Shown here: in pieces, positions 1-64,000 of the stretch | Layout: every line of letters starts with the position of its first letter | Numbering within the stretch: the stretch's first letter is position 1 | Source of the DNA: Patescibacteria group bacterium | GTDB taxonomy: Bacteria > Patescibacteriota > Microgenomatia > UBA10105 > UBA927 | Reading direction: 5' to 3' | NCBI GenBank assembly: GCA_018821245.1 | Contig: JAHJMO010000002.1 | Coordinates: 9,231-73,230, forward strand | Length of the DNA: 64,000 nucleotides | Position numbers and translations under genes: made by a program | Notes under the pieces: generated by a model | Seen by the model: the letters and a program-made list of their open reading frames with translations, nothing else | The model's database searches: none | What the model was told of the DNA's origin: nothing

Positions 1-610
1 TTCTCACCTTGCTTTGCACTATTGTATCAGAAATTCTGCCTATCGCATCCTCCAAAAACCCTTGCGTGACAAGCCTGCGGCCTTGTTCTTCACGTATTCC
101 CCTGGTCTTCAGATACCAAAGGGTTTGGGGGTCAACCGTGGATGTAGCGGCCGCGTGTGTACATCGGACATCGTTGGCAAGTATCTCCAATTCGGGCCGG
201 GTTTGGACACGGGAGCCATCCGACAGAAGTAAATTTTCGTTCCTCTGGCAGGCATCAGTCTGTTGCGCGCTTTTCGCTACACGAATCATCCCGTGATACT
301 GAAAACTTGCTCCCTCCCACAGTACACTCTTAACAAGAAGCCTGCTTGTAGCGCGGGGTGCCTCGTGAAGCTGTACTGTCTCCAGCGCGAAACGCTGCTC
401 CCCCCTGCCTACGACTATGGCGATAATATCTGCCTTTGCGCGTTCCCCCGCCAATCGTACGTTCAGGCGTATGGTGTCGGACCAGTCTCCCTCTACCAGA
501 AGAACAAGCGTCAGATCCGCGCCCCTGCCCACGACATACTCATCGGCGATGTGCCGGCCAACCTCTAAGAAAATTGTTTTTTTCTCACTTTTACCGATGT
601 GAAAACTCAT
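1..610 (-). CDS. sufD: Fe-S cluster assembly protein SufD (5' part; gene runs off the window start)
   Basis: Minus-strand frame is open from ATG at 608-610 down to position 1. It translates to MSFHIGKSEKK...GADLTLVLLVEGDWSDT...RNENLLLSDGSRVQTRPELEILANDVRCTHAAATSTVDPQTLWYLKTRGI, a SufB/SufD beta-helix paralog. It is absent from the ORF track only because it has no stop inside the window, and sits directly downstream of sufB. Confidence 0.7.
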   Translation of the reverse strand, partial: MSFHIGKSEKKTIFLEVGRHIADEYVVGRGADLTLVLLVEGDWSDTIRLNVRLAGERAKADIIAIVVGRGEQRFALETVQLHEAPRATSRLLVKSVLWEGASFQYHGMIRVAKSAQQTDACQRNENLLLSDGSRVQTRPELEILANDVRCTHAAATSTVDPQTLWYLKTRGIREEQGRRLVTQGFLEDAIGRISDTIVQSKVR

Positions 611-616
611 ACTGAT

Positions 617-2041
617 TTAACCAACGCTTCCCTCTATATAGAGCTGGATGAGTCGGTTCATTTCTACAGCGTACTCAAGAGGAAGCTCTTTGACGACTGG
701 CTCTATAAATCCGTTGACGATCATCGACTGGGCCTGGGCGCCGGAAATTCCGCGGCTTTTGAGATAAAAGAGCTGTTCCTCACCGATTTTGGAAACTGTC
801 GCCTCGTGCTCCACCCCGGCGTCATGTGCTTCTATACGCATAATGGGATACGTATCCGAACGGGACGAACGATCCATGATAAGCGCGTCACAAACAACAT
901 GACTTTTGGCGGCCGTTGCTCCCCTGGGAATTGCTACCAATCCACGATATGATGTTCTGCCTCCATTCCTGCTGACTGACTTGGAAATAATATGCGATGT
1001 CGTCTCCGGGGCTAAATGCACGGCTTTGGCGCCGGCATCCTGATGCTGACCCCGCCCTGCGTAAGCAAGGGAGAGTATGTCTCCCCGCGCCTTGCGGCCG
1101 ACGAGATAGACACTCGGGTACTTCATGGTAAACCGGCTTCCTAAATTGGCATCTACCCACTCCATGACGCCCTCTTCCTCCACGCGCGCCCGTTTGGTCA
1201 CGAGGTTATAGACGTTGGTACTCCAATTTTGAATCGTAGAGTACCGGACTCTCGCACCTTTTTTGACAATAATCTCCACCACTGCAGAATGAAGCGAACT
1301 TGTGGAATACATAGGGGCAGAACAGCCTTCAACGTAATGCACGAAGCTTCCCTCCTCTGCAATAATGAGCGTCCTTTCAAACTGCCCCATGCGCTCGCTG
1401 TTAATGCGGAAATAGGCCTGAAGCGGGAGTTCTATGCTCACACGAGGGGGAACATACACAAATGAGCCCCCTGACCATACGCTTGTATTGAGCGCGGCAA
1501 ATTTGTTGTCAGAAGGCGATACAACGGTGCCAAAATATTGCCTGATAATATCCGGATATTCTTTAAGCCCAGAGTCCATATCCAAAAAAATCACACCTTT
1601 TTTGGCAAGCATGGACTGAATACTTTTATATACTACCTCCGATTCATATTGAACGCTGACCCCCGACAGGAATTTTTTCTCTGCTTGGGGAATACCAATT
1701 TTGTCATACGTGTCTCTGATCTCATCCGGCAATTGAGACCAGGAATCCGCCTTATGATCGATCGGCTTGACGTAATAATAGATATCGTCAAAGCTCGCGT
1801 CGCCAAGCTCTAAAGCCCAGGGGGGCAGTGCGCGTTTACGGTATATTGCCAGACTTTGCAGGCGAAGATGCCGCATCCAGTCCGGCTCATTTTTGTGGCC
1901 GCTGATTTGCTTAACCACCTCTTCATCAAGCCCTTTTTTGGCTTTGAACACATATTTCTCCGGTTTGCGAAAACCGAGTGTATAATTATCAAATAATGCT
2001 TTTTTCATTATTAATATATTTACCGTATCCTTCTTTTTCAA
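617..2041 (-). CDS. sufB: Fe-S cluster assembly protein SufB
   Basis: 474 aa with SufB-family conservation throughout (…SRSDTYPIMRIEAHDAGVEHEATVSKIGEEQLFYLKSRGI…), adjacent to the sufC ATPase. Confidence 0.9.
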   Translation of the reverse strand: MKKKDTVNILIMKKALFDNYTLGFRKPEKYVFKAKKGLDEEVVKQISGHKNEPDWMRHLRLQSLAIYRKRALPPWALELGDASFDDIYYYVKPIDHKADSWSQLPDEIRDTYDKIGIPQAEKKFLSGVSVQYESEVVYKSIQSMLAKKGVIFLDMDSGLKEYPDIIRQYFGTVVSPSDNKFAALNTSVWSGGSFVYVPPRVSIELPLQAYFRINSERMGQFERTLIIAEEGSFVHYVEGCSAPMYSTSSLHSAVVEIIVKKGARVRYSTIQNWSTNVYNLVTKRARVEEEGVMEWVDANLGSRFTMKYPSVYLVGRKARGDILSLAYAGRGQHQDAGAKAVHLAPETTSHIISKSVSRNGGRTSYRGLVAIPRGATAAKSHVVCDALIMDRSSRSDTYPIMRIEAHDAGVEHEATVSKIGEEQLFYLKSRGISGAQAQSMIVNGFIEPVVKELPLEYAVEMNRLIQLYIEGSVG

Positions 2042-2840
2042 TTTGTTTGGCTAAATCTGCTTTGCCGCTTTCGACAATTCTGCCTCCTACCAACACATGC
2101 ACGAAGTCCGGCTTGATATACCGCAGGATCCTTTGGTAGTGGGTAATGATGATTATGCCGGAGCCGCCTTTCTGAAGCTTTAGGATGCCTGCAGCTGCTA
2201 CCTTCAGCGCGTCGACATCAAGTCCTGTATCTATCTCGTCAAAAATGGCAAATTTCGGCGAAAGGACGAGCGCCTGGAGCATCTCCGACTTCTTCTTCTC
2301 ACCGCCGGAAAATCCATCGTTGACGGCCCGCTCCAAAAATGACCGATCTATATGAAGGAAATCCGTGCGGGACTTAACTTTGTCCATAAACTCAGATACG
2401 GTAAGCCCTGCCGCCCGCCAGCGGCGCGCAAGAAGAGTGTTCTGGATAAAGGGTGAGCGGACTTTATCGACTCCTGCGGCCCGATGTGTTTCCTGATAGG
2501 AAGTCCGAAGCAGCGATAGTACCCCGACTCCGGCGATGGCAACCGGAGACTGAAATGCCAAAAATAACCCCAGTCCGGCGCGTTCATCTGTCGGCAAATC
2601 AACAATATTTCTTTTCCCGAGCCAAATTCCAGTCTTCCGTACGGTATACTGCGGACACCCCATAAGCGCCTGCGCAAATGTTGATTTTCCGCTGCCGTTG
2701 GGGCCCATGATCGCATGTACCTCGCCGCTTCGCACGGAAAGCGAGATGCCTTTGAGGATTTCTTTTTTCCCTGCAAAGACCCGCAGATTGGTAATCGTGA
2801 GTTTTTCGCCCTTACCGGATTTTTGACGCTTTATGCTCAT
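1989..2840 (-). CDS. sufC: Fe-S cluster assembly ATPase SufC
   Basis: ABC ATPase: Walker A GPNGSGKST, signature LSGGEKKK, Walker B AIFDEIDTGLD. The 3' end overlaps sufB by about 50 nt. Confidence 0.88.
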   Translation of the reverse strand: MSIKRQKSGKGEKLTITNLRVFAGKKEILKGISLSVRSGEVHAIMGPNGSGKSTFAQALMGCPQYTVRKTGIWLGKRNIVDLPTDERAGLGLFLAFQSPVAIAGVGVLSLLRTSYQETHRAAGVDKVRSPFIQNTLLARRWRAAGLTVSEFMDKVKSRTDFLHIDRSFLERAVNDGFSGGEKKKSEMLQALVLSPKFAIFDEIDTGLDVDALKVAAAGILKLQKGGSGIIIITHYQRILRYIKPDFVHVLVGGRIVESGKADLAKQIEKEGYGKYINNEKSII

Positions 2841-2849
2841 GCTTTCTCC

Positions 2850-3644
2850 TTATAACCTATCGGACACTGTGTCTTTTTTGCCCATATACACCTCGCAAAC
2901 CCCATGCATACGCAGGATAAAATACTCCTTCTGCGCCATCGGGTTGCCTTTCAGCGACAGGAGCGCATCAATTTCTTCCGTTGCCGCACCATAGGCGCCG
3001 ATGGCCTGCGCCTTCTTTTTGACAACCTTGTGGATATTAATTACGGTAGTAACGGATTTATCGGGTATTTCCGCCCAAAACCGGCCGGACGGATCAACGC
3101 GTATGACTTTCTGCTTCTTCAGATACGCTATGACAGAGGCCGGCAAACAGGCGTAATATAACTTCACATCCTGCGTGGTCTCCTTTCTGCTTTCGGCAAG
3201 GGTCTGCCTTTCCCAAAACCGTTTACCCCGCTGTCCCGGAACCTGCACGGTGGAAATGCTTTTGGCATATTTTTGAAAAACAAACGTCGCAGCCAATGAC
3301 GCTTTCTTGTGGTCCGGATGACGGGTAATACCACCCGGCTCAAGCGTAATGACCACGTCAGGACCATAATCCTTTACTATCGGGAACAATGTGCCCTCCA
3401 ACTCGCCCGGCGAAAGGAGCGCAAGGGCGCCGGCATCATAATCCAGAACGGTATACGTACCGATGTTCAGTATTTCTGCAGTTTTCCCGGGCGTGGGATC
3501 GGAAAATTCGCATTCGCCGGACTTCCCGCGTGAAGCACAAATCAGATGTATATCCCATCCTGCTTTGGAATATTTTGCTATCGTTCCTCCGGCAAACAAA
3601 GACTCGTCACCGGCGTGTGCAACAACGAAAAGCAGCTTCTTCAT
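2850..3644 (-). CDS. PIG-L/LmbE family N-acetylglucosaminyl deacetylase
   Basis: N-terminal VVAHAGDES (a variant of the AHPDDE motif), the HPDH motif and ~260 aa size are typical of the PIG-L family. Confidence 0.65.
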   Translation of the reverse strand: MKKLLFVVAHAGDESLFAGGTIAKYSKAGWDIHLICASRGKSGECEFSDPTPGKTAEILNIGTYTVLDYDAGALALLSPGELEGTLFPIVKDYGPDVVITLEPGGITRHPDHKKASLAATFVFQKYAKSISTVQVPGQRGKRFWERQTLAESRKETTQDVKLYYACLPASVIAYLKKQKVIRVDPSGRFWAEIPDKSVTTVINIHKVVKKKAQAIGAYGAATEEIDALLSLKGNPMAQKEYFILRMHGVCEVYMGKKDTVSDRL

Positions 3645-3704
3645 GCATGCTATGGTACTGCATTTTTCGAAAAAAGAGAAACCCTGCTTCCTTCTTGCCT
3701 CCCC

Positions 3705-5396
3705 CTAACCGGAAAGCATGGCCACAATCTCATTTTTAATGCTCTCCCGGCCCTCCCTATCCGTGGGTACAAACTGTAGAAGCATTTCCATTTTGCCCGT
3801 CAACTTCTTATACATACCCGGTCCATACGCGCTATCTATGAGGCCTTCCCATTGCTCTTCTTTTTGGGAAATGTACACGGCTCTCATCTCATGCATGGAT
3901 ACACGCTTCAGGATCTCCATGAGCACCAGGACTTCCTCGTCATACGCATACGAAAGCGGTGCCGAACCGGAAAACTGGCCAAGGTATGTGTGTGCAAAAA
4001 AATCCGTCATTGCTTCGTTATACACGTCCGGCAGAGTCGCATCTTTCTGATAAGAGTAATAATGCAGTAACTCGTGAACCGCAATGGTCAAATAGTGCAA
4101 CAGCTTCTTCTGATCGCCGGAGTATTCCATGATAATGCCGTCGGGCGGGTGGAAAACGCCTTCTTCATAAACCGGTGTTCTGGGGTTCTTCCTGAAATCT
4201 TCGTAGGCTTTCTGCCAGGATCCTAAAACCTCCTGATAACGGGACAAGGAAAGGCGGGTTTGATTGACATACTCCTGTATTTCAGTATTTGCCTGATCGT
4301 ATTTGGAAAGTTCACCCTCCCAACGCGAGCGTTCATCCGTACAATACTGATCGTCTTCTCCTTTTACACGCCGGCAGGAGTCATACCACCGGGAAAGACG
4401 CGACGCAGAGGAAGCTTTGCTTTCGTCGTTGGAACGGACGGCTTCTTCGTTTGTAATAATATTGTTCTGAAGGTCCGAAACAGCTTTTTTGGCCTTCGCT
4501 ATCCCGGCAAGTAAACGGTCTCCCTGTTCTTTTTCCTGATCAGTGCGTATCTTAAGATAGTCTTCCGGCAAAGCTACAGCGATGGAATAGTCCGACCCCT
4601 TGACGCTCACAACGTCAGGCAAGCCCCTTGCAACGACGTGGTACGCAAGGATGGGAACAACGCGCGAAACCATGTCAAATGAAACACGCTGGACGGCAAG
4701 AATATAATCCGAAGGAATGTAGACTATGTCAAACGGTAGCGCATCCTGCCACTTCTGTAGTTCCATGGAAGACTTGTCTATGATATCCCGCAATATATAA
4801 GCTTCATAAAACGTCTTCTTCTCAAAATTATCCAACGAAAACCGCGCGTACATGAGATCTTTGGCAAAATCGTCGGAAGCGTCTATGATCCTGGGTACCT
4901 CACTCTCCACCGACAACACATCTTCCACCTGGCTAACACCGATTATCATTCCATCTTCGGGTGAAGGATAACTAAAGCGCTCTTGTTCTGCGCGCATTGA
5001 TTGCCGCGCTTTACTCCTAAGGGCTTGCGTCACGCCAACATCTGCGATCACTATGACGAGAAAAATAGCCGGCGTAAATAACAGGAGACAAGCACTCCAC
5101 CGCAGGCGGCGCCGCGCCCGCATATACAACGATAGTGCAATCGAACAGATAACTCCGGCAATAATGCCAAAGATAACTGCGTAAGCGAGTGGCGCTATCG
5201 GGTGAGCTCCCAGTATTTCGCCGGGCAGACGTAAAAAAAGAGAGATGCGCTGGGGCTGGGCTATATACGAACGCGCCGTTGTGGCATAAGAATATTCTAT
5301 GCTCGGAAGAGCTACGGAAATAAATGCAAACAGGATCCCAAAAAGGATAGTACACCACCGAAAAATACGGTCGGCATGTCCAGTGTTTTGCTTCAT
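3705..5396 (-). CDS. membrane-anchored protein with central coiled coil and C-terminal HExxH (zincin-like) motif
   Basis: N-terminal TM helices, a long charged and coiled region, and C-terminal ...IAVHELLHYY...NEAMTDF (HExxH...E). The longer ORF to 5450 would overlap the divergent gene, so the internal ATG at 5394-5396 (MKQNTG...) is the preferred start. Confidence 0.5.
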   Translation of the reverse strand: MKQNTGHADRIFRWCTILFGILFAFISVALPSIEYSYATTARSYIAQPQRISLFLRLPGEILGAHPIAPLAYAVIFGIIAGVICSIALSLYMRARRRLRWSACLLLFTPAIFLVIVIADVGVTQALRSKARQSMRAEQERFSYPSPEDGMIIGVSQVEDVLSVESEVPRIIDASDDFAKDLMYARFSLDNFEKKTFYEAYILRDIIDKSSMELQKWQDALPFDIVYIPSDYILAVQRVSFDMVSRVVPILAYHVVARGLPDVVSVKGSDYSIAVALPEDYLKIRTDQEKEQGDRLLAGIAKAKKAVSDLQNNIITNEEAVRSNDESKASSASRLSRWYDSCRRVKGEDDQYCTDERSRWEGELSKYDQANTEIQEYVNQTRLSLSRYQEVLGSWQKAYEDFRKNPRTPVYEEGVFHPPDGIIMEYSGDQKKLLHYLTIAVHELLHYYSYQKDATLPDVYNEAMTDFFAHTYLGQFSGSAPLSYAYDEEVLVLMEILKRVSMHEMRAVYISQKEEQWEGLIDSAYGPGMYKKLTGKMEMLLQFVPTDREGRESIKNEIVAMLSG

Positions 5397-5434
5397 CTTC
5401 TCCAGTGTAACGCAAAACGTAGTACAATCACACC

Positions 5435-6310
5435 ATGGAAAGCGTCCCAATACTTTATCCCGATACCTGGACCGAGTATGAACTTATAGACACAGGCGAC
5501 GGAGAAAAGCTTGAACGGTTTAATACTGTTCTCACTATCCGTCCGGATCCGAGAATAATCTGGAAAAAAAGCGAGCCTGCTACCTGGAAAGACGCTCATG
5601 CACTTTACCGGCGACACGATGAAACCAAAGGATCATGGGAAAAAGAAGAGAATCTTCCTACCCCATGGCTCATCCATTACCGCAATCTCACCATGGTATT
5701 ACGTCCTTCTGCGTTTAAACACGTCGGAATTTTCCCTGAACAGGCGGTCAATTGGGACTGGTGTACGAAACAAACAGACAACAAACCACTCCGCATCCTT
5801 AACCTCTTTGCCTATACCGGAGGAGCCACCCTCGCGGCAGCTGCGGCGGGCGCTCATGTCACACACGTGGATAGTGTCAAAAGCACGATCGCGTGGGCCC
5901 GCGAAAATGCAAAACTTTCCGGCCTGGACACAAAACCTGTGCGATGGATAGAGGATGACGCCTATGCCTTTGTTCTGCGGGAGGGACGAAGAAAAGCTAT
6001 GTATGATGCACTCATCATGGATCCGCCGCGCTTCGGACGCGGACCAAAAGGACAGGTATGGAAGCTGGAAAACGATCTGCCAAAGATGCTTGCCGCATGC
6101 ACTAGTATTCTTTCCCCAAATCCTGCTTTTATTCTCATCAACGCGTACACTGCGGACCTTTCCTCTATCGCGCTGGGAGAGTTACTTGCCGATTTCACAG
6201 GCCGTTTCGACGGCCGCGTAGACGCGGGTGAACTGGCGCTTCGACAGTCGCGCGTGGAGAGGCTTCTCCCGAGCGGCATCTTTGCCAGATGGACGGGAAT
6301 TAGTTATTAG
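5435..6310 (+). CDS. class I SAM-dependent RNA methyltransferase (RlmI/RlmK-like)
   Basis: LNLFAYTGGATLAAAAAGA (SAM-binding motif I) and DPPRFGRG (motif IV). The domain order resembles the RlmI C-terminal catalytic module. Confidence 0.6.
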   Translation: MESVPILYPDTWTEYELIDTGDGEKLERFNTVLTIRPDPRIIWKKSEPATWKDAHALYRRHDETKGSWEKEENLPTPWLIHYRNLTMVLRPSAFKHVGIFPEQAVNWDWCTKQTDNKPLRILNLFAYTGGATLAAAAAGAHVTHVDSVKSTIAWARENAKLSGLDTKPVRWIEDDAYAFVLREGRRKAMYDALIMDPPRFGRGPKGQVWKLENDLPKMLAACTSILSPNPAFILINAYTADLSSIALGELLADFTGRFDGRVDAGELALRQSRVERLLPSGIFARWTGISY

Positions 6311-6345
6311 TTATTAGTTGTTGGTTATTAGTTGCTTGGTTATTG
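6301..6345. repeat. TTAGTTA/TTGGTTA-type tandem repeat at a convergent gene junction
   Basis: tagttattagttattagttgttggttattagttgcttggttattg. Its first 10 nt encode the last codons and the TAG stop of the upstream + gene. Confidence 0.7.
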
Positions 6346-6348
6346 CAA

Positions 6349-6717
6349 TTATTGTTTTGGTTTGGTTTGCCTCACGCGAATTTTATCCAGAGAATATTTG
6401 ATTGCGCTGTCCAGATTAATCTTCTTGATCCGGGCAAAACGGATGATTGCGACCAAAATGTCCCCCAACTCCTGCTCGTATTGCTCGTCTTTTTGGGCGG
6501 AAATGTTGGTGGGCTTGCGTCCGTGCTTAGCAAGGTATGCCCTCGCCATCTCGCCTACTTCCTCGACAATTGTCAGAATAAGCATGGAACCCCATTCCTG
6601 CGTACTACGGACTTTTTTGTCGATCTGGTCCAATTCATGAAAATACGCGCCAAACGGGGTTTTGAGAAATTTTTGGCCTTTGGGCTGATTTACTAGTTTA
6701 GACGGCGATTGGTCCAT
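6349..6717 (-). CDS. MazG-like nucleotide pyrophosphohydrolase
   Basis: C-terminal ~120 aa carry the MazG fold motifs (EEVGEMARAY ... EQELGDILVAI). The N-terminal extension of the 197-aa ORF (to 6942) is low-complexity and probably spurious. Confidence 0.55.
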   Translation of the reverse strand: MDQSPSKLVNQPKGQKFLKTPFGAYFHELDQIDKKVRSTQEWGSMLILTIVEEVGEMARAYLAKHGRKPTNISAQKDEQYEQELGDILVAIIRFARIKKINLDSAIKYSLDKIRVRQTKPKQ

Positions 6718-6975
6718 AAGATGATTATACCGCAACTTGCGGATGTCTGTTTGAAATTGCATTTGTAGCGGTATTGTGGTGTGATAAATATAGATCGGGG
6801 GTGAGGAAGTATGTGCATGGAAAAAAGCTGTAAAAAAATGAAAAAATATTTCAGCAAATATCCCATGTTTAACGGCGCCATCCATGTGATCGGCGGCATA
6901 GGGATAGGGACACTCATAACGTACCCGTTCGTAGGGCAGCACCCGGTGCGTTAGGGAGTAACGCTGGTTATTTTG

Positions 6976-7221
6976 TCAGCGCTTGGCCACCTGTGGGCAG
7001 CGACCAAATAAACTGCGAAGTTCGATTTTGGCCTTATTGAGGATTGTTTTGCGTGACGGCGGTAAATTTTTACCGGCGCGGTTTATATAGAAATTCAGCA
7101 TGCTCATGGCGGATTGAAAAGGAGAGGCTTTTCTCCGCAGTGAGTTATCAGCGGAATTTTTGAGAGAAGCAGCAATTTTCTTCGGATCATCCCAAGTAAA
7201 TACCCCATCCTCCAGATCCAA
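6976..7221 (-). CDS. DUF3175 family protein
   Basis: 81 aa; ...DDPKKIAASLKNSADNS.RRKASPFQSAMSMLNFYINRAGKNLPPSRKTILNKAKIELRSLFGR matches the conserved DUF3175 core as recalled. Confidence 0.55.
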   Translation of the reverse strand: MDLEDGVFTWDDPKKIAASLKNSADNSLRRKASPFQSAMSMLNFYINRAGKNLPPSRKTILNKAKIELRSLFGRCPQVAKR

Positions 7222-7310
7222 GGCAACACTGTGCTTCGTGACATAGTCAGACCAGTTTTTTGATATAAGTGGTTAGAGTATAGCTTAAATCTCAAAATTG
7301 GTGTTATGAT

Positions 7311-7808
7311 GTGGCTATGTTAACGCTGATTCTTCCGGGATATTCGCCGGCAAACAGGCAATGGGCTCTAAAAGTAAAAGAAAATTTGAAATTGCCCGGT
7401 GAAGTCATCGTGCATGAGTGGCAACATTGGAGAGACGGAAAGAGTTTCAATCTTAAATACGAAGTAGATCAAATACTGGCAATCATCGGCAAACAGCAAG
7501 TGAATTTTATCGCCAAATCAGTCGGAACGAGAGTGCTCATGGCGCTTTTGCCGAAAATCAATAAGCAGGTGCAAAAAGTAATCCTCTGCGGCATACCGAT
7601 CGATCCGTTAAGGTATGTAAAAGGTATTAAATTGATTGGCAGAGATCATCTGCTCGTTGTCCAAAATTCGCAAGATCCCCTGATGCCGTATAAATTAATT
7701 GAAACGTACATCCATTTAATCGATAAAAAAATAAAAGCGGTTGAAAAGGAAGCCAAAAACCACGACTACCCATATTTTGACGATTTCCAAAGATTCTTGA
7801 CTATCTGA
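7311..7808 (+). CDS. small alpha/beta-hydrolase-fold esterase (putative)
   Basis: Nucleophile elbow AKSVG with Asp (NSQDP) and His (NHDYP) downstream in S-D-H order; ~165 aa; AT-rich codon usage. Confidence 0.4.
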   Translation: MAMLTLILPGYSPANRQWALKVKENLKLPGEVIVHEWQHWRDGKSFNLKYEVDQILAIIGKQQVNFIAKSVGTRVLMALLPKINKQVQKVILCGIPIDPLRYVKGIKLIGRDHLLVVQNSQDPLMPYKLIETYIHLIDKKIKAVEKEAKNHDYPYFDDFQRFLTI

Positions 7809-7825
7809 ATATTCAACTCCTTCTG

Positions 7826-7866
7826 CTACAAAATTTTCACGCCATGGCATGACTTTTTTGTAGTAA
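7826..7866. repeat. palindromic hairpin element copy 1 (ctacaaaaTTTTCACGCCATGGCatgacttttttgtag)
   Basis: Inverted repeat ctacaaaa...ttttgtag around a conserved core TTCACGCCATGGC. A second copy lies at 8617-8660, and the two flank the PaaX-like gene. Confidence 0.7.
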
Positions 7867-7888
7867 CTATTCAGGACAACAATCTCAA

Positions 7889-8593
7889 TTAGGCTATACC
7901 AAAATAATCCCGATAAGGCGAATCATCTTCTAGAGTCGTTGCGACAATATACAATACCTCGTTGCCTACACCATAATATTCTTTCAGAAAAGTCACCTGT
8001 TTTTCACAAGGATATGGATATAACCAAACGCTTTCCTGCAGCTTACAAAATCCTAAGGCTCGCAACGCTTCGCGAAAAACATCGCGCAACCGTTTTTTTC
8101 TGTTTTCCACATCGTAGACAATCAGCCTCCAACGACCGTCCCATTGTCTAGGCTTTTCGATAGATAATTCATCGAGAGCATATTTTAAAATTCTGCGCTT
8201 ACCCGCTTCTGAGAGAACTACTACTTCCTCACCGTTTTGCCCCTTAATTTCAACATATTTTTGCTTATGAAATCGTTTAATCGCTGAACGTAAATACGAA
8301 GGATTATATTGCTTCCAAACTTCATATTTCTTTCGTCGTTCTTCGTCCAAAAAAGGCTTTGCCAATATTGCGGCGGATGGCGAAATAAACGACAATCCTA
8401 CTACACCAGCTAAACCGAGAAACGCAAGAATATGCTTAACTGGAGCGTAGCGGCGATGAATTTCTTCCTGATGAATCTGTTTTGCCAGAATCGTTGATAG
8501 CTCTGCAATTCTTTCATCAGAAGGAACTGTAAGCTGTGTATCTAATCGTAGTCGTTTCTTTTGCTTGATTGTTCTTATTGATACCATAAACAA
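7889..8593 (-). CDS. PaaX-family-like transcriptional regulator homolog with N-terminal TM segment
   Basis: ...VVVLSEAGKRRILKYALDELSIEKPRQWDGRWRLIVYDVENRKKRLRDVFREALRALGFCKLQESVWLYP aligns to the E. coli PaaX segment YSLSDKGLRLTRRAESKIYRAEQPAWDGKWLLLLSEGLDKS...GFGAL.PSLM. The region after the WDG motif also looks Cas2/VapD-like (YDV..R.K..R......G....Q.SV), an observation made from the sequence here. Confidence 0.5.
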   Translation of the reverse strand: MFMVSIRTIKQKKRLRLDTQLTVPSDERIAELSTILAKQIHQEEIHRRYAPVKHILAFLGLAGVVGLSFISPSAAILAKPFLDEERRKKYEVWKQYNPSYLRSAIKRFHKQKYVEIKGQNGEEVVVLSEAGKRRILKYALDELSIEKPRQWDGRWRLIVYDVENRKKRLRDVFREALRALGFCKLQESVWLYPYPCEKQVTFLKEYYGVGNEVLYIVATTLEDDSPYRDYFGIA

Positions 8594-8616
8594 ATTTATC
8601 TTTTAATTCACTTTCT

Positions 8617-8660
8617 TCATACTACAAAATATTCACGCCATGGCTTGGGTATTTTGTAGT
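8617..8660. repeat. palindromic hairpin element copy 2 (tactacaaaataTTCACGCCATGGCttgggtattttgtagta)
   Basis: Same core and inverted-repeat arms as copy 1. Confidence 0.7.
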
Positions 8661-8831
8661 ATACCCTATTTATTAAGCTGGTGACAAGTGACGGCAAGCG
8701 AATAAATGATGACAATAATAATCAAGTAAGTGAGACGAAAGAAAATTTGAGGTATAATATGATCTTAAGTAAGGTTACTTAATAAGTATAGGCAGTTTCT
8801 GATTTCGACTGTCATAAATTGGGATCTTGGC

Positions 8832-8904
8832 TGGGAGATCGTCCAATGGTAGGACAACAGACTCTGGATCTGTTTATCTAGGTTCGAATCCTAGTCTCCC
8901 AGCC
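8832..8904 (+). tRNA. tRNA-Gln (anticodon CTG)
   Basis: Hand-folded cloverleaf: acceptor UGGGAGA/UCUCCCA (U1-A72 and G73, typical of bacterial tRNA-Gln), D-arm GTCC-AATGGTA-GGAC, anticodon arm ACAGA-CTCTGGA-TCTGT (anticodon CUG), T-arm CTAGG-TTCGAAT-CCTAG. CCA is not encoded. Confidence 0.8.
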
Positions 8905-8931
8905 TAGATCCTAACGTGGGATGTACGCATA

Positions 8932-9291
8932 ATGTCCAAGAGGACACTTGTTGCGGAGAATGGCGTTTTAACGTTCTATGGAAAAACTAAATTTTCTTGG
9001 GGAGAATTACTTATTATTGGAGTGACAAAAAAATTCAGTATTGGCGTTGATACGATAGTTCCTCATAAGGAAACCGACAAAGAAGGTACGTATTTAAAAA
9101 AAGGTCGTGTGATGTATTTTGTAATCAAAGGAAGAGGACTATGTGGAGACAAACCAATTAAAAGTGGCGATATCCTGCAGATTAAAGAGGGGCAAAAGAT
9201 AAACATACAAAATAATTCTTCAAAAAAATTAATAATCATAACAATCTATATGCCTCCGTATAACGAAGATAATATTGGATATGAAACATAG
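8932..9291 (+). CDS. hypothetical small protein, possible cupin-like beta-barrel
   Basis: 119 aa, AT-rich, with a weak cupin-like G-x5-PHKE...E...G pattern. First gene downstream of tRNA-Gln in the low-GC island. Confidence 0.3.
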   Translation: MSKRTLVAENGVLTFYGKTKFSWGELLIIGVTKKFSIGVDTIVPHKETDKEGTYLKKGRVMYFVIKGRGLCGDKPIKSGDILQIKEGQKINIQNNSSKKLIIITIYMPPYNEDNIGYET

Positions 9292-9439
9292 CGCAAGACA
9301 GGCAACAAGAATTTACCATACACAACTGTATACTGATAAGAAATTATTTCGGAAAGGCGCGTCGTGGTTAGATAAGCCAGAAAAATAAATTCTTTCAGTT
9401 ATTAAGAATAATTTTCTTGGCAAAAAGAACATTAAAGTT

Positions 9440-9982
9440 TTGGATTTGGGTTCTGGGGTGGGAAGAAACGCAATTCCTATAGCTCAAATGATTGGGAAAT
9501 CAGGTGGAGAAATTATTTGCGTGGATTATCTTGATGTCGCAATTGATAAACTACATGAATATATAGAACTATACAATGTAAGTAAATATATAACAGGCAT
9601 TTTTTCTTCACTTGAAGATTTTGTTATAAACCCAGATGATTACGATTTCATCATCGCCCATAGTGTTTTAACTCACATGGAGAATAAAGAGAAAATGATT
9701 CAAACAATGAAAGATATGGCAAAGGTCACAAAGAAAAACGGTTTTGTGTATATGTATGTAATTACTAATCACAGAGAATTTGATAGAAAGACAGGAAAAG
9801 AACAGAAACTTGAAGATGAGGTAGAGATTGGCTTTGACGAAGCATGTTCATTTCTCAAGAATATTTATAGTGGATGGACAATACTGGCATTAAAGAAACA
9901 TCCGTATGAGGAAACGTTTAACAGACGAGGCAAAGAAATACGTTGGAATGTTGACTATTTGTTATTTATAGCAAAAAAATAA
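9440..9982 (+). CDS. class I SAM-dependent methyltransferase (N-terminally short or truncated)
   Basis: Starts at motif I (LDLGSGVGRN) with an acidic residue after beta2 (VDYLD). A TTG start and an in-frame stop at 9386 leave at most 17 aa upstream of motif I. Confidence 0.6.
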   Translation: MDLGSGVGRNAIPIAQMIGKSGGEIICVDYLDVAIDKLHEYIELYNVSKYITGIFSSLEDFVINPDDYDFIIAHSVLTHMENKEKMIQTMKDMAKVTKKNGFVYMYVITNHREFDRKTGKEQKLEDEVEIGFDEACSFLKNIYSGWTILALKKHPYEETFNRRGKEIRWNVDYLLFIAKK

Positions 9983-9993
9983 CAATAATAATC

Positions 9994-10014
9994 TCTAGAC
10001 CGGCCAGCTCAGCT
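9994..10014. repeat. post-stop inter-cassette motif copy 1 (tcTAGACCGGCCAGCTCAGCT)
   Basis: Shares the consensus AGACCGGCCNGCTCAGMTCAGG with copies after three other consecutive genes. Confidence 0.7.
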
Positions 10015-10018
10015 AAAT

Positions 10019-10516
10019 ATGTCAACAGAAATTCATCAAGATATAAACAAAGCAATACTTATTGTGCGTGATGCAGGGAGATGGCTAAAAGAGAGTGGAA
10101 AAAATCCTTCTAAATGGTGGTTATTAAAAAACCTCAATAAAAAATTTCTTTTAAAGTATGCAAAACCTGAAGAATTTTATGTAGCTTTAGTTGATAACAA
10201 ACCTGCAGCTGCAGCCGTACTTCAGTTTAGTCAAAAAGCTCAAGATTGGAAAAGTATTGATAAAGATAAACTCAAATCCGTTCTTTATATCCATTGGCTT
10301 TGTGTTCACAGAAAATTTGCAGGAAAAGGTTTTCCGAAAATAATGGTTGATTTTGCAGAAAAGTTAGCCAAAGAAAAAAACGTTAAACTTTTACGAGCCG
10401 ACACTAACGCAAAAGAGATGAAATTGAGAAAAATCTACGAGGATTTAGGGTTTAATTTTGTCGGCGTTGAGCAAGAAAATTATCGCCATACAGCCTTTTT
10501 TCAAAAAAAGATATAA
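10019..10516 (+). CDS. GNAT family N-acetyltransferase
   Basis: ...LYIHWLCVHRKFAGKGFPKIMVDFAEKLAKEKNVKLLRADTNAKE....IYEDLGF. GNAT motif A (R/Q-x-x-G-x-G/A) and the overall topology are present. Confidence 0.7.
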   Translation: MSTEIHQDINKAILIVRDAGRWLKESGKNPSKWWLLKNLNKKFLLKYAKPEEFYVALVDNKPAAAAVLQFSQKAQDWKSIDKDKLKSVLYIHWLCVHRKFAGKGFPKIMVDFAEKLAKEKNVKLLRADTNAKEMKLRKIYEDLGFNFVGVEQENYRHTAFFQKKI

Positions 10517-10521
10517 TTGCC

Positions 10522-10545
10522 CTGGATCGGTCAGCTCAGATCCTG
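10522..10545. repeat. post-stop inter-cassette motif copy 2 (ctGGATCGGTCAGCTCAGATCCtg)
   Basis: Same motif family; it has internal dyad GGATC...GATCC. Confidence 0.65.
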
Positions 10546-10601
10546 AAAAAAGACATCTTAGCTCTCAGCCAAAGGTAGATTTCAACAGCTTTGGAGGAAC
10601 C

Positions 10602-10639
10602 CATCCGTATGTGTCTAGCTAGCACACACCGGGTGTGTG
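10602..10639. repeat. 38-bp dispersed element copy 1 containing the perfect inverted repeat CACACACC-G-GGTGTGTG
   Basis: catccgtatgtgtctagctagcacacaccgggtgtgtg is identical to 11900-11937. It also contains the CTAGCTAG palindrome. Confidence 0.8.
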
Positions 10640-10650
10640 AATTATATATT

Positions 10651-11274
10651 ATGTTCAAAAATAAATTATTTTTGATTATTGAAACCGGTTATTTGTTTAT
10701 TTTCCCTTTGATTTTGCTGCGCTTTTATCCAACCTTCATTCACTACCGCATTTATGTATTGATGGGCAGTCTCATTTATATTTTTATTGTGGTTTATTCT
10801 CAGAAAATTACCAGTAAAAATCTCGGGCTTAATCCGAGCAGATTCTTTCCGGCAACCAAAGCGCTTTTTATACCTACTGTGCTTAGTATGTTACTGACTT
10901 TTGTTTTCTTTCAACTCGCAAGAAAGTGGTTAATAATTCCTGTGCTTGTTGAAGAAATTCGAACTCCTTCTATAGCCGTTTCTGTTTTAACTTATATTTT
11001 TGTTTCGGCTCCACTGCAAGAATTTGTGTATCGCGGCTACTTAGTTTCCAGACTGGAAATCGTTTCTCGTAATGCAACTTTTATAAAACTTTATAGCGCA
11101 ATAATCTTCATGGTAATTCACACGCCGTTTTACAATTGGTTTTTACCATTGGGTTCGCTAATTTTAGGCTTGCTCTGGACTGGTAATTTCCTTACATATA
11201 GAAACGTTTATGCCTTAATGCTGAGCCATACTCTAATCGGAGCCACGTATATTATTCTGATGGGTATGAGTTAA
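10651..11274 (+). CDS. CPBP family intramembrane metalloprotease (CAAX protease/Abi-like)
   Basis: Polytopic membrane protein with CPBP motifs QEFVYRG (motif 1), FMVIHTPF (FxxxH, motif 2) and SHTLIG (motif 3). The ATG at 10651 is preferred over the TTG at 10591. Confidence 0.65.
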   Translation: MFKNKLFLIIETGYLFIFPLILLRFYPTFIHYRIYVLMGSLIYIFIVVYSQKITSKNLGLNPSRFFPATKALFIPTVLSMLLTFVFFQLARKWLIIPVLVEEIRTPSIAVSVLTYIFVSAPLQEFVYRGYLVSRLEIVSRNATFIKLYSAIIFMVIHTPFYNWFLPLGSLILGLLWTGNFLTYRNVYALMLSHTLIGATYIILMGMS

Positions 11275-11283
11275 AAAAGGTCC

Positions 11284-11309
11284 CAGACCGGCCCGCTCAG
11301 CTCAGGCCC
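11284..11309. repeat. post-stop inter-cassette motif copy 3 (cAGACCGGCCCGCTCAGCTCAGGCCC)
   Basis: Same motif family, followed by a hairpin ctgacgggcag...ctgcccgtc. Confidence 0.7.
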
Positions 11310-11403
11310 TGACGGGCAGGGGTCTTTGGTATCCTGGTTCACTGCCCGTCGGCTTTACCGAAGGCAATGCAGGTAGGGAATCCAGGCTGGGCAGCAAATA
11401 ATT

Positions 11404-11817
11404 ATGAATACACAAAAAATAACAGCTAAGTTAAAATCATTTTATCCTGGCAGGAAAGTTATAGTTACTGATCCCCTGAATCCGACTGAAATTATTTGTG
11501 AAGTCGAACTAACAGAAGAACATCCGAAGTGGAGTGTTGCTGTTGCGGTCATCGATTCTACTCGTTTACATTACCATAAGCGGTTAACAGAGATATATCA
11601 TATTATGAGTGGTAAATTGAACATGTATCTTAATGGCCAACTGCACCAGCTACAACAAGGCGATATTATAAAAATTCCTCCAAACACACGTCACTATTCC
11701 ATTGGTAATGAAACTATCGTGTATGTCTATGCAACACCTGGTTGGGCGCCTGAGGATCATGTCTTGGTGATTGATAAAAAGGAAATATCCAGAAAGAAAT
11801 ACGACAAGAGGTTCTAG
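11404..11817 (+). CDS. cupin domain protein
   Basis: HYHKRLTEIYHIMSG ... GD.IKIPPNTRHY fits the two-motif cupin pattern; 137 aa. Confidence 0.6.
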   Translation: MNTQKITAKLKSFYPGRKVIVTDPLNPTEIICEVELTEEHPKWSVAVAVIDSTRLHYHKRLTEIYHIMSGKLNMYLNGQLHQLQQGDIIKIPPNTRHYSIGNETIVYVYATPGWAPEDHVLVIDKKEISRKKYDKRF

Positions 11818-11840
11818 ACCGGCCTGCTCAGATCAGGACC
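11813..11840. repeat. post-stop inter-cassette motif copy 4 (tcTAGACCGGCCTGCTCAGATCAGGACC)
   Basis: Here the TAG inside the motif is the stop codon of the cupin gene. Confidence 0.7.
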
Positions 11841-11899
11841 CAGGAAGAATTTTCCGGTTCACGGCCAAAGGCTGATTCTCGACAGTTGTGAAGAGCTTT

Positions 11900-11937
11900 C
11901 ATCCGTATGTGTCTAGCTAGCACACACCGGGTGTGTG
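11900..11937. repeat. 38-bp dispersed element copy 2 (inverted repeat CACACACC-G-GGTGTGTG)
   Basis: Identical over 38 bp to copy 1. Lies about 215 bp upstream of the hydrolase gene. Confidence 0.8.
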
Positions 11938-12153
11938 CAAACAAATTCTCTGCAGTATGAAGCGCAAAGGAGAACCGGTACAGAAGAGAGCGGAACTGAA
12001 GATGGGTAATCCCGATGACGGATAGGAATAGGTCTGGATGTTTGGTAAGATAGTCTAGGTTCATAGGGCAGGACACCTCCTGCCTCTAGTGTAGTATCAA
12101 AAGCTATTTCACTACAACTCTATTTACATACACTTTACTGGGATAGTTTATAC

Positions 12154-12879
12154 ATGAAACAGATTGAATTTTTGGTCAATAATCGAATACTTAAAGGAAC
12201 GCTCTTCTCCTCTCACAACATCAAAGCAAAAAATCCCGCAATTCTCTTTATTCATGGATGGACGAGTGAAAGAGCAAGAAGTTATCAATATGCAAATGCA
12301 CTTACAAAACTTGGCTACATTTCTTTTTTGTTTGATATGAGGGGGCACGGCGAAAGCGAGGGCGATATAAATAGCTATACACCGAAAGAATTCTTTGCTG
12401 ATGTTCTAGCGGCTTATGATTATTTAGCCAAGGTTGAAAATGTAGATAAGGAGAATATCAGTGTTGTGGGCAGCAGCTTTGGATCATATCTCGCAGCGCT
12501 CCTAACCACTAAAAGGAATGTTAAGCGTTTAGCTCTCAGGGTTCCAGCTGATTACCCAAACGAGAATTTTAATAAATCTAAAATACAATCCAGTGGAAGC
12601 AGTAATCCCAAACTGGTATTATGGCGTAAACAAATAAAGAAATCACCGGAAACATTTGCGCTTGAGGCGATTGCTAGTTTTGACGGAGAAATTCTGATAA
12701 TTGAATCGGGGAAAGACAACTCTGTTCCTCACCAAACAATCCAAAATTACATAAACGCAATAAATGACAAAAATAAATTAACTCATATCGTAATGAAAAA
12801 CGCACCGCACAGCATAAAAGAAGGTCCGTTCAGAGACGAGGTAGAAAAAATTTTGGTAGATTGGTTTAAAAAAGGATAG
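12154..12879 (+). CDS. alpha/beta hydrolase (dienelactone hydrolase / esterase-like)
   Basis: HGW oxyanion region, nucleophile elbow VGSSFGS, later Asp/His (ESGKDNSVPH), ~240 aa. Confidence 0.65.
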   Translation: MKQIEFLVNNRILKGTLFSSHNIKAKNPAILFIHGWTSERARSYQYANALTKLGYISFLFDMRGHGESEGDINSYTPKEFFADVLAAYDYLAKVENVDKENISVVGSSFGSYLAALLTTKRNVKRLALRVPADYPNENFNKSKIQSSGSSNPKLVLWRKQIKKSPETFALEAIASFDGEILIIESGKDNSVPHQTIQNYINAINDKNKLTHIVMKNAPHSIKEGPFRDEVEKILVDWFKKG

Positions 12880-12881
12880 CT

Positions 12882-12900
12882 GCACACGCCGGGTGTGTGC
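12882..12900. repeat. degenerate third copy of the inverted repeat (GCACACGCC-G-GGTGTGTGC)
   Basis: One mismatch relative to a perfect dyad. Located between the convergent hydrolase and 12912..13358 genes. Confidence 0.6.
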
Positions 12901-12911
12901 GTTGCATCGCA

Positions 12912-13358
12912 TTAATGGAAGTACTTCTTGATCTTCTCCAGATCTCCGTTGATAAAAATCGGCAGGAGGCCGTAGATTTCTTCTTTGTGAACTAATTCTT
13001 CTGAAATGGGCCGATAGATAAAAATCGGTTTTTTGAGAAAAAAAGCTAAACCCATTTCCATGAGAGTATTTCCTCCGATATATCCTTTCATCCCTTTTTT
13101 CTCCAGATTTACAACCAAAATTGCATCCGCTTGAGTAATCTTGCGGAAATGACCGCGAATGAGGTCTGCCTTTTTGGAATAATCTCCGGGATTACTCCAC
13201 CAGGTTTTGTAGTGAGACACCTGATAATCTCCTTTCTTGCGCATTATGTCTGCGGTTTGGGGAAGCAAAACTTTGAACCCTAACTTGCGCAATCGGTCTC
13301 CAATCTCGACAACCTCCTTAAAATGTACCGCGCTGGAACAAACGGCGATAGATTTCAT
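12912..13358 (-). CDS. nucleoside 2-deoxyribosyltransferase-like / flavodoxin-fold protein (putative)
   Basis: IAVCSS...GDRLRKLGFKVLLP...ADAILVVNLEKKGMKGYIGGNTLMEMGLAFFLKKPIFIY resembles PF05014-type proteins. Confidence 0.35.
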   Translation of the reverse strand: MKSIAVCSSAVHFKEVVEIGDRLRKLGFKVLLPQTADIMRKKGDYQVSHYKTWWSNPGDYSKKADLIRGHFRKITQADAILVVNLEKKGMKGYIGGNTLMEMGLAFFLKKPIFIYRPISEELVHKEEIYGLLPIFINGDLEKIKKYFH

Positions 13359-13388
13359 GGTATAACTATTTCATGGGGAGTCCAATCA

Positions 13389-13796
13389 TTAGAGGCTGTT
13401 AAGATCGGCATTTATATCTTTAAAATCCGCTTCGTCTGTCGTAAGTTGTGTGCCTTCGAGGTCCTTGGTGATATCAACAGTTGTATCCGTTTGCGTCAGA
13501 GTCGGTGTGGGCTGGACCGGTATCCCGCCAGTCCCGAAGCCTTCGTTTGGCTGGGAAACTTCTGTACGGATCTCGGGAGTGGTGCCCTCTGGGAGTTCCG
13601 TAGACGGCCGTTTCAGCATGAAAAAATAATACGCACCTGCACCAGCCAGGAGGACAACAATCAAAAATACGATCACCCAAAGCAACCCTGATGAATGTTT
13701 GACCCGGGGAGGAGGAACAACCATATCAGAAGCTTGCTGATCTTGCGATGCAACGGGTTGTTCTATTGGCGGTTGTTGGACAAGTTGATCTGCCAT
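13389..13796 (-). CDS. hypothetical single-pass membrane protein
   Basis: Central TM helix LLWVIVFLIVVLLAGAGAYYFF with a Pro/Gln-rich N-terminus; GC-rich codon usage like the host genome. Confidence 0.4.
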   Translation of the reverse strand: MADQLVQQPPIEQPVASQDQQASDMVVPPPRVKHSSGLLWVIVFLIVVLLAGAGAYYFFMLKRPSTELPEGTTPEIRTEVSQPNEGFGTGGIPVQPTPTLTQTDTTVDITKDLEGTQLTTDEADFKDINADLNSL

Positions 13797-13798
13797 AA

Positions 13799-14566
13799 TT
13801 ATTGCGACGCGGCAGCCGAGGCTGCTGACGTTACCGTAGAAACTTCATCTATTCCCTGTATGGATTTGAGCTGCCCAAACACCTTTTGGACTGCCGTCTG
13901 TGCCGTTTTAAGGCTTGCCCTCACAGCACCCAGATCTTCCTGAAGCTTCTTGACGGTCGCACCAACTTCTGTCTTTGCTGTCGTATCATCTGTTACCACA
14001 AGTTGATATCCTTTTGCTTTCTGCGCATCGACCATAGCCTGCGAGGAGGCTATTGCAATTCGAGCTTCTGTAATCGCTGTCTCTATGGAGGAAACATTTT
14101 TCCCCGCGGCTTTTGCTTTCTCGGTACGGGACTCTATTTTATCCAGAACGGTAGAAAGCCGCTCGAGAAATTTAGTAAAATGCTCCGTCCTGGCGGTATT
14201 GATCGCCGAAAGTCTCTCTTGAATCCGCACGGCAATCTGTTTCTTTTTCCCGTCCTTCATATCCTTAATCCTGGCCTGGATGGCGACCTTTTTCTCCGCA
14301 GCTTTATTTTGCATCTCCTGTTTCTTTACCTCCCTTACTTCTTTCAATTCCTGCCAGCGCTGTTTTACTTCTGCTTTTGTCTCTTCTCGATTCTGAAGAG
14401 CAGCTTCTTTGGTTGCCTGAATACTATTCCTGACCGCCTCGTCCGCTTGCGATCCAACTTTCTGGTTGCCCATGGCGTTAGGCGCCGAGAAAACGACCGG
14501 GGCAAAAACCAACAATGCTGAAACAAAAACTACGCCGATAATAACTTTTCTTATCATTAAAACCAT
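13799..14566 (-). CDS. secreted coiled-coil protein (hypothetical)
   Basis: Signal-peptide-like start MIRKVIIGVVFVSALLVFAPVVFSAPNA followed by Lys/Glu/Ala-rich coiled coil. Start candidates are at 14566 and 14557. Confidence 0.45.
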   Translation of the reverse strand: MVLMIRKVIIGVVFVSALLVFAPVVFSAPNAMGNQKVGSQADEAVRNSIQATKEAALQNREETKAEVKQRWQELKEVREVKKQEMQNKAAEKKVAIQARIKDMKDGKKKQIAVRIQERLSAINTARTEHFTKFLERLSTVLDKIESRTEKAKAAGKNVSSIETAITEARIAIASSQAMVDAQKAKGYQLVVTDDTTAKTEVGATVKKLQEDLGAVRASLKTAQTAVQKVFGQLKSIQGIDEVSTVTSAASAAASQ

Positions 14567-14626
14567 AATGGCATGCCGCAAACTTTCTGTCAATAACATA
14601 CCTCAGTATGTGATACAATCCATAGC

Positions 14627-15502
14627 ATGCAGGACATACAAAAAAAAGCGGGTGTTGCGGCGCTTATCGGCCGTCCGAATACAGGAAAATCAACGCTTCT
14701 TAATAACATCCTGAAACAGAAGGTGTCCATCACATCCCCCAAGCCGCAGACTACGCGGTTCTCGATACGTGCCGTCTATGAAGAAGAGCGCGGACAGATC
14801 GTATTTGTCGACACACCGGGAATTTTTGCAAAAGCAGTAGATCCGCTCGCCCGGCACATCAACCGACAAGCACATAACGCACTCTCTCAAGATTTAGACG
14901 TACTTCTTTACGTCATCGATCACACGCGTCGGCGCGACTTTGAAGAAAATAAGACCCTTGGACACGTACGGAAAATCAGCTCCCCGAAAATACTCGTCAT
15001 CAATAAAATCGATGTACGGAGCCCAAGCTACATCGTCGAATATAAATTCATGGAAGAAGAATTCGACCATGTCGTAGAAATTTCCGCTCTCACCGGAAAA
15101 AATATCCCCACGCTTCTGGATACAATATTTTCGTTCCTGCCCAAACAGGCACCAATCGTAGACACTTCTACCATGACCCAACCGGCGCTTAATCTCGACA
15201 GTAAAACATTTATCGCAGAGATTATCCGCGAAAAAGCGTTTCTTTTCCTTCGCAGAGAAGTCCCATATCGTTTAACGACTACGATTGATAAGCTCATCGA
15301 ACGCGATAATGGCACGCTTTATATCAAAGCACGGATCCTGACCAACGACGACCGTTATAAAGCAATGATCGTGGGGAAGAAAGGCGCGATGATAAAGGAA
15401 ATCAGCATGGCCGCACGCAAGGAACTGGAAACAGCAACCAACAAAAAGGTTTATCTGGAGCTAACCGTTGAGACTGATCCGCACTGGATAGAATACCTAT
15501 AA
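14627..15502 (+). CDS. era: GTPase Era
   Basis: G1 GRPNTGKST, G3 DTPG, G4 NKID and a C-terminal KH domain; 291 aa. Confidence 0.88.
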   Translation: MQDIQKKAGVAALIGRPNTGKSTLLNNILKQKVSITSPKPQTTRFSIRAVYEEERGQIVFVDTPGIFAKAVDPLARHINRQAHNALSQDLDVLLYVIDHTRRRDFEENKTLGHVRKISSPKILVINKIDVRSPSYIVEYKFMEEEFDHVVEISALTGKNIPTLLDTIFSFLPKQAPIVDTSTMTQPALNLDSKTFIAEIIREKAFLFLRREVPYRLTTTIDKLIERDNGTLYIKARILTNDDRYKAMIVGKKGAMIKEISMAARKELETATNKKVYLELTVETDPHWIEYL

Positions 15503-15526
15503 TGAAATCCTAAATACTATTAGGAT

Positions 15527-16936
15527 TTAGATTTTCGAATTTAACCGTTCTAGAATTTCTTCTTTCCCGAGAATTTCTAAAGACTCCAGAAGCGGCGGGC
15601 CGACGGTTTTACCTGTTACTGCAATACGAATTTCCATAAATAAATCTCTCGCTTTCAGCTTCGCGGTATCTGCCGCATCACGGATCGATTTCTCCATCGC
15701 ATCATGGTTCCACGCACATGATTCAAGTGCAACCCTCCCCACCTTTAAATGAGCATCCTTTAAAGGTCTCTCAAAAGCTTTCGGGCGTTCGAAGAAAAAC
15801 CCGGCAAGCGACATAAATTCCGCGAGAGTCTTCATACGCTCTTTCACCAGCGGAATAATTTTGTCTACCAATGCGTCATGTTCGCGTGTTAATATGCTAA
15901 GGTGCTGATATATTAATTCCTTTAGTTCTTTGTCGCTTTTGGCGCGGATATATTCGCCATTCATCCAGCGGAGCTTCTCAATATCAAATATCGGAGCGCT
16001 TTTTTGAACAGCTTCGATCGTAAACGACAGAACTGCTTCTTTAACACCAAAAAGGTCTGTTGGCTTTGCTTGTGAAGTGTCTTTCGGCATCGACCATCCT
16101 AACGTCATTAAGTAGTTGACCAAGGCCTCAGGCAATATACCCATCTCGATATACTCGGTAACGCTTGTCGCGCCATGACGCTTACTCAATTTTGTCCTAT
16201 CGGGAGCATACAGAAAAGAAAGATGCGCAAATTGAGGAATAGGATGTCCAAGTGCCTCAGTAAGTAAAAGCTGTCTCGGTGTAAGATTTAAAAAATCTTC
16301 CCCACGAATAACATGTGTGATTTTCATTTCAATATCGTCTACCGTTGCGGCAAAATTAAGGAGCGCGCTCCCGTCGCTTCTGGCGATTACAAAGTCTCCA
16401 AACAACGACGCATCCACATCTATATCCCCTCGAATCATGTCACGGAAGACTATGCGCTTCTGCGGCGTACGGAAACGGACAACAGGCTTTCTCCCTTCGT
16501 TTTGAAACGCCTCCTTTTGTTGCTTTGTCAGGTGACTGCATTTACCGCTATATTTGGTGGGGATCTTTTTCTCTTTTTGTTCTTTCCTTTCTTTTTCCAA
16601 CTCCTCCGGCGTACAAAAACAATAATATGCTTTATCCTGTTTGAGAAGCTGATCGATATATTGCCGATAGCGTCCAATCCGTTCGCTTTGGCGATATGGT
16701 CCGTATGGGCCGCCAATATCAGCGCCTTCATCCCACTTGATCCCTAAAAGTTTCAACCCGCGAAGAATACTATCCTCATATTCCTTTTTTGAACGAAGAG
16801 GATCGGTATCATCGATCCGCAAAATAAATACACCACTGGAGTGTTTTGCAAAAAGATAATTGAATAGTGCAGTATGTGCGGTCCCAACATGAAGATATCC
16901 AGTTGGCGACGGAGCGATGCGGGTGCGGACGTTCAT
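15527..16936 (-). CDS. gltX: glutamate--tRNA ligase
   Basis: Class I aaRS with HIGH-type motif HVGTAHTA and KLSKR (KMSKS). Start taken at the internal MNVRTRIAPSPTGYLHVG. Confidence 0.85.
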   Translation of the reverse strand: MNVRTRIAPSPTGYLHVGTAHTALFNYLFAKHSSGVFILRIDDTDPLRSKKEYEDSILRGLKLLGIKWDEGADIGGPYGPYRQSERIGRYRQYIDQLLKQDKAYYCFCTPEELEKERKEQKEKKIPTKYSGKCSHLTKQQKEAFQNEGRKPVVRFRTPQKRIVFRDMIRGDIDVDASLFGDFVIARSDGSALLNFAATVDDIEMKITHVIRGEDFLNLTPRQLLLTEALGHPIPQFAHLSFLYAPDRTKLSKRHGATSVTEYIEMGILPEALVNYLMTLGWSMPKDTSQAKPTDLFGVKEAVLSFTIEAVQKSAPIFDIEKLRWMNGEYIRAKSDKELKELIYQHLSILTREHDALVDKIIPLVKERMKTLAEFMSLAGFFFERPKAFERPLKDAHLKVGRVALESCAWNHDAMEKSIRDAADTAKLKARDLFMEIRIAVTGKTVGPPLLESLEILGKEEILERLNSKI

Positions 16937-16978
16937 AACATTGATTCTAGCATCTAACCACCGTATACTCAAAATAGA

Positions 16979-18034
16979 ATGGCATCATTAACTGAAACCG
17001 CTTACTACACCCGCCGAACGATCAATTGGATCATATTCGCGATGATTGCGTATATAGTTCTTAGGATGTTGTGGGGCGTCGCATCCTCGCTTTGGCTTGC
17101 GGTTTTCCCCCCAAAGCCGCCGCCTCCCACCCACTCATTCGGCAGGCTCCCCGCGCTTGTTTTCCCTTCTCCTCAAGCGTCGCCGTCGGGGCGTCTTACA
17201 TACCGCCTTGAAACAATAGAGGGCACTGTTCCTCCTGCTTCGGAGTCCGCAACGGTATATTTCATGCCGAAATCAGCGGCTAATCTCCTGGCTCTTACAA
17301 AAACCCAAGACTTTGCTCAACGACTCGGATTTTCCCCTACCCCAATACAGGAGACCAAAACGATCTATCGTTTCAACGACGCACAACTTCCGCTTAGAAA
17401 ACTCCGATATGACATAGTTTCGTCTAATTTCATCCAACGGTATTCATTTGAAGACGACACCGCTTTGTTTAACGAAAAAAATCTCCCCCTTCCGAAAACG
17501 GCAGAATCGGAAGCCAAAAGCATGTTGCAGACGTATGACCTGTATCCTCCCGATCTGGCCGGAGGAACGGTAAAGACAATATTTCTTAAGCTTTCCGGAA
17601 ATAGTCTCACTCCTACAAGCAGTCTTTCACAGGCAGATGCGATGCGCCTGGATTTTTTCCGAAAACCGATCGGAGATATGCCGCTCCTCACCCCGGACCC
17701 TGATCAGGCTTCTGTTTCGTTTGTTTTTTCCGGATCAAATGTTTCGGGGAAAAGGATACTTCAGTTTGCGTATACCTATTGGCCTATCGACTACCAAACG
17801 TCTTCTACCTATGCGCTCAAGCCAAGCGCAGAGGCGTGGCAGGAACTTGTGGACGGAGGGGGGTATATAGCCCGATATCCGAACAACGGAACCGATATCA
17901 CGGTGCGCACGGTGTATCTGGCTTATTATGACAGCTTTGAACCGCAGACATACCTGCAGCCGATTTTCGTTTTCGATGGCGATAACGGATATTTGGCTTA
18001 TGTGCAAGGAGTAGCAAGAGAGTGGATGGAGTAA
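16979..18034 (+). CDS. hypothetical membrane-anchored extracytoplasmic protein
   Basis: Single N-terminal TM helix and a Pro-rich linker. No recognisable family. Confidence 0.4.
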   Translation: MASLTETAYYTRRTINWIIFAMIAYIVLRMLWGVASSLWLAVFPPKPPPPTHSFGRLPALVFPSPQASPSGRLTYRLETIEGTVPPASESATVYFMPKSAANLLALTKTQDFAQRLGFSPTPIQETKTIYRFNDAQLPLRKLRYDIVSSNFIQRYSFEDDTALFNEKNLPLPKTAESEAKSMLQTYDLYPPDLAGGTVKTIFLKLSGNSLTPTSSLSQADAMRLDFFRKPIGDMPLLTPDPDQASVSFVFSGSNVSGKRILQFAYTYWPIDYQTSSTYALKPSAEAWQELVDGGGYIARYPNNGTDITVRTVYLAYYDSFEPQTYLQPIFVFDGDNGYLAYVQGVAREWME

Positions 18035-18040
18035 CAAAAC

Positions 18041-18072
18041 GTTATTAGTTACTTGGTTACTTAGTTACTTGG
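18041..18072. repeat. TTAGTTA-type tandem repeat (gttattagttacttggttacttagttacttgg) at a convergent junction
   Basis: Same family as 6301-6345. It includes the stop codon of the minus-strand gene at 18061-18063. Confidence 0.7.
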
Positions 18073-19026
18073 ATAAAACTCCTGCCATACATAATTCCCA
18101 AATACCCAATCAATAAGCCCCGATGTGTCACTAAACCGATCCTTGCTTTTCAATACCACGATGATAACGCGGTGGCCATTCTTCTCTATAAGCGTAATGA
18201 GATTTTCCCCTGCCTCTTCCGTCCATCCTGTCTTGATGCCTCCGACGCCGGGAATTTTTCCTAAGAGCTGATTGACATTTTTGAGGGAATGAAAATATGT
18301 GTGGGTGACGTCGGAAACGGTAATTTGGGGAATCGCAACCATCTTGGCGATGGTTTTATTACGAAGCGCTACCTGAGAAAGCCTCATGAGCGCCAAAGGC
18401 GTCGTTTTATGGCCCTCATCATCATATCCCACAGGATTTGTGAATGAACTATTGGACATGTGCAAATCCTGCGCTTTAACATTCATCGCCGCAACAAATG
18501 CCTCTGCTCCTCCGGGGTAATTATCCGCAAGGGCGTATGCTGCGTCATTGCCGGATTGAATAAGCGTTCCGTACAAAAGATTTTCGACAGAGATACGCTC
18601 TCCGGCCACCAAACCCATCGTTTGACCGGCATTAGCAACGTTTTTAACCGTCATGACGTCATCAAGTTGATACGCGTCAAGAGCTACTAGTGCGGTCAAA
18701 ATTTTTGTCGTCGAAGCAGGTGCCAGAGGCGCTTCTTCGTTTCTTTTGTACAGGAATACCGCCGAATCAACGTCAAAAACCACCACTCCCGCGGCGCTAA
18801 CTTCCTCCCCCGGATAGATCCCGGTGCGGTTCACCGGATACGGCGCCGGAGACGGCATGGGAACAGGGAGCGGACGGATGAGGGGTCGGCCGGGTGTGTA
18901 CGCGCTCGTGTATACGTTTTGCCCGGGATACCCTAGGAAAAAAACCACAAAAAATACCAGGAACACTATTCTATCCCATGATTTTTTCCACCATTTGTGC
19001 TTATAGATGATCTTCTTTTTGGACAT
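18061..19026 (-). CDS. D-alanyl-D-alanine carboxypeptidase (serine-type, PBP5/DacA-like)
   Basis: SxxK (ASTTK), SxN (SGND) and KTG (IKTGWT) motifs in the correct order, with an N-terminal membrane anchor. Confidence 0.8.
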   Translation of the reverse strand: MSKKKIIYKHKWWKKSWDRIVFLVFFVVFFLGYPGQNVYTSAYTPGRPLIRPLPVPMPSPAPYPVNRTGIYPGEEVSAAGVVVFDVDSAVFLYKRNEEAPLAPASTTKILTALVALDAYQLDDVMTVKNVANAGQTMGLVAGERISVENLLYGTLIQSGNDAAYALADNYPGGAEAFVAAMNVKAQDLHMSNSSFTNPVGYDDEGHKTTPLALMRLSQVALRNKTIAKMVAIPQITVSDVTHTYFHSLKNVNQLLGKIPGVGGIKTGWTEEAGENLITLIEKNGHRVIIVVLKSKDRFSDTSGLIDWVFGNYVWQEFYPSN

Positions 19027-20454
19027 TTATGAACCTTTGGAGAATTTGTCTGTTTTTGATTTGCGCTTGCCAACAACGACAATACCCAATTCACGAAGCT
19101 GATAGCCGGATGCGCTACTTGGGGCGTCCATGACGCTTGTGGTTCCTGATGCGGATGCAGGAAACGCCATAACCTCCCTAACGTTCGGCTCACCCAATAT
19201 GGCCATAAGGAGCCGGTCGATACCGGGAGCAATACCGCCGTGCGGCGGCACGCCGTAGGTAAACGCCGTCAACATGTGCTCAAATTGGACTTTTTGCTCA
19301 CCCGTAAATCCAATAAGGTCAAATACTTTCTCCTGAATCTCTGCCTGGTGAATACGGATGCTTCCGCCGCCAACCTCAAAACCGTTTAACACCATATCAT
19401 GCTGAAGCCCCCGCACTTTCGTGGGGTCAGTATCAAGAAACGGAATATCGTCAGGATGCGGGGCGGTAAACATGTGATGGGAAGGGGCAAACTTAGCCCT
19501 TCCTGAACCATGATAGAAGTCCTCCTCGGACTGCTCGGTAAACAACGGGTAATCGATAATCCAGGCAAAGGCAAGTTCGTCCGGATCCTTTTTATCCATT
19601 CGCAGATCGGGTTTGTCCGTCCCGTACTTCTCCCGTGCAACTTTGTGCGTGAGACGCGGCCACGGGCTTGCCGACAGATGCTTATCCGGAAACAACTCTT
19701 GAACCAGCTTCGTAAACAGTTCTTCCGCAAGCCTCAAAATATCTTCCTGAGTGACAAACGACATCTCCACATCTAACTGTGTGAATTCGCCGTAGGCACG
19801 GTCGCGCCGGGGATCTTCATCCCGGAAACAACGGGCAATTTGAAAATACCGCTCAAGCCCTGCAACCATAAGAAGCTGTTTATATTGCTGGGGAGACTGA
19901 GGCAAGGCATAAAACTTACCCTTCTGAAGCCTGGAGGGCACAATAAAATCCCGCGCGCCCTCGGGCGTGGTTTTGGTCAAGATGGGTGTTTCCACCTCAA
20001 CAAAATCGCGCGCAAGTAAATACTCCCTGATAAAGGCAACGGTGCGCGAGCGCATGCGTAAGTTTCTCGTGATCCGGGGACGGCGTATGTCTAAATATCG
20101 GTACTTTGCACGGATTTCTTCCTCTATCTCATAGCCATCAGTGTCTATGGGAAAAGGCAACGGCTGTGCGCGGCTGACAATCGTCAGCTTTTTGACTTCT
20201 ACCTCAATCATTCCTGTGGGTATCTTCGGGTTGACGAGATTCTCCGGCCTCTTTTTGACCAACCCCACTACTTCGACAACCGACTCGGCAGGAGCATCTC
20301 CCAGACCTTTCGTTGCTACCATTTGTACGATACCCGACCGATCACGCAGATCCAAAAACATGATTTTGCCGTGATCGCGGCGGCTTTGAATCCAACCCTG
20401 CAAAATAACCTCTCTGCCGATTTGCTGTATTGTTTCCGAAACTAATGTACGCAT
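19027..20454 (-). CDS. aspS: aspartate--tRNA ligase (class IIb, lacks the GAD insertion; possibly non-discriminating)
   Basis: OB-fold N-terminus, the QSPQ motif (ALPQSPQQYKQLLMV), and class II motifs 2 (FRDED..R) and 3 (GGIAPGIDRLLM); 475 aa. Confidence 0.75.
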   Translation of the reverse strand: MRTLVSETIQQIGREVILQGWIQSRRDHGKIMFLDLRDRSGIVQMVATKGLGDAPAESVVEVVGLVKKRPENLVNPKIPTGMIEVEVKKLTIVSRAQPLPFPIDTDGYEIEEEIRAKYRYLDIRRPRITRNLRMRSRTVAFIREYLLARDFVEVETPILTKTTPEGARDFIVPSRLQKGKFYALPQSPQQYKQLLMVAGLERYFQIARCFRDEDPRRDRAYGEFTQLDVEMSFVTQEDILRLAEELFTKLVQELFPDKHLSASPWPRLTHKVAREKYGTDKPDLRMDKKDPDELAFAWIIDYPLFTEQSEEDFYHGSGRAKFAPSHHMFTAPHPDDIPFLDTDPTKVRGLQHDMVLNGFEVGGGSIRIHQAEIQEKVFDLIGFTGEQKVQFEHMLTAFTYGVPPHGGIAPGIDRLLMAILGEPNVREVMAFPASASGTTSVMDAPSSASGYQLRELGIVVVGKRKSKTDKFSKGS

Positions 20455-20493
20455 AGCTTAATTTTAGTGATCAAACCCGATATTAACAAGCAC

Positions 20494-22179
20494 CTATAAC
20501 CGGATGTCCTTGATCTTGAGCTGCAGGCTGCTGTTCCCGTTCCAATGGTTCATGTCGACGGAATATGCAATATCAACCAAATCTTCCCGTCTCAATTGAC
20601 CATAAAGATGACCAAAGTTAAAGGCTATCGCATCAACAGGCAAATTGTTATATTGTTGAATTGTTACATTGTTAGAAGACAAACGCAGTTTAAGGTGTTT
20701 GCCGTCTTTCCCCACCAACCGTGCGTCTCTCACTAACACGTTTCGCGTGGCAAATACCGGCTCCGGATTACCGAACCCGAACGGTTGAAGTTCCTGAATG
20801 CCCTGCCAGAGTTTTTCGGAAAGCACAGCGAAAGGAATTTCTGCGTCTATTGGAAGAACACGTGTGAGCAACTCTGTGTTAAGCTTGCGATCCACAATAA
20901 TCTCCAGCCGTTTTTGAAGCTTTTTCAACAATTTGGTTTCTACGGTAAATCCGGCCGCCATAGGATGCCCTCCGGCATCAACCAAGAGGTCGCTGCAGCT
21001 TCTGATGGCCTCGATGATATTAAAACCGCGGATGGAACGCGCGGAAGCTTTTGAATAAATCCCGCTTTTGGCTACCACAATAGAGGGGCGATAGAACTCT
21101 TCAACCAACTTTCCTGCAACTAAACCAATAACACCCTGGTTATAAGATTCATCGGCAATAAAGATAAGCTTCTTTCTTAAGGCCTGGCCTTTACCTTGAA
21201 AGGCCAGGCATTTAAAGGCATTACGTGTCATCTCTTCGGTCATTTTCTGGCGTTCCTTATTGGTAAATCCTAACTTTTGCGCCAGAATCTTTGCTTTATC
21301 CCTTCGGCGCGTACACAAAAGCCTCAGGGAGTCAAGAGCGTGTTCTATCCTTCCCATGGCGTTAATCCGCGGAGCCAAAACATGGGAAATGCTGTATGTC
21401 CCCAACGTTCCCTTTTCCAATCCCGCATCCTCCATAAGTGCTTCAAGACCAACCCTCTTGGTTTTATTGAGCGCTTCCAGACCGTATTTGGCAATCGACC
21501 GGTTCACTCCAATGATAGGCACCATGTCGGCAATCGTTCCGATAGCTACCAATGCAAGCAGTTCTCCCGCCTCAACACCTGGGGTTGAACGGAGAGGAGT
21601 GGAGCGGAGGAGTTCGCGCGCTACAAACCACGCCACACCGGCACCGGAAAACTCCGTGGTGTGGACTATTATGCATTTGGGAAGCTTTTTGGGCTTGACA
21701 TGGTGATCCGTGATAATAACGTCCATACCCAAACTTTGAGCATAAGCAACTTTCTCTCCTGCTGTTATGCCGTGATCGACGGTAATGATAAGCGTCGGAT
21801 CATAGCGCTGGCGCACCGCGTCAATGCCTTTGACGGACAATCCGTAGCCTTCTTCTTCTCTGTGTGGAATATAGGGCATGACTCGGGCCCCGATGCCATA
21901 CAGCGTCTCCCACAGCACAGCTCCTGCGGTGATGCCGTCTGCATCATAGTCGGCATATACTACGATGGATTCTTTGTCTTTGATCGCTTTGCGAATTCTC
22001 GCGATGGCTTTTTTTAATACCTGCGAATCAATGCCTACGTCTTTTGCTATGAATTCTAATGGATTCTCCGGATGAAGAAAATTTTCAATATCTTTCTTCG
22101 TTGTAAGTCCGCGATTTGAAAGAAGCGCTTGAAGTATGTCCTCCTTTTTTTCACTTAGAATTTTCCACTTCTTCTCCAT
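20494..22179 (-). CDS. recJ: single-stranded-DNA-specific exonuclease RecJ
   Basis: DHH motifs (YADYDADGITAGA, IITDHH) and the DHHA1 region; 561 aa. Confidence 0.85.
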   Translation of the reverse strand: MEKKWKILSEKKEDILQALLSNRGLTTKKDIENFLHPENPLEFIAKDVGIDSQVLKKAIARIRKAIKDKESIVVYADYDADGITAGAVLWETLYGIGARVMPYIPHREEEGYGLSVKGIDAVRQRYDPTLIITVDHGITAGEKVAYAQSLGMDVIITDHHVKPKKLPKCIIVHTTEFSGAGVAWFVARELLRSTPLRSTPGVEAGELLALVAIGTIADMVPIIGVNRSIAKYGLEALNKTKRVGLEALMEDAGLEKGTLGTYSISHVLAPRINAMGRIEHALDSLRLLCTRRRDKAKILAQKLGFTNKERQKMTEEMTRNAFKCLAFQGKGQALRKKLIFIADESYNQGVIGLVAGKLVEEFYRPSIVVAKSGIYSKASARSIRGFNIIEAIRSCSDLLVDAGGHPMAAGFTVETKLLKKLQKRLEIIVDRKLNTELLTRVLPIDAEIPFAVLSEKLWQGIQELQPFGFGNPEPVFATRNVLVRDARLVGKDGKHLKLRLSSNNVTIQQYNNLPVDAIAFNFGHLYGQLRREDLVDIAYSVDMNHWNGNSSLQLKIKDIRL

Positions 22180-22197
22180 ACACGCTATAATACCAGT

Positions 22198-23550
22198 ATG
22201 ATCTCTTTACCTCAATCCGCACAACTGGTTATAAACGCTCTGAAAAAAGCCGGTTATCAGGCGTATGCAGTCGGCGGGTCCGTACGCGATATACTCATGA
22301 ACCGCCCAACGAAAAGCTGGGACTTCACAACCAACGCGACGCCTGAAGAAATTCTTGCCGTCTTTCCCGACAGCTTTTATGACAACCAGTTCGGGACGGT
22401 CGGGGTGAAAATAAAAGCAACAGGAGACGAAACTAAAGATATTTATGAGATTACTACGTTCAGGAGTGAAAAGGGATACAGCGACCGGCGCCACCCCGAT
22501 ACCGTCACATGGGGAAAAACACTTGAGGAAGATCTGTCGCGCCGGGATTTCACCATCAACGCAATTGCCACCGACGGCAAAAAAATAGTAGATCCGTACG
22601 AAGGACAAAAAGATCTGGACTTGAAATTAATCCGTGCAGTCGGCAACCCGCAATTAAGATTCCAGGAAGACGCTTTACGGCTTATAAGGGCTGTGAGAAT
22701 TGCCACAGAATTGGGGTTCATGATAGAACCGGAAACTTTTTTGTCAATTAAAAAATATGCCGGTTTAATCAAAGAAATATCTGCAGAAAGAATAAAAGAT
22801 GAGCTTTTGAAATTATTATCCGCTGTTTTTGCTGCCGATGGAATCCTGCTTCTCAAAAACACGGGGTTACTTAATGTTCTATTGCCGGAACTGGATGCCT
22901 GTTTCGGCACAGAACAAAAAAGCCCACAACGTCATCATATTTTTGACGTTGGTACGCATCTGGTAGAATCACTTAGGCATTGCAAGTCGCAAGACCTAAT
23001 TGTCCGTTTGGCCACTCTTCTTCATGACGTCGGCAAACCACCTACGTTCCACCGGGATAATACCGGTTTAATCACTTTTTACAATCACGAAGTTGTCAGC
23101 ACTAAACTGGTCCGAAAAATCGTCGAGCGCTTACGATTGTCCAATAAACAATCCGAAAAAATAATTATTCTTGTCCGCTGGCACCAATTCTCTGTTGACG
23201 AAAGACAAACCGATTCGGCTCTAAGAAGATTCATAAGACGTGTTGGCAAAGAAAATCTGGACGACATGTTAGCGCTTAGAATCGGAGACCGGCTCGGAGG
23301 AGGAGCCCGAGAGACATCGTGGAGGCTGGAGCTGTATAAAAAACGCCTGGTTGACGTACAAAAACAGCCGTTTACTGTGGCTGATCTCAAAATTGACGGA
23401 TTTGATGTCATGAAGGAATTTGTATGCAAACCCGGACCGCTTGTGGGAAAAGTTCTCAACCAATTATTTTCGGAGGTTGAATCAGGAACGCTCAACAATG
23501 ACCGGAAAACGCTTCTTACAACAATAAAGAAGCTAAAAAAACAACAATAA
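22198..23550 (+). CDS. cca: CCA-adding tRNA nucleotidyltransferase with HD domain
   Basis: Pol-beta NT motif GGSVRD...DFT, RRDFTINA, and a C-terminal HD (LHDVGK). Confidence 0.8.
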   Translation: MISLPQSAQLVINALKKAGYQAYAVGGSVRDILMNRPTKSWDFTTNATPEEILAVFPDSFYDNQFGTVGVKIKATGDETKDIYEITTFRSEKGYSDRRHPDTVTWGKTLEEDLSRRDFTINAIATDGKKIVDPYEGQKDLDLKLIRAVGNPQLRFQEDALRLIRAVRIATELGFMIEPETFLSIKKYAGLIKEISAERIKDELLKLLSAVFAADGILLLKNTGLLNVLLPELDACFGTEQKSPQRHHIFDVGTHLVESLRHCKSQDLIVRLATLLHDVGKPPTFHRDNTGLITFYNHEVVSTKLVRKIVERLRLSNKQSEKIIILVRWHQFSVDERQTDSALRRFIRRVGKENLDDMLALRIGDRLGGGARETSWRLELYKKRLVDVQKQPFTVADLKIDGFDVMKEFVCKPGPLVGKVLNQLFSEVESGTLNNDRKTLLTTIKKLKKQQ

Positions 23551-24429
23551 TTATCTCTTCCTTCTTTTCTCCCACCGGTCAAGAAAAAGAAGCACAGGGG
23601 TGGCTATAAACGGCGAGGAATACGTTCCGGAGACCGTCCCGATAAGAAGCGCAACGACAAACCATTTGATCGTCACGCCCCCCATCAGAACAAGAGCCAA
23701 CAACATAAACACAATTGTCAGTGAGTTGACGAGCGATCGGTTCATGGTCTCAGTGAGGGCCCGATCGGTGACTTCTTCGAGCGACAAGCCGCGCGAGCGC
23801 TTCATGTATTCCCTGATCCGATCAAAGACCACAATAGTGTCATGCACTGAAAAACTCATGGTCGTCAGAACCGCAGTCACAAAAAGCGTATCCACTTCTA
23901 CGTGCCAAAGCCTCCCGAACAGGGAAAAAGTTCCGACAACGACCAAAAGATCATGCAAAAGCGCGACCACTGCCGCCAAGCCGAATTTGACATTTTTGAA
24001 TGCATAAGCAACGTAGGCAAGGATGGCTCCGATTGCCAACATGGCCGCCATGATGGCCTTTGTCAATAACTCCCGTCCGAGTGTCGGACCCACGGTTTCT
24101 GTCCTAAGAACTTGAGACGGAGATGCCGCACCGGATGCGATGTGGCTCTCCAAAAGAGCAAGGCGATCATCGGTCTCCGGCTTCATGCGTAGTAAATATG
24201 AATTGGCGCCGGATCGCTGAACGCTTGATAGCTCTATGCCGACATCATCCGCCGAGCTTGTAAAAACCACAGGGTCAACCTTTTTGTCAAAAGCTACCTC
24301 AAGAAGCGTCCCTCCGGTAAAGTCTATCGCAGGCACAAGCCCGAAACGGATTAAGGAGTAGCTTCCCGGTATCAGAACAATTCCGGATATAATAACGTAT
24401 AACCAGATATATTTACTGAATCTAATCAT
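23551..24429 (-). CDS. secF: protein translocase subunit SecF
   Basis: SecF topology and the motif GLVPAIDFTGGTLLEV; overlaps secD by 8 nt. Confidence 0.85.
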   Translation of the reverse strand: MIRFSKYIWLYVIISGIVLIPGSYSLIRFGLVPAIDFTGGTLLEVAFDKKVDPVVFTSSADDVGIELSSVQRSGANSYLLRMKPETDDRLALLESHIASGAASPSQVLRTETVGPTLGRELLTKAIMAAMLAIGAILAYVAYAFKNVKFGLAAVVALLHDLLVVVGTFSLFGRLWHVEVDTLFVTAVLTTMSFSVHDTIVVFDRIREYMKRSRGLSLEEVTDRALTETMNRSLVNSLTIVFMLLALVLMGGVTIKWFVVALLIGTVSGTYSSPFIATPVLLFLDRWEKRRKR

Positions 24430-25798
24430 TTTTATATTGCTTTTCTCTATACAACACCCGTATAAACGTCCGAGTCGCCACGATTCCGGTAAACAAACTC
24501 ATCAAGACTCCTACAAGAAGTGTCGCCGCAAATCCACGGACAAGACCTGAACTGGGAAGAAACTGCCAGTTGCCGGGATTAAAAAGTATAAGAGCTGTTA
24601 TGATGGTAGTAAAATTTGCGTCCCTAATGCTGTCCCACGCCTTTCCAAATCCTAACTCCATGGCGATATACCAAGGCTTCCCTTCCCTGACCTCCTCTTT
24701 GTACCTTTCGAAAATGAGAATATTGCTGTCCACAGCCATTCCGATTGAAAGGATAAACCCCGCTATCCCCGGGAGCGTGAGGGTGATGTCAAACAACCTG
24801 AAAACCGCAAAAGACAACAGTCCATAGAGAATCAACGCGAAGTTTGCCAGAATTCCGAGCCGGCCGTATTGTGCGATCATAAATACGGCAACAGCGGCAA
24901 GCCCGACGACACCGGCACGTATGCTTTTCACGACGGAATCAGCGCCAAGCGTGGCTTCTACTGTCCTTTTTTCAACAACCTTGACAGGAACCGGCAATAC
25001 ACCGGCATTAAGCTGCAACGAAAGAGTCTTGGCCGCATCACGCGTAAAACTACCCGTAATGACTGCTCTGCCATCGGAAATTTCGGTATTGACGCGGGGC
25101 CACGTAAGCGGAAAATCATCCAAAAATATCGCCAGCTGTTTACCAACAAGCCTCCTGGTCACTTCGGCAAACTTTTTTCCTCCGTCATTGGTAAACTCCA
25201 AAGCTACTTCGGGCTCCCCTGTCTGGGAACTAAAGGAAAGCCCAGCACGCTGAAGATCTTTGCCGGTTATACCTACGGATGCGGTATTGGTGAGCGTCGG
25301 CAGGAGAAACGCGGCCCCGGTTGCGGCGGCGGGGTCGGTAAATTCACGAAACTCCAGTCTCGCAGTCGTACCGATGGTTGACACAGCCTGTTCTACGTCA
25401 GTCACGCCGGGCATCTCAACGATGACCCGATAGGTGCCGCTGCCGACTGCTGTCTGCGTGACCGGCTCCGAAACTCCAAAAAAATTAATCCGGCGTTCTA
25501 TAACCTGACGCGCAGACTCCAGGGCATCAATACGATCATTTGCAGCAATGCCCTGCATGTCTGCCTCAAGCACGAGATGGGTGCCGCCGGAAAGGTCCAG
25601 ACCCAAACGGGTTTTGAGTTCTTTGTCGATACGGATTCCGAAAAGATTGAATTGAAGCTTGGGAGGGTTAATCACCCGGTCGACCGATATGCCCTTCCAT
25701 TGAAATTTGACACGATAGTTCTCGGGCAGGTCAATGATTGCCAACAAAATAGCCAAGATAATCAACAAAAAAAATACTCTGCGCGGATTTCTGAACAT
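24422..25798 (-). CDS. secD: protein translocase subunit SecD
   Basis: LGLDLSGGTHLVLEAD, a periplasmic domain and six C-terminal TM helices. Confidence 0.85.
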   Translation of the reverse strand: MFRNPRRVFFLLIILAILLAIIDLPENYRVKFQWKGISVDRVINPPKLQFNLFGIRIDKELKTRLGLDLSGGTHLVLEADMQGIAANDRIDALESARQVIERRINFFGVSEPVTQTAVGSGTYRVIVEMPGVTDVEQAVSTIGTTARLEFREFTDPAAATGAAFLLPTLTNTASVGITGKDLQRAGLSFSSQTGEPEVALEFTNDGGKKFAEVTRRLVGKQLAIFLDDFPLTWPRVNTEISDGRAVITGSFTRDAAKTLSLQLNAGVLPVPVKVVEKRTVEATLGADSVVKSIRAGVVGLAAVAVFMIAQYGRLGILANFALILYGLLSFAVFRLFDITLTLPGIAGFILSIGMAVDSNILIFERYKEEVREGKPWYIAMELGFGKAWDSIRDANFTTIITALILFNPGNWQFLPSSGLVRGFAATLLVGVLMSLFTGIVATRTFIRVLYREKQYKND

Positions 25799-25813
25799 AC
25801 AAATGTAGTGGTG

Positions 25814-26395
25814 TCAACCCACCAGCTCTTCCTCGTCCCCCACAAGCATGACCCGCGATCCCTGTAGGATCGAAAGGATAAACGGATCCCTACGGCGTTT
25901 GCGAAACTCAAACTCTTCTTCTGTCATCACTGTATAGTTAAGCTCCCGTTCCTGACGTACTTCCTCGGTTTTCACTAGCTGTGCCAATTCGGGCAAAACC
26001 ACAATACCTATGATCAACAGGTCTATATCGTTGTTGGAATGACGCGGCAGGTGACGCACAAAACGGCCGGACAGCATAGCATACTTAATCTTTCCAACTT
26101 TCGCTTTATGTTTAATGAGGGCTCCTCCCAGACCGGTCGTCTTGGCGATAAGCTCCATGAGCTCAAAATGCAGAGGGTAGTCCTTGCGGAAATGGTAGAA
26201 AAGACGGTTTGCCCGCGGTTCTTTAGAAACCATCCCCGCTTTCTCCATGTGTGCCAATTCCCGACGTACGGCATTGATCTCCTCGCCGAGTTTGCGCACT
26301 ATGTCGCGCACATGAAAAATAGTTCCGGGAGATGAGAGTAATAACGCCAACATCTTCACCCGGACCCTGGAGATAATTAACGGTTCAAGCAACAT
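25814..26395 (-). CDS. winged-helix DNA-binding protein (putative transcriptional regulator)
   Basis: ArsR/MarR-like wHTH pattern (IVRKLGEEINAVRRELAHMEKAGMV); the C-terminal half is of unclear function. Confidence 0.4.
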   Translation of the reverse strand: MLLEPLIISRVRVKMLALLLSSPGTIFHVRDIVRKLGEEINAVRRELAHMEKAGMVSKEPRANRLFYHFRKDYPLHFELMELIAKTTGLGGALIKHKAKVGKIKYAMLSGRFVRHLPRHSNNDIDLLIIGIVVLPELAQLVKTEEVRQERELNYTVMTEEEFEFRKRRRDPFILSILQGSRVMLVGDEEELVG

Positions 26396-26419
26396 AATCC
26401 TCCTTCACCGGGGCAGGAA

Positions 26420-27598
26420 TCAAAATTTCACTGTCGTACCAACAGGCAATATTTCTATCCAGATTGTTCCGCGATTCAGACTCATTTCTTTGCCGCCCGC
26501 ATACAATATCGTTCTGGAAGAACGGTCCGGCTTCTTCCATGTGACCTCTGTCGCCTTGCCGTCTTCAAATAACAAGCCTTCACCGCTGCCAACATTGGCG
26601 TAGAGAAGATGCGCGTGATCATCGACGGGCCCGGTTTCTTTCGCAAACTGTATGATAATCGTTTTTGCTGTCAATTGCTTCTTTGTTTCCAAATCCATGT
26701 GCGGCGCGCCTCCGTTGAACCGCTTGTAGGAGTTGGTGGCCGGATCATACTCCCAACGCACTCCATACTCTGCTTCGTATCCCTTCCAGGCTACAAAGCT
26801 TGCGGAAAATGAAGCACCTCTTTCACTCTCCTTGGCGTCGTCTTTGAACTTCCAGCTGTCAAAGTTTTTGTCCCATGCAACACCCTTTGCGTCCACGTTC
26901 GTCCACCCGCGGCTTGCGGCCAGAGTATAGAGCTTGTCCGTCACACAAACCATGGTATGTTCGGTCGCAACCGCATGATCCAGGCGATCATAGTTGCGGT
27001 AACAGGTCGGAAAAGAAATACCGAATTGATCCATATCCTTAATCTTCCACTGTGTTATCTGACAAAGCGCTTTTGCCCGTTCGTCGACTGTCTCATCATG
27101 GCACAATCCCGCGCCTCCAACGTGGTTATACAAAGCGTCATACTCTAAAACCCAAGGCAAAAAGTATGTACGGGCACTGCGAACCGGTGCCACATTTACA
27201 GACTTTGCCGATATACCGCAGTAGAAAATGCTCATCAATCTGGTAATCCCCCCTTCCGCCACAGCTTCATACACTATGTCAGCCGACGAAAGACCCGACT
27301 GGGGACGGGACTGCGCATGGTTTTCTATCATGATCGCCAAAGGTCTTCGCTTCTCCCATACTTCGCGTTCCTGTTTGGTATACAATTTTCCATTTAGAGG
27401 GCATGATTCTGTCCTGGGGATACTCGGGTCTATATCAAAAGACTCGTCAGGTGTACCGGTTTGCGTCGTAAGAGAAGGGTCGTCGCGTATAATACCGGCT
27501 GCATAAACGTAGCTGAAAATTCCGAAAAACAATCCGGTTGAGATAAGATAGAGCGCTAACCCTATAATAGCTGTCGTGATAAACTGCTGTTTGTTCAT
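26420..27598 (-). CDS. DUF3048 domain protein (YerB-like)
   Basis: N-terminal TM helix, then RPLAIMIENH.QSRPQSGLSSADIVYEAVAEGGITRLMSIF, the DUF3048 signature. Confidence 0.6.
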   Translation of the reverse strand: MNKQQFITTAIIGLALYLISTGLFFGIFSYVYAAGIIRDDPSLTTQTGTPDESFDIDPSIPRTESCPLNGKLYTKQEREVWEKRRPLAIMIENHAQSRPQSGLSSADIVYEAVAEGGITRLMSIFYCGISAKSVNVAPVRSARTYFLPWVLEYDALYNHVGGAGLCHDETVDERAKALCQITQWKIKDMDQFGISFPTCYRNYDRLDHAVATEHTMVCVTDKLYTLAASRGWTNVDAKGVAWDKNFDSWKFKDDAKESERGASFSASFVAWKGYEAEYGVRWEYDPATNSYKRFNGGAPHMDLETKKQLTAKTIIIQFAKETGPVDDHAHLLYANVGSGEGLLFEDGKATEVTWKKPDRSSRTILYAGGKEMSLNRGTIWIEILPVGTTVKF

Positions 27599-28074
27599 GC
27601 TGTATGAAAAGAGCGGGCTTTTTTGATAGCCGCCTCCTCCTCCTTCGAAAGCTCAAAATCTTTACCTTTTCCCGCCCGCACTTCTTTGACGTACCAACGA
27701 TTTGCTGTGCGGCTGTACAACGACGTCATGACGATTCCGTTATTTTGGTTGTCCAATAGCGCAAGAGTAAGACTCTGTGCTCCACCCGTGTCGGCAAACG
27801 GATTAAATCTGACAATACCGATACGAGCTATATGCAGCTGGGCATCGGCCTCAAGAACTTCGATACGCTTTTGTATTTCAGCTACTTGATGTTTGAGCTC
27901 TTTCTGGTGGGATAAAATAGATTCCAATATCTCCGTAAGCCCACTTTTAGAAATACCACCGCTTAAGCGGTTGTAATGACGAACCGTCCGAACATGTATG
28001 AAAGTGAGCACTGCCAACCACGCAAAAATTACTACACAAAATATGATTACGGTCAAATTTTCGTTGAACACCAT
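27595..28074 (-). CDS. DUF4446 family protein
   Basis: N-terminal TM helix, a coiled segment, then RFNPFADTGGAQSLTLALLD, characteristic of DUF4446. Confidence 0.5.
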   Translation of the reverse strand: MVFNENLTVIIFCVVIFAWLAVLTFIHVRTVRHYNRLSGGISKSGLTEILESILSHQKELKHQVAEIQKRIEVLEADAQLHIARIGIVRFNPFADTGGAQSLTLALLDNQNNGIVMTSLYSRTANRWYVKEVRAGKGKDFELSKEEEAAIKKARSFHTA

Positions 28075-28245
28075 TGGTATTCAATATCTTACGATTTGAG
28101 GCCGTCACTTGTCAATCCACCAATAGAGTCTGTTTCCACAAAAACAGCTTAGCAATATGGAAGTTGACAAGGCTAGATAAGCTGTGCTACGCTCGTGCCC
28201 ACAAGCCTGAAATGAAGCTGACCTTCTTTTCCGGCGAGAAACATC

Positions 28246-28536
28246 ATGCCGAGAAAAACGAGAAGACAAAAACTCTCTGCCGAACATCACAGAAGCAGCG
28301 CGCCTCAACCCCAATCACCACAGGCGACAAGTACCCATATCGATTCCAATTCTTCAAATAATCTTCACGCTGTTTCTTACCGATTCAACGCGTCTACGCT
28401 TCCGAAAACAGAATCCCAGAGGGCAACGACGCCCGTAAGCGGATTTGACGCTATCAAGCGTGACCTTGTCAAAACGCTGATTATTTCTGTTCTTATGATT
28501 GTAAGCGAGTTTATGGTGTCTCGTATCGTTGTCTAG
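28246..28536 (+). CDS. hypothetical small protein with C-terminal TM helix
   Basis: 96 aa with a basic/Ser-rich N-terminus and C-terminal hydrophobic helix LVKTLIISVLMIVSEFMV. A promoter-like TTGACA-N18-TACGCT lies at 28164-28193. Weak support. Confidence 0.25.
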   Translation: MPRKTRRQKLSAEHHRSSAPQPQSPQATSTHIDSNSSNNLHAVSYRFNASTLPKTESQRATTPVSGFDAIKRDLVKTLIISVLMIVSEFMVSRIVV

Positions 28537-28588
28537 CATCAGGGATGGCATGATAATGTGTACTCCGGAAGGGAGGTGAAATAATAAT

Positions 28589-28729
28589 ATGGCAAATATG
28601 TATTGCGTAAAATGTCGAGCGAAGAGAGAGGATCCGAATGCCGTAAAAGTGACCATGAAAAACGGCAAGCCAGCAATGAAAGGCAAATGCCCAACATGCG
28701 GCACGGGTATGTACAAGATTGGCGGCTAA
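28589..28729 (+). CDS. DUF5679-like small zinc-ribbon protein
   Basis: 46 aa MANMYCVKCRAKREDPNAVKVTMKNGKPAMKGKCPTCGTGMYKIGG, two CxxC pairs, and a perfect SD GGGAGGTG 8 nt upstream. Not in the ORF track because it is under 60 aa. Confidence 0.6.
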   Translation: MANMYCVKCRAKREDPNAVKVTMKNGKPAMKGKCPTCGTGMYKIGG

Positions 28730-28753
28730 TTTTTTTGCAAAGAAATTGGGAGA

Positions 28754-28784
28754 AACCCCGCCGTACTTTCGGCGGGGTTATTGT
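28754..28784 (+). terminator. stem-loop terminator after the small zinc-ribbon gene
   Basis: aaccccgccg-tacttt-cggcggggtt followed by ttattg; the T-tract is weak. Confidence 0.4.
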
Positions 28785-28796
28785 GGTATACTACAC

Positions 28797-29334
28797 ACCG
28801 CACATTGGAATCCGAGCTCTCGCCCCGCCGAAGTGTGCCATGAGCCGTGTACGAATAGTACTGAAAAGGCGAATGGCAAGCGGAGTGCGGGGAGGAAAGT
28901 CCGGACAGCAGAATGCAGGGGACGGAGCGAAAGCTCCGACCCCGATTTTATATCGGGGCTGGTGTTCCGACGCCGAAAGGCAGTTGGGAACGAATCCTGA
29001 AATGAAGCGCAAGCTTCACGCCTCGGTGAAAACGAGGTGTGACAGGATGAGAGAGTCACAGAGACGATCATTAACCTGTAGCCCGACGGCTATGGTTGAT
29101 GGGTGAAACGCGTCCCGCCATGCCTTACCATTCGCCTTAGTAGATTTCTACTGCGGCTCATGGAACGGCTATTGGCGGGCAAGGGCAATCCCACCCGCTG
29201 CAACCGACGAAGTTACCGCCATAAGCATGCATTCGCGATCCTCCAATATTGGCAGGAGCGGTACCAAGAGTGCGGGCACTAGAGAAATGAGAGTTTAGAA
29301 ACAGAATCCGGCTTACGAGATTCCGATGTGCACA
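28797..29334 (+). ncRNA. rnpB: RNase P RNA (bacterial type)
   Basis: Conserved P4 strands GAGGAAAGTCCGGAC (about 28889-28904) and ACAGAATCCGGCTTA (29301-29315). P1 pairing is 5' gcacattggaatc (28798-28812) with 3' gattccgatgtgcac (29319-29333). No coding potential. Followed by a terminator. Confidence 0.65.
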
Positions 29335-29367
29335 AAAAAGCCTCTTGTACTTCAAGAGGTTTTTTGT
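29334..29367. terminator. bidirectional rho-independent terminator (aaaaaa-gcctcttg-tactt-caagaggt-tttttt)
   Basis: GC-rich 8-bp stem flanked by an A-tract and a T-tract, between the convergent rnpB and the AI-2E transporter gene. Confidence 0.7.
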
Positions 29368-29377
29368 GGAAGAATAA

Positions 29378-30355
29378 CTATTTTCTTTTCATGTTCTCTG
29401 CTAAAAACGCTCCGATTGATTCCTGTAGGACCAGTAGGACCGGGACGGCGAGGATTGCACCGGACAGCCCTGCAAGCCTGGCGCCAATCATAAGAGACAG
29501 GATCGTCACCAAGGGTGAAAGACCCACGCTTTTTTTCATCACCAAGGGCACAATCAAATTATTTTCAAGCTGCTGAACGATAATGTAGAGCGCCACAACA
29601 GACAGTGCAAGGAGCGGCGACGTTGCCAACGTGATAAGTACAGCCGGTATTGCCGAAACAACCGGTCCGATAACAGGAACGATTTCCAGGAGTCCCGCAA
29701 TAATGGCCAAAGGGAGTGCGAATTCTACCCGGAGGATCGCAAGCCCGACATATACCAATGCTCCAACAATAAACATAAGAAACACTTGCCCCCTTACCCA
29801 CGCGCCAAGCCTTTTTTCGATAATCCCTACTACGGCAATGACCCGACCGGCTGCCTCCGCTCCCATAAACTTTGACAGAAATTCATCTGTATGGGTTCTG
29901 GCAAGAAGAAAATAGAATGTAAAAACAAGAATGGATAATGTCGTCACGATATTTGAGAACACGCCCACTGTTATTCGTATGACGTTCTCTCCAATAGGAG
30001 AAAGCTGTTGAGCAAGCACGCGCTCGTCTATGTGCCAATACGGTAATACCCGTTCTACAACCCCCGGAAGAACCTGAATAAACTTATTGGACTGAGTAAT
30101 AAACGTAGGAACAGTCTGCGCAATACCGGCGCTGAACACACCCAACACAATGCCGTAGATGAAAAGGACCGCCAGAATACGCGGGATCTTTACCCGCTCC
30201 AAAGAGTCAACGAGCGGACGCAGTGCACTCATGAGAATAAAAGAAACAAAAACAAGGAAGAGAATGTCGCGAATCTGTACCAAAAACCACAATCCCACAA
30301 GAAGAAGGACTGTAAAAATAATAGTACGGTGAGATATTTCTATTTTAGAAACCAT
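29378..30355 (-). CDS. AI-2E family transporter (PerM/YhhT-like)
   Basis: 8-TM topology and AI-2E conserved regions (…IIAGLLEIVPVIGPVVSAIPAVLI…). Confidence 0.75.
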   Translation of the reverse strand: MVSKIEISHRTIIFTVLLLVGLWFLVQIRDILFLVFVSFILMSALRPLVDSLERVKIPRILAVLFIYGIVLGVFSAGIAQTVPTFITQSNKFIQVLPGVVERVLPYWHIDERVLAQQLSPIGENVIRITVGVFSNIVTTLSILVFTFYFLLARTHTDEFLSKFMGAEAAGRVIAVVGIIEKRLGAWVRGQVFLMFIVGALVYVGLAILRVEFALPLAIIAGLLEIVPVIGPVVSAIPAVLITLATSPLLALSVVALYIIVQQLENNLIVPLVMKKSVGLSPLVTILSLMIGARLAGLSGAILAVPVLLVLQESIGAFLAENMKRK

Positions 30356-30358
30356 AGG

Positions 30359-31381
30359 TTATCCATGAGTATACCATGCATCAACAAGCTTTTCTACTTT
30401 TACTCTGTAAGACTTATTGCAAATATCATACCATTGTGCCGAAAAGTTTTTCTTAAACCATGTAACCTGCCTTCGTGCATACGCATGTTCATCGCTCTTC
30501 CACTGATTCACGGCGCCTATGAACATCTGTGGTTTGTCCTTATCCGGCGCTTCGATATAACTCTTCCACTGCCTATATCCTAAAGCGGCAAATGATGGCA
30601 GGTCCCAGGTATATCCTTTACGCAACAAGTCTTCTATTTCCGCTATCATCCCCTGTTCAATGCGCCTGTCCACCCGGGCATCGACCCGGCGGTATAATAC
30701 CGACAAAGCAGTGGACAATACAATAGCACAAACATCATGCTTTGTTTGAAAAAATTCTCTTTCACACGCGGGTTTATTTGTTTTGTGAGAGTTGACTATC
30801 TCGATTTTGCGAATCAACCGTCTGGGGTTTTGCCTGTCTGATGCGTTTAACCTGTCCCAAATCATGGGCGCGATACTGCATAATTCTGCCTGAAGATAGT
30901 CAAGAGACTTGTCTTGTAAGTGTCTGCGCAGCGTGACATCCGGCGGAATATGAATAGTCTCCAAGTGATCAGTAAGCGATTTTACGTACAAACCCGTCCC
31001 TCCAACCACAATCGGCAGCTTTCCCCTGCTCCATATATTATCTATAACGGCTGTGGCCAACGCCTGATAGTGCGCGACACTAAATGCCTCATCAGGCCGA
31101 ACCACGTCATACATCCAAATCGGAATATTATTTAATAAGTAAGGAAATACTGTGTATATATTATTTTTGTATTTAACTGTGAACTGTAAAATTTCAAATA
31201 TGAACTTTTTACCTGGCAGATCCTTTCCTGTCCCTATGTCCATACCCCTATACCCTTGCCGGGAGTCGGCGCTCACCAACTCACCGTCATATTTTTGAGC
31301 CAACTTCAATGACAACGCCGTCTTCCCTGTCGCCGTCGGCCCGCAGATGATCAATAATTTATTCTGTGGCTTCATATTCAC
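30359..31381 (-). CDS. miaA: tRNA dimethylallyltransferase MiaA (with insertions)
   Basis: P-loop GPTATGKT, IVVGGTGLY, adjacent to miaB; 340 aa. Confidence 0.8.
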   Translation of the reverse strand: MNMKPQNKLLIICGPTATGKTALSLKLAQKYDGELVSADSRQGYRGMDIGTGKDLPGKKFIFEILQFTVKYKNNIYTVFPYLLNNIPIWMYDVVRPDEAFSVAHYQALATAVIDNIWSRGKLPIVVGGTGLYVKSLTDHLETIHIPPDVTLRRHLQDKSLDYLQAELCSIAPMIWDRLNASDRQNPRRLIRKIEIVNSHKTNKPACEREFFQTKHDVCAIVLSTALSVLYRRVDARVDRRIEQGMIAEIEDLLRKGYTWDLPSFAALGYRQWKSYIEAPDKDKPQMFIGAVNQWKSDEHAYARRQVTWFKKNFSAQWYDICNKSYRVKVEKLVDAWYTHG

Positions 31382-31415
31382 ATGTTAACACGTTAATATA
31401 TATTGCTCTTGAAAC

Positions 31416-32531
31416 TTATTGTTTTTTCACTAAATTCGGTTTATTAATCAAGTCTTCCAAAAACTTCCAACGGCGTTTTTTTTTGGAATGAGGAACGTCA
31501 TCTTTGTAAATTTTGTGGGCGGTTGTCAACGGCCGGTCGGAGTAAACAGAAATGTATGCTTTGTAAAATCCGGCTTTTTTGCAGAGGTCAACGGTATTTT
31601 GAAACTGCTCTTCGGTTTCTCCGGGAAATCCGACAATAATATCTGTGCTTAATTGTATAGTATTAATTTTTGATTTTAACTTAGCGATGAGTTTTATGTA
31701 CTCGTCGCGGGTGTACCACCGGTTCATCTTTCGAAGGATTTTGTTATCGCCTGATTGTACCGGCAAATGGATCTGGCGGGAGACGTTCGGATTTTTTGCA
31801 ATTACATCTATCAAATCATCGGAAAAATCCCAAGGATTACTTGAAATAAAATCAATTAGTTTAATTCCTTTTATTCTACAAATTTCTTCCAAAAGCTGCG
31901 GGAACAACGTCGGGATTCTCAATCTCCCTAAGTGTTTAACATAAACCGGCTTTACTCCTGTATTTACAATATCTGCACCATAAGAATTGACGTTCTGGCC
32001 AACCAGAGTGATATGCGTATAGCCGCTTTTGGCCAACTCCATACATTCGGCAATAATCTCTTCAAACGGCCGGCTGACTTCCCGTCCGCGTGTAAACGGT
32101 ACGACACAGTACGTACAGAAATTATTACAGCCGTTGCTGATCGGCACTAACGCGTGTTTAGCGTCGCCCCGAAGGGGCGCGTGGTCAAAACCAACCTCCT
32201 CAATCGGCAAAAATTCATCAACTTCCGGTAGTTTCTTTTTGAAAAGTGCTAACATTTTCCCCGTTTTTTCGCGCACTGCCATCCCAACCATACAGCCGGT
32301 GACCACAATCTTAAATTTAAAATTTTCAGTTTTTAATTTTGATAAATTTTTTACTAATCCATACACTCTGTTTTCCGCAGACTCGCGGATCATGCAGGTA
32401 TTAATGACAACTACGTCAGCATCTTTAATCAATTTGGCTTTTTTATACCCCCTTCCCTCATAACCGGCCGCGATCCGCTCGCTGTCAGCAACGTTTTGGG
32501 CGCAGCCGAAGGTAACGATGTGATATTTCAT
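31416..32531 (-). CDS. miaB: MiaB-family radical-SAM methylthiotransferase (short form, no obvious TRAM domain)
   Basis: N-terminal MTTase domain (IVTFGCAQN), radical SAM CNNFCTYCVVP; 371 aa. Confidence 0.75.
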   Translation of the reverse strand: MKYHIVTFGCAQNVADSERIAAGYEGRGYKKAKLIKDADVVVINTCMIRESAENRVYGLVKNLSKLKTENFKFKIVVTGCMVGMAVREKTGKMLALFKKKLPEVDEFLPIEEVGFDHAPLRGDAKHALVPISNGCNNFCTYCVVPFTRGREVSRPFEEIIAECMELAKSGYTHITLVGQNVNSYGADIVNTGVKPVYVKHLGRLRIPTLFPQLLEEICRIKGIKLIDFISSNPWDFSDDLIDVIAKNPNVSRQIHLPVQSGDNKILRKMNRWYTRDEYIKLIAKLKSKINTIQLSTDIIVGFPGETEEQFQNTVDLCKKAGFYKAYISVYSDRPLTTAHKIYKDDVPHSKKKRRWKFLEDLINKPNLVKKQ

Positions 32532-32674
32532 AGCCTATATCCTAAACAGATGACTCTATTACATTGATTACCAGCGGAGTCCGCAGAAGCGAACATTCGG
32601 CTGCGTGGACGTAGACCACGAGTCGAATTTGAGCGAAGGCGGGCGCAGCCGAAGGTAACGATGTGATATTTCAT
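32528..32674 (-). CDS. upstream ORF whose first 11 codons duplicate the miaB start (48 aa) and whose TGA overlaps the miaB ATG
   Basis: Plus-strand 32641-32675 (gggcgcagccgaaggtaacgatgtgatatttcat) repeats 32497-32531. Minus-strand translation is MKYHIVTFGCARLRSNSTRGLRPRSRMFASADSAGNQCNRVICLGYRL* and ends in ATGA with the miaB start. TACAAT lies 8 nt upstream of its ATG. Could equally be a non-translated duplication relic. Confidence 0.3.
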   Translation of the reverse strand: MKYHIVTFGCARLRSNSTRGLRPRSRMFASADSAGNQCNRVICLGYRL

Positions 32675-32704
32675 CGAGATGTATTGTACCAAAATACGAG
32701 GAGA

Positions 32705-33496
32705 TTATTCTTTCCCGACAATTACCTGGACGTCGTAGGCGGAATCCGAAGACAAAGTGGCGGCAGGCGTGCCGATAACATAGTCTTCCTGCAAGTCCTT
32801 CTCAAGAAGCGATAAATATGCCCGGCTCTCTGCTTTCGCGATGATTTCTGTCTCCTGATAATCATAATTTTCTGCGTTACTCACGTCTTCCACGGTATAC
32901 CCCTTCTCTTCCAAAAACGTCTTCATCGTGCCGGCTGCTCCGGCAATACCTGAGCCATTGAGCACTTGAACCTTAAGATCGGCACGCTGAAGTTCGCCAG
33001 GCGTGGGTGTTGCGACGGGTGCTGGAGTCGGGGTCGGTGTAGATTGGACAGTAATCTTCGGCAACGATATCGAACCCCTGGCAACGGCGACTAACCCAAA
33101 ACCAACGACAGCCGCCACTCCCAAGACAATAGCCGCCCACAACCAAATAGGGACAACGGCAGAATTTTTGTGCATGGAAATGTCAGCGGTTTCCGCAGTG
33201 TTTTTGGAAGTAAATAATTCTTCAACGACTTCTTTCCGCTTCTCATCGGAGGCTTCCTGATTTTTCTCTTCCACTTCATCCGTTCCCTGCTTCTCTTCAT
33301 CCTCTGTCTCCCGCGTGGGTGGTGCTTCATCAGGCAACGCTTCCGCAGGTTTACTGTCAACGACGTCCTTCGGTGGATCTTCGGAAACCTCGGGAACCAG
33401 GGTAATCTCCTCCTCGATCACTTCCACAATGTGCCGTACCGGAGGTGTATCTGTGGATTTAGCTGCTTTTTTCTTCGCTGATCGAACCCCTGGCAT
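32705..33496 (-). CDS. LytR_C (LytR/CpsA/Psr C-terminal) domain protein, membrane-anchored
   Basis: Acidic N-terminus, a TM helix, a Pro/Thr linker, then LKVQVLNGSGIAGAAG...GY.V..V.NA typical of LytR_C. Confidence 0.5.
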   Translation of the reverse strand: MPGVRSAKKKAAKSTDTPPVRHIVEVIEEEITLVPEVSEDPPKDVVDSKPAEALPDEAPPTRETEDEEKQGTDEVEEKNQEASDEKRKEVVEELFTSKNTAETADISMHKNSAVVPIWLWAAIVLGVAAVVGFGLVAVARGSISLPKITVQSTPTPTPAPVATPTPGELQRADLKVQVLNGSGIAGAAGTMKTFLEEKGYTVEDVSNAENYDYQETEIIAKAESRAYLSLLEKDLQEDYVIGTPAATLSSDSAYDVQVIVGKE

Positions 33497-33541
33497 ACTA
33501 TATACAGTATACAGAAAACCATGTGCTAATCAAGTGCTTTA

Positions 33542-34330
33542 TCAACTGCTGGCACTTGCGTAGTAGCGAAGGGCAAATCGCCAAATTCGACGAGATAAAT
33601 AGAAAAAAAATGTCGATAAGACAAGCAGCCTAATGATTTCTACCCAAGTAAATTTCCCCATGAGAATATGTGCAGGAGTATTAATAATAAGTGTAATCGG
33701 CAACAATATGAAAAACAATACATTTATTAGCTGCTGGGCTACTTCCCGAGGGAACCGGGCAAAGCTTTCGAAAGAATACAAGAGCAGTACTAAATTTGAC
33801 AAACTGCTATCCCATATAAGCACACTTAATGTGGAATACCATAATGAATATAATAAAACCAAAGAGAAAAACGCGATCGTGATTACGCTGAGCATTTGCA
33901 CAAACGTGACAGCAATTCCTAATATATTAATAAACCATAGGGTATAACAACCAGCCATGAGAATTCTTAAAATGATAGTAAAATCGACCAACCAAAAACT
34001 CAAGGCAAACTGTGAATCTATTGGTTTGGTCAGAATCAAATCCAAATCACCAAGGTGAATCACTCTGGAGAACCTGCGCATGTTGACTGAAATCAGCATG
34101 TGGAATACACCGATGATCATCCCGTAAAGCCCATTGAATAATAATATTTCCTGCCTGCTCCAACCGTATGCTGTGTTGATATTGTTGGTAAGAAGATAAA
34201 TAGAATATAGAGATATAAATCCCCACCCCACACTTGCTATTATGCTGTTGACAAAATTAGCACGATAAGCAGTTACATTGGCAAAATTTAATCCCAATAA
34301 TTTTTTGTAAATCCGTAAGTAACGAAACAT
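33542..34330 (-). CDS. ABC-2 family transporter permease
   Basis: 6-TM hydrophobic protein immediately downstream of a second permease and an ABC ATPase. Confidence 0.6.
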   Translation of the reverse strand: MFRYLRIYKKLLGLNFANVTAYRANFVNSIIASVGWGFISLYSIYLLTNNINTAYGWSRQEILLFNGLYGMIIGVFHMLISVNMRRFSRVIHLGDLDLILTKPIDSQFALSFWLVDFTIILRILMAGCYTLWFINILGIAVTFVQMLSVITIAFFSLVLLYSLWYSTLSVLIWDSSLSNLVLLLYSFESFARFPREVAQQLINVLFFILLPITLIINTPAHILMGKFTWVEIIRLLVLSTFFFYLSRRIWRFALRYYASASS

Positions 34331-34331
34331 A

Positions 34332-35135
34332 TTATTGGCCTACGGCGGTAAAACGTCTTAAACCGGAGCGCCATACCAGCCGATAAAGCCACAAAAAAAA
34401 CAAAATCCATAATATTTGAGCACCGATAACCTTCCAAAGTCCCAATACGCTCATATTTCCCTGGAAAGCTATTACCGGATAATAAATCATGTGGGCAATC
34501 GGACCAGCAAGAGCTACCTCACGCAAGCCGCCCGGAAGCAGGCTCAAAGGAAGTATATAACCTGCAAAAATTAAAGAGATCATCGTTTCCAGGTTATTTA
34601 CCCCTCTAAAATCAGTTACCCAAAAGGCCGATAATCCCACAATCATCTTATAGGTAAAAGATAATAAATATCCAAAAAGTATTATGAGGGCAATATACGG
34701 ATACTGCGCCGGCTTTGCTAAAGGAAATTTATAGAACGCGATGGCCGTGCATAAAATTATAACTCCGAATGTTCCTTGTATAATCCGCCACGGAAGCTCC
34801 TGACAGAATTTAATCCAGTAATACGAAAACGGCTTGGTCAAATATCGCGAAAGCCATCCTAACTGAATGTCTTCAAAAGCAACTTCCTCCTCAATGTGTA
34901 CATGCAGCAAACATCCAGCTATTATCATAAGAAGGTAATATGAGACTGCGCCCGGCAAATTCCAAACAGAATTATTATCAAGAATTGCTCCTCTCCAAAA
35001 CAACAGATACATCGCTGATTCAGATAAAGTAACCAAAAACCAAACGAGGGACCGCCATTTATATTCTAAAGCATGCTGACTGTATAGGAGGAATATCCGT
35101 AATATTCTACGCATATTTATTTTTTGCAAACACAT
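34332..35135 (-). CDS. ABC-2 family transporter permease
   Basis: Polytopic membrane protein in the operon with the ATPase at 35107-36087. Confidence 0.6.
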   Translation of the reverse strand: MCLQKINMRRILRIFLLYSQHALEYKWRSLVWFLVTLSESAMYLLFWRGAILDNNSVWNLPGAVSYYLLMIIAGCLLHVHIEEEVAFEDIQLGWLSRYLTKPFSYYWIKFCQELPWRIIQGTFGVIILCTAIAFYKFPLAKPAQYPYIALIILFGYLLSFTYKMIVGLSAFWVTDFRGVNNLETMISLIFAGYILPLSLLPGGLREVALAGPIAHMIYYPVIAFQGNMSVLGLWKVIGAQILWILFFLWLYRLVWRSGLRRFTAVGQ

Positions 35136-36087
35136 CGCGGATTACTTCTTCGATATCCGGTTCTTCAATATTAAGATCGTCAACCGGAAACTTCTGGAGA
35201 AGTTGTGCCGCTGCCACGTTGGAGGCATTTCTGGCAACACGTATGACTGCTTTGGGAAAATTGTATTCTACCAATTCTCCTATTTCCTGAAATGCAACCG
35301 GCGTAACATACGTGTCTAACACAATGGACAGTACTTTATATTTGGCAAATTTTGCCACCAGCTTTTCCAGCTTACCGTCGTACACAATGCTCCCATGATC
35401 GATGATGACCACCCGTTTGGCCAGCTGCCGTACGTCTTCCATATAATGAGACGTAAGTAGAATTGTGGAATTGTGAAAGGTATTATAGTTTTGTATGAAA
35501 TCACGCATCTTTTTCTGCATCACTACGTCCAAACCGATCGTGGGTTCATCTAAAAACAAAACCTTGGGGCTGTGGAGGAGAGCGGCGATAATCTCCATCT
35601 TCATGCGCTCCCCCAAAGACAGCTTACGCACCTGTACCTTAAGAAGGTCAGAAACGTCCAAAAGCTCCACAAGTTCTTTGAGTGTTTTGTGATACTCCGT
35701 ATCGGGGATTTCGTAGATTTCTTTGTTCAAAAGAAACGTTTCAACAGCCGGTAAATCCCACCAAAGCTGATTTTTCTGTCCCATAACCAGGGCAATCTGT
35801 TTAAGGAATGCGTTTTTGCGGTCAAACGGGGTATATCCCAACACGGACACCTTGCCGCTTGTAGGGTAAAGAAGCCCCGACAGACACTTGAGAGTCGTGG
35901 TTTTCCCCGCGCCGTTGGGACCGATGAACCCCACGAGCTCGCCTTGGCCCACCTCAAACGAAATGTCGTCGACTGCATGAACCGTATCGAATGTGCGAGT
36001 AAAAAGCGACCGTATGGAACCCATAAATCCAGGCTCTTTGCGGTGAACCCGATAATATTTTTTGAGATGGGAAACAGAGATAACCAT
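35107..36087 (-). CDS. ABC transporter ATP-binding protein
   Basis: Walker A GPNGAGKTT, signature LSLGERMK, Walker B LFLDEPTIGLD. Start set at MVISVSHLKKYY (36085-36087) because the longer ORF would run into hup. Confidence 0.8.
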   Translation of the reverse strand: MVISVSHLKKYYRVHRKEPGFMGSIRSLFTRTFDTVHAVDDISFEVGQGELVGFIGPNGAGKTTTLKCLSGLLYPTSGKVSVLGYTPFDRKNAFLKQIALVMGQKNQLWWDLPAVETFLLNKEIYEIPDTEYHKTLKELVELLDVSDLLKVQVRKLSLGERMKMEIIAALLHSPKVLFLDEPTIGLDVVMQKKMRDFIQNYNTFHNSTILLTSHYMEDVRQLAKRVVIIDHGSIVYDGKLEKLVAKFAKYKVLSIVLDTYVTPVAFQEIGELVEYNFPKAVIRVARNASNVAAAQLLQKFPVDDLNIEEPDIEEVIRDVFAKNKYA

Positions 36088-36175
36088 GAATAATCTACTA
36101 AGCTCCAGTATACCAAAAGAGACATCCCCCGGAATGAGGGAGTCTCTTAAAGTATAGTCGATAAACGATATTGTA

Positions 36176-36448
36176 TTACCGTACGACTTTCTTAAGTGCT
36201 TTTCCTGCCGTAAAACCCGGAGTCTTGCGCGCAGAAATGTTGATGGGAGCACCTGTTTGCGGATTGCGACCTGTCCGAGCCTTACGGGATCGAACCATGA
36301 ATGTCCCAAATCCTGTGACCACCACTTTGTCGCCTTTTTTAAGCGCATCAGTAATAGAGCCAAACACTGCGGCGACTGATTCTCGCGCAGCTTTTGCAGT
36401 CAAACTGGCCTTTTTGGCAACAACTTCGACTAAATCTGCTTTTGTCAT
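36176..36448 (-). CDS. hup: DNA-binding protein HU
   Basis: MTKADLVEVVAKKASLTAKAARESVAAVF...GFGTF.VR.R.AR.GRNPQTG..I.I. ~90 aa. Confidence 0.88.
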   Translation of the reverse strand: MTKADLVEVVAKKASLTAKAARESVAAVFGSITDALKKGDKVVVTGFGTFMVRSRKARTGRNPQTGAPINISARKTPGFTAGKALKKVVR

Positions 36449-36622
36449 GAATATATTCACCTCCCTCCGGGCAGAGCATTAGAACAAGAAAAAAAATATT
36501 GGGGATTGCTGTTACAATCTCTATAACGCAATGTAAATAATTCGGGGCATCCTGTCAAGGTATCAAATAAACTATCGCACTATAACAATCCGGATATTAG
36601 TATATATCCTAAATGGAGCGCC

Positions 36623-38185
36623 CTACTTCGCTACTTCTACGGCTCGAAGCTCCCTGACTACCGTGATCTTCACCTGCCCGGGATACGTAACTTTCTTTTC
36701 AATTTCTTCTTTCATCGTTTGAGCCATAACGGTTGCCTCTGAGTCACTTACTTTACCCGGATCGACGATAACACGAAGTTCTCTACCGGCTTGAAACGCA
36801 AAGGCTTCTTCTACACCAGACTGAGATTTAGCAATTGCTTCTAAATCCGACAAACGCTTCACGTACTCTTCATAATTTTCATACCTTGCCCCCGGGCGGC
36901 TGCCGGAAATTGCATCTGCAATGTAGACAAGTACCGACTCTATTGAACTAAAGGGTATATCCTCATGGTGCTGCGCTACACAATCAATCACTTTTTGCGG
37001 CATGCCGTATTTCTTCAGAGCATTAACTCCCAACTCTATGTGATTTCCCTCCTCTCCGACAATGACCTTCCCGACGTCATGAAGCAAACAGCCTAATCGT
37101 ACTACGTTGACATCGGCGCCGACTTCACCAGCGAGAGCTATTCCTATCTTCGTTTCTTCAAGCGTGTGGGCGATCATATTTTGCCCATAGGAAAATCGGT
37201 ATTTAAAGCGCCCTAAAAGTGCAACAAGCGGCGGAGGGAGATTGTATACGGAGACGGCATGACAAAGCTTCTGTCCTTCTTCAAACATGATCCTGTCAAT
37301 TTCCTTTTTCACCTGTGCTATGATATCTTCTATCCTCCCCGGCTGTACTCGTCCGTCACGCAATAACCGTTCCAGGGTGACACGGGCAATTTCACGGCGT
37401 ACAGGATCAAAACAGGAAAGACGGATAACTCCCTCTTCGTCTAAATCAACATCTACCCCGGTTGCTGTCTCAAAAGCGCGGATGTTGCGGCCTTCTTTAC
37501 CAATAATACGGCCCTTCACATCCTCATCTTTTATCTTTATCACAGAAACCGTATACTCCGCGACATAATCGGTGGCTCCATGACGCATAGCGTCAACCAA
37601 AATCTCCTGGGCTTTCTTCTCCGCTTCCTCATGTGCCTGGGCAGTCGCACGCTCTATCTCCCTGGCGATTTCTCCTGTGAGTTTTTCGTGGAGTTGCCCT
37701 AAAAGCATTGCCTTTGCTTCATCGCTGGTAAGCTTTGCCGTACGCTCAAGATTTTTCAGCTGTTCTTTTTGTATAGCTTCCAGCTTCTCAAGGATTTTCT
37801 GTTTCTCTACTTCCTGCTGTCGCAAATGTTCTTCTCGTGATTCAAGCATGCCGACTCTGCGGTCTATAAGCTCCGTCTTCTTTCGCATGTCACCTTCTGC
37901 TTCACGAAGGATCCGAAGCGCCTCGTCTTTGGCCTCTAAAATCAATTCCTTCGCTTTCGTCTCTAGAGAACGCAACTCTCCGGAAACTTCCTCCGGTGGA
38001 AAAGCTACAGACGGTTCCGCTTTGGCGACCGGATGCCCGGGAGTTTTGACCGTCTTTTGGGAAGTTACTTTCTTCGCTTGTTCCCGATGATCAACGGGAG
38101 AAAGATAGCTGTCCTGTGCCTTTGGTCCTGCGGCCGACCGCTTTATTTTCACTAAACCGGAAAGGGTTTTGAGAACGTCAAACAT
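36623..38185 (-). CDS. rny: ribonuclease Y
   Basis: N-terminal anchor plus coiled coil, a KH domain (GKEGRNIRAFE), and HD domain LLHDVGK; 520 aa. Confidence 0.88.
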   Translation of the reverse strand: MFDVLKTLSGLVKIKRSAAGPKAQDSYLSPVDHREQAKKVTSQKTVKTPGHPVAKAEPSVAFPPEEVSGELRSLETKAKELILEAKDEALRILREAEGDMRKKTELIDRRVGMLESREEHLRQQEVEKQKILEKLEAIQKEQLKNLERTAKLTSDEAKAMLLGQLHEKLTGEIAREIERATAQAHEEAEKKAQEILVDAMRHGATDYVAEYTVSVIKIKDEDVKGRIIGKEGRNIRAFETATGVDVDLDEEGVIRLSCFDPVRREIARVTLERLLRDGRVQPGRIEDIIAQVKKEIDRIMFEEGQKLCHAVSVYNLPPPLVALLGRFKYRFSYGQNMIAHTLEETKIGIALAGEVGADVNVVRLGCLLHDVGKVIVGEEGNHIELGVNALKKYGMPQKVIDCVAQHHEDIPFSSIESVLVYIADAISGSRPGARYENYEEYVKRLSDLEAIAKSQSGVEEAFAFQAGRELRVIVDPGKVSDSEATVMAQTMKEEIEKKVTYPGQVKITVVRELRAVEVAK

Positions 38186-38371
38186 ATGCGTTCAATTCTG
38201 GGGACGACAAGTAGAAAAACAGGCAAAATTCCCTTGCTTTACAAAAAAGCAGGCTTGTGTGTAGGAGGATAAAAAAACATACGTGCTGTCATATAATCCT
38301 ACGCCAATGCTTTACAAAAATATTGTATACAAGGGTGCTCTTTTTTTTCTTTTGTGCGCCCTCTGATTGCT

Positions 38372-38869
38372 TCATATATTGTAGTCTTTTTCAATAATTT
38401 CGTCAACGACACCATCAATAATATCAAAAGAGAAGCCTCGACGCGCCAAATAGTCGCGCAGTTTGTTTTTTTGAGACATTTTCGGCATATGCCGATATGC
38501 GGATATTCTCTTGTCCGCAAGCCGCCGGGCCGCCTGTCGTTCATCCCCGACACTTCCCTCAAGTAACGAAGTGATAAGATTCCGACTGATACCTTTCTCC
38601 TGAAGCTCGTGCTGGATACTGTAGCTTCCTTTTGGCTTAGCTCCATACCTTTGCTTTATCCACCACTCGGCAAACTCGCCATCGTTGATATATCCCAGCT
38701 CCTCAAGACGAACAATAACAGTTTCAAGAAGGTTTTCGTCCTCTACGCGACATTTTTGAAGTTTTTTGCGCAATTTATCTTCTAACTCTTTCTTACTCCT
38801 GGGACGCAACGAAAGCAAACGAAATGCTGTATCAAGAAGAATCTGATATGTTTCCCGATCTTCCGGCAT
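38372..38869 (-). CDS. recX: recombination regulator RecX
   Basis: Three-helical-repeat RecX pattern, immediately downstream of recA. Confidence 0.75.
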   Translation of the reverse strand: MPEDRETYQILLDTAFRLLSLRPRSKKELEDKLRKKLQKCRVEDENLLETVIVRLEELGYINDGEFAEWWIKQRYGAKPKGSYSIQHELQEKGISRNLITSLLEGSVGDERQAARRLADKRISAYRHMPKMSQKNKLRDYLARRGFSFDIIDGVVDEIIEKDYNI

Positions 38870-38887
38870 GGTTGAATGAGGATATTG

Positions 38888-39925
38888 CTACTCTCGGTTA
38901 GAGGCGCCCTTCGTCAGCTTTGCTTGCGCCTGGCCGGAGCGTACGGCTTTCCAGATGGACTCCTTAATTTCTTTTTCCAATTTCGCGTTCTCCCGAAGAT
39001 ACATCTTTGCCGCCTCCCGACCCTGCCCGAGCATTTGTTGCCCGTATTTCAAGAAAGCACCGGATTTCGTCAATAACCCAAACTCAAGCCCCACATCTAT
39101 AAGCCCGCCCTCTTTCGAAATCCCATCGTGCATAACATCAAATTCTGCAATACGAAACGGAGGGGCGACTTTGTTTTTCACCACCCTGATCCTGTGGCGG
39201 CTTCCTATGAAGCGATCTCCGTCTTTGAGCGTCTCGATTTTCCGGGAATCCATGCGGATACTTGCGTAAAACTTAAGCGCCAGGCCTCCCGGCGTAGTCT
39301 CGGGATTGCCGAACATGACGCCGATTTTCTGACGCAATTGGTTAGTGAACATAACAACTGTCTTTGATTTAGAAATGACTGCGGTAAGTTTGCGCAAGGC
39401 CTGCGACATAAGCCGCGCCTGAACACCGATGATACTATCCCCCATCTCTCCCTCTATTTCTGCCCGCGGTACCAAGGCGGCAACGGAGTCGATGACGATG
39501 ACATCCACTCCTCCGCTTCTGATCAATGTTTCAGCAATCTCCAATGCCTGCTCTCCTGTATCCGGCTGAGAAATGAGAAGATCATCGAGCTTGACTCCTA
39601 ACACCTGCGCCCATGAAGGATCAAGAGCATGCTCCGCATCAATGAAGGCGGCTATCCCTCCAGTCTTTTGTGCTTCCGCAATAACGGAGAGACATACCGT
39701 CGTTTTCCCCGACGCTTCGGGGCCGTAAATTTCCACGACCCTCCCGCACGGAATTCCTCCAACTCCCAACGCCAAATCCAAGGGGAGAATCCCTGAAGAT
39801 ATCACATCGATGGATGTTTTGCCGGAGATTTTTTCTCCAAGCTTCATGATCGCCCCTTTTCCATACTGCTTCTCGATTTGCTCCATCGCAATTCTGATGG
39901 CTGATAATTTTGCGTCTTGCGACAT
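38888..39925 (-). CDS. recA: recombinase RecA
   Basis: GPEASGKTT Walker A, L1/L2 loops, ~345 aa from [31 protein letters not shown]. The ORF-track extension to 40222 runs across tRNA-Pro and is an artefact. Confidence 0.92.
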
Positions 39926-40006
39926 ATGGGTCTCCTTTCGATGGGCATTAAAATTCATCCCATTCTTACACAAAAAATGGTAGAATACAAGGGAGAAGCT
40001 TAGTTG

Positions 40007-40083
40007 CGGGGTGTGGCGCAATTGGCTAGCGCATTCGCATGGGGTGCGAAAGGTTGCTCGTTCAAGTCGAGTCACCCCGACCA
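40007..40083 (+). tRNA. tRNA-Pro (anticodon GGG), CCA encoded
   Basis: Hand-folded cloverleaf: acceptor CGGGGTG/CACCCCG, D-arm GCGC-AATTGGCTA-GCGC, anticodon arm TTCGC-ATGGGGT-GCGAA, T-arm GCTCG-TTCAAGT-CGAGT, discriminator A plus CCA. Confidence 0.8.
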
Positions 40084-40135
40084 ACTTTCCAGTGTAAAGG
40101 CTTAAAGGTTGCTCGTTTCCCGCAAAGCGGGACAA
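40066..40135. repeat. direct repeat DR1: tRNA-Pro 3' end plus ~50 nt of downstream sequence
   Basis: gtcgagtcaccccgacca-actttccagtgtaaaggcttaaaggttgctcgtttcccgcaaagc is repeated at 40204-40273 at roughly 85-90% identity. Confidence 0.75.
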
Positions 40136-40203
40136 GTTTACCCCGTATAGGCGCTCTTCCGAGGCCCCGCTAAGCGGGGCGAGGAAGTAAGGTTTATACT
40201 GGG

Positions 40204-40273
40204 GTCGAGTCACCCCGACCAAGTTTCCGGTGTAAAGGTTTAGAGGTTGCTCGTTTCCCGCTAAGCAAGATCC
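40204..40273. repeat. direct repeat DR2 (second copy of the tRNA-Pro 3'-end segment)
   Basis: gtcgagtcaccccgacca-agtttccggtgtaaaggtttagaggttgctcgtttcccgctaagc. Confidence 0.75.
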
Positions 40274-40570
40274 ACGATACCGAGGTGCAAAACTAGTCCA
40301 TTCCTTTCACCCTCAAATTATGTACTTTTACACCTGCGGCCGCATGTCTGATTTTACATATTGCACATTAAAGACTTGCCCTATTGCCTTATATCGGGCC
40401 TATATCGACCATATCTGCACAATTCATCCGATCCGCATAATTCCCGAGGCGCAAAGCTAACCCATACCTAAAATATCATTCGCATAATATGCACGCTTAA
40501 CAAAAATTGTGGGAAGGAAGATGTTAGAAGCTAGTTAATCCGGGAGTGATTAGTTTGGGTCGAGAAATAA

Positions 40571-41239
40571 TTAATATTTGCAGGTGGCGGCGCGGGTGAA
40601 GCCGGCGGCAAGAGCTTCTTTTTCCGTACAAAACCATTGTTCGCCTATGTCCTCTTCCACAATGGTAAACGCATACTGAGCGCAGCCCGAAATATAATAA
40701 AGGTGCGTATCTGTGGATTTATCGATATTGCCTTTGATCAAACACTTCGGATTTTTGCTGTTGGTCGTTGACTGGCAGGCACCGTAAATACCACGCTTCT
40801 CCTGACGGGCCAGATCACTTGCTGCTTTTACTTCTTCCGTTACGGCAGAATTGTCATGATGATACCGGACCCAGCCGGAAGCTAACATTTCTTTGTTGAT
40901 AAGCGTACTTCCAACATACACCAGCGCCATGCCCCTGCCGTACGTATCCGGTATGGTTTCTTCGATGCGGACGGATTTCCCCATCACAAGATTTTCTAAC
41001 TCCCTGGTAGCCTGATCATACCCACACAAACCCTTTTCCGGCGCATCCACGTACCGCAGGCGCACACGGGACTTGCCTTCAAGAACGACTGTGTCGCCGT
41101 CTATCACACCGATAACAACTACTCCAGAGTTTGAAGAAAGTCGTGCTTGATATAACAAAACGAAATTCAAAATAATCGAGGGGATAAGAAAAAGAATGGG
41201 AAGATATTTGGATATGTGCAACTTCCTGAAGCTTGCCAT
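40571..41239 (-). CDS. thermonuclease (SNase-like) with membrane anchor and Cys-rich C-terminal domain
   Basis: GVIDGDTVVL....VRLRYVDAPE matches the staphylococcal nuclease active-site region. N-terminal TM helix; six Cys in the C-terminal 80 aa. Confidence 0.65.
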   Translation of the reverse strand: MASFRKLHISKYLPILFLIPSIILNFVLLYQARLSSNSGVVVIGVIDGDTVVLEGKSRVRLRYVDAPEKGLCGYDQATRELENLVMGKSVRIEETIPDTYGRGMALVYVGSTLINKEMLASGWVRYHHDNSAVTEEVKAASDLARQEKRGIYGACQSTTNSKNPKCLIKGNIDKSTDTHLYYISGCAQYAFTIVEEDIGEQWFCTEKEALAAGFTRAATCKY

Positions 41240-41265
41240 ATCTCCATTATAGAGGATTTTTGAAA

Positions 41266-41739
41266 TTACCGTTTCGGACTTTGTTTGCGCGCTCTTGCTT
41301 TCCCGGCGAAACCGGCTTTGCGGCGCTCTTTGATACGCGAGTCACGGGTCAGAAATCCGCGCTTTTTCAATATTGGACGGAATCTTTCTTTGTCTACCTT
41401 TTCCAAAGCCCGCGATATTCCCAATACGACAGCGCCAAGCTGTCCCACAAGACCGCCGCCATTTGTTTTTATGCTTACCGTAAATCGACCAAGCGTATTG
41501 GTGGTTCTGAATGGCTCCTGGTATATCTTCTTATATACCTCACCGGGAAAATATTGCGCCATATCCTTCCCATTGGCAACCATATCGCCTTTCGACAGCG
41601 TTGCTTCACCGATTGTTGCCGGTTTATCCGAAACAACATACAGCCTGACCCTCGCGCTTGACTCCTTGCGCCTGCCAACAGCCTCGTAATACGAAACTGG
41701 TGCTTTTGTTGTTTTTTTTATAGATTTTTTTTCAATCAT
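41266..41739 (-). CDS. rpsI: 30S ribosomal protein S9 (with N-terminal extension)
   Basis: C-terminal ...RKAGFAGKARARKQSPKR and the GGG.G.Q.GA motif. Confidence 0.88.
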   Translation of the reverse strand: MIEKKSIKKTTKAPVSYYEAVGRRKESSARVRLYVVSDKPATIGEATLSKGDMVANGKDMAQYFPGEVYKKIYQEPFRTTNTLGRFTVSIKTNGGGLVGQLGAVVLGISRALEKVDKERFRPILKKRGFLTRDSRIKERRKAGFAGKARARKQSPKR

Positions 41740-42158
41740 ACGTTAAATTTATTTTTATAAGGATGTTCTGCTTCGGGATAAACATACAACCTGGTAATAA
41801 ATCTGTCCCTCAATTTATTTTTCGGAAGCATACCGTACACTGAGTGTCTCACTACTTCTTCCGGCTTCTCCTGACGCATCTGCCAAAGCGCTTTCTGTTT
41901 GAGCCCTCCCGGGTGTCCTGAATAAACCCCATACATCTTCTGTTTTTCTTTTTTTCCGGTTGTTACTATGTGGCGCGCATTTATCACAACGACATGATCG
42001 CCGCAATCCAAATGCCGGACAAAATACGGCTTGGCTTTACCTGTTAGTTTATGCGCAATTTCCGTCGCTGCCCTCCCTAATATTTTGCCGTCTACATTTA
42101 CAATGTGCCATATACGCACTATCTGTGATTGTTTCGTGGATTTTGTCTGATCTTCCAT
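41736..42158 (-). CDS. rplM: 50S ribosomal protein L13
   Basis: WHIVNVDGKILGRAATEIAHKLTGK...YSGHPGG. Confidence 0.9.
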   Translation of the reverse strand: MEDQTKSTKQSQIVRIWHIVNVDGKILGRAATEIAHKLTGKAKPYFVRHLDCGDHVVVINARHIVTTGKKEKQKMYGVYSGHPGGLKQKALWQMRQEKPEEVVRHSVYGMLPKNKLRDRFITRLYVYPEAEHPYKNKFNV

Positions 42159-42161
42159 ATA

Positions 42162-42584
42162 TTATTTTTTCTTCACTGATATTTTGGGCTGCTTCTCTTC
42201 CTGCTTTTGCGTGACGGGAGGAGGTGGTGCCTCATCAACAAAGGAAAAGAGAACCGTCTCCGCCGCGTCTCCTTTGCGCCGGCCTAATTTTATTATTCTC
42301 GTGTATCCGCTTGTCCGGGAGACAAAGCGTGTTTTGGACAACAGCATAAGCTGTTTTATGCTTTGTGTGTCGGACAAAACCCGTTTTATCTTTTGTCTTC
42401 CGCCGGACGCACTACCTTTGGCTTGAGTGATGAGGTGCTCAATCATTGGTTGCACTGCTTTGGCTTTGGCTAACGTTGTCTTGACAAATCCATGACGCAT
42501 GAGGTCTTTTACAAGACCCATGAATAATCTGCGTCTTTCGTTTTTCGTCCGTGATAATTTTCTACCGAATACGTTGTGCCTCAT
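42162..42584 (-). CDS. rplQ: 50S ribosomal protein L17
   Basis: MRHNVFGRKLSRT..ERR.L.....L..HG.I.TT..KAK. Confidence 0.9.
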   Translation of the reverse strand: MRHNVFGRKLSRTKNERRRLFMGLVKDLMRHGFVKTTLAKAKAVQPMIEHLITQAKGSASGGRQKIKRVLSDTQSIKQLMLLSKTRFVSRTSGYTRIIKLGRRKGDAAETVLFSFVDEAPPPPVTQKQEEKQPKISVKKK

Positions 42585-43501
42585 ACCGTCAGAGCTACTC
42601 CCTTTTCCCTCAATTTTTCTTCCGCTACTGCCAGCGACTTCGTCCCGAGATTCTTAATTTTCATAAGTCCCGTGCGCGGCGTCCCCAAGAGTTGCCCGAT
42701 AGTCTCTATCCCACCCTTTGCCAATGCGTTCACAATTCGGGTGGGAATATCCAGCTCCTCTATCCGCATTTTCAAGACTTCGTCAGAAATGGCCGGCGCT
42801 TCCGCAATTCCCTCATCAACGCTTTTTGCCTTGGGTTCAACAATCTGCAAAAAGTACGATATTAAAATCTTTGCGCTTCGCTTCAACGCCTCCAAAGGTG
42901 CAATCGTCGCATCTGTCCATATCTCAAGTACCAATCGATCCAGGTTTGTCATACGGCCAACACGGGTAGATTCAATACGATAATTTACGCGCACAACCGG
43001 TGAAAAAAGCGCATCCATCGGAATTCTCCCGACTTCTCCAAACTTCTTTTCATCAGCCTGTACGTACCCGTATCCCTTATCTACTGTACATGTCATTTCT
43101 ATCGCTGACTTTTTATCAGCCAATGTACCTAACACGAGATCAGGATTTGTAATCGTAACTCCAGCCGACACCTGTATATCCCCGGCGACAATTTGACATG
43201 GTCCTTTTTGGGATAGAGTTAACGTCGCGCTCTCAACATCTTCAAGGATAAGCCTCACTTTCTTGAGATTCATAATGAACTCTACAATATCCTCTTTCAA
43301 ACCCGCTATTGTGGAAAATTGATGCTGTACTCCTTCTATTTTTACAGAAGTAAGCGCTGCACCCGGAAGAGAAGACAACAGCACGCGGCGCAAGCTGTTG
43401 CCGAGGGTATGCCCATATCCCTGCTCCAACGGCTCTATGACAAACATACCGTATCCTGGTTTTTCTACTTCGGTTTTTATTTGAAAATTTGGATCAATCA
43501 T
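42581..43501 (-). CDS. rpoA: DNA-directed RNA polymerase subunit alpha
   Basis: N-terminal dimerisation domain (GYG.T.GN.LRR.LLSS) and C-terminal domain; 306 aa. Confidence 0.92.
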   Translation of the reverse strand: MIDPNFQIKTEVEKPGYGMFVIEPLEQGYGHTLGNSLRRVLLSSLPGAALTSVKIEGVQHQFSTIAGLKEDIVEFIMNLKKVRLILEDVESATLTLSQKGPCQIVAGDIQVSAGVTITNPDLVLGTLADKKSAIEMTCTVDKGYGYVQADEKKFGEVGRIPMDALFSPVVRVNYRIESTRVGRMTNLDRLVLEIWTDATIAPLEALKRSAKILISYFLQIVEPKAKSVDEGIAEAPAISDEVLKMRIEELDIPTRIVNALAKGGIETIGQLLGTPRTGLMKIKNLGTKSLAVAEEKLREKGVALTV

Positions 43502-43516
43502 ACTGCCTCCTTTTCT

Positions 43517-44140
43517 CTAACGAGAATAATATTCTACGATAAGCTGTTCATGTATGTCTTCCTGTATGTCCGAGCGCTGAGGCAAACGCACTACTCGGCC
43601 TGCAGGGCCCTTGCGCTCTATCCATTCCGGTACCGAAGGCTTGTCCTCTTGTAACAACTTTTTCACTGCCGGTATTTCCATTCCTTTTGACTTCAGCGTG
43701 ATGACGCAACCAGCATCAACCAGAAGTGACGGTATAGTTATTTTTTTGCCGTCAGCCATAACGTGACCGTGAGACACTAATTGACGGGCGCTTGCTCGTG
43801 TCGGAGCAAGTTCCATGCGATAGACGGTGTTATCGATTCTGCGTTCAAGAAATTGCAGGAGCATGTCTCCGGTATTCCCTTTCCATTTTTTTGCGTGTAC
43901 TACATATTTACGGAATTGGCGCTCCAAAACTCCATAAATCCTTTTCACTTTTTGCTTCTCCCTAAGCTGCTCTCCAAATCCTGATACCTTCCTGCGCCTG
44001 CCTTTGGGCCCATGCATCCCGGGCGGCACATTCAGTCTTCGCAGAAGACTGGCATGCGCTCGCGATCCAACGGTTTTTAAGCCGAGATCGATACCCTCTC
44101 TTCTGGCGATTCTATTTTTTGGTCCTGTATAACGAGCCAT
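43517..44140 (-). CDS. rpsD: 30S ribosomal protein S4
   Basis: MARYTGPKNRIARREG... and the S4 domain; start at the internal ATG. Confidence 0.9.
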   Translation of the reverse strand: MARYTGPKNRIARREGIDLGLKTVGSRAHASLLRRLNVPPGMHGPKGRRRKVSGFGEQLREKQKVKRIYGVLERQFRKYVVHAKKWKGNTGDMLLQFLERRIDNTVYRMELAPTRASARQLVSHGHVMADGKKITIPSLLVDAGCVITLKSKGMEIPAVKKLLQEDKPSVPEWIERKGPAGRVVRLPQRSDIQEDIHEQLIVEYYSR

Positions 44141-44141
44141 A

Positions 44142-44513
44142 TTAAACCCTTCTTTTTTTCTTGGGACGGACTCCATTGTGCGGAATCGGCGTCACGTCTG
44201 CAATAAGAGTAATACCAAGGCCGACGGATTTTAATGCACGCAAAGCCGCGTCTCTTCCTGCTCCGGGTCCTTTTATGTATACTTCAACCTGTCTCATGCC
44301 GGCAGCTTGCGCTTTGCGTGCTACAGTTTCTGCCGCGGTTGTTGCGGCATATGGAGTGGATTTTCTGGCACCTTTAAACCCGACAAGGCCGCAGGACGCC
44401 CAATAAAGAGTATTCCCCTCCTCGTCCGTAATGGTTACCAGCGTGTTATTGAAGGTGGCGGTAATATACACCCTTCCTTTTTCTACAAACCGTTTTATTT
44501 TTTTTGCAGCCAT
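44142..44513 (-). CDS. rpsK: 30S ribosomal protein S11
   Basis: ...[34 protein letters not shown]. Confidence 0.9.
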
Positions 44514-44534
44514 ATGATAGTCAATATATATTTT

Positions 44535-44951
44535 TTACTCTTTTGCGGTCGATGTTTCTTTTGTCTGCTGCTTGGCTCTGTCTTCCTTCTTCAGCGCTCC
44601 TACTGTCAGACGCTTACCTCTCCTTGTACGGGCATTGGATCTTGTGCGTTGGCCCCTGACAGGCAGCTTCCGAAGGTGACGAAGCCCCCGATACGAACGA
44701 ATCTCCGTTAATCTTTTGATATTTTCTGTTACTTGACGCCTGAGATCTCCTTCTGTCACAAATTTCTTCTCAATAACTTTTGAGACTTTATTTACTTCTT
44801 CATCGGTAAGAGTGTTTACCCGTCTCCCGCCGTCTATACCTGCCTCTTTTAGTATGAACGGCACGCTTGACCTTCCTATGCCATAAACGTAGGTAAGAGC
44901 TATATCTAACCGCTTCTCGCTTGGTATGTCTACTCCGACGATACGAACCAT
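44535..44951 (-). CDS. rpsM: 30S ribosomal protein S13
   Basis: [23 protein letters not shown]. Confidence 0.9.
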
Positions 44952-44954
44952 ATG

Positions 44955-44970
44955 ATTAGTTATTAGTTAT
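44955..44970. repeat. ATTAGTT heptamer x2.3 between rpmJ stop and rpsM start
   Basis: attagttattagttat spans nearly the entire rpmJ-rpsM spacer and includes the rpmJ stop. Same family as 6301-6345 and 18041-18072. Confidence 0.6.
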
Positions 44971-45080
44971 CCTTGTCTTTGTTTGTGTTTCGGATTCTCA
45001 CAAACAACGCACACCCGTCCGCGCCTGCGGACTATTTTACATTTTTTGCATATTTGCTTAACACTTGCCCGCACTTTCAT
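44967..45080 (-). CDS. rpmJ: 50S ribosomal protein L36
   Basis: Hand translation [37 protein letters not shown] (37 aa, C-x2-C...C-x2-H-like zinc ribbon). Not in the ORF track because it is under 60 aa. Confidence 0.85.
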
Positions 45081-45084
45081 ATAT

Positions 45085-45303
45085 CTATTTCACCCTATAC
45101 GTGATCCTTCCTTTTGTAGCATCATACGGCGACATTTCTAATTGCACCTGGTCTCCCGGCATAATACGGATAAAATGCAAACGCATTTTTCCGGATAAAT
45201 GACACAAAACTATCCTCCCGTTTGAAAGCTTCACCCGAAATAATGTATTAGGCAGACATTCAACTACCTGACCTTCAACTTCTATGTTTCCCTGGTGCGT
45301 CAT
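45085..45303 (-). CDS. infA: translation initiation factor IF-1
   Basis: 72 aa S1-like OB fold ...[27 protein letters not shown]. Confidence 0.9.
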
Positions 45304-45425
45304 ACTATCGTTAACAAATCATCAGCTTTCAGGCAAGCCATACCACGAAAAAACAACGGGGCACATCCTTGATCGCCGATTGGCGAATCGGGACCCCCGG
45401 TGTTACGTTTGCCTATTGTAGCGTA

Positions 45426-46214
45426 TTACGATCGTTTGGTCAATATAATCGAGTTTCTACCGTTTACTGCTATTGTATGCTCAAAAACCGCTGACGGTGA
45501 TCTATCCTTTGTCGTAATTGACCACCCATCTTTGTTCTCATATATTACAGATGGTTTCCCCAGAGCGTAGATGACTTCTATGGCCAATGTCATTCCTTCC
45601 AAAAGAACCGGCGTTGACTCAATTGGACCTTTCATAACCCCGGGTATCTGCGGATCTTCATGAAGGACTCTGCCGATGCCGTGTCCAACGAGCGTCCTGA
45701 CGACGCTATACCCTGATGATTCGATAGTCGATTGAATAGCACTTGAAATATGCCCAACTCTGCTTCCGGCTCTGGCTGAACTGATTGCTTTAGCAAGCGC
45801 CTCTTCACCGACCTGCAGGAATCGTACTTTTTCGTCTCTTTCCCGATTCCCGATTCCCGATTCCCGATTCCCGATTATCTTTGTCCACGCAGTATCTGTG
45901 TGGAACCCCCCATACAGCATCCCGATGTCTATCGTCAGAATATCTCCGTCTTTGGGGACGTACTCACTCGGCACGCCGTGCACTACTACATCATTGACGC
46001 ATAAACAGGTCGCCCAACGATATCCTGAAACAGTCTGAAATGAAGGAGTCCCGCCGGATTCTTTGATCAACTTCTGTGCCTCTTGTTCAATATGATTAAG
46101 CGTAACACCCACGGACGCAATGTCCGATAGATGGGTAAGAATAGAGCCGAGTTTGCGGCCGCCCTCTGCCATCACGGCGATTTCGCTCTCAGTCTTTATT
46201 TGAATCATAAACAC
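45426..46214 (-). CDS. map: type I methionine aminopeptidase (with short insertion encoded by a heptanucleotide repeat)
   Basis: Pita-bread metal ligands (D..D...H..E..E pattern; FHTDTAW, HGIG), 262 aa. Confidence 0.88.
   Translation of the reverse strand: MFMIQIKTESEIAVMAEGGRKLGSILTHLSDIASVGVTLNHIEQEAQKLIKESGGTPSFQTVSGYRWATCLCVNDVVVHGVPSEYVPKDGDILTIDIGMLYGGFHTDTAWTKIIGNRESGIGNRERDEKVRFLQVGEEALAKAISSARAGSRVGHISSAIQSTIESSGYSVVRTLVGHGIGRVLHEDPQIPGVMKGPIESTPVLLEGMTLAIEVIYALGKPSVIYENKDGWSITTKDRSPSAVFEHTIAVNGRNSIILTKRS
45840..45874. repeat. (TTCCCGA)x5 heptanucleotide tandem repeat inside the map coding sequence
   Basis: ttcccgattcccgattcccgattcccgattcccga encodes GNRESGIGNRE on the minus strand. 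Confidence 0.8.
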
Positions 46215-46758
46215 GTGTCAAAACTCTTTCCAGATTTTTGTACAAGCTATCCAGGCCTGATTCATTAACGACAATGTAATCTGCCATTGCGATAGGACCC
46301 CCTTTGTTCAAATTCTCTATCTCTGCGAAATCCCGACTTGACGATTCCTGCCGGGTTAATGTCCTTATCGGGCGCTCGGATAATCGTTTATACCGCAAAA
46401 GGGGGTTGGCATAAATACAAAGCAGTTTCAAAAAAGGAAATTTATGCTTGAGATATATATACTCTTCCCAGCTATATAATCCGTCAAGAACTATCAGGGA
46501 ATGCTGTTTTGCTTCTTTATGAATACGGGGTTCGATCTTTATCGCCATGGCTGCCATTTCAAGATCTTTCCGTAACTTTTCTCTGTACCATCGTTCGTTT
46601 GTTTCGTTTCGTTGTAGCCCGTGCTCTTTCAATCCAATGTCTACCTGATCTCCAAATCGTAATACCTGTATCTTCTTGTCTCTAAAAAATCCTGCTGCCA
46701 TGCTTTTCCCTGCTCCGGGCATACCGACAATAGCGATAATAGTGAGCTTGGGTTTCAT
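46189..46758 (-). CDS. P-loop nucleotide/nucleoside kinase (COG1936-like; dephospho-CoA kinase or CMP-kinase-related)
   Basis: Walker A GMPGAGKS near the N-terminus, ~190 aa with a small lid-like region, no other domains. Sits between adk and map. Confidence 0.5.
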   Translation of the reverse strand: MKPKLTIIAIVGMPGAGKSMAAGFFRDKKIQVLRFGDQVDIGLKEHGLQRNETNERWYREKLRKDLEMAAMAIKIEPRIHKEAKQHSLIVLDGLYSWEEYIYLKHKFPFLKLLCIYANPLLRYKRLSERPIRTLTRQESSSRDFAEIENLNKGGPIAMADYIVVNESGLDSLYKNLERVLTRVYDSNKD

Positions 46759-47333
46759 GCTGGTATATGCGACATGATGTCCTGATGCACGACATCTATC
46801 GGCCGTTCGCCGTTGATCTCTATAAGAACACCTTTCGCTCGATAGTATTCAAGCACTTCCTGCTCACCCCCCTGGTAAATGGAAAGCCGCTGGCTGATGC
46901 GATCCGGTGAATCATGAAGTACGTCACTTCCGGAGTGCAGTGGACGGGCGCGCGCAATCAGACGCTTCATCGATTCTTCCTCGCTTATCTTCAGATAGAT
47001 CACCGCGTCTACTTTATACCCGTATTTGTCCAACTTATCACCCAAAAATTTGGCCTGCTCAACCTTTCGGGGGAATCCGTCCATAATCCAATCGTTTTGC
47101 GCATCATCTTCTTTAAGTCTCCACTTCCAAAGAACAAACATTTCGCTATCGGCAACATATTTCCCCTCCGATAATGCCTGCCTGCACACTTCTCCGATGA
47201 TGCCTTTATCGTTGGCTGCAGCTGTCCTGACTAAATCCCCCGATGTAAGAATTGGCGTGCGCAGCTTATCACTTAATAATTTTGCCTGCGTGCCTTTACC
47301 AGAACCTTCCGGACCATAAAAAACAATGTGCAT
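46755..47333 (-). CDS. adk: adenylate kinase (short form)
   Basis: GPEGSGKGTQA P-loop and an NMP-binding region; 192 aa. Confidence 0.88.
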   Translation of the reverse strand: MHIVFYGPEGSGKGTQAKLLSDKLRTPILTSGDLVRTAAANDKGIIGEVCRQALSEGKYVADSEMFVLWKWRLKEDDAQNDWIMDGFPRKVEQAKFLGDKLDKYGYKVDAVIYLKISEEESMKRLIARARPLHSGSDVLHDSPDRISQRLSIYQGGEQEVLEYYRAKGVLIEINGERPIDVVHQDIMSHIPA

Positions 47334-47391
47334 ATGAAAAACTTAACACATTTGTCTAATCGGACACATGGGTCAAATTAGTCAAATGTGC

Positions 47392-48684
47392 TTACTCCTT
47401 TAAAAATCCTTCGTAATTCCTCATCACCAATTGAGCTTCTAAGGCTTTTACCGTCTCTAACACCACCGACACTACTATAAGCATGCCCGTCCCGCCAATA
47501 AGAAATGTGGAGATTCCGGTAATACCTCTGCCCACTGAAGGAAATATGGCAATAAAGCCCAAAAATAGCGCTCCAGCAAGCGTAATGCGCGTCAGAATAT
47601 AATTAAGATATGAAGCAGTAGGAGTCCCGGGTCGGATACCGGGAATAAATCCGCCGTACTTTTGAATTTCACCGGCGATCTTTGTAGGGTTAAACGTTAC
47701 TGCTGTATAAAAATATGTAAAGCCCAACACTAAAAGAAAATACATACCATTGTAAAAAATGCCGTCTGGGTTAAAAGCAGAAGTCAACAGTCGTCCGACA
47801 GTCATCGCTATCGAAGAAGTCTGAAGCTGTTGTAAAAATCCACCGATCAATGAAGGAAGCAATACTAAAGAAACTGCAAAGATAATAGGAATTACTCCGG
47901 CTTGGTTTATGCGAAGCGGCAGATAGGAAACGTTCCCTCCGAGCATTTTGTTCCCCCTGATGCGACGCGCGTAATGCACAGGGATCCGACGCACAGCTTC
48001 GTTCACGTACACGGTAGCGCAAATCACCGTAATTGCCATAATGACAAAAAGTATAAGATTGGTCACGCCCTCCGGCTCAAGAACACTTGCAGTACGCCCC
48101 AACACCACAGGAAGCCTTCCTACGATACCAACAAATATGAGAAGTGATATTCCGTTTCCTATACCGTACTCCGTCACGAGTTCACCGAACCACATCACCA
48201 AAAGCGTTCCCGCTGTCATCGTGATAATCATCGAAACAATGATCAAGGGATCCATTGCCGTAACAATTCCCTGATTCTTCAGAAGCGCGATCATGCCGAT
48301 AGATTGAACTGCCGCCAGCGGTACGGTAAGCAACCGTGAATACTGATTGATTTTTTCTCTACCGTACTCACCTTCTTTAGAAAGTTCTTCGAGTTTGGGA
48401 AAAACAATAGTCAAAAGCTGAAAAATGATTGTTGCGTTGATATAAGGGTTAAGCCCTAAGGCCATAATCGAAAAATTCACCAGCGTTCCTCCGGAAAATA
48501 TATCCAAAAGCCCTAAAAACTGGTTTTGAGCAAACAATAAGGCCATTTTCGCCCTATCGACGCCGGGGAGAGGAATATGCGCAAAAATTCGAAACACGAC
48601 AAATATAAGAACTGTCACTATGATCTTCTTTCGGAGCTCCGGACTTTTCCAGCTGTTAACGATAGGCGATAACAATCGATTCAT
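47392..48684 (-). CDS. secY: preprotein translocase subunit SecY
   Basis: 10-TM SecY pattern; 430 aa; canonical position after rplO. Confidence 0.92.
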
Positions 48685-49142
48685 GAATTATGCACGACTC
48701 CCTTTATGCCATCTACTATAACAGTCCCACCTGCTTTTTCAATAGCGATTTTTGCAGCTTTTGAACAATGAATGTGTACGACTAACGCTGTCTCAAGCAT
48801 TGCGCTGCCGAGTATTTTTACATTCGTGGTGTTTGGGTTGATAAGCTTATGTTCTTTGAGTTTTGCTATCGTAACATCCGTACCTTTCGGAAAAACATGT
48901 AATGCGGCAACCGATAAAGGGTACGGCTTGACACCTCTGGCTTTATTACGGCCTTTCCCCCGTAAGAACGGAAGCCGTTTAATGAGAGGTAATTGACCGC
49001 CTTCAAAACCCGCAGCAATGGTACCGCGCGCTTTTTGTCCTTTGGTACCGCGACCTGCAGTCTTTGCCTTCCCTGAGCCATATCCGCGGCCAAGGCGCTT
49101 TTTGGAATACGTTACTGTTTTTGGTAATTGCGTAAGATTCAT
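48681..49142 (-). CDS. rplO: 50S ribosomal protein L15
   Basis: Gly/Lys/Arg-rich N-terminus ([22 protein letters not shown]). Confidence 0.9.
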
Positions 49143-49606
49143 ACTCTTGATACTTTAAAGCTTTTCAACGCTTCCATGGTTGCATATACGTTTGAAGCCT
49201 GGTTTTTGCTTCCTAATATTTTTGAGACGATGTCACGAATTCCTGCGGCTTCAACTACTGCCCGAACCGCTCCTCCTGCGATAACGCCGGTGCCGGGTGG
49301 TGCCGGCTTTAAAAGCACTTTTGCCGCGCCCCGCTTGACCCGTACTTCATGGGGAATCGTCGTATTCCTCAATGGGACCACGATGAAATGCTTTTTGGCG
49401 TATGCAACCGCCTTGCGTACGGCAGAAGAGACATCCGGCGCCCCACCGAGACCAACGCCGACTCTCCCCTTTTTGTCTCCGACAACGGCAAGCACGGAAA
49501 ATCCTATCTTATTTCCGCCTTTTGTTTTTTTCGATACGCGGTTGACTTGAACGATCTTTTCTTCAAATTCACTTGGCGGAAACTGCCCTCTTCTGGAAGC
49601 TAACAT
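49139..49606 (-). CDS. rpsE: 30S ribosomal protein S5
   Basis: ...[37 protein letters not shown].. Directly abuts rplO (4-nt overlap), so no rpmD lies between them. Confidence 0.9.
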
Positions 49607-49929
49607 TGTATCCCTCCTTTACGTACCGCATCAACGAATTCTTTCACCGCGCCATGATAGCGGTATCCTCCGCGGTCAAACACAACGCGTGATATTTTTT
49701 TGATTTTAAGATTCTCCCCTACCTTCTGTCCAAGCGTCTTTGCAAGTTCCATATTCTTCCCATTTATATAAAATGAGGCCATAGTCGTCCCTTTGTCATC
49801 ATCGATAAGCTGCACATAAAGCTTTTTGCCGGAACGAAAAATAGACATCCTCGGCCGTTGTTTCGTACCGTGAACTTTCATTTTTATACGCAACTTTCTT
49901 TTTGCCCGTAACTCCCGTTTTGATCTCAT
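49600..49929 (-). CDS. rplR: 50S ribosomal protein L18
   Basis: ...[23 protein letters not shown]. Confidence 0.88.
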
Positions 49930-49956
49930 ACGATATGCCTCCAGAAAAGGTATTCT

Positions 49957-50523
49957 TTAGGCGGCTCCTCCCGCACCGACTGCTTTCGCCGCTTTTCCTG
50001 CTTTTTTGCGAATATGCTCTCCTTCATACTTAATGCCTTTTCCTTTATAAGGCTCGGGTTTTTTGTATGCTCTGATCGTTGCCGCTACTTGCCCTACTAT
50101 ATGTTTATCTGCTCCGTTGATCATAATTTTCCCTTCTGTCACTGTAAACGTTATGCCGGCAGTGGGAATAATAACGATCGGATGAGAAAACCCCACAGTC
50201 AACGTCAGATTATTGCCGGAAAGGCTCGCGCGATATCCCACGCCGGACAGTTCAAGCGTCTTAGACCAGCCTTTTGTAATTCCGACAATATCATTGGCAA
50301 TGACAGCCCTAATCATGCCGTGCAATGCCCGCTGTTTTTTGTTCTTTTTGTTTTCCGTTTCTTTTATGACAGTAAGGGTATCTCCATCCAGTCGTATACT
50401 AATCCCGGGCGGAACAGTCCGGGACAATTCGCCTTTCGGCCCTTTTACCACGACGCGACGTTCTTGTATGTCCACTGTTACTCCTTCCGGAACTGTAATT
50501 GGTGTATCTCCTATGCGTGACAT
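49957..50523 (-). CDS. rplF: 50S ribosomal protein L6
   Basis: MSRIGDTPITVPEGVTVDIQ...; two L6 repeats; start at the internal ATG. Confidence 0.88.
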   Translation of the reverse strand: MSRIGDTPITVPEGVTVDIQERRVVVKGPKGELSRTVPPGISIRLDGDTLTVIKETENKKNKKQRALHGMIRAVIANDIVGITKGWSKTLELSGVGYRASLSGNNLTLTVGFSHPIVIIPTAGITFTVTEGKIMINGADKHIVGQVAATIRAYKKPEPYKGKGIKYEGEHIRKKAGKAAKAVGAGGAA

Positions 50524-50534
50524 ATGATTCTTAC

Positions 50535-50927
50535 CTACCAAACGGTACAAAGTAATTCTCCGCCGATTCCGCGCTTCCATGCTTCTTTGCCTGTCATGAT
50601 CCCTTGTGGAGTAGATACAATCGATATTCCGGTTCCACCCATAACCGTAGGGATCTTATACTTAGTCACGTAGCAACGAAGACCGGGTTTACTGACGCGC
50701 TTAACGTTTGTCAGCACGGGCACCTTGCCCTCATACGATAATTTCAGGCGCAATAATTCCTTCGGTTTGCTACCGATTTTTTCCACAGAATCCAAATACT
50801 GTTCCTGCTGGAAAATTCTGGCAACAGCCGCTTTCATATTGGAGTGCGGAAGCTCCACTATCTCCTTACCCGCGCAAGCGGCATTTTTGATCTGTATTAT
50901 CATGTCACCGATTGAATCATGCATCAT
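50535..50927 (-). CDS. rpsH: 30S ribosomal protein S8
   Basis: DSIGDMIIQIKNA....E...PHS..K; 130 aa. Confidence 0.9.
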   Translation of the reverse strand: MMHDSIGDMIIQIKNAACAGKEIVELPHSNMKAAVARIFQQEQYLDSVEKIGSKPKELLRLKLSYEGKVPVLTNVKRVSKPGLRCYVTKYKIPTVMGGTGISIVSTPQGIMTGKEAWKRGIGGELLCTVW

Positions 50928-50930
50928 AGG

Positions 50931-51116
50931 TTACCATGACGCTTTCACAACACCAGGAAGTTCTCCTTTGTGTGCAAGCTGTCGAAAACAAATACGGCAC
51001 AAGCTAAATTTCCGCATATATCCGCGTGACCGACCGCATAACGCGCACCGGTTGCGATGACGAACCGCGAATTTCTGCTTTTTATGAAACTTAACAATGT
51101 CTGATGTTTTTGCCAT
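50931..51116 (-). CDS. rpsZ: 30S ribosomal protein S14 type Z (zinc-binding)
   Basis: 61 aa; C-x2-C...C-x2-C ([20 protein letters not shown]). Confidence 0.9.
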
Positions 51117-51118
51117 AG

Positions 51119-51682
51119 TTATTTCTTCGCACCGGCGGGCTGACCTTTCTCAAAAGGTATACCCAGCATCTGTAACAGCGTTTTTGCCTGACTGTCGGTA
51201 TGCGCTGACGTAACGAATGTCACTTCAAATCCCCGGAGTTTATCTATTAATCGGTATTCAAGCTCCGGAAATATAGTTTGCTCAGTGATCCCTAGTGTAT
51301 AATTTCCTTTCCCGTCAAAACTTTTGTCCGATACGCCCCGAAAGTCGCGCACACGCGGAAGAGCTATTGTAACTAATTTTGTAAGAAAATCAAACATTCT
51401 TCTGCCGCGCAATGTAGCCTTCAGCCCGATAGCGTCTCCTGCCCTCAATTTAAATGTAGATATCGCGCGTTTTGCACGGGTGATCGCGGGCCTCTGACCG
51501 GCTATAACCGCTAATTGATCTTGCATTTTTTCCAAAACTTTTTTGTCGGCAAGGGCTTCTCCCATACTGCAATGTATGACGATTTTTAACAATTTAGGTA
51601 CCATCAATACATTAGCAACGTTCATTTCACGCATCATCTGCGGTACGATTTCTTTACGGTATTTTTCTACTATATCTTCCAT
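51119..51682 (-). CDS. rplE: 50S ribosomal protein L5
   Basis: L5 conserved blocks; 187 aa. Confidence 0.9.
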
Positions 51683-51684
51683 AT

Positions 51685-51990
51685 TTATATTTTTTGATCA
51701 CACTTTCGACAGATACGCACTTTCTCGTTTTTAGCCTTCAGAAATCCTACCCGGGTCGCTACGTGGCAGGACGGGCATAGTAACGCAACTTTGGCTGCCG
51801 AAATGGGCTTAGTAACATCGATAATCCCGCCCTGGTTACTCTCGTCTTTCCTTTTGACATGCCGTTTATAGACATTTACTCCGTTTATGAGCAAGGTATT
51901 ATCTTTGGGAAAAATTTTCTCTATTTTCCCCTTTTTCCCTTTATCTTTACCGATGCTCACGATAACAGTGTCTCCTTTTTTGAGTTTCAT
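51685..51990 (-). CDS. rplX: 50S ribosomal protein L24 with C-terminal C4 zinc-ribbon extension
   Basis: KOW domain MKLKKGDTVIVSIGKDKGKKG, then a C-terminal CPSC...CRKC. Confidence 0.85.
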   Translation of the reverse strand: MKLKKGDTVIVSIGKDKGKKGKIEKIFPKDNTLLINGVNVYKRHVKRKDESNQGGIIDVTKPISAAKVALLCPSCHVATRVGFLKAKNEKVRICRKCDQKI

Positions 51991-52010
51991 ACTATGTTGA
52001 CCATTTTCGG

Positions 52011-52385
52011 TTAATACACTTCCTCCGCAAGGCTGGTAATTTTGTCAAATCCGCGTTCTTTAAGTTCGCGGGCAATGGGACCAAATATCCGTGTGCCCCT
52101 CGGATTCTTGTCTTTCTGGTTGTCTATAACCACTCCGGCATTATCATCGAATCGAATATAGGATCCGTCCCCACGACGGTGCTCTTTGCGTGTGCGTACG
52201 ATAACCACCGGAACAAGCTCGTCATCTTTCACAATGCCACGCGGGTCAGCCTGTTGTACGACGCACTGTACGATATCACCGACGTAAGCAAATCGCCTTT
52301 TTGAGGCGCCGTAGATGTGGATAACCTTCATCTTCTGTACGCCTGAATTATCTGCTGCTATCAATCGTGTTTGTCGTTGTATCAT
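52011..52385 (-). CDS. rplN: 50S ribosomal protein L14
   Basis: MIQRQTRLIAADNSG; 124 aa. Confidence 0.92.
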   Translation of the reverse strand: MIQRQTRLIAADNSGVQKMKVIHIYGASKRRFAYVGDIVQCVVQQADPRGIVKDDELVPVVIVRTRKEHRRGDGSYIRFDDNAGVVIDNQKDKNPRGTRIFGPIARELKERGFDKITSLAEEVY

Positions 52386-52399
52386 ACGAACTTCCTATA

Positions 52400-52642
52400 T
52401 TAGCTTTTTGTCAGTATTAAAAAATGTTTTGTTTTGCTTATCGGTCTTGTTTCTATTATCTTCACTTGATCACCGACGTGTAATTCGATCTTTTCATAGT
52501 GCACAGGAAACCGTTTTGTAATGCGCATTGATTTTTTATATAAAGGGTGTCGGATCGTATGGGCAACCGCCACAATAACAGTATTCTGAGTCTTAACCGA
52601 CACGACCTTCCCCTCATACGTCTTCCTGTTTATACGTTTCAT
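52400..52642 (-). CDS. rpsQ: 30S ribosomal protein S17
   Basis: ...GKVVSVKTQNTVIVAVAHTIRHPLYKK... Start at internal MKRINRK gives an ATGA overlap with rpmC. Confidence 0.85.
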   Translation of the reverse strand: MKRINRKTYEGKVVSVKTQNTVIVAVAHTIRHPLYKKSMRITKRFPVHYEKIELHVGDQVKIIETRPISKTKHFLILTKS

Positions 52643-52872
52643 AATTCTATTCCTTTTGTCCCTTTCTTCCTGGCTTCGAGTTGTTTGTTGCACGCTATAC
52701 TTTTTGCCACTGCTATCTCCTGCCGCATAAACTTAAACGCACGGACATTTTTGACGGGCTTAGTGTGACCTGCAATTTGCGATGTTGCGATTTTTTCTTC
52801 TAATCCTGTAATATGCGTCTGCAATTGATTTGCCTGCATCGCACGGAACGCTTCTTTTGATTTTTTCTTCAT
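52639..52872 (-). CDS. rpmC: 50S ribosomal protein L29
   Basis: 77 aa helical protein at the canonical position. Confidence 0.8.
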   Translation of the reverse strand: MKKKSKEAFRAMQANQLQTHITGLEEKIATSQIAGHTKPVKNVRAFKFMRQEIAVAKSIACNKQLEARKKGTKGIEL

Positions 52873-52877
52873 ATATG

Positions 52878-53285
52878 TTAGTCCCTTATGACAAACTTTG
52901 TACGGACGGACAGCTTTGCCGCTGCCAACCGTAAAGCTTCTTTTGCCTGATCGGGGCTTACGCCTGACATCTCGAATAATACACGCCCCGGCTTAACGAC
53001 AGCAACATATTCGTATACGTCTCCCTTTCCGCTTCCCATGCGCGTTTCCGGAGGCTTTTTTGTGATAGGTTTGTCCGGAAAAATTCGGATCCAAACTCTT
53101 CCACCCCTCCTGATCGAGTGAGTGAGAGCTCGTCTGGCTGCTTCTATCTGACGACTTGTAACCCATCCCGCAGAAAATGCCTTAAGCCCATATTCACCAA
53201 AGTCCACTCGTGTCCCACGACTCGCTTTACCGCGTCGTTTACCGCGAAATACTTTGCGATATTTAGCTCGTTTTGGTGCCAACAT
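52878..53285 (-). CDS. rplP: 50S ribosomal protein L16
   Basis: [13 protein letters not shown]; 135 aa. Confidence 0.92.
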
Positions 53286-53318
53286 AAAATAAATAAGTAG
53301 CTAAGCTACTAATCATCT

Positions 53319-53999
53319 TCATTGTTTTCTACAAATCCAAACTTTTACCCCAATGTATCCTGATTTCGTCAGCGCAGGCACTTCTGCATAATCGATGCGT
53401 TCCCGAATGGTAGAAAGCGGGACTGAACCTGCTTTGTATTTTTCTTTCCGGGAAATCTCCGCACCAGCTATACGCCCGGCAAGCATAATACGTATTCCTT
53501 TTGCGCCTGACGCCATAACACGATCCAGTGTTTGATTGCATACCCGCTTATGGTGGATACGACGCGCCAATTGATCTGTGATATTCACCGCTACCAAATA
53601 TGCATTCAGATTCGGATCTTTTACCGGTTCTACGGATAATTCTACTTTTGTTTTGTTCAAAGGAGGCATATTCGATGATATCTGACTACCCGATCCTTTG
53701 GGTGGCTGAGCTTGAATAAATTTTTCAATAAACTTTTTTACCTCTTCAAGGCCGGATCCTCCACGTCCTATTACAACTCCCGGTCGGGATACGTGCAATA
53801 TAATCTTTACTTTATTGATAGATCGCTCTATCTCTACTTGTGCCAATCCTGCTGTTTTTAGTCTGATAAACAGCTCCCGACGCAGTCGCACGTCCTCCAG
53901 AAGAAGCTCACCATATCGTCTGCCATGGGCAAACCAGCGGGATCCCCAGGTAAATACCGGGCCTAATCGAAATCCGTGCGGATGTATTTTTTGTCCCAT
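53319..53999 (-). CDS. rpsC: 30S ribosomal protein S3
   Basis: MGQKIHPHGFRLG plus a KH domain; start at the internal ATG. Confidence 0.9.
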   Translation of the reverse strand: MGQKIHPHGFRLGPVFTWGSRWFAHGRRYGELLLEDVRLRRELFIRLKTAGLAQVEIERSINKVKIILHVSRPGVVIGRGGSGLEEVKKFIEKFIQAQPPKGSGSQISSNMPPLNKTKVELSVEPVKDPNLNAYLVAVNITDQLARRIHHKRVCNQTLDRVMASGAKGIRIMLAGRIAGAEISRKEKYKAGSVPLSTIRERIDYAEVPALTKSGYIGVKVWICRKQ

Positions 54000-54022
54000 A
54001 TACATCAATTAAATCTACTAAT

Positions 54023-54358
54023 CTACTGCTGTTCATCGGTCAATATCACTTTCACGTGGGTCATGCGCTTTTTGTACGCATGCGCCATTCCCCTGGACAC
54101 AGCATGCCACCGTTTCATTACCGGCCCCCCCATGACATCAATTTTTTTGAAAAACAGCGGGCCTGTGTTTTTTTGTTTTTGCTTGGCATTGGCGATAGCT
54201 GAAGCGATCACCTTTAACAATGGTTGTGCTGCGCTTTTCGGAAGTGCCCCTAGAGCCGTGATTGCATCTTGCGGCATCAAAGATCGGATGCTATCGGCTA
54301 CAAGCCTCATTTTTCTTGTACTTATCCTCAAATATTTCGCTGTTGCGGTATATTCCAT
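54023..54358 (-). CDS. rplV: 50S ribosomal protein L22
   Basis: ...AKYLRISTRKMRLVADSIR; 111 aa. Confidence 0.9.
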   Translation of the reverse strand: MEYTATAKYLRISTRKMRLVADSIRSLMPQDAITALGALPKSAAQPLLKVIASAIANAKQKQKNTGPLFFKKIDVMGGPVMKRWHAVSRGMAHAYKKRMTHVKVILTDEQQ

Positions 54359-54363
54359 ACTAT

Positions 54364-54648
54364 TTATGTTTTCTCTAATATTCGTTTTGTCACTTGCCCA
54401 TGACCGCGAAACGTGCGTGTTGGAGAAAATTCTCCAAGACGATGCCCCACCATGGATTCCGTCACAAAAATTTCCTGAAATATCCTTCCGTTATGTACAG
54501 CAAAACGATGACCGACAAACTCCGGTGGGATCGTGCAATTTCTCGCCCATGTTTTTATCGGTGATCGATCCCCTCCTGACTTCTGTTTATATACCTTTAT
54601 CGATAATTTTTTGTCTATATACGGTCCCTTTGAGCTACTTCTGGACAT
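54364..54648 (-). CDS. rpsS: 30S ribosomal protein S19
   Basis: MSRSSSKGPYIDKKL...GHRFAVHNGR. Confidence 0.92.
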   Translation of the reverse strand: MSRSSSKGPYIDKKLSIKVYKQKSGGDRSPIKTWARNCTIPPEFVGHRFAVHNGRIFQEIFVTESMVGHRLGEFSPTRTFRGHGQVTKRILEKT

Positions 54649-54649
54649 G

Positions 54650-55405
54650 TTATTTTCCCCTTTCTACGATGATTGCATTGCTGTACTTTTTTCGCTTTCT
54701 CGTCTTTTTTCCGAGCGTCGGTTTGCCCCATGGGCTCTTCGGGGAAGGCATTCCTATACCGCTTCTCCCCTCTCCGCCTCCGTGAGGATGCGAACCCGGA
54801 TGCTGTGCCACTCCTCTTACTGTAGGTCTTTTTCCTAGATTCCTGTTTCGCCCGGCTTTACCAATAACCCTATTCTTCCAGTCCGCATTCCCTATTTGCC
54901 CCACCGTTGCTCTACAATTTTCATGAAATACCCGAATTTCGCCGGACGGAAGCTTTAATTGCACACTACTGCCGTCCTTAGATAAAACAGTTGCGGCACT
55001 ACCTGCGCTTCGCATCATCTGTGCTCCAGATCCGGGACGTATCTCAAGATTGTGAACAACAGTCCCTGCAGGAATATAACGGAGCTTGAGACAATTACCC
55101 ATCTGAACAGAAGCTTCTTTGCCTGAAACAATAGTTGTTCCTATTTTGAGCCCCAAAGGTGCAATAATATACCGCTTGTCACCGTCAGTATAATGCAAGA
55201 GTGCAATTTGAGCGGATCGGTTCGGATCGTACTCTATGCTAACTACGTGAGCTTTAACATTTTCTTTATCTCTCTTCCAGTCTATGATCCGATAGAATCG
55301 CTTGTGTCTCCCTCCTTGATGCCGTACTGCAACATGACCCTGATTGTCCCGTCCGGACTGCTTAGGCAAAATTGTATATAATCGTTTTGTTATCTTGGGT
55401 TGCAT
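54650..55405 (-). CDS. rplB: 50S ribosomal protein L2
   Basis: ...GRDNQGHVAVRHQGGRHKR.YR.ID.KR... and GGGEGRSG. The longer 55453 start would overlap rplW, so 55405 (MQPKITK) is preferred. Confidence 0.88.
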   Translation of the reverse strand: MQPKITKRLYTILPKQSGRDNQGHVAVRHQGGRHKRFYRIIDWKRDKENVKAHVVSIEYDPNRSAQIALLHYTDGDKRYIIAPLGLKIGTTIVSGKEASVQMGNCLKLRYIPAGTVVHNLEIRPGSGAQMMRSAGSAATVLSKDGSSVQLKLPSGEIRVFHENCRATVGQIGNADWKNRVIGKAGRNRNLGKRPTVRGVAQHPGSHPHGGGEGRSGIGMPSPKSPWGKPTLGKKTRKRKKYSNAIIVERGK

Positions 55406-55409
55406 ATTT

Positions 55410-55721
55410 TTACGCTTTCTTTGCTTGTTGAGTAGGCGCCGCTTCAAAGGCATCTATCGTTTGACCTGCCACAACTTCTACTAACGCTTTCTTACTCTTT
55501 GGGGCACGAATCACCATTCCTTTTTTTCCTACACGACGGGTTTTCCCATGCATTACAATCGTACGCACCTCTTTCACTTTTACCTTATAAACAGAAGCTA
55601 CGTCTTTGGCGATCTGTTGTTTATTTGCCCAAGTATGCACGGCAAATGTATACCACCTGTTTGATGCCAACCGCAATGTTTTTTCTGTCCGTAAAGGTTT
55701 GATAATACTCATTTGTTTCAT
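55410..55721 (-). CDS. rplW: 50S ribosomal protein L23
   Basis: ...IIKPLRTEK...FAVHTWANKQQIAKDV...KVKEVRT; 103 aa. Confidence 0.88.
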   Translation of the reverse strand: MKQMSIIKPLRTEKTLRLASNRWYTFAVHTWANKQQIAKDVASVYKVKVKEVRTIVMHGKTRRVGKKGMVIRAPKSKKALVEVVAGQTIDAFEAAPTQQAKKA

Positions 55722-55751
55722 ATGCAGTGCTTATACATCTATCCTGTCGCC

Positions 55752-56483
55752 TTACTTTTGGAGCCCTCGGCGATCAGTTCCCGGGGGATTCCCGACAAAC
55801 GTTTCTTGCAAAAGCGAAAGCGACTCCTTCATGAATAGTAGTTTTTTATGTGATAATACTGTGTATGCATGCAATTGAGATGCAGGCATATACTCAACGC
55901 CGGGGATATTGCGCACCGCACGAACGACCAATTCTGCCTCTTTTGGCGTAACCAATAATGCGGATGAGGGTACCTTCAACAAAAACAGCATGCGAGCTAT
56001 AGTTTTTGTTTTCAATGGTTGCGCTCCTAGCCCCTCCACAATAATGATATTGTTCTCTTGATATTGTTTCGTAAGAGCACTGGCAAGGGCGGCCCTGCGG
56101 AGTTTTTTGGATAAACCAAGCGTATAACGACGTGGTTTGGGTCCGAAAACAATACCGCCGCCAACAAATATCGGCGCACGGATTGATCCATGTCGGGCTC
56201 GTCCTGTACCTTTTTGGCGATAAATTTTGCTGGTAGAACCTTCTACCTCTCCTCGTGTTTTGGTAGAAGCCGTACCCCGCCTTTGATTAGCCAAGTAAAC
56301 CCGCACAGCTTGCGCAAGAAGTACCTCGACGACAGGTGCAGCAAAAAGATGTTTGGGCAAACGAACGGTTCCCTGCTTCTTCCCCTCGATATCAACCACC
56401 CCACAAGATAACAGACTCGTCGCTGCGGACTTTGATACCGCTTTTTCTGACTTTTTCTGATCAGCTCGTTTTGTATTCGGCAT
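55752..56483 (-). CDS. rplD: 50S ribosomal protein L4
   Basis: ...[20 protein letters not shown].. typical of L4; 243 aa. Confidence 0.9.
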
Positions 56484-56486
56484 ATC

Positions 56487-57122
56487 TTATTTGATTTCCT
56501 TACTAATCAACAGTAAACAGCCTTTCGGTCCGGGAACTAATCCTTCCACTACCATGGTGTGATTTGAGGCGTCTACGCGAACGATTTTTAATCCACGCAC
56601 AGTCACACGATCTCCTCCCATGCGTCCGGCCATACGCTTACCGCGATATACCCTTCCCGGTGTAGTTGTTTGCCCGATAGACCCCGGCGCACGTTCACGA
56701 TCGGACTGTCCATGCGTTCTCGGCCCGCCGGCAAATCCATGACGCTTAACAACCCCGGCGAATCCTTTGCCCTTGGAAGTACCTACGACGCGCACAGAGT
56801 CCCCGGCAGAAAAAATATCTTCCGCTTGCACAATACTGCCCACCTTGCACGCTTCGTCCTTTGCATCCTGCCCGTATACCCTGACAGTACGCAAAAAGCG
56901 GGGCTTTGTTTCCAACCCCGCTTTTTTATATTGACCAGTGTCCGGCTTATTCATGTGCTTGACGGTACCGAATGCAAGCCGAAGGCTCTGATAATTCTCT
57001 CTATTGCTTACGTCAGTAATCAAGCAAGGACCAGCCTGAATATAGGTCACCGGGATTCTGCGACCATCACTCGTAAACTCTTGAGATTGTTTTATTTTAG
57101 TTCCTACTATCGTATTGATCAT
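56487..57122 (-). CDS. rplC: 50S ribosomal protein L3
   Basis: MINTIVGTKIKQSQEFTSDGRRIPVT...GKGFAGVVKRHGF.GGP.THGQS. Start at the internal ATG; the upstream ORF extension is non-conserved. Confidence 0.88.
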   Translation of the reverse strand: MINTIVGTKIKQSQEFTSDGRRIPVTYIQAGPCLITDVSNRENYQSLRLAFGTVKHMNKPDTGQYKKAGLETKPRFLRTVRVYGQDAKDEACKVGSIVQAEDIFSAGDSVRVVGTSKGKGFAGVVKRHGFAGGPRTHGQSDRERAPGSIGQTTTPGRVYRGKRMAGRMGGDRVTVRGLKIVRVDASNHTMVVEGLVPGPKGCLLLISKEIK

Positions 57123-57274
57123 ATGGTTAAAAACAAAAAGCGACCTCGGTTGAGGTCGTTTGCAACTCATCCGAGACTTTTGGTTTACTACATTGTAATC
57201 ATGATATGAGCTCTCGATTGCTCCATACCTACCATAAGTATACCAAAGTATCCCCCTAAATTCAAAAATGTCCA

Positions 57275-57312
57275 ATCTTATCGTCTTATAGTCTTATGGT
57301 CTTATAGTCTCT
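57275..57312. repeat. (TCTTAT-NN)x4 tandem repeat in the rpsJ-rplC spacer
   Basis: tcttatcgtcttatagtcttatggtcttatagtctctt; period 8; lies in an unusually long (~195 bp) spacer inside the S10 operon. Confidence 0.7.
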
Positions 57313-57317
57313 TCGCC

Positions 57318-57626
57318 TCACATCTTCAGTTCTATATCAACGCCTGCCGGTAAATCCAAATGCATAAGTTGATCGATAGTTTTGTCTGTCGGTTCAATGA
57401 TGTCAACTAATCGCTTATGTGTCTTGATCATAAAATCTTCCCTGCTGTTTCGGTCAATAAAAGTGCTTCGTGCGACGTTAAAATGTTCTTTTCCCGTAGG
57501 AAGCGGCACCGGCCCTACGACTCGCGCACCGGTGCGTACTGCAGTATCCAATATTTTTTGACAGCAATCATCGATGATTCTACTGTCGTAAGCTTTTAAA
57601 CGTACACGTATTCGTCCTTTTGGCAT
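57318..57626 (-). CDS. rpsJ: 30S ribosomal protein S10
   Basis: ...IRVRLKAYD...LD......GPVPLPT; 102 aa. Confidence 0.92.
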   Translation of the reverse strand: MPKGRIRVRLKAYDSRIIDDCCQKILDTAVRTGARVVGPVPLPTGKEHFNVARSTFIDRNSREDFMIKTHKRLVDIIEPTDKTIDQLMHLDLPAGVDIELKM

Positions 57627-57670
57627 GCATTTTTACGATATCACTCTAGAGAGCCTTACTGTCAGGTCAC

Positions 57671-58858
57671 TTAAGCGATAATCTTGATAATAACTCCTGC
57701 TCCTACCGTGTGTCCACCTTCCCGAACAGCGAACCTCAAGCCCTCCTCAAGGGCTACCGGCACAATAAGCTTCACGGTCATCTTGGTGCTGTCTCCCGGC
57801 ATAACCATCTCAACACCGGCAGGGAGCGCTACTTCGCCGGTTACGTCTGTCGTCCCGATATAAAACTGCGGGCGGTATCCGGTGAAGAATGGTGTATGGC
57901 GACCACCTTCTTCTTTGGCCAATATATACACCTCTGCTTCAAACTCTGTATGAGGTTTGACGCTTCCCGTGGCTGCCAAAACCTGACCGCGTTCCACTTG
58001 ATTCTTTTCTATTCCTCGCAGAAGTACCCCGATATTATCCCCCGCCAAGCCTTCATCAAGAATTTTGCGGAACATCTCAACGCCGGTGACCACCGTCGAC
58101 TGTGTGGGTTTAATACCGACAATCTCAATCGTTTCATTGACCTTTACCTTACCGCGCGATACACGGCCGGTGACTACCGTTCCACGCCCCTTGATAGAAA
58201 AGACATCTTCTATGGGCATAAGGAATGGCTTATCCAAATCTCTTTTTGGTTCGGGTATATAGTCATCCACTGCTTTCATAAGCTCGTTAATGCTCTTTTC
58301 TGCTTCTGCTTCTCCCTGTAGCGCTTTTAAGGCTGAACCGCGTATGACCGGCACCTTATCTCCCGGAAAATTGTATTTGGTCAGAAGTTCACGCACTTCC
58401 ATTTCTACCAAATCCAGAAGCTCCTTATCCTGCACCATGTCAACTTTGTTCATAAAGACGACAATTGCCGGAACGTTGACCTGTTTGGCAAGAAGGATGT
58501 GCTCGCGGGTTTGCGGCATCGGTCCGTCCGGAGCCGATACGACAAGAATGGCCCCGTCCATCTGCGCAGCACCCGTAATCATGTTCTTGATGTAATCTGC
58601 GTGACCCGGAGCGTCTATGTGAGCATAATGCCTTTTCGCTGTTTCGTACTCCGAGTGGTGGATGTTGATGGTAACGCCCCTCGCTTTTTCCTCCGGCGCA
58701 TTATCTATCTCCTCATATTTCAAAGCTTTTGCCATGCCGGCTTTCGCAAGAACATGAGTAATTGCTGATGTAAGAGTGGTTTTGCCATGATCGACATGAC
58801 CGATGGTACCGATGTTTAAATGCGGTTTAGTCCGCGCAAACTTTTGCTGATCAGCCAT
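57671..58858 (-). CDS. tuf: elongation factor Tu
   Basis: [22 protein letters not shown]; 395 aa. Confidence 0.95.
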
Positions 58859-58931
58859 AAGCCCTCCTTAATTAACAAACAATAACAATACCCTCAACGT
58901 TTTCTCGTTGCTTGAAGCATTCTACCATACG

Positions 58932-61037
58932 CTATGAGGTTTTTGCAATGATCTTTTCCTGAATGTTCTTCGGCACTTCCTCGTAATGGCTGGGTTCCAT
59001 ATAATACGTAGCCCTTCCTTTTGACATACTTCGGAGTGTCGTCGCATAACCGGCAAGCTCGGCAAGCGGAACAAAAGCGATAATAATTGTTACCATCCCA
59101 CGTTTTTGCGTTCCTTGGATCTGCGCGCGTTTGGCTCCAAGATCGCCTATAATATCTCCCATAAATTCATCGGGGGTCGTCACTTCTACCTTCATGATAG
59201 GCTCCAAAAGCGTAGGCTGAGATTGTTTCACAGCATGCTGAAGAGCCATGCTTCCGGCAATCTTGAATGCAATCTCCGAACTATCTACGTCATGGTACGA
59301 GCCGTCATAGAGAGTAACCGTCAGGTCCACCATGGGATAGCCTGCTAAAACACCATTTTCCGAAGCTTCCTTCACTCCTTTTGCGATAGCAGGAATGAAC
59401 TCTTTGGGTATTGCTCCGCCTTTTATCGCGTCCACAAATTCATACCCCTCACCACGGCCTTTAGGTTCAACCCGCAGGAAACAGTGTCCGTATTGGCCCC
59501 GACCTCCGGACTGGCGTATATATTTCCCTTCTCCTTCTGCCGATTGTCGAATGGTTTCTTTGTACGCAACTTGAGGAGCGCCAACGTTGGCCCCGACTTT
59601 AAACTCACGTTTCATCCGATCTACTATAATCTCCAGATGAAGCTCTCCCATACCCCAAATTATGGTTTGATTGGTTTCTAAATTGCTTTTGATTTTGAAT
59701 GTCGGGTCTTCCTCGGAAAGCCTTTGGAGTGCATACCCCATCTTTTCCTGATCGTTTTTGGTCTTGGGCTCTATAGCCAGAGATATGACCGGATCCGGAA
59801 ACGTAATTTTTTCCAGAACGATCGGCTTGTCATGGTCGCATAGAGTATCACCGGTTGGGGTATCTTTGAGACCTACAACTGCTACAATCTCCCCTGCGTA
59901 CGCTTCTTTAATTTCTTCTCTTTGGTTAGCATGCATAAGAAGGAGTCTCCCGACACGCTCCTGAATCCCTTTCGTCGGATTGAACGTATAAGAACCCGAA
60001 GCGAGCTTCCCCGAATATAAACGTACGTATGTCAGCTTCCCTACATGAGGATCGATTTGAATCTTAAACGCCAAACCGGAAAATGCTTCATTGTTGACAC
60101 GCCTGCGTGTTTCTTTCGTCCCTGTCTTTGGATTTATACCTTCAACAGGCTTTAAGTCCAGAGGAGACGGAAGATAGTCAACTACGGCATCCAATAAAAG
60201 CTGTACCCCTTTGTTTCGTAAGCTTGATCCTGCATAGATCGGGACCAGCTGGTACGAAATGACTGCTTTCCGAAGCGCAATTTTGAGTTCTTCTATCGCG
60301 GGTTCCGTGCCGTTTAAGTATTTTCCCAAAAGAACGTCGTCTGTTTCCGAAATACGTTCAACAAGGAGGTGGCGTTGCTTTTCTACATCTTCTTTGAGAT
60401 TGTCGGGTGCAGTATCGGTGACATCAAACTTTGCCCCCATCTCATCACTGCCCCATATACACACTTTGCGCGTCAGAAGATCGATAACGCCTTTAAATTC
60501 ATGCTCCCTGCCGATAGGAACAACCATCGGCGCAGTATGCGCACCGAGACGCTCTTCTATAGATTTAATTGTCGCATAGAAATCGGCACCGATTTTATCC
60601 ATCTTATTGATAAAACACAGGCGGGGAACGTTGTACTTGTCCGCCTGATGCCACACGGTCTCCGACTGACTCTGCACGCCCTCCTCCGCATCAAGAACCG
60701 TAATGCCGCCGTCAAGGACCCGAAGAGACCGTTCTACTTCTGCTGTAAAATCCACATGACCGGGAGTGTCGATGATATTGAAGCGATATCCGTTCCAGAA
60801 TGTTGTTGTTGCCGCTGACACTATCGTGATGCCCCTCTCCTTCTCCTGCTCCATCCAATCCATTTGGGTAGTGCCCTCGTCGATGTTGCCGATTTTGTAC
60901 GTCCTTCCTGTATAGTAAAGGATGCGCTCGGTCGTTGTGGTTTTTCCGGCGTCGATATGGGCAATGATGCCGATGTTACGCACCTTTTCCAGGGGTACGT
61001 CACGGTCCAATGTCAATTTGGTTTGTGGTGATGCCAT
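58932..61037 (-). CDS. fusA: elongation factor G
   Basis: [25 protein letters not shown], domains III-V; 701 aa. Confidence 0.95.
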
Positions 61038-61341
61038 AAAATATTAAAAACTGTCCCACCAAGCCGGCGGAACAGCCATGCTTCTTTCCTCCTCATTGTA
61101 CTAAAAAGGCAACGCGTTGTCTAGAATTCGCCCTTCAGTGAGGTTGTACGCTGGAGAGTCAATCCAGTATTCTAAAATCATCCCCCTCTAAAGACACTTC
61201 GGTTGACTCAGTGTAAACAGGCAGGCAACAAACGGGCAAAGTAGTTATTTATGAAATCAAAATTACCAAAACCGTGCCTAAAAGAGAACCGTCCCCTCGT
61301 ATAGTAAATAAATGGACAGCAAGGGATAAGATAACCCGTTA

Positions 61342-61536
61342 TTATTTCAATGTTGCAGAAACTTTATTCGGGGCAATCATATTTGCAGTTATTTCTGCAG
61401 CGTTTCGGGGAACATTAGCATAATCTAATAAAGATTCTGCTTTTTGCCATAATTTATATTCATAATCAACCACTGCTAAATCTAAAGGGCAACCAAGCAG
61501 TACCGGAGTGGATGGATCAGGTGGTTTAAGAGACAT
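61342..61536 (-). CDS. small hypothetical ORF in low-GC insert (possibly a gene fragment)
   Basis: 64 aa, AT-rich, no recognisable family. Confidence 0.2.
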   Translation of the reverse strand: MSLKPPDPSTPVLLGCPLDLAVVDYEYKLWQKAESLLDYANVPRNAAEITANMIAPNKVSATLK

Positions 61537-61668
61537 CGTAGTAACGTCAACTGTTCCTAATTTATAGCAATTTACTTCTGATTGGCCTTCCGTTGGGTTC
61601 CCAAATCCGAATAATGTTCCGGCGTGAGGTGGTACTTGCGCAATAACAACAGGATAAGTAGCAAAATT

Positions 61669-61887
61669 TTAATTGATTAGTGCTAGTAGGCGTTGTTCAT
61701 AACCGTCAATTTTACCTTTAGGTTGATGTCCCCACTCATAAATATCCGGATTCGGCCTACCTTTAATATTACCAAAATATATAATGACGACTTGTTTATC
61801 TCCCGGAATTACTCTAATTTCACGGATAGAACCGTTAAAAGGTAAGGATTCCACAATCGATTTAGATGTTTTGTCTTCTGATGACAT
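61669..61887 (-). CDS. small hypothetical ORF in low-GC insert (possibly a gene fragment)
   Basis: 72 aa, AT-rich, no recognisable family. Confidence 0.2.
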   Translation of the reverse strand: MSSEDKTSKSIVESLPFNGSIREIRVIPGDKQVVIIYFGNIKGRPNPDIYEWGHQPKGKIDGYEQRLLALIN

Positions 61888-61899
61888 ATTTTATAAATA

Positions 61900-62190
61900 T
61901 CAATTTTTATTATAATAACAATAATTGATACGAAAGGCAACACAGCGCACAGCGCACAGGTCTTTTTTTATCACGTTCAAAAACAAAAAATATTTCTGTA
62001 TTTTTACTAAGCGGCCGCGTGTGTAATTTACAGATATAAAAATCTTTAGAATATGATATTCAGTTATGAGATTTCTCATTCCCGCTTCTAGAAGTTTCAT
62101 GCCGGTTGTCGTTGGAAGTAAATTAAAATCGCCACAGAGAATTTTTGCTTCATCTCTTTTAGACAGAAAATCTTTAAAATGAATCTCCAA
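61900..62190 (-). pseudogene. C-terminal fragment of an endonuclease/exonuclease/phosphatase (EEP) family gene
   Basis: ORF begins ...EAKILCGDFNLLP, the EEP catalytic GDFN motif that normally lies in the C-terminal third. No upstream N-terminal domain is present. Confidence 0.4.
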
Positions 62191-62270
62191 GGGCTGAAAG
62201 CCCTCGGATAGTCGTTTAAGACATTATATACATCTAGTTAAATATCCCTACACCCTCCGGGTGGAATTGA

Positions 62271-62888
62271 TTACACCAGACTTTTCCAAAGAATACGCGC
62301 GGCCCACGTGCGGTACGGGGACCACTTTATGCTCATGCGGGAGAGCTTTTGTGGGGAGGGTTCATGGCGCAAACCATAAAACTTTTTCACTGCTTTCCGA
62401 AGCCCTAGATCGCCGCAGGAAAATACATCCTCCCTGCCTAATGTAAACATGAGAAACATTTCCGCAGTCCAAGGGCCGATCCCTTTTATCTTTGTAAGCT
62501 CCTTGATGACTTCTTGGTCCGTTAATTGGGCTAATTGGTGTAATTGGATGGACTTGGTGACCACTTTTTGGGCAAGGTCTTTGATAAACCGTGTTTTTGA
62601 CCACGACATGCCGGTTCCACGAAGCGCTTCATCAGAAAGACGGAGAGTATCGTGAGGCGTGACTCTTTTAGGAAGGAATAATTGCCGGAATCGTGCAAAT
62701 ATTATGTCTGCCACTCTTCCTGAAAGCTGTTGGCCGATGATTTCTGTACATAAACCGACGAAATACCGATGGGGCAAGCGAGGTTTAATGTCTTCTACGA
62801 GTACGTTCTTTGCCAGGGAATACATGACGGGATCAGCAGATTGAAAATGGTCAACAGCTTCCTGCTTCATGGAAGATTGCATTACCAC
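62271..62888 (-). CDS. DNA-3-methyladenine glycosylase II (AlkA-like, HhH-GPD superfamily)
   Basis: LTKIKGIGPWTAEMFLMFTLGREDVFSCGDLGLRKA is the HhH-GPD motif with catalytic Asp. Lies immediately downstream of rpsG, inside the str operon. Confidence 0.75.
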   Translation of the reverse strand: MVMQSSMKQEAVDHFQSADPVMYSLAKNVLVEDIKPRLPHRYFVGLCTEIIGQQLSGRVADIIFARFRQLFLPKRVTPHDTLRLSDEALRGTGMSWSKTRFIKDLAQKVVTKSIQLHQLAQLTDQEVIKELTKIKGIGPWTAEMFLMFTLGREDVFSCGDLGLRKAVKKFYGLRHEPSPQKLSRMSIKWSPYRTWAARILWKSLV

Positions 62889-63355
62889 TTAAAGTGCGCA
62901 AACGCTCTGTTCGCTTCAGCCATGCGGTGCATGGTGTCTCGTTTTTTAATCGCTTCTCCCTGATTATGAGAAGCATCGATAAGCTCTGCAGCAAGCTTAT
63001 CTGAAAATGTTTTGTATTCTTTATTGGAGCGCTTTTTGGCAAAAGCGATAATCCACCGGAGCGCCAAGGCTAAGCGTCTGTCTCCCCGTACTTCCGAAGG
63101 GACCTGATACGAAGCTCCCCCAACGCGCCGGGCGTGAACTTCTGTCTTGGGGCCAACGTTAGCAACCGCGGTTTCAAATATTTTAACCGGATCTTCACCT
63201 TTCTCTTTGATAAGATCAAATGCACTGTAGACAATCTTTTCGGCTATAGCTTTTTTGCCGCTCTGCATTACCCGGTTAACAAATCTGGTAATAAGCCTAC
63301 TCCCATACAATGGATCCGTCGGTAATAATCTTTTTGTTGAACGTTTGCCTCTCAT
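62882..63355 (-). CDS. rpsG: 30S ribosomal protein S7
   Basis: MRGKRSTKRLLPTDPLYGS.LI..F.N..M..GKK..A; 157 aa. Confidence 0.92.
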   Translation of the reverse strand: MRGKRSTKRLLPTDPLYGSRLITRFVNRVMQSGKKAIAEKIVYSAFDLIKEKGEDPVKIFETAVANVGPKTEVHARRVGGASYQVPSEVRGDRRLALALRWIIAFAKKRSNKEYKTFSDKLAAELIDASHNQGEAIKKRDTMHRMAEANRAFAHFKW

Positions 63356-63369
63356 AGTCTCAATAAAAG

Positions 63370-63807
63370 CTAGCTGGCCGCTGCGACAGCGGGAGCTTGT
63401 GCACCTGCTTTCGTACCGTAGCGGCTTCGGCCCTTTTTCCTGTTTACAACACCGGAAGCATCGTATTTACCACGGACGATATGATACTTAACGCCGGGAA
63501 GATCCGGCACTCTCCCTCCGCGTACCAAAACAATGGCGTGCTCCGTGAGCTCATGACCGATACCGGGAATGTATGCGGTAATCTCCTGCCGGTTGGAAAG
63601 CCTGACGCGGGCAACTTTACGAAGTGCTGAATTGGGTTTTTTCGGGGTCATCGTTTTCACGAGTGTCACGACCCCGCGTTTAAACGGCGCATGGAGCTGT
63701 TTGGTAACATGATCCTTCGCGTTAAAAAATTTACGAAGCGCGGTCGCCTTGACCTTTTTACTTTTGCGCTTGCGTCCGTATTTGATGAGTTGATTGATCG
63801 TAGGCAT
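63370..63807 (-). CDS. rpsL: 30S ribosomal protein S12 (with ~20-aa C-terminal extension)
   Basis: [10 protein letters not shown].....K..ALR....PQKRGV...[19 protein letters not shown]. Confidence 0.92.
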
Positions 63808-63824
63808 AACAAGTGTATTGCTTA

Positions 63825-64000
<176 letters not shown>

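Follow-up and report, generated by a model that had tools for sequence, protein, structure and literature searches.

The window analysed here is a 64,000-nt stretch of a MAG contig from an uncultured Candidatus Gottesmanbacteria (CPR) organism. Between 7.2 and 13.4 kb, domain matches bore out the accessory-type gene content listed in the initial annotation. A small alpha/beta-hydrolase gene at 7317–7808 (+; Abhydrolase_1, E = 2e-6) is followed by a PaaX_M/Cas2-like domain protein gene at 7889–8587 (−; PF20803, E = 2e-21), which is bordered by a 40-nt palindrome of repeat family D5/I1 in an upstream copy (8620–8661) and a downstream one (7826–7865, 88% identical to 8622–8661). The tRNA-Gln(CTG) gene annotated at 8832–8904 (+) was confirmed by ARAGORN and Rfam (66.9 bits). 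It has a promoter-like site upstream (8730–8758), and its leader and trailer (8819–8838 and 8895–8914) pair as a 20-bp extended helix (inverted repeat I8). Downstream of the tRNA, six genes run on the plus strand: the small cupin-like gene cupinA (8932–9291; weak Cupin_2 match), which starts 27 nt past the tRNA, a TehB-like class I SAM methyltransferase (9281–9982), a GNAT acetyltransferase (10019–10516), a CPBP/Rce1-like membrane protease (10651–11274; PF02517, E = 3e-10), cupinB (11404–11817; Cupin_2 domain match) and a 241-aa alpha/beta hydrolase (12154–12879; domain match). A nucleoside 2-deoxyribosyltransferase-like gene at 12912–13358 (−; PF05014, E = 7e-5, below the Pfam cutoff) closes the stretch.

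We observed a marked compositional shift, as had been judged by eye. GC content is 38.1% at 7230–13400 compared to 46.6% in the rest of the window. The profile is not flat: in a scan of the whole window with 6171-nt spans in 50-nt steps, the minimum (0.381; mean 0.456, sd 0.023) starts at 7251. Between 7889 and 12879, GC3 is 0.25–0.36 in all seven genes (z −2.1 to −4.3), and none of them reaches the value of any of the window's other 63 genes (mean 0.472, sd 0.052). GNAT is the lowest of all genes at 0.247, and the PaaX-like gene (0.322, z = −2.9), the 241-aa hydrolase (0.347) and the protease (0.361) lie above it; a Mann-Whitney test on the six genes that follow the tRNA gives p = 8e-9. Dinucleotide-signature distance is highest at 8–10.5 kb (66, median 32). 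It is almost as high at 35.5 kb, and further, smaller low-GC patches occur at 33.5–35.1 kb (ABC-2 permeases) and 61.0–62.2 kb. Both edge genes are host-typical in GC3 (hydrolase, 0.463, z = −0.16; deoxyribosyltransferase-like gene, 0.477, z = 0.09), and the compositional islet is therefore ~7810–12900. The deviant core of the original 7230–13400 interval stands but its edges do not, and the hydrolase gene at 7317–7808, with its host-like composition, probably lies outside the imported segment.

Several lesions mark the islet. The methyltransferase, in single-frame translation a full-length frame broken by an in-frame GAA>TAA nonsense codon at 9386–9388, is a pseudogene or truncated gene. In alignment A1 an invariant Glu occupies the position of the stop, and the reconstructed protein is covered over its full length (100%) by homologs of 234–242 aa. 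The 241-aa hydrolase is frameshifted in part of the population by a 1-bp deletion at 12666 (assemblies L050 and L051), giving a 180-aa product. A search of a library of 1.84 billion proteins revealed the 5'-end remnant of an IS5-like (HTH_Tnp_4/DDE_Tnp_4) transposase gene at 11927–12064 (−). P0122 (E = 6.5e-5) and P0124 (E = 6e-4) align through their N-termini with residues 5–50 of the ORF at 11828–12076 (−). Both proteins carry HTH_Tnp_4 and the former also DDE_Tnp_4; the fragment itself has no Pfam match. No intact integrase or transposase was found in the ORFs of the island, of both flanks, or among all ORFs outside the ribosomal-protein block. The initial annotation had reported no integrase or transposase, which holds for intact genes but overlooks this remnant, and its suggestion of an old, decaying island is a fair label in light of the nonsense codon, the transposase fragment and the frameshift polymorphism.

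A conserved ~20-nt sequence, motif A (TCTAGACCGGCCNGCTCAG), lies behind four consecutive islet genes. Its four copies are confined to the islet (0.1 expected) and lie within 0–13 nt of the stop codons of these co-directional small genes. Copy 1 (9995–10015, +) stands 13 nt past the methyltransferase stop codon. Copy 2 opens element E2 (10522–10640, +), in which a ~80-nt spacer leads to hairpin B (GCACACACCGGGTGTGTG; three copies, 0 expected), and copy 3 (11283–11303) lies at the 5' end of the G+C-rich spacer E3 (11275–11403, +). Copy 4 overlaps the cupinB stop codon in element E4 (11814–11938, +), which again continues with a spacer and hairpin B. The last 38 nt of E2 are identical to 11900–11937, and the third copy of hairpin B (12882–12900) marks the right edge of the low-GC segment. 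Motif and hairpin are found jointly and also apart.

Next, we compared the locus with its relatives. The order Era-GltX-hyp351-S11-AspS-RecJ-CCA-SecF is kept in 20 Gottesmanbacteria loci. The DNA upstream of Era varies among these 20 related genomes and is flat in GC, and most islet genes are missing there; within 10 kb upstream of Era, only the PaaX-like (L012) and GNAT (L045) genes were found. In 14 relatives an EndoIII-like gene lies upstream of Era; the whole window lacks it, and also lacks GreA, its companion in some relatives. Synteny of the islet genes is not conserved as a set. Four of the nine recur beside tRNA-Gln or in the suf...Era interval, in single relatives: the PaaX-like gene (L012), cupinA with the methyltransferase (L060) and GNAT (L045). 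Judging from these sequences, part of the islet content could be old locus residents lost elsewhere. We found no island-free close relative, Era identity being only 76% with the next species, which leaves the insertion without bounds on its age or extent.

Homology to other genomes comes in blocks that terminate in motif A. Module 1 (8832–9784; tRNA-Gln, cupin and methyltransferase) aligns over 956 nt with 6584–7504 of L060, a relative of 38.6% GC, with a nucleotide identity of 77.5%, and ends at the motif. Identity between the same genomes is 70.9% for Era and 64–69% for the GltX and hyp351 flanks; the excess of the module over core genes (77.5% versus ~70%) is modest and confounded by the GC difference between the genomes. 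Module 2 (11378–11831) is 81.6% identical to 88–543 of L076, a 37%-GC contig. This block starts in the 3' end of the L076 tRNA-Gln, taking in the last ~20 nt of the tRNA, a spacer and the start codon, and stops in motif A. The corresponding 3' end of E3 (~11376–11395) resembles a tRNA-Gln 3'-end remnant, with no match by Rfam or nhmmer. Since the tRNA lies inside the L060 block and a tRNA-Gln immediately precedes the cupinB homolog in L076, tRNA-Gln appears to travel with its downstream genes. The tRNA-Gln trailer AGATCCTAACG is common to the window, L012 and L060. Motif A also stands behind homologs of the islet genes in two other genomes. In L060 and L061 it lies at the methyltransferase stop, and the L060 copy is exact. 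The E4 copy, after cupinB, and the L060 copy, after the methyltransferase, are identical over 21 nt (GTTCTAGACCGGCCTGCTCAG), and the motif is in this way kept behind non-homologous genes in different genomes.

The closest relatives of the individual genes are scattered. CupinA is 78% identical at the amino acid level to a gene behind tRNA-Gln in L060 and 60% in L058, and cupinB is 81% (81.6% nt) identical to an L076/L077 gene that starts 3 nt past tRNA-Gln(TTG). GNAT is 72% identical to a copy on an archaeal contig, where it is low in GC even against a 48% background, and also matches a 36.7%-GC contig. Its homologs, at 65–72% identity, occur across Patescibacteria and the archaeal contig in contexts that always differ, and those of the methyltransferase and cupinB are likewise dispersed; the relatives drawn from the large protein database leave out the protease, both hydrolases and the deoxyribosyltransferase-like gene. 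Core-gene GC3 is 0.25–0.46 in L060 and 0.31–0.35 in L076, and the shared genes (0.25–0.29) fall within the host range there but are outliers in the window. We infer that transfer ran from low-GC donors. The PaaX homolog in L012 is 43% identical, sits beside tRNA-Gln, is flanked by a similar palindrome pair and has a host-like GC3 of 0.507. Foreign composition, the lack of most genes at the locus in 20 relatives, and nearest homologs spread among low-GC Patescibacteria and on an archaeal contig together make horizontal acquisition, as originally proposed, well supported.

Based on the observed compositional deviation, absence at the relatives' locus, homology blocks ending at motif A and decay lesions, we consider it probable (roughly 70%) that the accessory-gene islet at ~7810–12900 was acquired horizontally, is a mosaic of small modules and is now decaying. 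The islet would occupy a long-standing hypervariable interval of Gottesmanbacteria chromosomes, from the suf/PIG-L genes to era, and would not have been delivered by a single integrase-borne element. Its modules would derive from a gene pool common to low-GC Patescibacteria and, for GNAT, also to an archaeal (DPANN-like) lineage. At least two would consist of a tRNA-Gln gene, one or two cargo genes and the ~20-nt motif A, and several would have been joined in head-to-tail order behind a single intact tRNA-Gln, presumably by recombination at motif A and/or tRNA-Gln copies. The import would have displaced the EndoIII-like gene found near era in most sampled relatives. The promoter of the intact tRNA-Gln probably drives at least the first genes of the array, and islet genes are predicted to be co-transcribed with the tRNA. 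The islet would now be under relaxed selection and decaying.

A native, vertically inherited accessory region, low in GC through relaxed selection, AT-biased mutation or low expression, would also agree with the pseudogenisation, which shows relaxed selection, with the occurrence in other Gottesmanbacteria of several islet genes beside tRNA-Gln or within the same suf...Era interval, and with the other low-GC patches in the window. However, the methyltransferase frame is conserved apart from one recent nonsense codon, so decay is too young for a GC3 drop of 0.2. Orthologous units of the same GC are compositionally native in 37–39%-GC hosts, the PaaX-like gene is host-like in L012 and deviant here, DNA upstream of Era in relatives is flat in GC, and GNAT is common to two domains at 72% identity, which makes this origin unlikely. 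The MAG source and the sharp compositional change could alternatively reflect a piece of a lower-GC organism misjoined into the contig during assembly or binning. Against this, assemblies built by different pipelines from different samples are colinear at no less than 99.86% identity, five of them across the left junction and three across the right; the four besides ours (a second NCBI MAG, ENA, JGI and Logan) are 99.86–99.98% identical to the window. An assembly artefact at the junctions is effectively refuted by these colinear independent assemblies, and a chimera is extremely improbable.

The initial annotation raised tRNA-Gln as a possible island boundary. In the classical form of this reading, one integrase-mediated insertion into its 3' end was followed by loss of integrase and att repeat. 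Low-GC genes do lie directly 3' of the tRNA, a recombinase gene adjoins the tRNA-Gln 3' end in relative L004, and motif A matches an L012-type tRNA-Gln 3' end plus trailer at 13/13 nt (E2) and 19/23 nt (E3), a limited likeness that ranks second and third in the window. Yet the low-GC segment also takes in the PaaX-like gene on the 5' side of the tRNA, the tRNA is itself within the L060-shared block, and nearest relatives differ gene by gene. Nowhere in the window is there a direct repeat of the tRNA 3' end, a second occurrence of any tRNA-derived k-mer of at least 11 nt or a fuzzy copy of its last 28 nt, and against this genome's own trailer motif A scores at chance level for three of its four copies. 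The boundary reading is accordingly disfavoured, and we regard it as very unlikely. A further proposal, compatible with horizontal acquisition and in effect a mechanistic refinement of the mosaic islet, is that motif A is a site-specific recombination site served in trans by a recombinase encoded elsewhere, with single-gene cassettes, some led by a tRNA-Gln copy, inserted one after another at the tRNA-Gln locus in the manner of integron arrays or Xer-dependent dif modules. The regular position of the motif, its persistence behind non-homologous genes, its place at block ends, an L060 gene fragment sandwiched by two motif-like copies and the partial dyad symmetry read directly from its sequence all point this way, as do a large serine recombinase (L004) and an IS200/IS605 TnpA-like ORF (L012) beside tRNA-Gln in relatives. 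Conversely, the ORFs scanned in the 64 kb hold no recombinase, and the repeats show no attC-like hairpin (fold z-scores about −1) and no GTTRRRY core sites. Motif A was seen in three genome lineages only, being absent from the 20 Gottesmanbacteria loci, in its specific form from IMG/VR and from most cargo-gene homologs, and the A+B composite in JGI metagenomes is confined to the same strain. As regards the mobilisation in trans through repeats that the initial annotation suggested, the repeats are real and mark homology-block ends; neither a recombinase nor an excision product, junction or att duplication was seen, and we hold such a system to be a tentative possibility.

Among known systems, integrase-mediated tRNA-associated genomic islands, such as pathogenicity or symbiosis islands, share with the mosaic islet a deviant accessory block directly 3' of a tRNA, variability among relatives and an IS remnant. 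The islet differs in its lack of an integrase and of a tRNA 3'-end direct repeat, in being low in GC on both sides of a tRNA that lies inside a shared block, and in its size of only ~5 kb, a mosaic with one or two genes per unit. Integron cassette arrays lacking an integrase (CALINs) likewise combine short, tightly spaced, co-directional, unrelated genes (GNAT, cupins, methyltransferase, hydrolase) with a repeat behind each gene at which inter-genome homology ends, and no local integrase. Unlike theirs, the ~20-nt islet repeat lacks the imperfect-palindrome attC architecture and R''/R' core sites and folds no better than shuffled sequence, and at the head of the array stands a tRNA gene instead of attI/intI. 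In Xer-dependent dif/pdif modules and IS200/IS605-derived PATE/MITE repeats, short sites or hairpins delimit small gene modules or repeats, which move by means of enzymes supplied from another locus. The islet resembles them by analogy only, in the short sites and hairpins that bound small gene modules; it differs from them in that no TnpA lies in the window and that motif A and hairpin B can stand jointly or alone. The concept of flexible ('additive') genomic islands, or plasticity zones, beside tRNA genes of free-living bacteria comes from the Prochlorococcus and Alteromonas literature. Here species or genera of an uncultured CPR clade are compared instead of strains, and a specific terminal motif is present, but the fixed interval between core genes, the lineage-specific accessory genes, the nearby tRNA and the mobile-element traces are alike. 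In conclusion, the locus is ordinary as an island and unusual in its cassette-like layout.

We observed that the interval 7230-13400 has a GC content of 38.1%, compared to 46.6% for the rest of the window, and that it is the minimum among all 6.2-kb windows. The GC profile is thus not flat, and the AT-rich stretch that the initial annotation had recognized by eye is borne out. Per-gene GC3 values are 0.25-0.36 in the PaaX-like gene (7889-8587, minus strand) and in the six plus-strand genes at 8932-12879, namely cupin A, a methyltransferase, GNAT, CPBP, cupin B and a 241-aa hydrolase. Each of these seven genes lies under all 63 other genes of the window (mean 0.472, sd 0.052; z-scores -2.1 to -4.3), with p = 8e-9 by Mann-Whitney test for the six genes downstream of tRNA-Gln. 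The outermost genes (7317-7808 and 12912-13358) have a host-typical composition, so that the deviant segment, the islet, is confined to ~7810-12900 and the wider limits first proposed hold for this core but not for its edges. The tRNA-Gln(CTG) at 8832-8904 was confirmed, and the gene families are as originally described. Since the window also holds a ribosomal-protein operon, recA, secDF and several aminoacyl-tRNA synthetases, it represents chromosomal core DNA. In four additional assemblies from this population, the sequence is colinear at 99.86-99.98% identity, which shows that the islet junctions are real.

In two strain variants (L049 and L050), the spacer E3 between CPBP and cupin B differs at 11341-11348 by an A>C change and by 3 inserted nt. 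SNPs in the flanks are concentrated in Era (14719-15070) and AspS (19285-19357), a pattern suggestive of recombination tracts in this population. Low GC is also seen in a patch with two ABC-2 permease genes at 33542-35135 (GC 0.37-0.40, GC3 0.40-0.41), which is far milder than the islet. A second, gene-poor patch (~0.38) at 61038-62270, after fusA, contains fragmentary ORFs only, and its ORF at 61900-62190 (GC 0.32) has no Pfam match. The genes rpsG and rpsL usually adjoin fusA and are absent next to it here; the patch may be another decayed accessory region. An ARAGORN call of tRNA-Pro(GGG) at 40007-40083 has no Rfam match, lies inside the recA ORF (38888-40222, minus strand) and is almost certainly a false positive.

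Judged by Era (identity of at most 76%), the nearest genomes are MAGs of Candidatus Gottesmanbacteria (Patescibacteria/CPR). The order Era-GltX-hyp351-S11 peptidase-AspS-RecJ-CCA-SecF, where hyp351 is a conserved hypothetical gene, is kept in 20 Gottesmanbacteria loci, and the DNA upstream of Era is different in all 20. The islet genes are missing at the corresponding locus of these relatives, save for single genes in L012, L045 and L060, and their absence from relatives is qualified to that extent. Fourteen of the 20 have an EndoIII-like HhH-GPD gene within 3 kb upstream of Era, often with GreA and tRNA-Gln near; this gene has no counterpart anywhere in the 64-kb window. On L045, a 1.02-Mb Gottesmanbacteria contig, the PIG-L/sufCBD and Era/GltX flanks enclose another gene set, which indicates that the suf...era interval is a long-standing variable zone. 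With conserved core on both sides and differing content, it is a hypervariable ('flexible') interval. In relatives with host-like content upstream of Era, the GC profile is flat there, and no close relative without the islet was found. The surroundings of tRNA-Gln are rearranged and invaded in several relatives (L003, L004, L012 and L045).

In L004, a gap of 95 nt separates the 3' end of tRNA-Gln(CTG) from a ~410-aa ORF (5324-6800) that, judged by eye, encodes a large serine recombinase. This ORF takes the place that GreA has in other relatives; a search for repeats flanking it gave none, and tblastn with it had no match in the window. In L003 (819-2126), a Fic-domain gene lies between two inverted tRNA-Gln(CTG) genes, which belong to different sequence types, and GreA comes right after the second tRNA. 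On the minus strand of L012 (470-700), one tRNA-Gln-like gene contains in its T-arm another, complete tRNA-Gln(CTG), whose leader and trailer are paired. In the outer gene, the anticodon arm is now a perfect hairpin (GTCCCGC-TTA-GCGGGAC) and the 3' trailer matches that of the window tRNA. The leader and trailer of the window tRNA-Gln (8819-8838 and 8895-8914) pair over 20 bp and lengthen the acceptor stem; a helix of this kind is also formed by the leader and trailer of the inner L012 tRNA. Directly downstream of the nested tRNA-Gln, an ORF at 1-400 of L012 (minus strand), with hairpins before it, was recognized by eye from IS200/IS605 TnpA hallmarks (HLVFCPKYRRRVL...DHVHMMI). The tRNA-Gln neighborhood of L045 contains a HigBA pair, and SufB of this contig (12013-14460) has a LAGLIDADG_3 domain in the precomputed Pfam list, an intein-like insertion that is not present in the window SufB (474 aa).

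Two blocks of the islet match other genomes. From the first base of tRNA-Gln through cupin A into the methyltransferase (8832-9784), the window is 77.5% identical to the relative L060 over 956 nt, and weaker identity persists to the end of the methyltransferase gene. For the core genes, identity is 70.9% in Era and 64-69% in the GltX and hyp351 flanks; the excess of this first module is modest and is confounded by the difference in GC between the window and L060 (38.6%). The L060 block points away from Era and is thus inverted relative to the window. The second module, the cupin B block, matches the contig L076 (37% GC) with 81% protein and 81.6% DNA identity in the cupin gene. The L076 homolog starts 3 nt after a tRNA-Gln(TTG), and the alignment extends 22 nt into the 3' end of this tRNA. 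Spacer E3 of the window ends in GGGAATCCAGGCTGGGCAGC, followed by 8 nt and the ATG of cupin B. Because the alignment enters the L076 tRNA, this end of E3 is probably the remnant of a tRNA-Gln that formerly preceded cupin B; by itself, the remnant is statistically undetectable with Rfam (to E<=10) or an nhmmer tRNA-Gln profile.

For GNAT, Patescibacteria yielded more than 100 homologs of 50-72% identity, with different neighbors each time; IMG/VR contained no viral relative. The contig of the 72% identical homolog (L042, 8001-8528) encodes archaeal S3Ae, TFIIB, eIF2-gamma and ATP-dependent ligase; the homolog is a low-GC outlier there (0.375 vs 0.48) and looks like an inter-domain transfer. A 43% identical homolog of the PaaX-like protein is encoded beside tRNA-Gln in L012, with a host-like GC3 of 0.507 compared to 0.322 in the window. 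In both genomes this PaaX_M/Cas2-like gene lies between two palindromes of 34-40 nt (window 7826-7865 and 8620-8661; L012 ~770-803 and 1535-1570), which differ in sequence between the two and could be operators or module ends. A methyltransferase homolog (61% identical) was seen in L083 (5400-14300) amid a long series of small nucleotide-housekeeping genes that all point the same way (NUDIX, MazG, Macro, radical SAM, methyltransferase, GNAT, NUDIX, pyrophosphatase, Ham1, ASCH); the run contains no tRNA-Gln and no copy of the repeat motif A. The genes shared with low-GC hosts fall inside the GC3 range of those hosts and are outliers in the window. This donor-like composition is the strongest argument for low-GC donors and for genes that have not yet ameliorated. 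Block transfer from one donor is out, since the homologs of GNAT, methyltransferase and cupin B have unrelated contexts. The homolog search in a large protein database was confined to genes other than CPBP, both hydrolases and the NDT-like gene. PADLOC defence-system models gave sub-threshold Cas2-like and methyltransferase matches only, and NCBIfam assigned no specific functions.

Motif A, a ~20-nt repeat with the consensus TCTAGACCGGCCNGCTCAG, occurs in four copies in the window, all in the islet, at a chance expectation of 0.1. The copies lie 0-13 nt past the stop codons of the methyltransferase, GNAT, CPBP and cupin B. A G+C-rich hairpin B (GCACACACCGGGTGTGTGC) is present in three copies, and the intergenic elements E2 and E4, after GNAT and cupin B, carry both motif A and hairpin B, with 38 nt identical between them. 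Motif A is found exactly at the methyltransferase stop in L060 and L061 and, in degenerate form, after the cupin B homolog in L076 and L077. The window copy after cupin B shares 21 identical nt with the L060 copy after the methyltransferase. Both inter-genome homology blocks terminate inside motif A, which thus marks module boundaries. In L060, motif A is followed by a ~200-nt fragment (7711-7910), whose frame ends in KKGDEIGIKVEKATKEGTLMYAA and a stop, and then by the motif-A-like GGTTCTAGATCCGTTC; the arrangement resembles a cassette that has decayed between two copies of the motif.

No copy of motif A was found in the loci of the 20 relatives, nor do the other loci retrieved through Era, GNAT, methyltransferase and cupin B contain one. 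The specific pattern has no match in IMG/VR, and the loose pattern has 14 single matches there, which we estimate to be at chance level. In JGI metagenomes, the A...B composite was found in the same strain only, plus one chance match of 66% GC. Neither motif A nor the E elements qualify as attC, given the lack of palindromic architecture and the DNA folds of E2-E4 on both strands (z -0.9 to -1.4 vs shuffles); no GTTRRRY/RYYYAAC pair was seen in the E-element sequences. The E elements are also neither tRNA-like nor a known ncRNA, and motif A matches no known RNA either, as Rfam (gathering threshold, E<=1 and E<=10) finds the true tRNA alone. The similarity of motif A to the 3' end and trailer of the L012-type tRNA-Gln is limited but significant, and that to the trailer in its own genome is not significant. 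On this sequence comparison, an att-like origin of motif A from a tRNA-Gln trailer is a lead only. Motif A may be a recombination site for a cassette system that works in trans, a signal for transcript ends that each gene brings along, or a site of protein binding.

Several islet genes carry lesions. The methyltransferase is a single continuous frame of 233 codons (9281-9982) with a TAA at 9386-9388. Its homologs (234-242 aa) can be aligned over the full length and have an invariant Glu where the stop now stands, which makes the change GAA>TAA; it is common to all strain variants. The 241-aa hydrolase has a 1-bp deletion in two of the five assemblies. The start of the ORF at 11828-12076 (minus strand) resembles the N-terminus of HTH_Tnp_4/DDE_Tnp_4 (IS5-like) transposases, and the similarity stops after ~46 codons, at hairpin B. 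This ORF has no Pfam match itself and was assigned solely via distant homologs. With no intact DDE transposase and no inverted repeats identified, the fragment is a remnant and not an IS5-family element. The initial annotation had reported neither integrase nor transposase, which holds for site-specific recombinases and intact transposases in the scanned ORFs but overlooks this remnant.

On the best-supported reading, the islet is a mosaic that was acquired horizontally and sits in a hypervariable interval. It would have been assembled from small tRNA-Gln-linked modules circulating among low-GC Patescibacteria, and is now decaying. The donor-like composition, the nonsense codon, the transposase fragment and the hydrolase frameshift variant agree with the earlier proposal of an acquired, decaying region. 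A classical integrase-mediated insertion at the tRNA is disfavored. Pfam detects no recombinase in the islet ORFs, in both flanks or in any ORF of the 64 kb outside the ribosomal-protein block. No k-mer of at least 11 nt from tRNA-Gln recurs elsewhere in the window, its last 28 nt have no second copy at up to six mismatches, and an nhmmer tRNA-Gln profile finds the gene itself only. No convincing att duplication of the tRNA 3' end was found in L003, L004, L005, L012, L045 or L060. Moreover, low-GC DNA flanks the tRNA on both sides, and the tRNA belongs to the block shared with L060. A purely native origin is likewise disfavored, as the orthologous units have a donor-like composition and the inactivating lesions are young.

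Next to the acquired-mosaic reading stands a cassette system in which motif A would be a recombination site used in trans, which we consider unlikely. Slightly less likely still is its fuller form, an undescribed cassette exchange shared by Gottesmanbacteria and other low-GC Patescibacteria related to them. The captured modules, each made up of tRNA-Gln, cargo gene(s) and TCTAGACCGGCCNGCTCAG, would be added serially at the chromosomal tRNA-Gln, a trans recombinase would join them via the motif and/or the tRNA copy, and redundant internal tRNA copies would decay. If true, this would be an integron-like gene-capture platform with a tRNA gene at its head instead of intI/attI.

As a genomic island, the islet is ordinary: it is small, horizontally acquired and decaying, and its accessory enzymes are of a housekeeping type, with no phenotype apparent. 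CPR bacteria have tiny genomes and few recognizable mobile elements, so their gene exchange is poorly understood, and no relevant paper emerged from a literature search for genomic islands or integrons in CPR. The locus has some interest for CPR research as a sequence-level example, with a fixed suf-era hotspot, duplications, inversions or nesting of tRNA-Gln in relatives, cargo common to low-GC Patescibacteria and an archaeal contig, and a conserved short motif exactly at the ends of the homology blocks. If motif A is a recombination site, the locus would stand for a new kind of cassette mechanism; if it is not, it is still a clean case of how an island turns over and decays in a CPR population.

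The islet shares its deviant composition and its absence from relatives with tRNA-targeted integrative islands, but these have an integrase at one end and a direct repeat of the tRNA 3' end, neither of which is in the window. A complete integron comprises IntI, attI and Pc, and none of these is present. Integron attC sites are imperfect palindromes of 55-140 nt with R''-L''...L'-R' cores (GTTRRRY), located after each ORF; by folds and core sites, the islet has none. Its likeness to an integron array or CALIN lies in the six co-directional short plus-strand genes at 8932-12879, four of which are followed by motif A.

Follow-up and report, generated by a model that had tools for sequence, protein, structure and literature searches.

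The window analyzed here is a 64-kb stretch of Patescibacteria DNA (64,000 nucleotides). Positions 8905 to about 12900 are best read as a small, horizontally acquired, AT-rich gene islet of ~4 kb (Table 1). The initial annotation described a co-oriented array of accessory genes, which is supported, and the genes are foreign, with a GC content of 33 to 38% versus 46% for the rest of the window. Pfam also upheld the gene identities that it proposed. A sixth AT-rich ORF, orf119, opens the array, and its stop overlaps the start of the methyltransferase frame. The methyltransferase gene had been described as 5'-truncated. Instead, there is a full-length frame from an ATG at 9281, broken by an in-frame TAA at 9386-9388, and the annotated 180-amino-acid ORF begins at 9440. 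GNAT homologues are common across Patescibacteria, and an archaeal contig carries one with 72% identity. Five more independent assemblies contain the array (L001, L002, L041, L162, and partly L003/L163), which rules out an assembly artefact.

Table 1. Features of the islet and the adjacent tRNA gene (coordinates in the window)
Feature	Coordinates	Strand	Basis or remark
Intact tRNA-Gln (CUG)	8832..8904	+	ARAGORN; Rfam tRNA, 66.9 bits
orf119, 119 aa, weak cupin-like match	8932..9291	+	GC 0.333
SAM-dependent methyltransferase frame	9281..9982	+	Pfam Methyltransf_31/25/12/11; translation
Motif copy 1, TCTAGACCGGCCAGCTCAGCT	9994..10014	+	nhmmer E = 1.6e-5
GNAT acetyltransferase module	10019..10516	+	Pfam
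Motif copy 2, CTGGATCGGTCAGCTCAGATC, most diverged of the four	10522..10542	+	nhmmer E = 0.084
Possible tRNA-Gln 3'-end relic, ATCTTAGCTCTCAGCC	10555..10570	+	Local alignment, lead only
38-nt exact repeat, copy 1, ending in palindrome GCACACACCGGGTGTGTG (10622-10639)	10602..10639	+	
CPBP (Rce1-like) intramembrane protease module	10651..11274	+	Pfam
Motif copy 3, GAGTTAAAAAAGGTCCCAGACCGGCCCGCTCAGCTCAGGCCC, fullest ~40-nt element	11262..11309	+	Profile positions 6-47, nhmmer E = 1.7e-8
GGTATCCTGGTTC, like tRNA-Gln variable-loop, T-stem, start-of-T-loop region	11328..11340	+	Supportive only
Displaced tRNA-Gln 3'-end fragment, GAATCCAGGCTGGGCAGC	11378..11395	+	14/18 matches to tRNA-Gln 3' ends
Cupin module, last codons and TAG stop within motif copy 4	11404..11817	+	Pfam
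Motif copy 4, GGTTCTAGACCGGCCTGCTCAGATCAGG	11810..11837	+	nhmmer E = 2e-7
38-nt exact repeat, copy 2, palindrome at 11920-11938	11900..11937	+	
Alpha/beta hydrolase, final AT-rich gene, no motif after	12154..12879	+	Pfam
19-nt palindrome GCACACGCCGGGTGTGTGC, third copy	12882..12900	.	

A short conserved motif, GAYCGGYCNGCTCAG, had four exact matches in the 64-kb window (at 9998, 10525, 11286, and 11817), all on the plus strand. A fifth match, with two mismatches, overlaps the third copy at 11291. Shuffled sequences gave a mean of 0.75 matches, and 0 of 100 shuffles reached five. A stricter 21-mer pattern matched three times against 0.00 expected, and an nhmmer profile built from related copies found four sites only across the whole window. 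The four copies are packed within 1.9 kb, with none in the other 62 kb. Five genes had been credited with the motif; this is correct for the methyltransferase, GNAT, CPBP, and cupin genes but not for the alpha/beta hydrolase gene, and orf119 also has no copy after it. The motif lies shortly after the stop, as proposed (11 nt from the methyltransferase TAA, 5 nt from the GNAT TAA, and 7 to 10 nt from the CPBP TAA), the cupin stop codon is the motif's own TAG (11815-11817), and each motif-bearing unit has a conserved end. Copy 1 is only the terminal part of the element (about 21 nt long), and the GNAT ATG begins 4 nt past its T at 10014 and 6 nt past GCTCAG. With these corrections the earlier observation is real, and we regard it as partly confirmed.

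The spacers contain a second kind of repeat. Those 3' of the GNAT and cupin genes are homologous ~120-nt elements sharing an identical 38-mer, and GCACACGCCGGGTGTGTGC closes both. After the hydrolase gene there is only the 19-nt palindrome, which lies between the convergent hydrolase and 148-amino-acid genes, where the AT-rich block has its distal edge.

A metagenome scan revealed at least ~27 low-GC contigs with the extended consensus GTTATAAGGAYnnAAnGGKYC-TAGACCGGCCYGCTCAGCT, and similarity among them stops sharply just past its 3' edge. These sequences show the motif to be the 3' end of a conserved element that is common among low-GC Patescibacteria and measures ~40 nt (sometimes ~150 nt). 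The profile found 51 clustered copies in 146 kb of these contigs, a density that is biased because the contigs were picked for containing the motif. L135 has four copies inside 3 kb and none in its other 10 kb, and most genes on the same contigs have no copy behind them (including 12 consecutive genes of L085 and most of L157 and L064). The distance from stop codon to copy is 0 to 34 nt, and in 22 cases versus 7 the copy and its upstream gene share one orientation. Copies mostly follow small accessory genes directly, and the genes 5' of the motif are of a cassette-like kind (GNAT, methyltransferases, cupin, HEPN, glycosyltransferase, GIY-YIG, and DUF5676). Homologues of the cupin keep the motif at the same position, where it decays with divergence (L039, E = 0.0034; L027, E = 0.17). 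The ORF that follows the L039 cupin has a FVHGYGTDKDEG stretch that we read as typical of alpha/beta hydrolases. Relatives from the host lineage had no motif copies in 78 kb, and two of them (L169/L170) have helicase genes after tRNA-Gln and no motif-bearing array.

The initial annotation made no mention of a tRNA gene or of tRNA fragments between modules. The first foreign ORF begins 27 nt downstream of the intact tRNA-Gln, which is best read as the docking point of the islet. A displaced fragment of a tRNA-Gln 3' end, GAATCCAGGCTGGGCAGC, is followed after 8 nt by the cupin ATG; L039/L040 have an intact tRNA-Gln in this place, ending 9 nt before the ATG of an 81%-identical cupin. Therefore, the tRNA and its displaced fragment enclose orf119 and the methyltransferase, GNAT, and CPBP genes. 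Counting against this assignment, the fragment is degenerate (14/18) and its position was recognized post hoc. Besides it and the real tRNA, four other places reach 14/18 in 128 kb (both strands). A possible second relic, ATCTTAGCTCTCAGCC, matches the 3' end of the window's own tRNA-Gln at 15/17 with one gap, which alone is not significant. GGTATCCTGGTTC matches the tRNA-Gln of L164 at 12 of 14 positions (p about 0.05), and its CCTGG is complementary to the CCAGG of the relic at 11378-11395.

The association with tRNA-Gln extends to related contigs, where the gene is present on 7 of the 26 motif contigs scanned. It lies 0.6 to 2.7 kb upstream of the motif on the same strand in L115, L154, L135, L084, and L061 and nearby in L112. 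Shared synteny does not account for this link because the window has other flanking genes than these hot spots. L135 repeats 16 nt of its tRNA-Gln 3' end without mismatch, 76 nt beyond the tRNA. At module boundaries in L084, a foreign-allele 3' end, ATCCTAGCCCCGCAGC, occurs twice, and L154 and L112 each have one further 3'-end copy. The motif itself had no significant similarity to tRNA-Gln. Anchoring at tRNA-Gln together with interspersed 3' fragments points to tRNA-gene insertion rather than attI/attC chemistry.

Presence/absence differences of gene-plus-motif units, which the initial annotation had suggested looking for, and replacement differences were found in related contigs, and the breakpoints fall at the motif. 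Three contig pairs, related or identical, show homology that ends or resumes there, and in two of them the 3' edge of the motif is the exact end point. L089 and L114 agree at 126 of 126 positions up to GCTCAG and at 25 of 64 beyond it; for L099 and L073 the counts are 60 of 60 up to GCTCAGCTA and 22 of 70 beyond it. In the third pair, L084 and L135 have unrelated gene sets and homology picks up again at the motif. L084 also has an extra gene for a 267-amino-acid methyltransferase, with a tRNA fragment on its left and the motif on its right. However, breakpoints at repeat edges are also expected from ectopic homologous recombination between dispersed repeats, and no variation of the array was seen among the five further assemblies of this population, which counts against module exchange.

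These findings suggest that gene modules without an integrase were inserted serially at the tRNA-Gln 3' end, with the motif as a module-end recombination junction, an explanation that we judge about equally balanced between right and wrong. The islet would have been built up by repeated module insertion there, and the motif would be the point where modules join, are replaced, and travel between genomes. Insertion at the tRNA gene may be of the Campbell type, catalyzed by a tyrosine integrase acting in trans or arising from single-crossover homologous recombination after DNA uptake. The motif could be recognized as DNA by a recombinase or nuclease, or it could serve as a short homology anchor. 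Further results count against modules: in 7 of 29 cases the copy and its upstream gene differ in orientation, the long ~150-nt version adjoins possible core genes (Iso_dh, purD, xseB, and, identified from sequence, murI), and apart from an Xer-like gene on L140 no integrase or other recombinase was found in the window (crude tblastn test) or beside the arrays.

The main rival, which we consider rather unlikely, is that the motif is a hitchhiking gene-end RNA signal. It would be a protein-recognized 3'-UTR element for 3'-end formation, processing, or stability that came with genes transferred from a low-GC donor lineage and had no role in movement; ectopic homologous recombination between copies would have produced the breakpoints at its edge as a by-product. 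The placement and predominant orientation after stop codons, the persistence and decay of the motif with cupin homologues, the long copies beside Iso_dh, purD, xseB, and murI, and the failure of a crude tblastn test to link a recombinase to the motif all favor it. However, no T-run follows a hairpin in the motif, pairing is not conserved, and no Rfam family matches it. Its distribution is patchy and clustered, most genes of the same contigs do without it, and some copies are inverted relative to the neighboring gene (as in the NUDIX module of L089/L114). An RNA signal alone also leaves the tRNA-Gln association and the fragments between modules unexplained. A generic terminator or REP family, the alternative originally offered, is not supported for this genome, given the zero counts in the rest of the window and in the host-lineage relatives, and the motif's structure is not that of an intrinsic terminator.

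We consider it improbable that the motif is a selfish dispersed repeat of the REP/BIME or MITE type, inserting after genes independently of those it flanks. In its favor, contigs of low-GC lineages have many copies each, with both orientations on L112, one long copy on L073 carries a nested 80-nt insertion, and the CTAG-preceded palindrome GCACACRCCGGGTGTGTGC occurs three times in the islet. However, the motif is not palindromic and forms no stable hairpin, terminal inverted repeats and target-site duplications were not seen, no RAYT or other transposase was detected (crude tblastn test), and the window has no copies outside the islet. Furthermore, ORFs run into the motif and stop on its TAG, and homologues keep its position, which fits co-inheritance with the gene rather than independent insertion.

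The original interpretation, a cassette array of integron-like architecture, is partly supported as a whole, but an integron is not supported. Single-stranded DNA folds of the three long spacers were no different from shuffles on both strands (z = -0.9 to -1.7), RNAalifold found 0 consensus base pairs in a 29-copy alignment, and pairing in one possible 5-bp hairpin in the motif was no better than in shuffled columns. As the initial annotation itself stated, the motifs are not canonical attC sites, because RYYYAAC/GTTRRRY cores are absent. The motif is not an attC site and also forms no significant hairpin. The module-end signature ...GGKYC-YAGACCGRCCYGCTCAG(C) is defined by sequence rather than fold. 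No recombinase signal was found in the window (crude test, consensus peptides by tblastn) and no integrase or recombinase beside the arrays (genes within about 8 kb checked for this one); the sole recombinase seen is an Xer-like gene on L140, near a motif copy. A true integron array or a CALIN (an attC cluster without an integrase), in which the attC sites would be divergent and IntI encoded elsewhere, would account for the co-oriented, tightly spaced small genes, the conserved site after each, and cargo functions typical of chromosomal integron cassettes, but it is largely refuted and hardly credible given the folds, the lack of R''/L''-L'/R' symmetry and AAC/GTT cores, conservation of sequence whereas attC sites conserve structure, a first copy of about 21 nt, no IntI-like signal in the tblastn test, and tRNA fragments foreign to integrons.

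Compared with known systems, the motif resembles REP/BIME elements as a GC-rich repeat after stop codons amid AT-rich DNA, and the CTAG-preceded palindrome of the spacers resembles a REP unit. Unlike them, the main motif lacks a palindromic structure, is not dispersed through this genome, and is common to several species, where it is co-inherited with particular genes. The pdif (XerC/XerD) modules of Acinetobacter plasmids and Xer-dependent integrating elements (IMEXs) are small, recombinase-less, and bounded by short sequence-defined sites, and their movement is attributed to a housekeeping recombinase in trans. By analogy, the modules here are similar in size, lack of a recombinase, and short sequence-defined ends, and one Xer-like gene lies near a copy (L140). 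However, dif-like sites have an 11-6-11 dyad and pdif sites alternate in orientation, whereas the motif has no such dyad and the modules are head-to-tail with sites in one orientation.

The likeness to tDNA islands is broader. A displaced tRNA 3' fragment marks their boundary, as described (PMC4383910), and here such a fragment marks an inner boundary of the islet. Like Islander-type islands at tRNA and tmRNA genes, tandem arrays included, the islet begins right after an intact tRNA gene and has a foreign base composition and accessory cargo. Related contigs with several fragments in series resemble tandem islands and fit serial insertion. Unlike tDNA islands, no islet seen here has an integrase gene, the modules are tiny (one to four genes), and most module ends bear a separate conserved motif that is not tRNA derived. 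Integrons and CALINs differ in that their sites are bulged hairpins rather than conserved primary sequence; RYYYAAC/GTTRRRY cores, IntI, attI, and Pc were not found here, a tRNA gene serves as the docking point, and duplicated tRNA ends remain after insertion. Even so, one-directional arrays of short, apparently promoterless accessory genes with a conserved site close behind each gene, new units apparently added beside a fixed docking point, and gene-plus-site units recurring in different contexts are common to both. The structure resembles an integron without being one.

The motif GAYCGGYCNGCTCAG has four exact matches in the window, one each behind the methyltransferase, GNAT, CPBP, and cupin genes (the mean in shuffled sequence was 0.75). 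A 21-mer version gave three matches versus 0.00 expected, and a profile built from related copies found just these four sites across 64 kb. The motif array proposed in the initial annotation is real, with four motif-bearing units and not the five that were counted there; the hydrolase gene has only a palindrome behind it. Two other observations from that annotation were borne out. The stop codon of the cupin gene is the TAG of the motif itself, and the array is co-oriented and promoter-poor, with no excess of promoter-like matches (17, versus 14.2 ± 3.3 in shuffled sequence).

Features of the islet (window positions), the AT-rich accessory region 3' of tRNA-Gln, and of repeats near motif copies on contigs fetched from other assemblies or metagenomes (L-numbers)
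Feature	Position	Remark
tRNA-Gln(CUG)	8832-8904	Intact; six co-oriented AT-rich ORFs downstream
119-aa ORF (orf119)	8932-9291	First AT-rich ORF after tRNA-Gln
SAM methyltransferase frame	9281-9982	In-frame TAA at 9386-9388
GNAT acetyltransferase	10019-10516	
CPBP/Rce1-like protease	10651-11274	
Cupin	11404-11817	Stop codon is the motif's own TAG
Alpha/beta hydrolase	12154-12879	Only a 19-nt palindrome behind, no motif
TTCGACTC-type repeats	L084 3589-3640; L135 (oriented) 10066-10110; L114 885-930 and 1850-1880; L089; L096; L124; L033 5211-5504	

The GC content is 33 to 38% in the islet genes, 42 to 66% in the spacers between them, and 46% in the remaining window. Low GC (0.38 to 0.40) was also seen in the 1-kb windows at 31000-32000, 34000-35000, and 61000-62000, and the second tRNA gene of the window is a tRNA-Pro (40007-40083). 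On translation, the methyltransferase frame is full length from its ATG apart from the in-frame TAA, and the gene callers of the four other assemblies that span this TAA (L001, L002, L041, and L162) annotated the same 180-aa remnant. The methyltransferase is probably a pseudogene. The window belongs to a metagenome-assembled Patescibacteria (CPR) genome. Five further independent assemblies carry the same array, two assemblies (GCA_018829345.1 and GCA_018820385.1) are 99.7 to 99.9% identical to the window, and there were no array differences among assemblies of the window population itself.

The ~120-nt spacers after the GNAT and cupin genes are homologous, have one identical 38-mer in common, and are each closed by the 19-nt palindrome that also lies behind the hydrolase gene. 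Neither the spacer interior nor the 38-mer had a match in any fetched locus. A 1,323-nt unitig (L003, Logan SRR10598174) corresponds to window positions 10610-11929, and both of its ends, which are identical over 30 nt, fall inside the 38-nt repeat. We rejected the idea that L003 is an excised circle or cassette because k=31 assembly yields such ends at repeats, and its circular look is explained by the assembly breaking at the 38-nt repeat.

Elsewhere, the strict motif had one match in 185,579 species-representative genomes, in an Actinomycetota MAG (L026, 3199-3221). A TAG at its start ends a 111-aa ORF, and the match itself overlaps the stop codon (TGA) of a convergent ORF. This is a high-GC genome, and we judged the match to be due to chance. 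The scan is uninformative about close relatives because it did not return the window's own genome. Metagenomes scanned with YAGACCGGCCNGCTCAGMT gave at least 120 loci. Among the matches listed, about 90 fall within genes in high-GC sequence and are chance matches, and about 27 low-GC contigs (30 to 46%) share the consensus GTTATAAGGAYnnAAnGGKYC-TAGACCGGCCYGCTCAGCT, right after which the similarity breaks off abruptly. The profile located 51 copies, strongly clustered, in 146 kb of low-GC contigs that had been picked for carrying the motif. The gene 5' of a copy is co-oriented with it in 22 cases versus 7, and usually ends 8 to 34 nt ahead of the core. Most are of accessory types (GNAT, methyltransferases, cupin, HEPN, glycosyltransferase, GIY-YIG, DUF5676, and AAT).

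Several copies reach ~150 nt, with TGTCTCA in two direct and one inverted copies plus an upstream hairpin, and this long form also adjoins Iso_dh, purD, xseB, and murI. In the long form (L130 560-700; L073, L085, L115, L157, and L140), TGTCTCATT occurs twice in direct and once in inverted orientation (TGAGACAAT) 5' of the core motif, a layout that we liken to protein-binding arm sites. The long element had no match to the sigma-70 promoter consensus. In L073, 80 nt are inserted between the repeats of one long copy. Motif copies often have repeats of the type TTCGACTC...GCTCAC on their 3' side, and L084 and L135 each have a perfect T-arm-like hairpin bearing an acceptor-like tail (GAGCGGTTCGACTCCGCTCACCGTCG). 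Fragments of other tRNAs are one possible source; a second repeat family, common in these genomes, is another.

Pairs of related contigs reveal what happens at the edge of the motif. L084 and L135 have unrelated three-gene sets between the same hot-spot flanks, and their 95% homology resumes at the motif. L084 has an extra gene for a 267-aa FkbM-type methyltransferase, with its left edge right after ...CATCCTAGCCCCGCAGC and its right edge right after GGCCTGCTCAGCC. L089 and L114 are identical at 126 of 126 positions up to ...AGACCGGCCTGCTCAG and at 25 of 64 beyond it. Their common block is a NUDIX gene plus motif, and its other boundary is exactly at the NUDIX stop codon. L099 and L073 are identical at 60 of 60 positions up to GCTCAGCTA, and then at 22 of 70. 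Modules of gene plus motif thus turn up in more than one context, and the breaks fall at the outer edge of the motif. Site-specific and ectopic homologous recombination both leave a break at a repeat edge, and so these pairs are compatible with either.

L089 (5,170 nt) has a further peculiarity. Its two ends map 13 nt apart in the same NUDIX gene of L114 (1328-1849 compared), which makes it circularly permuted. Between two co-oriented motif copies it carries two GT1 glycosyltransferase genes, a GH130-like gene, and a C5-epimerase-like gene. Possible explanations for L089 are a circular molecule, a tandem duplication, and an assembly artifact.

The second recurrent feature is tRNA-Gln. In the window it is intact, and the AT-rich ORFs begin shortly after it. 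It shares a contig with the motif in L115, L154, L135, L084, L061, and L112, usually 0.6 to 2.7 kb upstream on the same strand, and is also present on L039/L040. The hot spots elsewhere are flanked by L,D-transpeptidase and Lon genes on one side and Obg on the other, and the window islet by a PaaX_M-like gene and a nucleoside deoxyribosyltransferase-like gene. Because these flanking genes differ, the association of the motif with tRNA-Gln does not come from inherited synteny. Synteny of L084 and L135 with the window was likewise rejected, their flanking proteins being unrelated. The content at tRNA-Gln also differs among relatives. A cupin gene abuts it in L039, helicase genes without a motif-bearing array follow it in L169/L170, and L084 and L135 differ in cargo.

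Several of these contigs contain duplicates of the tRNA 3' end. L135 has an exact 16-mer duplicate downstream of its tRNA-Gln, L084 has two copies of a foreign-allele 3' end (ATCCTAGCCCCGCAGC) at module boundaries, and L154 and L112 have one exact or near-exact duplicate each. The accepted mark of tRNA-gene insertion is a regenerated tRNA with a displaced 3' fragment (PMC4383910). In the window, GAATCCAGGCTGGGCAGC (11378-11395), which lies ahead of the cupin gene's homologous upstream flank, agrees with the 3' ends of tRNA-Gln at 14 of 18 positions. A score this high occurs at four further places in 128 kb (both strands), the real tRNA and this site not counted. Because the displaced fragment is degenerate, we consider it moderately strong evidence rather than proof. 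Forty nucleotides upstream of it, CCTGGTTC is complementary to its T-stem. We also compared the motif with the tRNA-Gln 3' end as its possible source. The best ungapped match was GTCCTAGACCGGC versus GTCCTAGCCCCGC, the alignments were not significant against shuffles (p = 0.05 to 0.9), and we treat this derivation as no more than a lead.

The intact tRNA-Gln and the displaced fragment bracket ~2.5 kb that contain orf119 and the methyltransferase, GNAT, and CPBP genes. This suggests that these four genes were inserted between tRNA-Gln and a pre-existing cupin-hydrolase pair. In L039/L040, the closest homologue of the cupin outside the species (81% amino acid identity) has its start 9 nt downstream of an intact tRNA-Gln(UUG). 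Behind this homologue come a degenerate motif and then an ORF with FVHGYGTDKDEG, which we take to be typical of alpha/beta hydrolases.

Relatives from the host lineage, named Gottesmanbacteria, have PaaX_M homologues with 60 to 76% identity and keep the divergent PaaX/tRNA-Gln pair, and there were no motif copies in 78 kb of their sequence. Two independent Logan contigs, L164 (1-72) and L168 (1-72), stop at the very last base of tRNA-Gln, and L167 ends inside the T-arm. The L164 and L168 ends fit a population that varies, or a repeat that begins, at the tRNA-Gln 3' end. The PaaX_M/Cas2-like gene of the window (7889-8593, minus strand) is flanked by a ~40-nt palindromic sequence (CTACAAAATNTTCACGCCATGGC...TTTTGTAGTA) at 7826-7865 and 8620-8661, and the same sequence is present beside the homologous gene in L164 to L167 (86 to 89% identity). 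We regard the sequence as a possible operator for this putative regulator. SufB has an intein with a LAGLIDADG endonuclease domain in two relatives (L168 9350-11334; L170 14753-17254), and the window homologue (617-2041) is of ordinary length.

The best-supported reading is serial Campbell-type insertion of integrase-less modules at tRNA-Gln, which built up a small foreign islet. Four of the modules end in a sequence-defined conserved motif, which would form the module-end junction. A tyrosine integrase that acts in trans and a housekeeping Xer-type enzyme are candidates for catalyzing such insertion, as is RecA in a single crossover after natural transformation. Islands at tRNA genes carry an integrase gene, usually beside the tRNA; none was found in the window islet or the islets of L084, L135, L154, and L115. 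Pfam domains of window genes from 1407 to 21817 (those within ~8 kb) included no recombinase, and several genes there had no match at all. A crude tblastn search of the 64 kb with tyrosine- and serine-recombinase consensus peptides found nothing. The one recombinase-type match overall in such searches was an Xer-like gene on L140. Two scans of viral contigs gave only chance matches, high-GC or in-gene and lacking the extended consensus, and no phage attP.

The main rival to serial insertion treats the motif as a gene-end RNA signal that comes from a low-GC donor lineage and merely travels with the genes. Against this are the patchy, clustered distribution of the motif, its inverted copies, the tRNA fragments, and its lack of any structure. 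RNAalifold found 0 consensus base pairs in an alignment of 29 family copies, and a 5-bp hairpin that we proposed by hand (AGGAY/GKYCY) was rejected because it was 81% paired versus 80.5% in shuffled columns. A scan for intrinsic terminators, defined as a GC-rich hairpin with an immediate T-run, showed none at any motif copy. In the islet it picked out only the palindrome (10623-10639) and a hairpin (11307-11321), and its total of 6 was close to the 3.7 of shuffled sequence. The terminator alternative offered in the initial annotation is not supported for this genome. Across the window and 20 related loci, no Rfam match overlapped a motif copy. At gathering score there were only tRNAs and one SSU rRNA fragment on L080, and permissive E-value runs on the islet and on one long copy of the element gave nothing credible at E ≤ 10.

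Canonical integron and REP/MITE repeat readings are poorly supported. As in integrons and CALINs, the array consists of short co-oriented accessory ORFs, mostly promoterless, with a site behind each. attC sites are imperfect palindromes of 57 to 141 bp whose single strands fold into R''-L''/L'-R' hairpins, with RYYYAAC core sites at the 5' end and GTTRRRY at the 3' end. We folded both DNA strands of three long spacers, and they were no different from shuffles (z = −0.9 to −1.7; 10 to 36 of 200 shuffles folded equally well). Reading the four sites and their alignment revealed no RYYYAAC or GTTRRRY cores, and the nearest thing to attC ends, CTAGAC...GTCTAG, is in one spacer only. Nor was an IntI gene with attI and Pc found beside the array. 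With no attC fold, no cores, and no recombinase found in the window, the integron suggested in the initial annotation did not hold up. REP/BIME elements are short GC-rich palindromic stem-loops with many copies per genome and an associated RAYT (IS200-like) transposase. The motif has no stable hairpin, and no copy of it lies in the 62 kb of the window outside the islet. A crude consensus search of the 64 kb for IS200 TnpA found nothing convincing.

The recurring hot spot 3' of tRNA-Gln, seen at this locus and its relatives, gathers detoxification, modification, and defense-type genes as small modules with a common end signature. Our literature searches turned up no account of the motif, of tRNA-linked islets in Patescibacteria, or of CPR integrons, and nothing on how Patescibacteria (CPR), with their tiny genomes, gain accessory genes at such sites. 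Even as nothing more than a gene-end signal of the donor lineage, the motif would remain useful for marking horizontal transfer and would be a conserved noncoding element absent from catalogues. If it is a true recombination site, it would represent a new integron-like route of cassette capture in a very large uncultured radiation, and mobile genes in CPR metagenomes could be found by this simple sequence tag.

The GNAT gene of the islet has a 72%-identical homologue on an archaeal contig (L172 to L174, at 8001-8528), beside genes for ribosomal protein S3Ae, TFIIB, eIF2-gamma, and an ATP-dependent DNA ligase. That homologue is low in GC (0.38 versus 0.48) and has no motif after it. This suggests that the GNAT family has moved between bacteria and archaea, and it is why module exchange, in the cassette system considered last, could conceivably reach DPANN archaea.

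tRNA-gene islands and cassette arrays are both known kinds of structure. What we have not found described in CPR, in the literature or in Rfam, is the combination of integrase-less modules of one to four genes, a ~40-nt end signature that crosses species, and recurrent docking at tRNA-Gln. The most far-reaching interpretation, which we consider unlikely on present evidence, is a Patescibacteria cassette system in which modules with a sequence-defined ~40-nt end undergo one-way capture at the tRNA-Gln 3' end and exchange between genomes, with a recombinase that is encoded elsewhere or is a housekeeping enzyme. Such a capture system would be a functional analogue of integrons, but one that operates without IntI and without folded attC sites.

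Follow-up and report, generated by a model that had tools for sequence, protein, structure and literature searches.

A short hairpin repeat in an ultra-small groundwater bacterium is most likely a REP-type element of a REP/RAYT system

The described systems closest to the repeat studied here are the REP/RAYT systems, or REPtrons, of Gammaproteobacteria, namely the REP/BIME sequences of E. coli with the transposase TnpA-REP (YafM; structure 4er8) and their counterparts in Pseudomonas and Stenotrophomonas (PMC2817692, PMC3116915). A second comparator is provided by the TIRYTs and the low-copy RAYT groups (Di Nocera 2013, PMC3733652; Quentin 2018, PMC6006769, subclass 2.1; Bertels 2017, Groups 1, 4 and 5), and a third by the IS200/IS605 insertion sequences, whose ends carry their hairpins on one strand (PMC2817692). 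In such systems, small repetitive extragenic palindromic (REP) units are spread through the genome by the RAYT (REP-associated tyrosine transposase), a domesticated transposase acting on single-stranded DNA. Descriptions of REP/RAYT systems come chiefly from Proteobacteria and a small number of further phyla; our full-text literature search brought up no publication that connects RAYTs with the Candidate Phyla Radiation (CPR), and two large surveys make no mention of CPR lineages. In single-strand transposition by HUH/Y1 enzymes, duplication of the target site is not expected.

Here we analyse a 64,000-nt stretch of DNA (the window) from an ultra-small groundwater bacterium of the Patescibacteria group, whose Era protein is closest to that of Gottesmanbacteria, the group that carries the RAYTs described below. 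The window contains a 38-mer that is most likely a small REP-type repeat and most likely not the binding site of a regulator; more specifically, we hold with good confidence that it is the REP-type element of a REP/RAYT system in Gottesmanbacteria-like CPR bacteria (Patescibacteria).

The 38-mer (CATCCGTATGTGTCTAGCTAGCACACACCGGGTGTGTG) is present twice on the plus strand, at 10602-10639 (copy 1) and 11900-11937 (copy 2), as the preliminary description had reported; both are exact matches, and none is expected in shuffled sequences. Each of these identical full copies consists of a 21-nt head (CATCCGTATGTGTCTAGCTAG) followed by a 17-nt hairpin (CACACACC-G-GGTGTGTG). The 17-nt dyad (CACACACCGGGTGTGTG) is exact at 10623-10639 and 11921-11937 and recurs with one mismatch (A to G) at 12883-12899, giving three sites in the window against 0.05 expected; the change leaves a G.T wobble on the head-bearing plus strand. 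This third site, noted earlier as a degenerate dyad at 12882-12900, is real but more than a dyad: TAGCT-G precedes the hairpin, and the short degenerate copy 3 therefore spans 12877-12900 (plus strand) and reads TAGCTG, the hairpin CACACGCC-G-GGTGTGTG and a final C. It is without the 5′ ~12 nt of the head, overlaps the TAG stop codon of a hydrolase gene and, at the right edge of a low-GC island, stands between the 3′ ends of convergent genes. Short forms of this kind are also found in another contig, L004. All three window copies fall within a single 2.3-kb section of the island, a run of small, co-oriented, unrelated accessory genes that adjoins tRNA-Gln.

Copy 1 lies between a GNAT gene and a CPBP gene. 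Its reported overlap with the CPBP reading frame holds for the mechanically called, TTG-started ORF and for the start given in the near-identical record L030, 42 nt further upstream and inside the element, but not for the near-identical MAG records L001 and L002, in which the gene starts at the ATG at 10651, 11 nt past the element. Copy 2 is indeed situated in an intergenic spacer, which measures 336 bp, between a cupin gene (11404-11817) and the hydrolase gene (12154-12879), and it is kept in the near-identical MAG contigs L001, L002, L030 and L011. With regard to presence or absence in relatives, these near-identical strains all carry the copies, and the next relatives (Era 75% identity) show no synteny with the window on its island side. 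Neither a presence/absence polymorphism nor an excision junction was seen. Likeness between the surroundings of copies 1 and 2 reaches ∼35 nt upstream of the 38-mers: blastn aligned 10568-10639 with 11864-11937 at 83.8% over 74 nt, the upstream segments 10568-10601 and 11864-11899 (both on the plus strand) being paralogous partners (∼84%). The two copies thus sit in related spacers, through local duplication or as parts of a longer local unit. One of them could be a segmental duplicate and not a transposition product, and their doubling may partly reflect local segmental duplication of the spacer. At least one further identical 38-mer is found outside the island, at a different locus (L012) of probably the same organism. 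The copy number of the unit is apparently low, with three copies in 64 kb and the one in L012.

In other groundwater CPR contigs the unit recurs as a 21-nt head (TCC..A.GTGTCTAsCTAs) with a 17-nt hairpin. Pattern searches for it matched only nine metagenome stretches and one reference-genome stretch, the latter in a scan with a narrow pattern, and it was not found in a scan of a viral collection. Fifteen copies from eight distinct contexts gave a gap-free alignment of ∼38-40 nt whose edges are sharp and whose flanking sequences are unrelated, and copy 1 is in register with 24 family members. The asymmetric head is conserved as strongly as the dyad. The CTAGCTAG palindrome, which had been counted as part of the element, is not conserved in the family, relatives having CTACCTAC, CTACCTAG and CTAGCTAC. 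Immediately 5′ of the stem stand CTAG, CTAC, CTAA or CTGG; the canonical GT[AG]G (or CGTC) foot is absent from this position. GTAG is seen solely when the CTAC copies are read on the opposite strand, where it falls 3′ of the hairpin.

Each of the 15 copies is intergenic or at most overlaps a stop codon. They lie on either strand and in co-directional, convergent and divergent gene settings: six are sense-oriented between co-directional genes, three lie between convergent 3′ ends (w3, L5a and L13) and two are antisense to both of their co-directional neighbours (L4b and L6b). We found no homology among the genes beside the copies. In multi-copy loci, such as L004 with four copies in 8 kb, the dispersed copies are singlets that share one orientation per locus; inverted doublets (REPINs or BIMEs) were not found among them, and only the RAYT flanks described below are inverted. 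A replication-strand bias was considered and rejected, the relation of GC skew to REP orientation being inconsistent across the short contigs.

Folded as single-stranded DNA, the 38-mer forms a 7-bp stem with a 3-nt loop (−6.1 kcal/mol) and leaves the head unpaired. The arms of the hairpin co-vary: in alignment A2, 94.5% of cells pair, a value that none of 500 shuffles matched, and slid controls collapse to 25-77% pairing. Compensatory changes affect three pairs, with 18 cells showing double changes. In the six inner stem pairs, only three cells are non-Watson-Crick, all of them G.T wobbles on the head-bearing strand. Covariation within a palindrome is also expected for a symmetric operator bound by a dimer. 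Among known RNA families, Rfam searches at gathering and at E ≤ 5 returned a tRNA alone. An intrinsic terminator was also considered and rejected on the U-tract, a T-rich tail being present only after copy 1.

In nine independent loci of related CPR genomes (L006, L014, L017, L019, L022, L025, L026, L027 and L029), inverted head-and-hairpin units with their hairpins outward bracket the apparently single-copy gene of a 223-230-aa HUH/Y1 transposase, the downstream unit starting at or just past the transposase stop codon. The two flanks are of different types: the upstream unit carries GTGTCAA and is double-headed in L014 and L027, and the downstream unit carries GTGTCTA and is the only type found dispersed. 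In L006, the ORF at 775-1452 (minus strand) matches Pfam Y1_Tnp (E 1.2e-10), and in NCBIfam it scores highest with REP_Tyr_transpos (55.7 bits, under the 80-bit cutoff), compared with 16.4 bits for IS200. All members of the transposase family keep the HUH motif (PNHxHF) and the tyrosine of RYIHLNP unchanged. A sequence profile match to the PDB reached only E 0.03, under the significance threshold. An AlphaFold model (pLDDT 85) was closest to 4er8, the E. coli RAYT with its REP hairpin (E 6e-7, TM 0.67), and matched the TnpA proteins of IS608 and ISDra2 at E 5e-4 or worse, ∼1000-fold more weakly in E-value.

The transposase gene is a lone insert among housekeeping genes, syntenic in diverged genomes, and no tnpB was found near it. 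At the dnaJ/nusA site the transposase shows 62% identity compared with 65-88% for its neighbours, and its divergence is likewise neighbour-like at the recA/recX and atpC/CBS sites (three syntenic sites in all, each in a pair of diverged genomes). At E ≤ 1e-5 the transposase has 4424 homologues, a large RAYT-like family, and the named top matches come from Gottesmanbacteria and Daviesbacteria. The NCBI-sourced homologues that we looked up all belong to assemblies other than that of the window organism, and tblastn over the 64-kb window detected no RAYT gene. Around four of the RAYT genes, no dispersed copies were found within ∼20 kb. The earlier suggestion that the copies are sites of a small mobile element, either its ends or its targets, was essentially right in kind, as the repeat flanks a RAYT-like Y1 gene, but the mobile element is not a classical MITE. 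Such an element was rejected because the unit carries just one hairpin, at one of its ends, and because the flanks of 10 full copies contain no direct repeats. The target-site duplications that the preliminary description named as the mark of a MITE are missing, as expected for an HUH/Y1 mechanism.

As a REP-type element, the 38-mer would be a short non-autonomous unit in which a GC-rich hairpin follows a conserved head that stays single-stranded. Judging by its homology with E. coli TnpA-REP and the TnpA proteins of IS200/IS605, the RAYT would be expected to recognise, on single-stranded DNA, the hairpin together with the bases at the 5′ foot, and its catalytic tyrosine would cleave and rejoin the unit, which could in this way be copied or moved without duplicating the target site. 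Binding and cleavage of the REP as single-stranded DNA are predicted here from the fold similarity to 4er8, and mobility of the 38-mer unit is inferred. The three window copies would then be dispersed REPs, two of them intact and one truncated at its 5′ end and decaying. Any effects on neighbouring genes, such as stabilisation of RNA 3′ ends or the formation of a recombination hot-spot, would be secondary and hypothetical. The features of the system match the published definition of REP/RAYT (PMC2817692, PMC5581495, PMC6006769) apart from the foot, the doublets and the apparently low copy number.

A bolder proposal, which we regard as unlikely, is that direct REPs are the boundaries of accessory modules that the RAYT would excise and re-insert as single-stranded circles, in a cassette-like shuffling. 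In every multi-copy locus, copies in a single orientation bracket accessory units of 0.5-2.6 kb, namely the CPBP and cupin genes in the window; in L004, an EcoO109I-type restriction-modification module and an HxlR gene; and in L005, a 99-aa ORF. Two contigs, L003 and L031, the latter joining the window spacer to sequence that lies downstream in L012, were rejected as circles or recombinants; both are Logan k=31 contigs that break at or cross the 38-nt repeat, and we treated them as assembly artefacts.

Less probable still is an autonomous insertion sequence of the IS200/IS605 type, with the window copies as its solo ends or PATE-like derivatives. The Pfam Y1_Tnp match would agree with it, as would the subterminal hairpins, which are typical of that family, and the fold search also finds the IS608 and ISDra2 TnpA proteins; in both the fold and the curated protein family, however, RAYT is a closer match than IS200. 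All nine loci have inverted flanks, unlike the same-strand hairpins of these insertion sequences, and the lone gene at syntenic housekeeping sites has diverged like its neighbours. Against this reading also stand the length of the protein (223-230 aa, compared with ∼125-150 aa for the TnpA chains in the fold search) and the lack of tnpB near the gene.

We consider it quite improbable that the copies have nothing to do with a transposase and are simply part of a duplicated spacer, or junctions within the tRNA-Gln island, att-like or of cassettes comparable to integron attC sites. Integron attC sites go together with an IntI integrase and carry R″/L″-L′/R′ boxes (RYYYAAC ... GTTRRRY) in a bulged hairpin. 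An attC or cassette array was prompted as a candidate by the small, co-oriented, unrelated genes beside the tRNA and by the 5′ motif that the spacers share after the stop codon; it was rejected, as neither an integrase nor any other recombinase is encoded at 3.7-22 kb of the window, the RYYYAAC/GTTRRRY boxes are absent and the spacers fold no better than shuffles. The shared post-stop motif is restricted to the window organism, being absent from the loci of all other organisms, and its stems are out of register between the copies, so that they show no real covariation. A duplication or scar would account for the paralogous spacers of copies 1 and 2, with their ∼84% likeness over ∼35 nt more, and base pairing is possible between TCTAGAC, where the spacer starts, and GTCTAG of the 38-mer. 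Yet the 38-mer is 100% identical between these copies, compared with 84% for the spacer next to it, and a 38-nt unit with identical edges recurs in unrelated contexts and organisms.

The proposal that the 8-1-8 dyad is an operator, bound as a duplex by a dimeric HTH protein such as the PaaX-like regulator and controlling the adjacent island genes, is highly improbable in the light of the settings described above. It would fit the perfect palindrome with its symmetric, co-varying arms, the PaaX_M-domain protein encoded 2 kb from the copies (7889-8593), and three copies (L4c, L4d and L8) that lie upstream of −10-like boxes. The distance to these boxes varies from 17 to 28 nt, however, with no fixed spacing to a promoter; other copies stand between convergent 3′ ends or antisense to the genes on both sides, and promoter-like sites are no more frequent around the window copies than chance predicts. 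Neither a PaaX-like nor any other regulator is found near the copies in other loci, and the PaaX-like gene itself is flanked on both sides by its own, different 40-nt palindromes. A dimer site would also leave aside the asymmetric head, which is as conserved as the dyad, and the tie of the unit to the flanks of a Y1 transposase in nine loci. In annotations of the window, the dyad should not be labelled as a regulator binding site. Least credible of all is an RNA element, with the hairpin serving in the transcript as terminator or 3′-end stabiliser independently of mobility. In its favour are the G.T wobbles on the head-bearing strand, the six sense-oriented copies between co-directional genes and a preprint that reports E. 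coli REPs as 3′UTR regulators (bioRxiv 10.64898/2026.03.23.713779). Against it, no U-tract follows copies 2 and 3 (copy 1 alone having a T-rich tail), separate canonical terminators precede L4c and L4d, two copies run antisense to the genes on either side, Rfam gives no match, and such a function would be secondary in a REP and would not give it another origin.

Taken as a REP/RAYT system, the CPR locus shares with the gammaproteobacterial REPtrons a short extragenic unit with an unpaired head and a GC-rich hairpin kept by complementary mutations, which flanks a Y1 HUH gene in inverted orientation and often follows directly on the stop codon of that gene. As in REPtrons, the transposase gene stands alone among housekeeping genes and is apparently inherited vertically, its fold is nearest to 4er8, and there is no target-site duplication. 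The CPR unit differs in its head of ∼21 nt, conserved between genomes and with CTA[G/C/A] at its end in place of GT[AG]G, and in its unequal flanks (GTGTCAA upstream, GTGTCTA downstream), of which only the downstream type is dispersed. Its copies are same-orientation singlets rather than inverted doublets or BIMEs, and apparently number a handful, compared with often >100 in REPtrons (12-140 for the flanking 16-mers, depending on the RAYT group). The protein, at 223-230 aa, has an extra C-terminal region and scores under the NCBIfam cutoff, and the host is a CPR bacterium.

With the TIRYTs and low-copy RAYT groups, the CPR system has in common flanking repeats that are longer than a minimal REP and what appears to be a moderate or low genome copy number. 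The TIR consensus of the TIRYTs, GGGG[AT][CG]A[CG], is absent, and the CPR flanks, unlike those of TIRYTs, hold a bona fide co-varying hairpin. IS200/IS605 elements (IS608, ISDra2) and PATEs are alike in their HUH/Y1 chemistry, in the recognition of subterminal hairpins on single-stranded DNA, which is predicted here, and in the lack of target duplication. The insertion sequences differ in their same-strand end hairpins, a TnpA of ∼125-150 aa in the solved chains, multiple identical copies and, often, a tnpB gene, whereas the CPR flanks are inverted and the gene is syntenic and apparently single. A REP/RAYT system in CPR bacteria would extend the host range of vertically inherited replicators to tiny, gene-dense genomes, and this compact, low-copy form with its long head and unequal flanks may help to define the bases that a RAYT reads.

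The 38-mer CATCCGTATGTGTCTAGCTAGCACACACCGGGTGTGTG occurs exactly at 10602-10639 (copy w1) and 11900-11937 (w2), both on the + strand, where shuffles predict none. Its 17-nt dyad has three sites against 0.05 expected, the third (12883-12899) with one A-to-G change, so that the dispersed 38-bp element in three copies proposed in the preliminary description is real; allowing up to three mismatches brought up no further dyad site in the 64 kb. The third copy (w3, 12877-12900) keeps TAGCT-G ahead of the hairpin and is missing ∼12 nt from the 5′ end of the unit. The adjoining 35 nt of copies 1 and 2 have diverged to ∼84%, with the element itself 100% identical; the two lie in paralogous spacers, and a local duplication may have given rise to one of them. 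Near-identical strains, including the MAG contigs JAHJUP010000033 and JAHJOJ010000011 (99.7-99.9% identity; annotated as Patescibacteria group bacterium), all carry the window copies. The closest relative of the organism's Era is from Candidatus Gottesmanbacteria (∼75% identity), and in these next relatives the side of Era facing the copies is not syntenic.

Pattern scans recovered one match in the reference-genome collection (L004, four element copies in 8 kb) and nine stretches in the metagenome collection (L005-L013), mostly from 0.1-µm-filtered Hainich groundwater. L004 is a true homologue, as its agreement extends to nine bases that the search pattern did not include. The identical 38-mer stands at a different locus in L012, whose sample also yielded L011, a stretch of the window's organism. 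L031, a Logan contig of another run, joins the window spacer to the L012 downstream sequence across the repeat, most simply as a k=31 assembly path; the two loci therefore co-occur, and the element is not confined to the window's accessory island. Logan k=31 contig L003 (window 10610-11929) likewise ends in the 38-nt repeat that L031 jumps across, indicating that the repeat can produce chimeric contigs in public assemblies.

No gaps are needed to align the copies once they are in register. The unit consists of a head, (A)TCC-K-N-A-K-GTGTCTA-S-CTA-S, followed by the 8-1-8 dyad; the six inner pairs of the dyad show either no change or compensated changes, and its centre base alternates between G and C. 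The short forms w3, L4c and L4a (the latter two from L004) lack the 5′ part of the head, and the CTAGCTAG palindrome flagged initially is not conserved, relatives reading CTACCTAC, CTACCTAG and similar. Similarity ends sharply at both edges, with flanks unrelated from locus to locus, no target-site duplications at the copies and no homology among their neighbouring genes. Between genomes the hairpin arms vary while remaining complementary (CACACACC/GGTGTGTG, TACACACC/GGTGTGTA, CCCACCCC/GGGGTGGG, TTCACCCC/GGGGTGAA): in a 25-sequence alignment 94.5% of cells pair and 18 carry double changes, a number reached by 0 of 500 shuffles, and sliding the alignment lowered pairing to 25-77%. Such symmetric covariation alone cannot tell a hairpin from a dimer operator.

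The element is linked to a transposase gene. In L006, a 225-aa ORF encoding an IS200-like Y1 transposase (Pfam PF01797, E 1.2e-10) is bracketed by two inverted copies with hairpins pointing outward, the downstream one overlapping the stop codon. A search at E≤1e-5 retrieved 4424 homologues of the protein (top named: Gottesmanbacteria and Daviesbacteria), and in all eight further contexts inspected the gene lies between two head-plus-hairpin units, inverted relative to each other and in the same register. The upstream head reads GTGTCAA and the downstream one GTGTCTA, except in L026 (GTGTAAA on both sides); every one of the ten dispersed full-length copies matches the downstream type. Around four of these genes, ∼20 kb of sequence contained no additional copies. 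Two upstream flanks (L014 9931-9971, L027 338-378) are double-headed, with head, hairpin and reverse-complement head, resembling the 'double foot' REPs of Quentin et al. 2018 (PMC6006769).

The HUH motif (PNHxHF) and the tyrosine of RYIHLNP are invariant in this family. Its best curated match was NCBIfam REP_Tyr_transpos (55.7 bits, below the 80-bit cutoff) versus 16.4 bits for IS200. A sequence profile reached 4er8, the E. coli REP-associated tyrosine transposase (RAYT) bound to its REP hairpin, at E 0.03 only; the AlphaFold model (mean pLDDT 85, pTM 0.84) had 4er8 as its best PDB match (E 6e-7, TM 0.67 on target), compared with 5e-4 or worse for the IS608 and ISDra2 transposases. The gene is a lone insert among housekeeping genes (recA/recX, dnaJ/nusA, the ileS/ftsZ side, atpC/CBS). 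Diverged genomes keep its site, at an identity similar to that of its neighbours: 62% versus 73% for DnaJ, 88% for NusA and 65% for IF2 in one pair, 83% versus 59% for RecX in a second, and 94% versus 89% for CBS in a third. Judged from these sequences, the gene follows the vertical mode of inheritance that has been reported for RAYTs (PMC5581495), unlike insertion sequences.

Because these features match the published RAYT/REP definition, we read the window 38-mers as probably dispersed REP copies of a CPR REP/RAYT system rather than operators. On single-stranded DNA, the RAYT would recognise the hairpin together with the foot at its 5′ side, and would cleave and rejoin it; the cognate RAYT is presumably encoded elsewhere in the window's genome.

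The preliminary description had favoured an operator for a dimeric HTH regulator, with a PaaX-like protein (7889-8593) as candidate. The data do not fit this reading. Copies occur in every intergenic configuration: between co-directional genes in sense (w1, w2, L4c, L4d, L6a, L8) or antisense (L4b, L6b), between convergent 3′ ends (w3, L5a, L13) and in divergent regions (L4a, L12). The distance to the downstream -10 box, where one is evident, varies (17 to 28 nt), promoter-like matches around the window copies are at chance level, and no regulator, PaaX-like or other, recurs beside the copies. It is the transposase association and these positional data that favour REPs over operators. At L004 ∼3256 and L008 ∼3012, start codons lie 6-7 nt past good -10 boxes (TATACT, TATAAT), a hint that these CPR genomes may have leaderless mRNAs. 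The PaaX_M/Cas2-like ORF (7889-8593, minus strand) is itself bracketed, ∼25 nt from each end, by related ∼40-nt self-palindromes (TACTACAAAAT.TTCACGCCATGGC...TTTTGTAGTA; 7826-7865 and 8619-8662). These are unrelated to the 38-mer and may serve as an operator for the PaaX_M/Cas2-like protein itself or mark the termini of a further small element.

Within a locus all copies share one orientation (3/3, 4/4, 2/2), with no consistent relation to GC skew across the short contigs. Direct-orientation copies bracket an EcoO109I-type restriction-modification module (L004 5138-7745), an HxlR regulator gene (L004 3287-3839) and a 99-aa ORF (L005 3377-3963); that such repeats bound accessory modules mobilisable by the RAYT seems to us improbable. 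A terminator function does not fit the copies either, as a T-rich tail follows only copy 1 among the window copies and two L004 copies directly follow separate canonical terminators.

The window copies lie in a low-GC stretch (33-43% versus ∼47% in the flanks) that comes after tRNA-Gln (8832-8904); the accessory island as a whole spans ∼7000-13000 around this tRNA. It holds six small, co-oriented, unrelated genes (cupin, methyltransferase, GNAT, CPBP, cupin, alpha/beta-hydrolase) between housekeeping genes (Era, GluRS, LysRS/AsnRS, RecJ), with no recombinase or integrase seen nearby. A second motif, (A/G)GA(C/T)CGG(C/T)CnGCTCAG(A/C)T, 0-13 nt past the stops of four consecutive genes (9997-10014, 10524-10541, 11285-11302, 11816-11833), gives the island a cassette-like look. 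Its apparent hairpins are out of register from copy to copy. The integron-like array with attC-like spacers that it first suggested was rejected, given no integrase, no attC boxes, spacers folding no better than shuffles, and a motif confined to loci of the window's organism and absent from all those of the other organisms. The GC-rich spacer 11275-11403, between CPBP and cupin, has no more than the 5′ motif in common with the other spacers; its minus strand folds strongly (-50 kcal/mol, z -2.2) without an Rfam match, tRNA being the sole hit of the Rfam search.

Our literature search found no prior report of REP/RAYT in the CPR lineage, to which this work adds a REP-type element of known kind. 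It departs from canonical REPs, whose foot is GT[AG]G or CGTC (PMC3733652), in its CTA[G/C/A] foot, its conserved head of ∼21 nt, its singlets in one orientation per locus instead of inverted doublets, and a copy number that looks low. Since the RAYTs known so far already include low-copy groups and members whose inverted flanks are longer (PMC5581495, PMC6006769, PMC3733652), we regard these departures as variations within a known kind.
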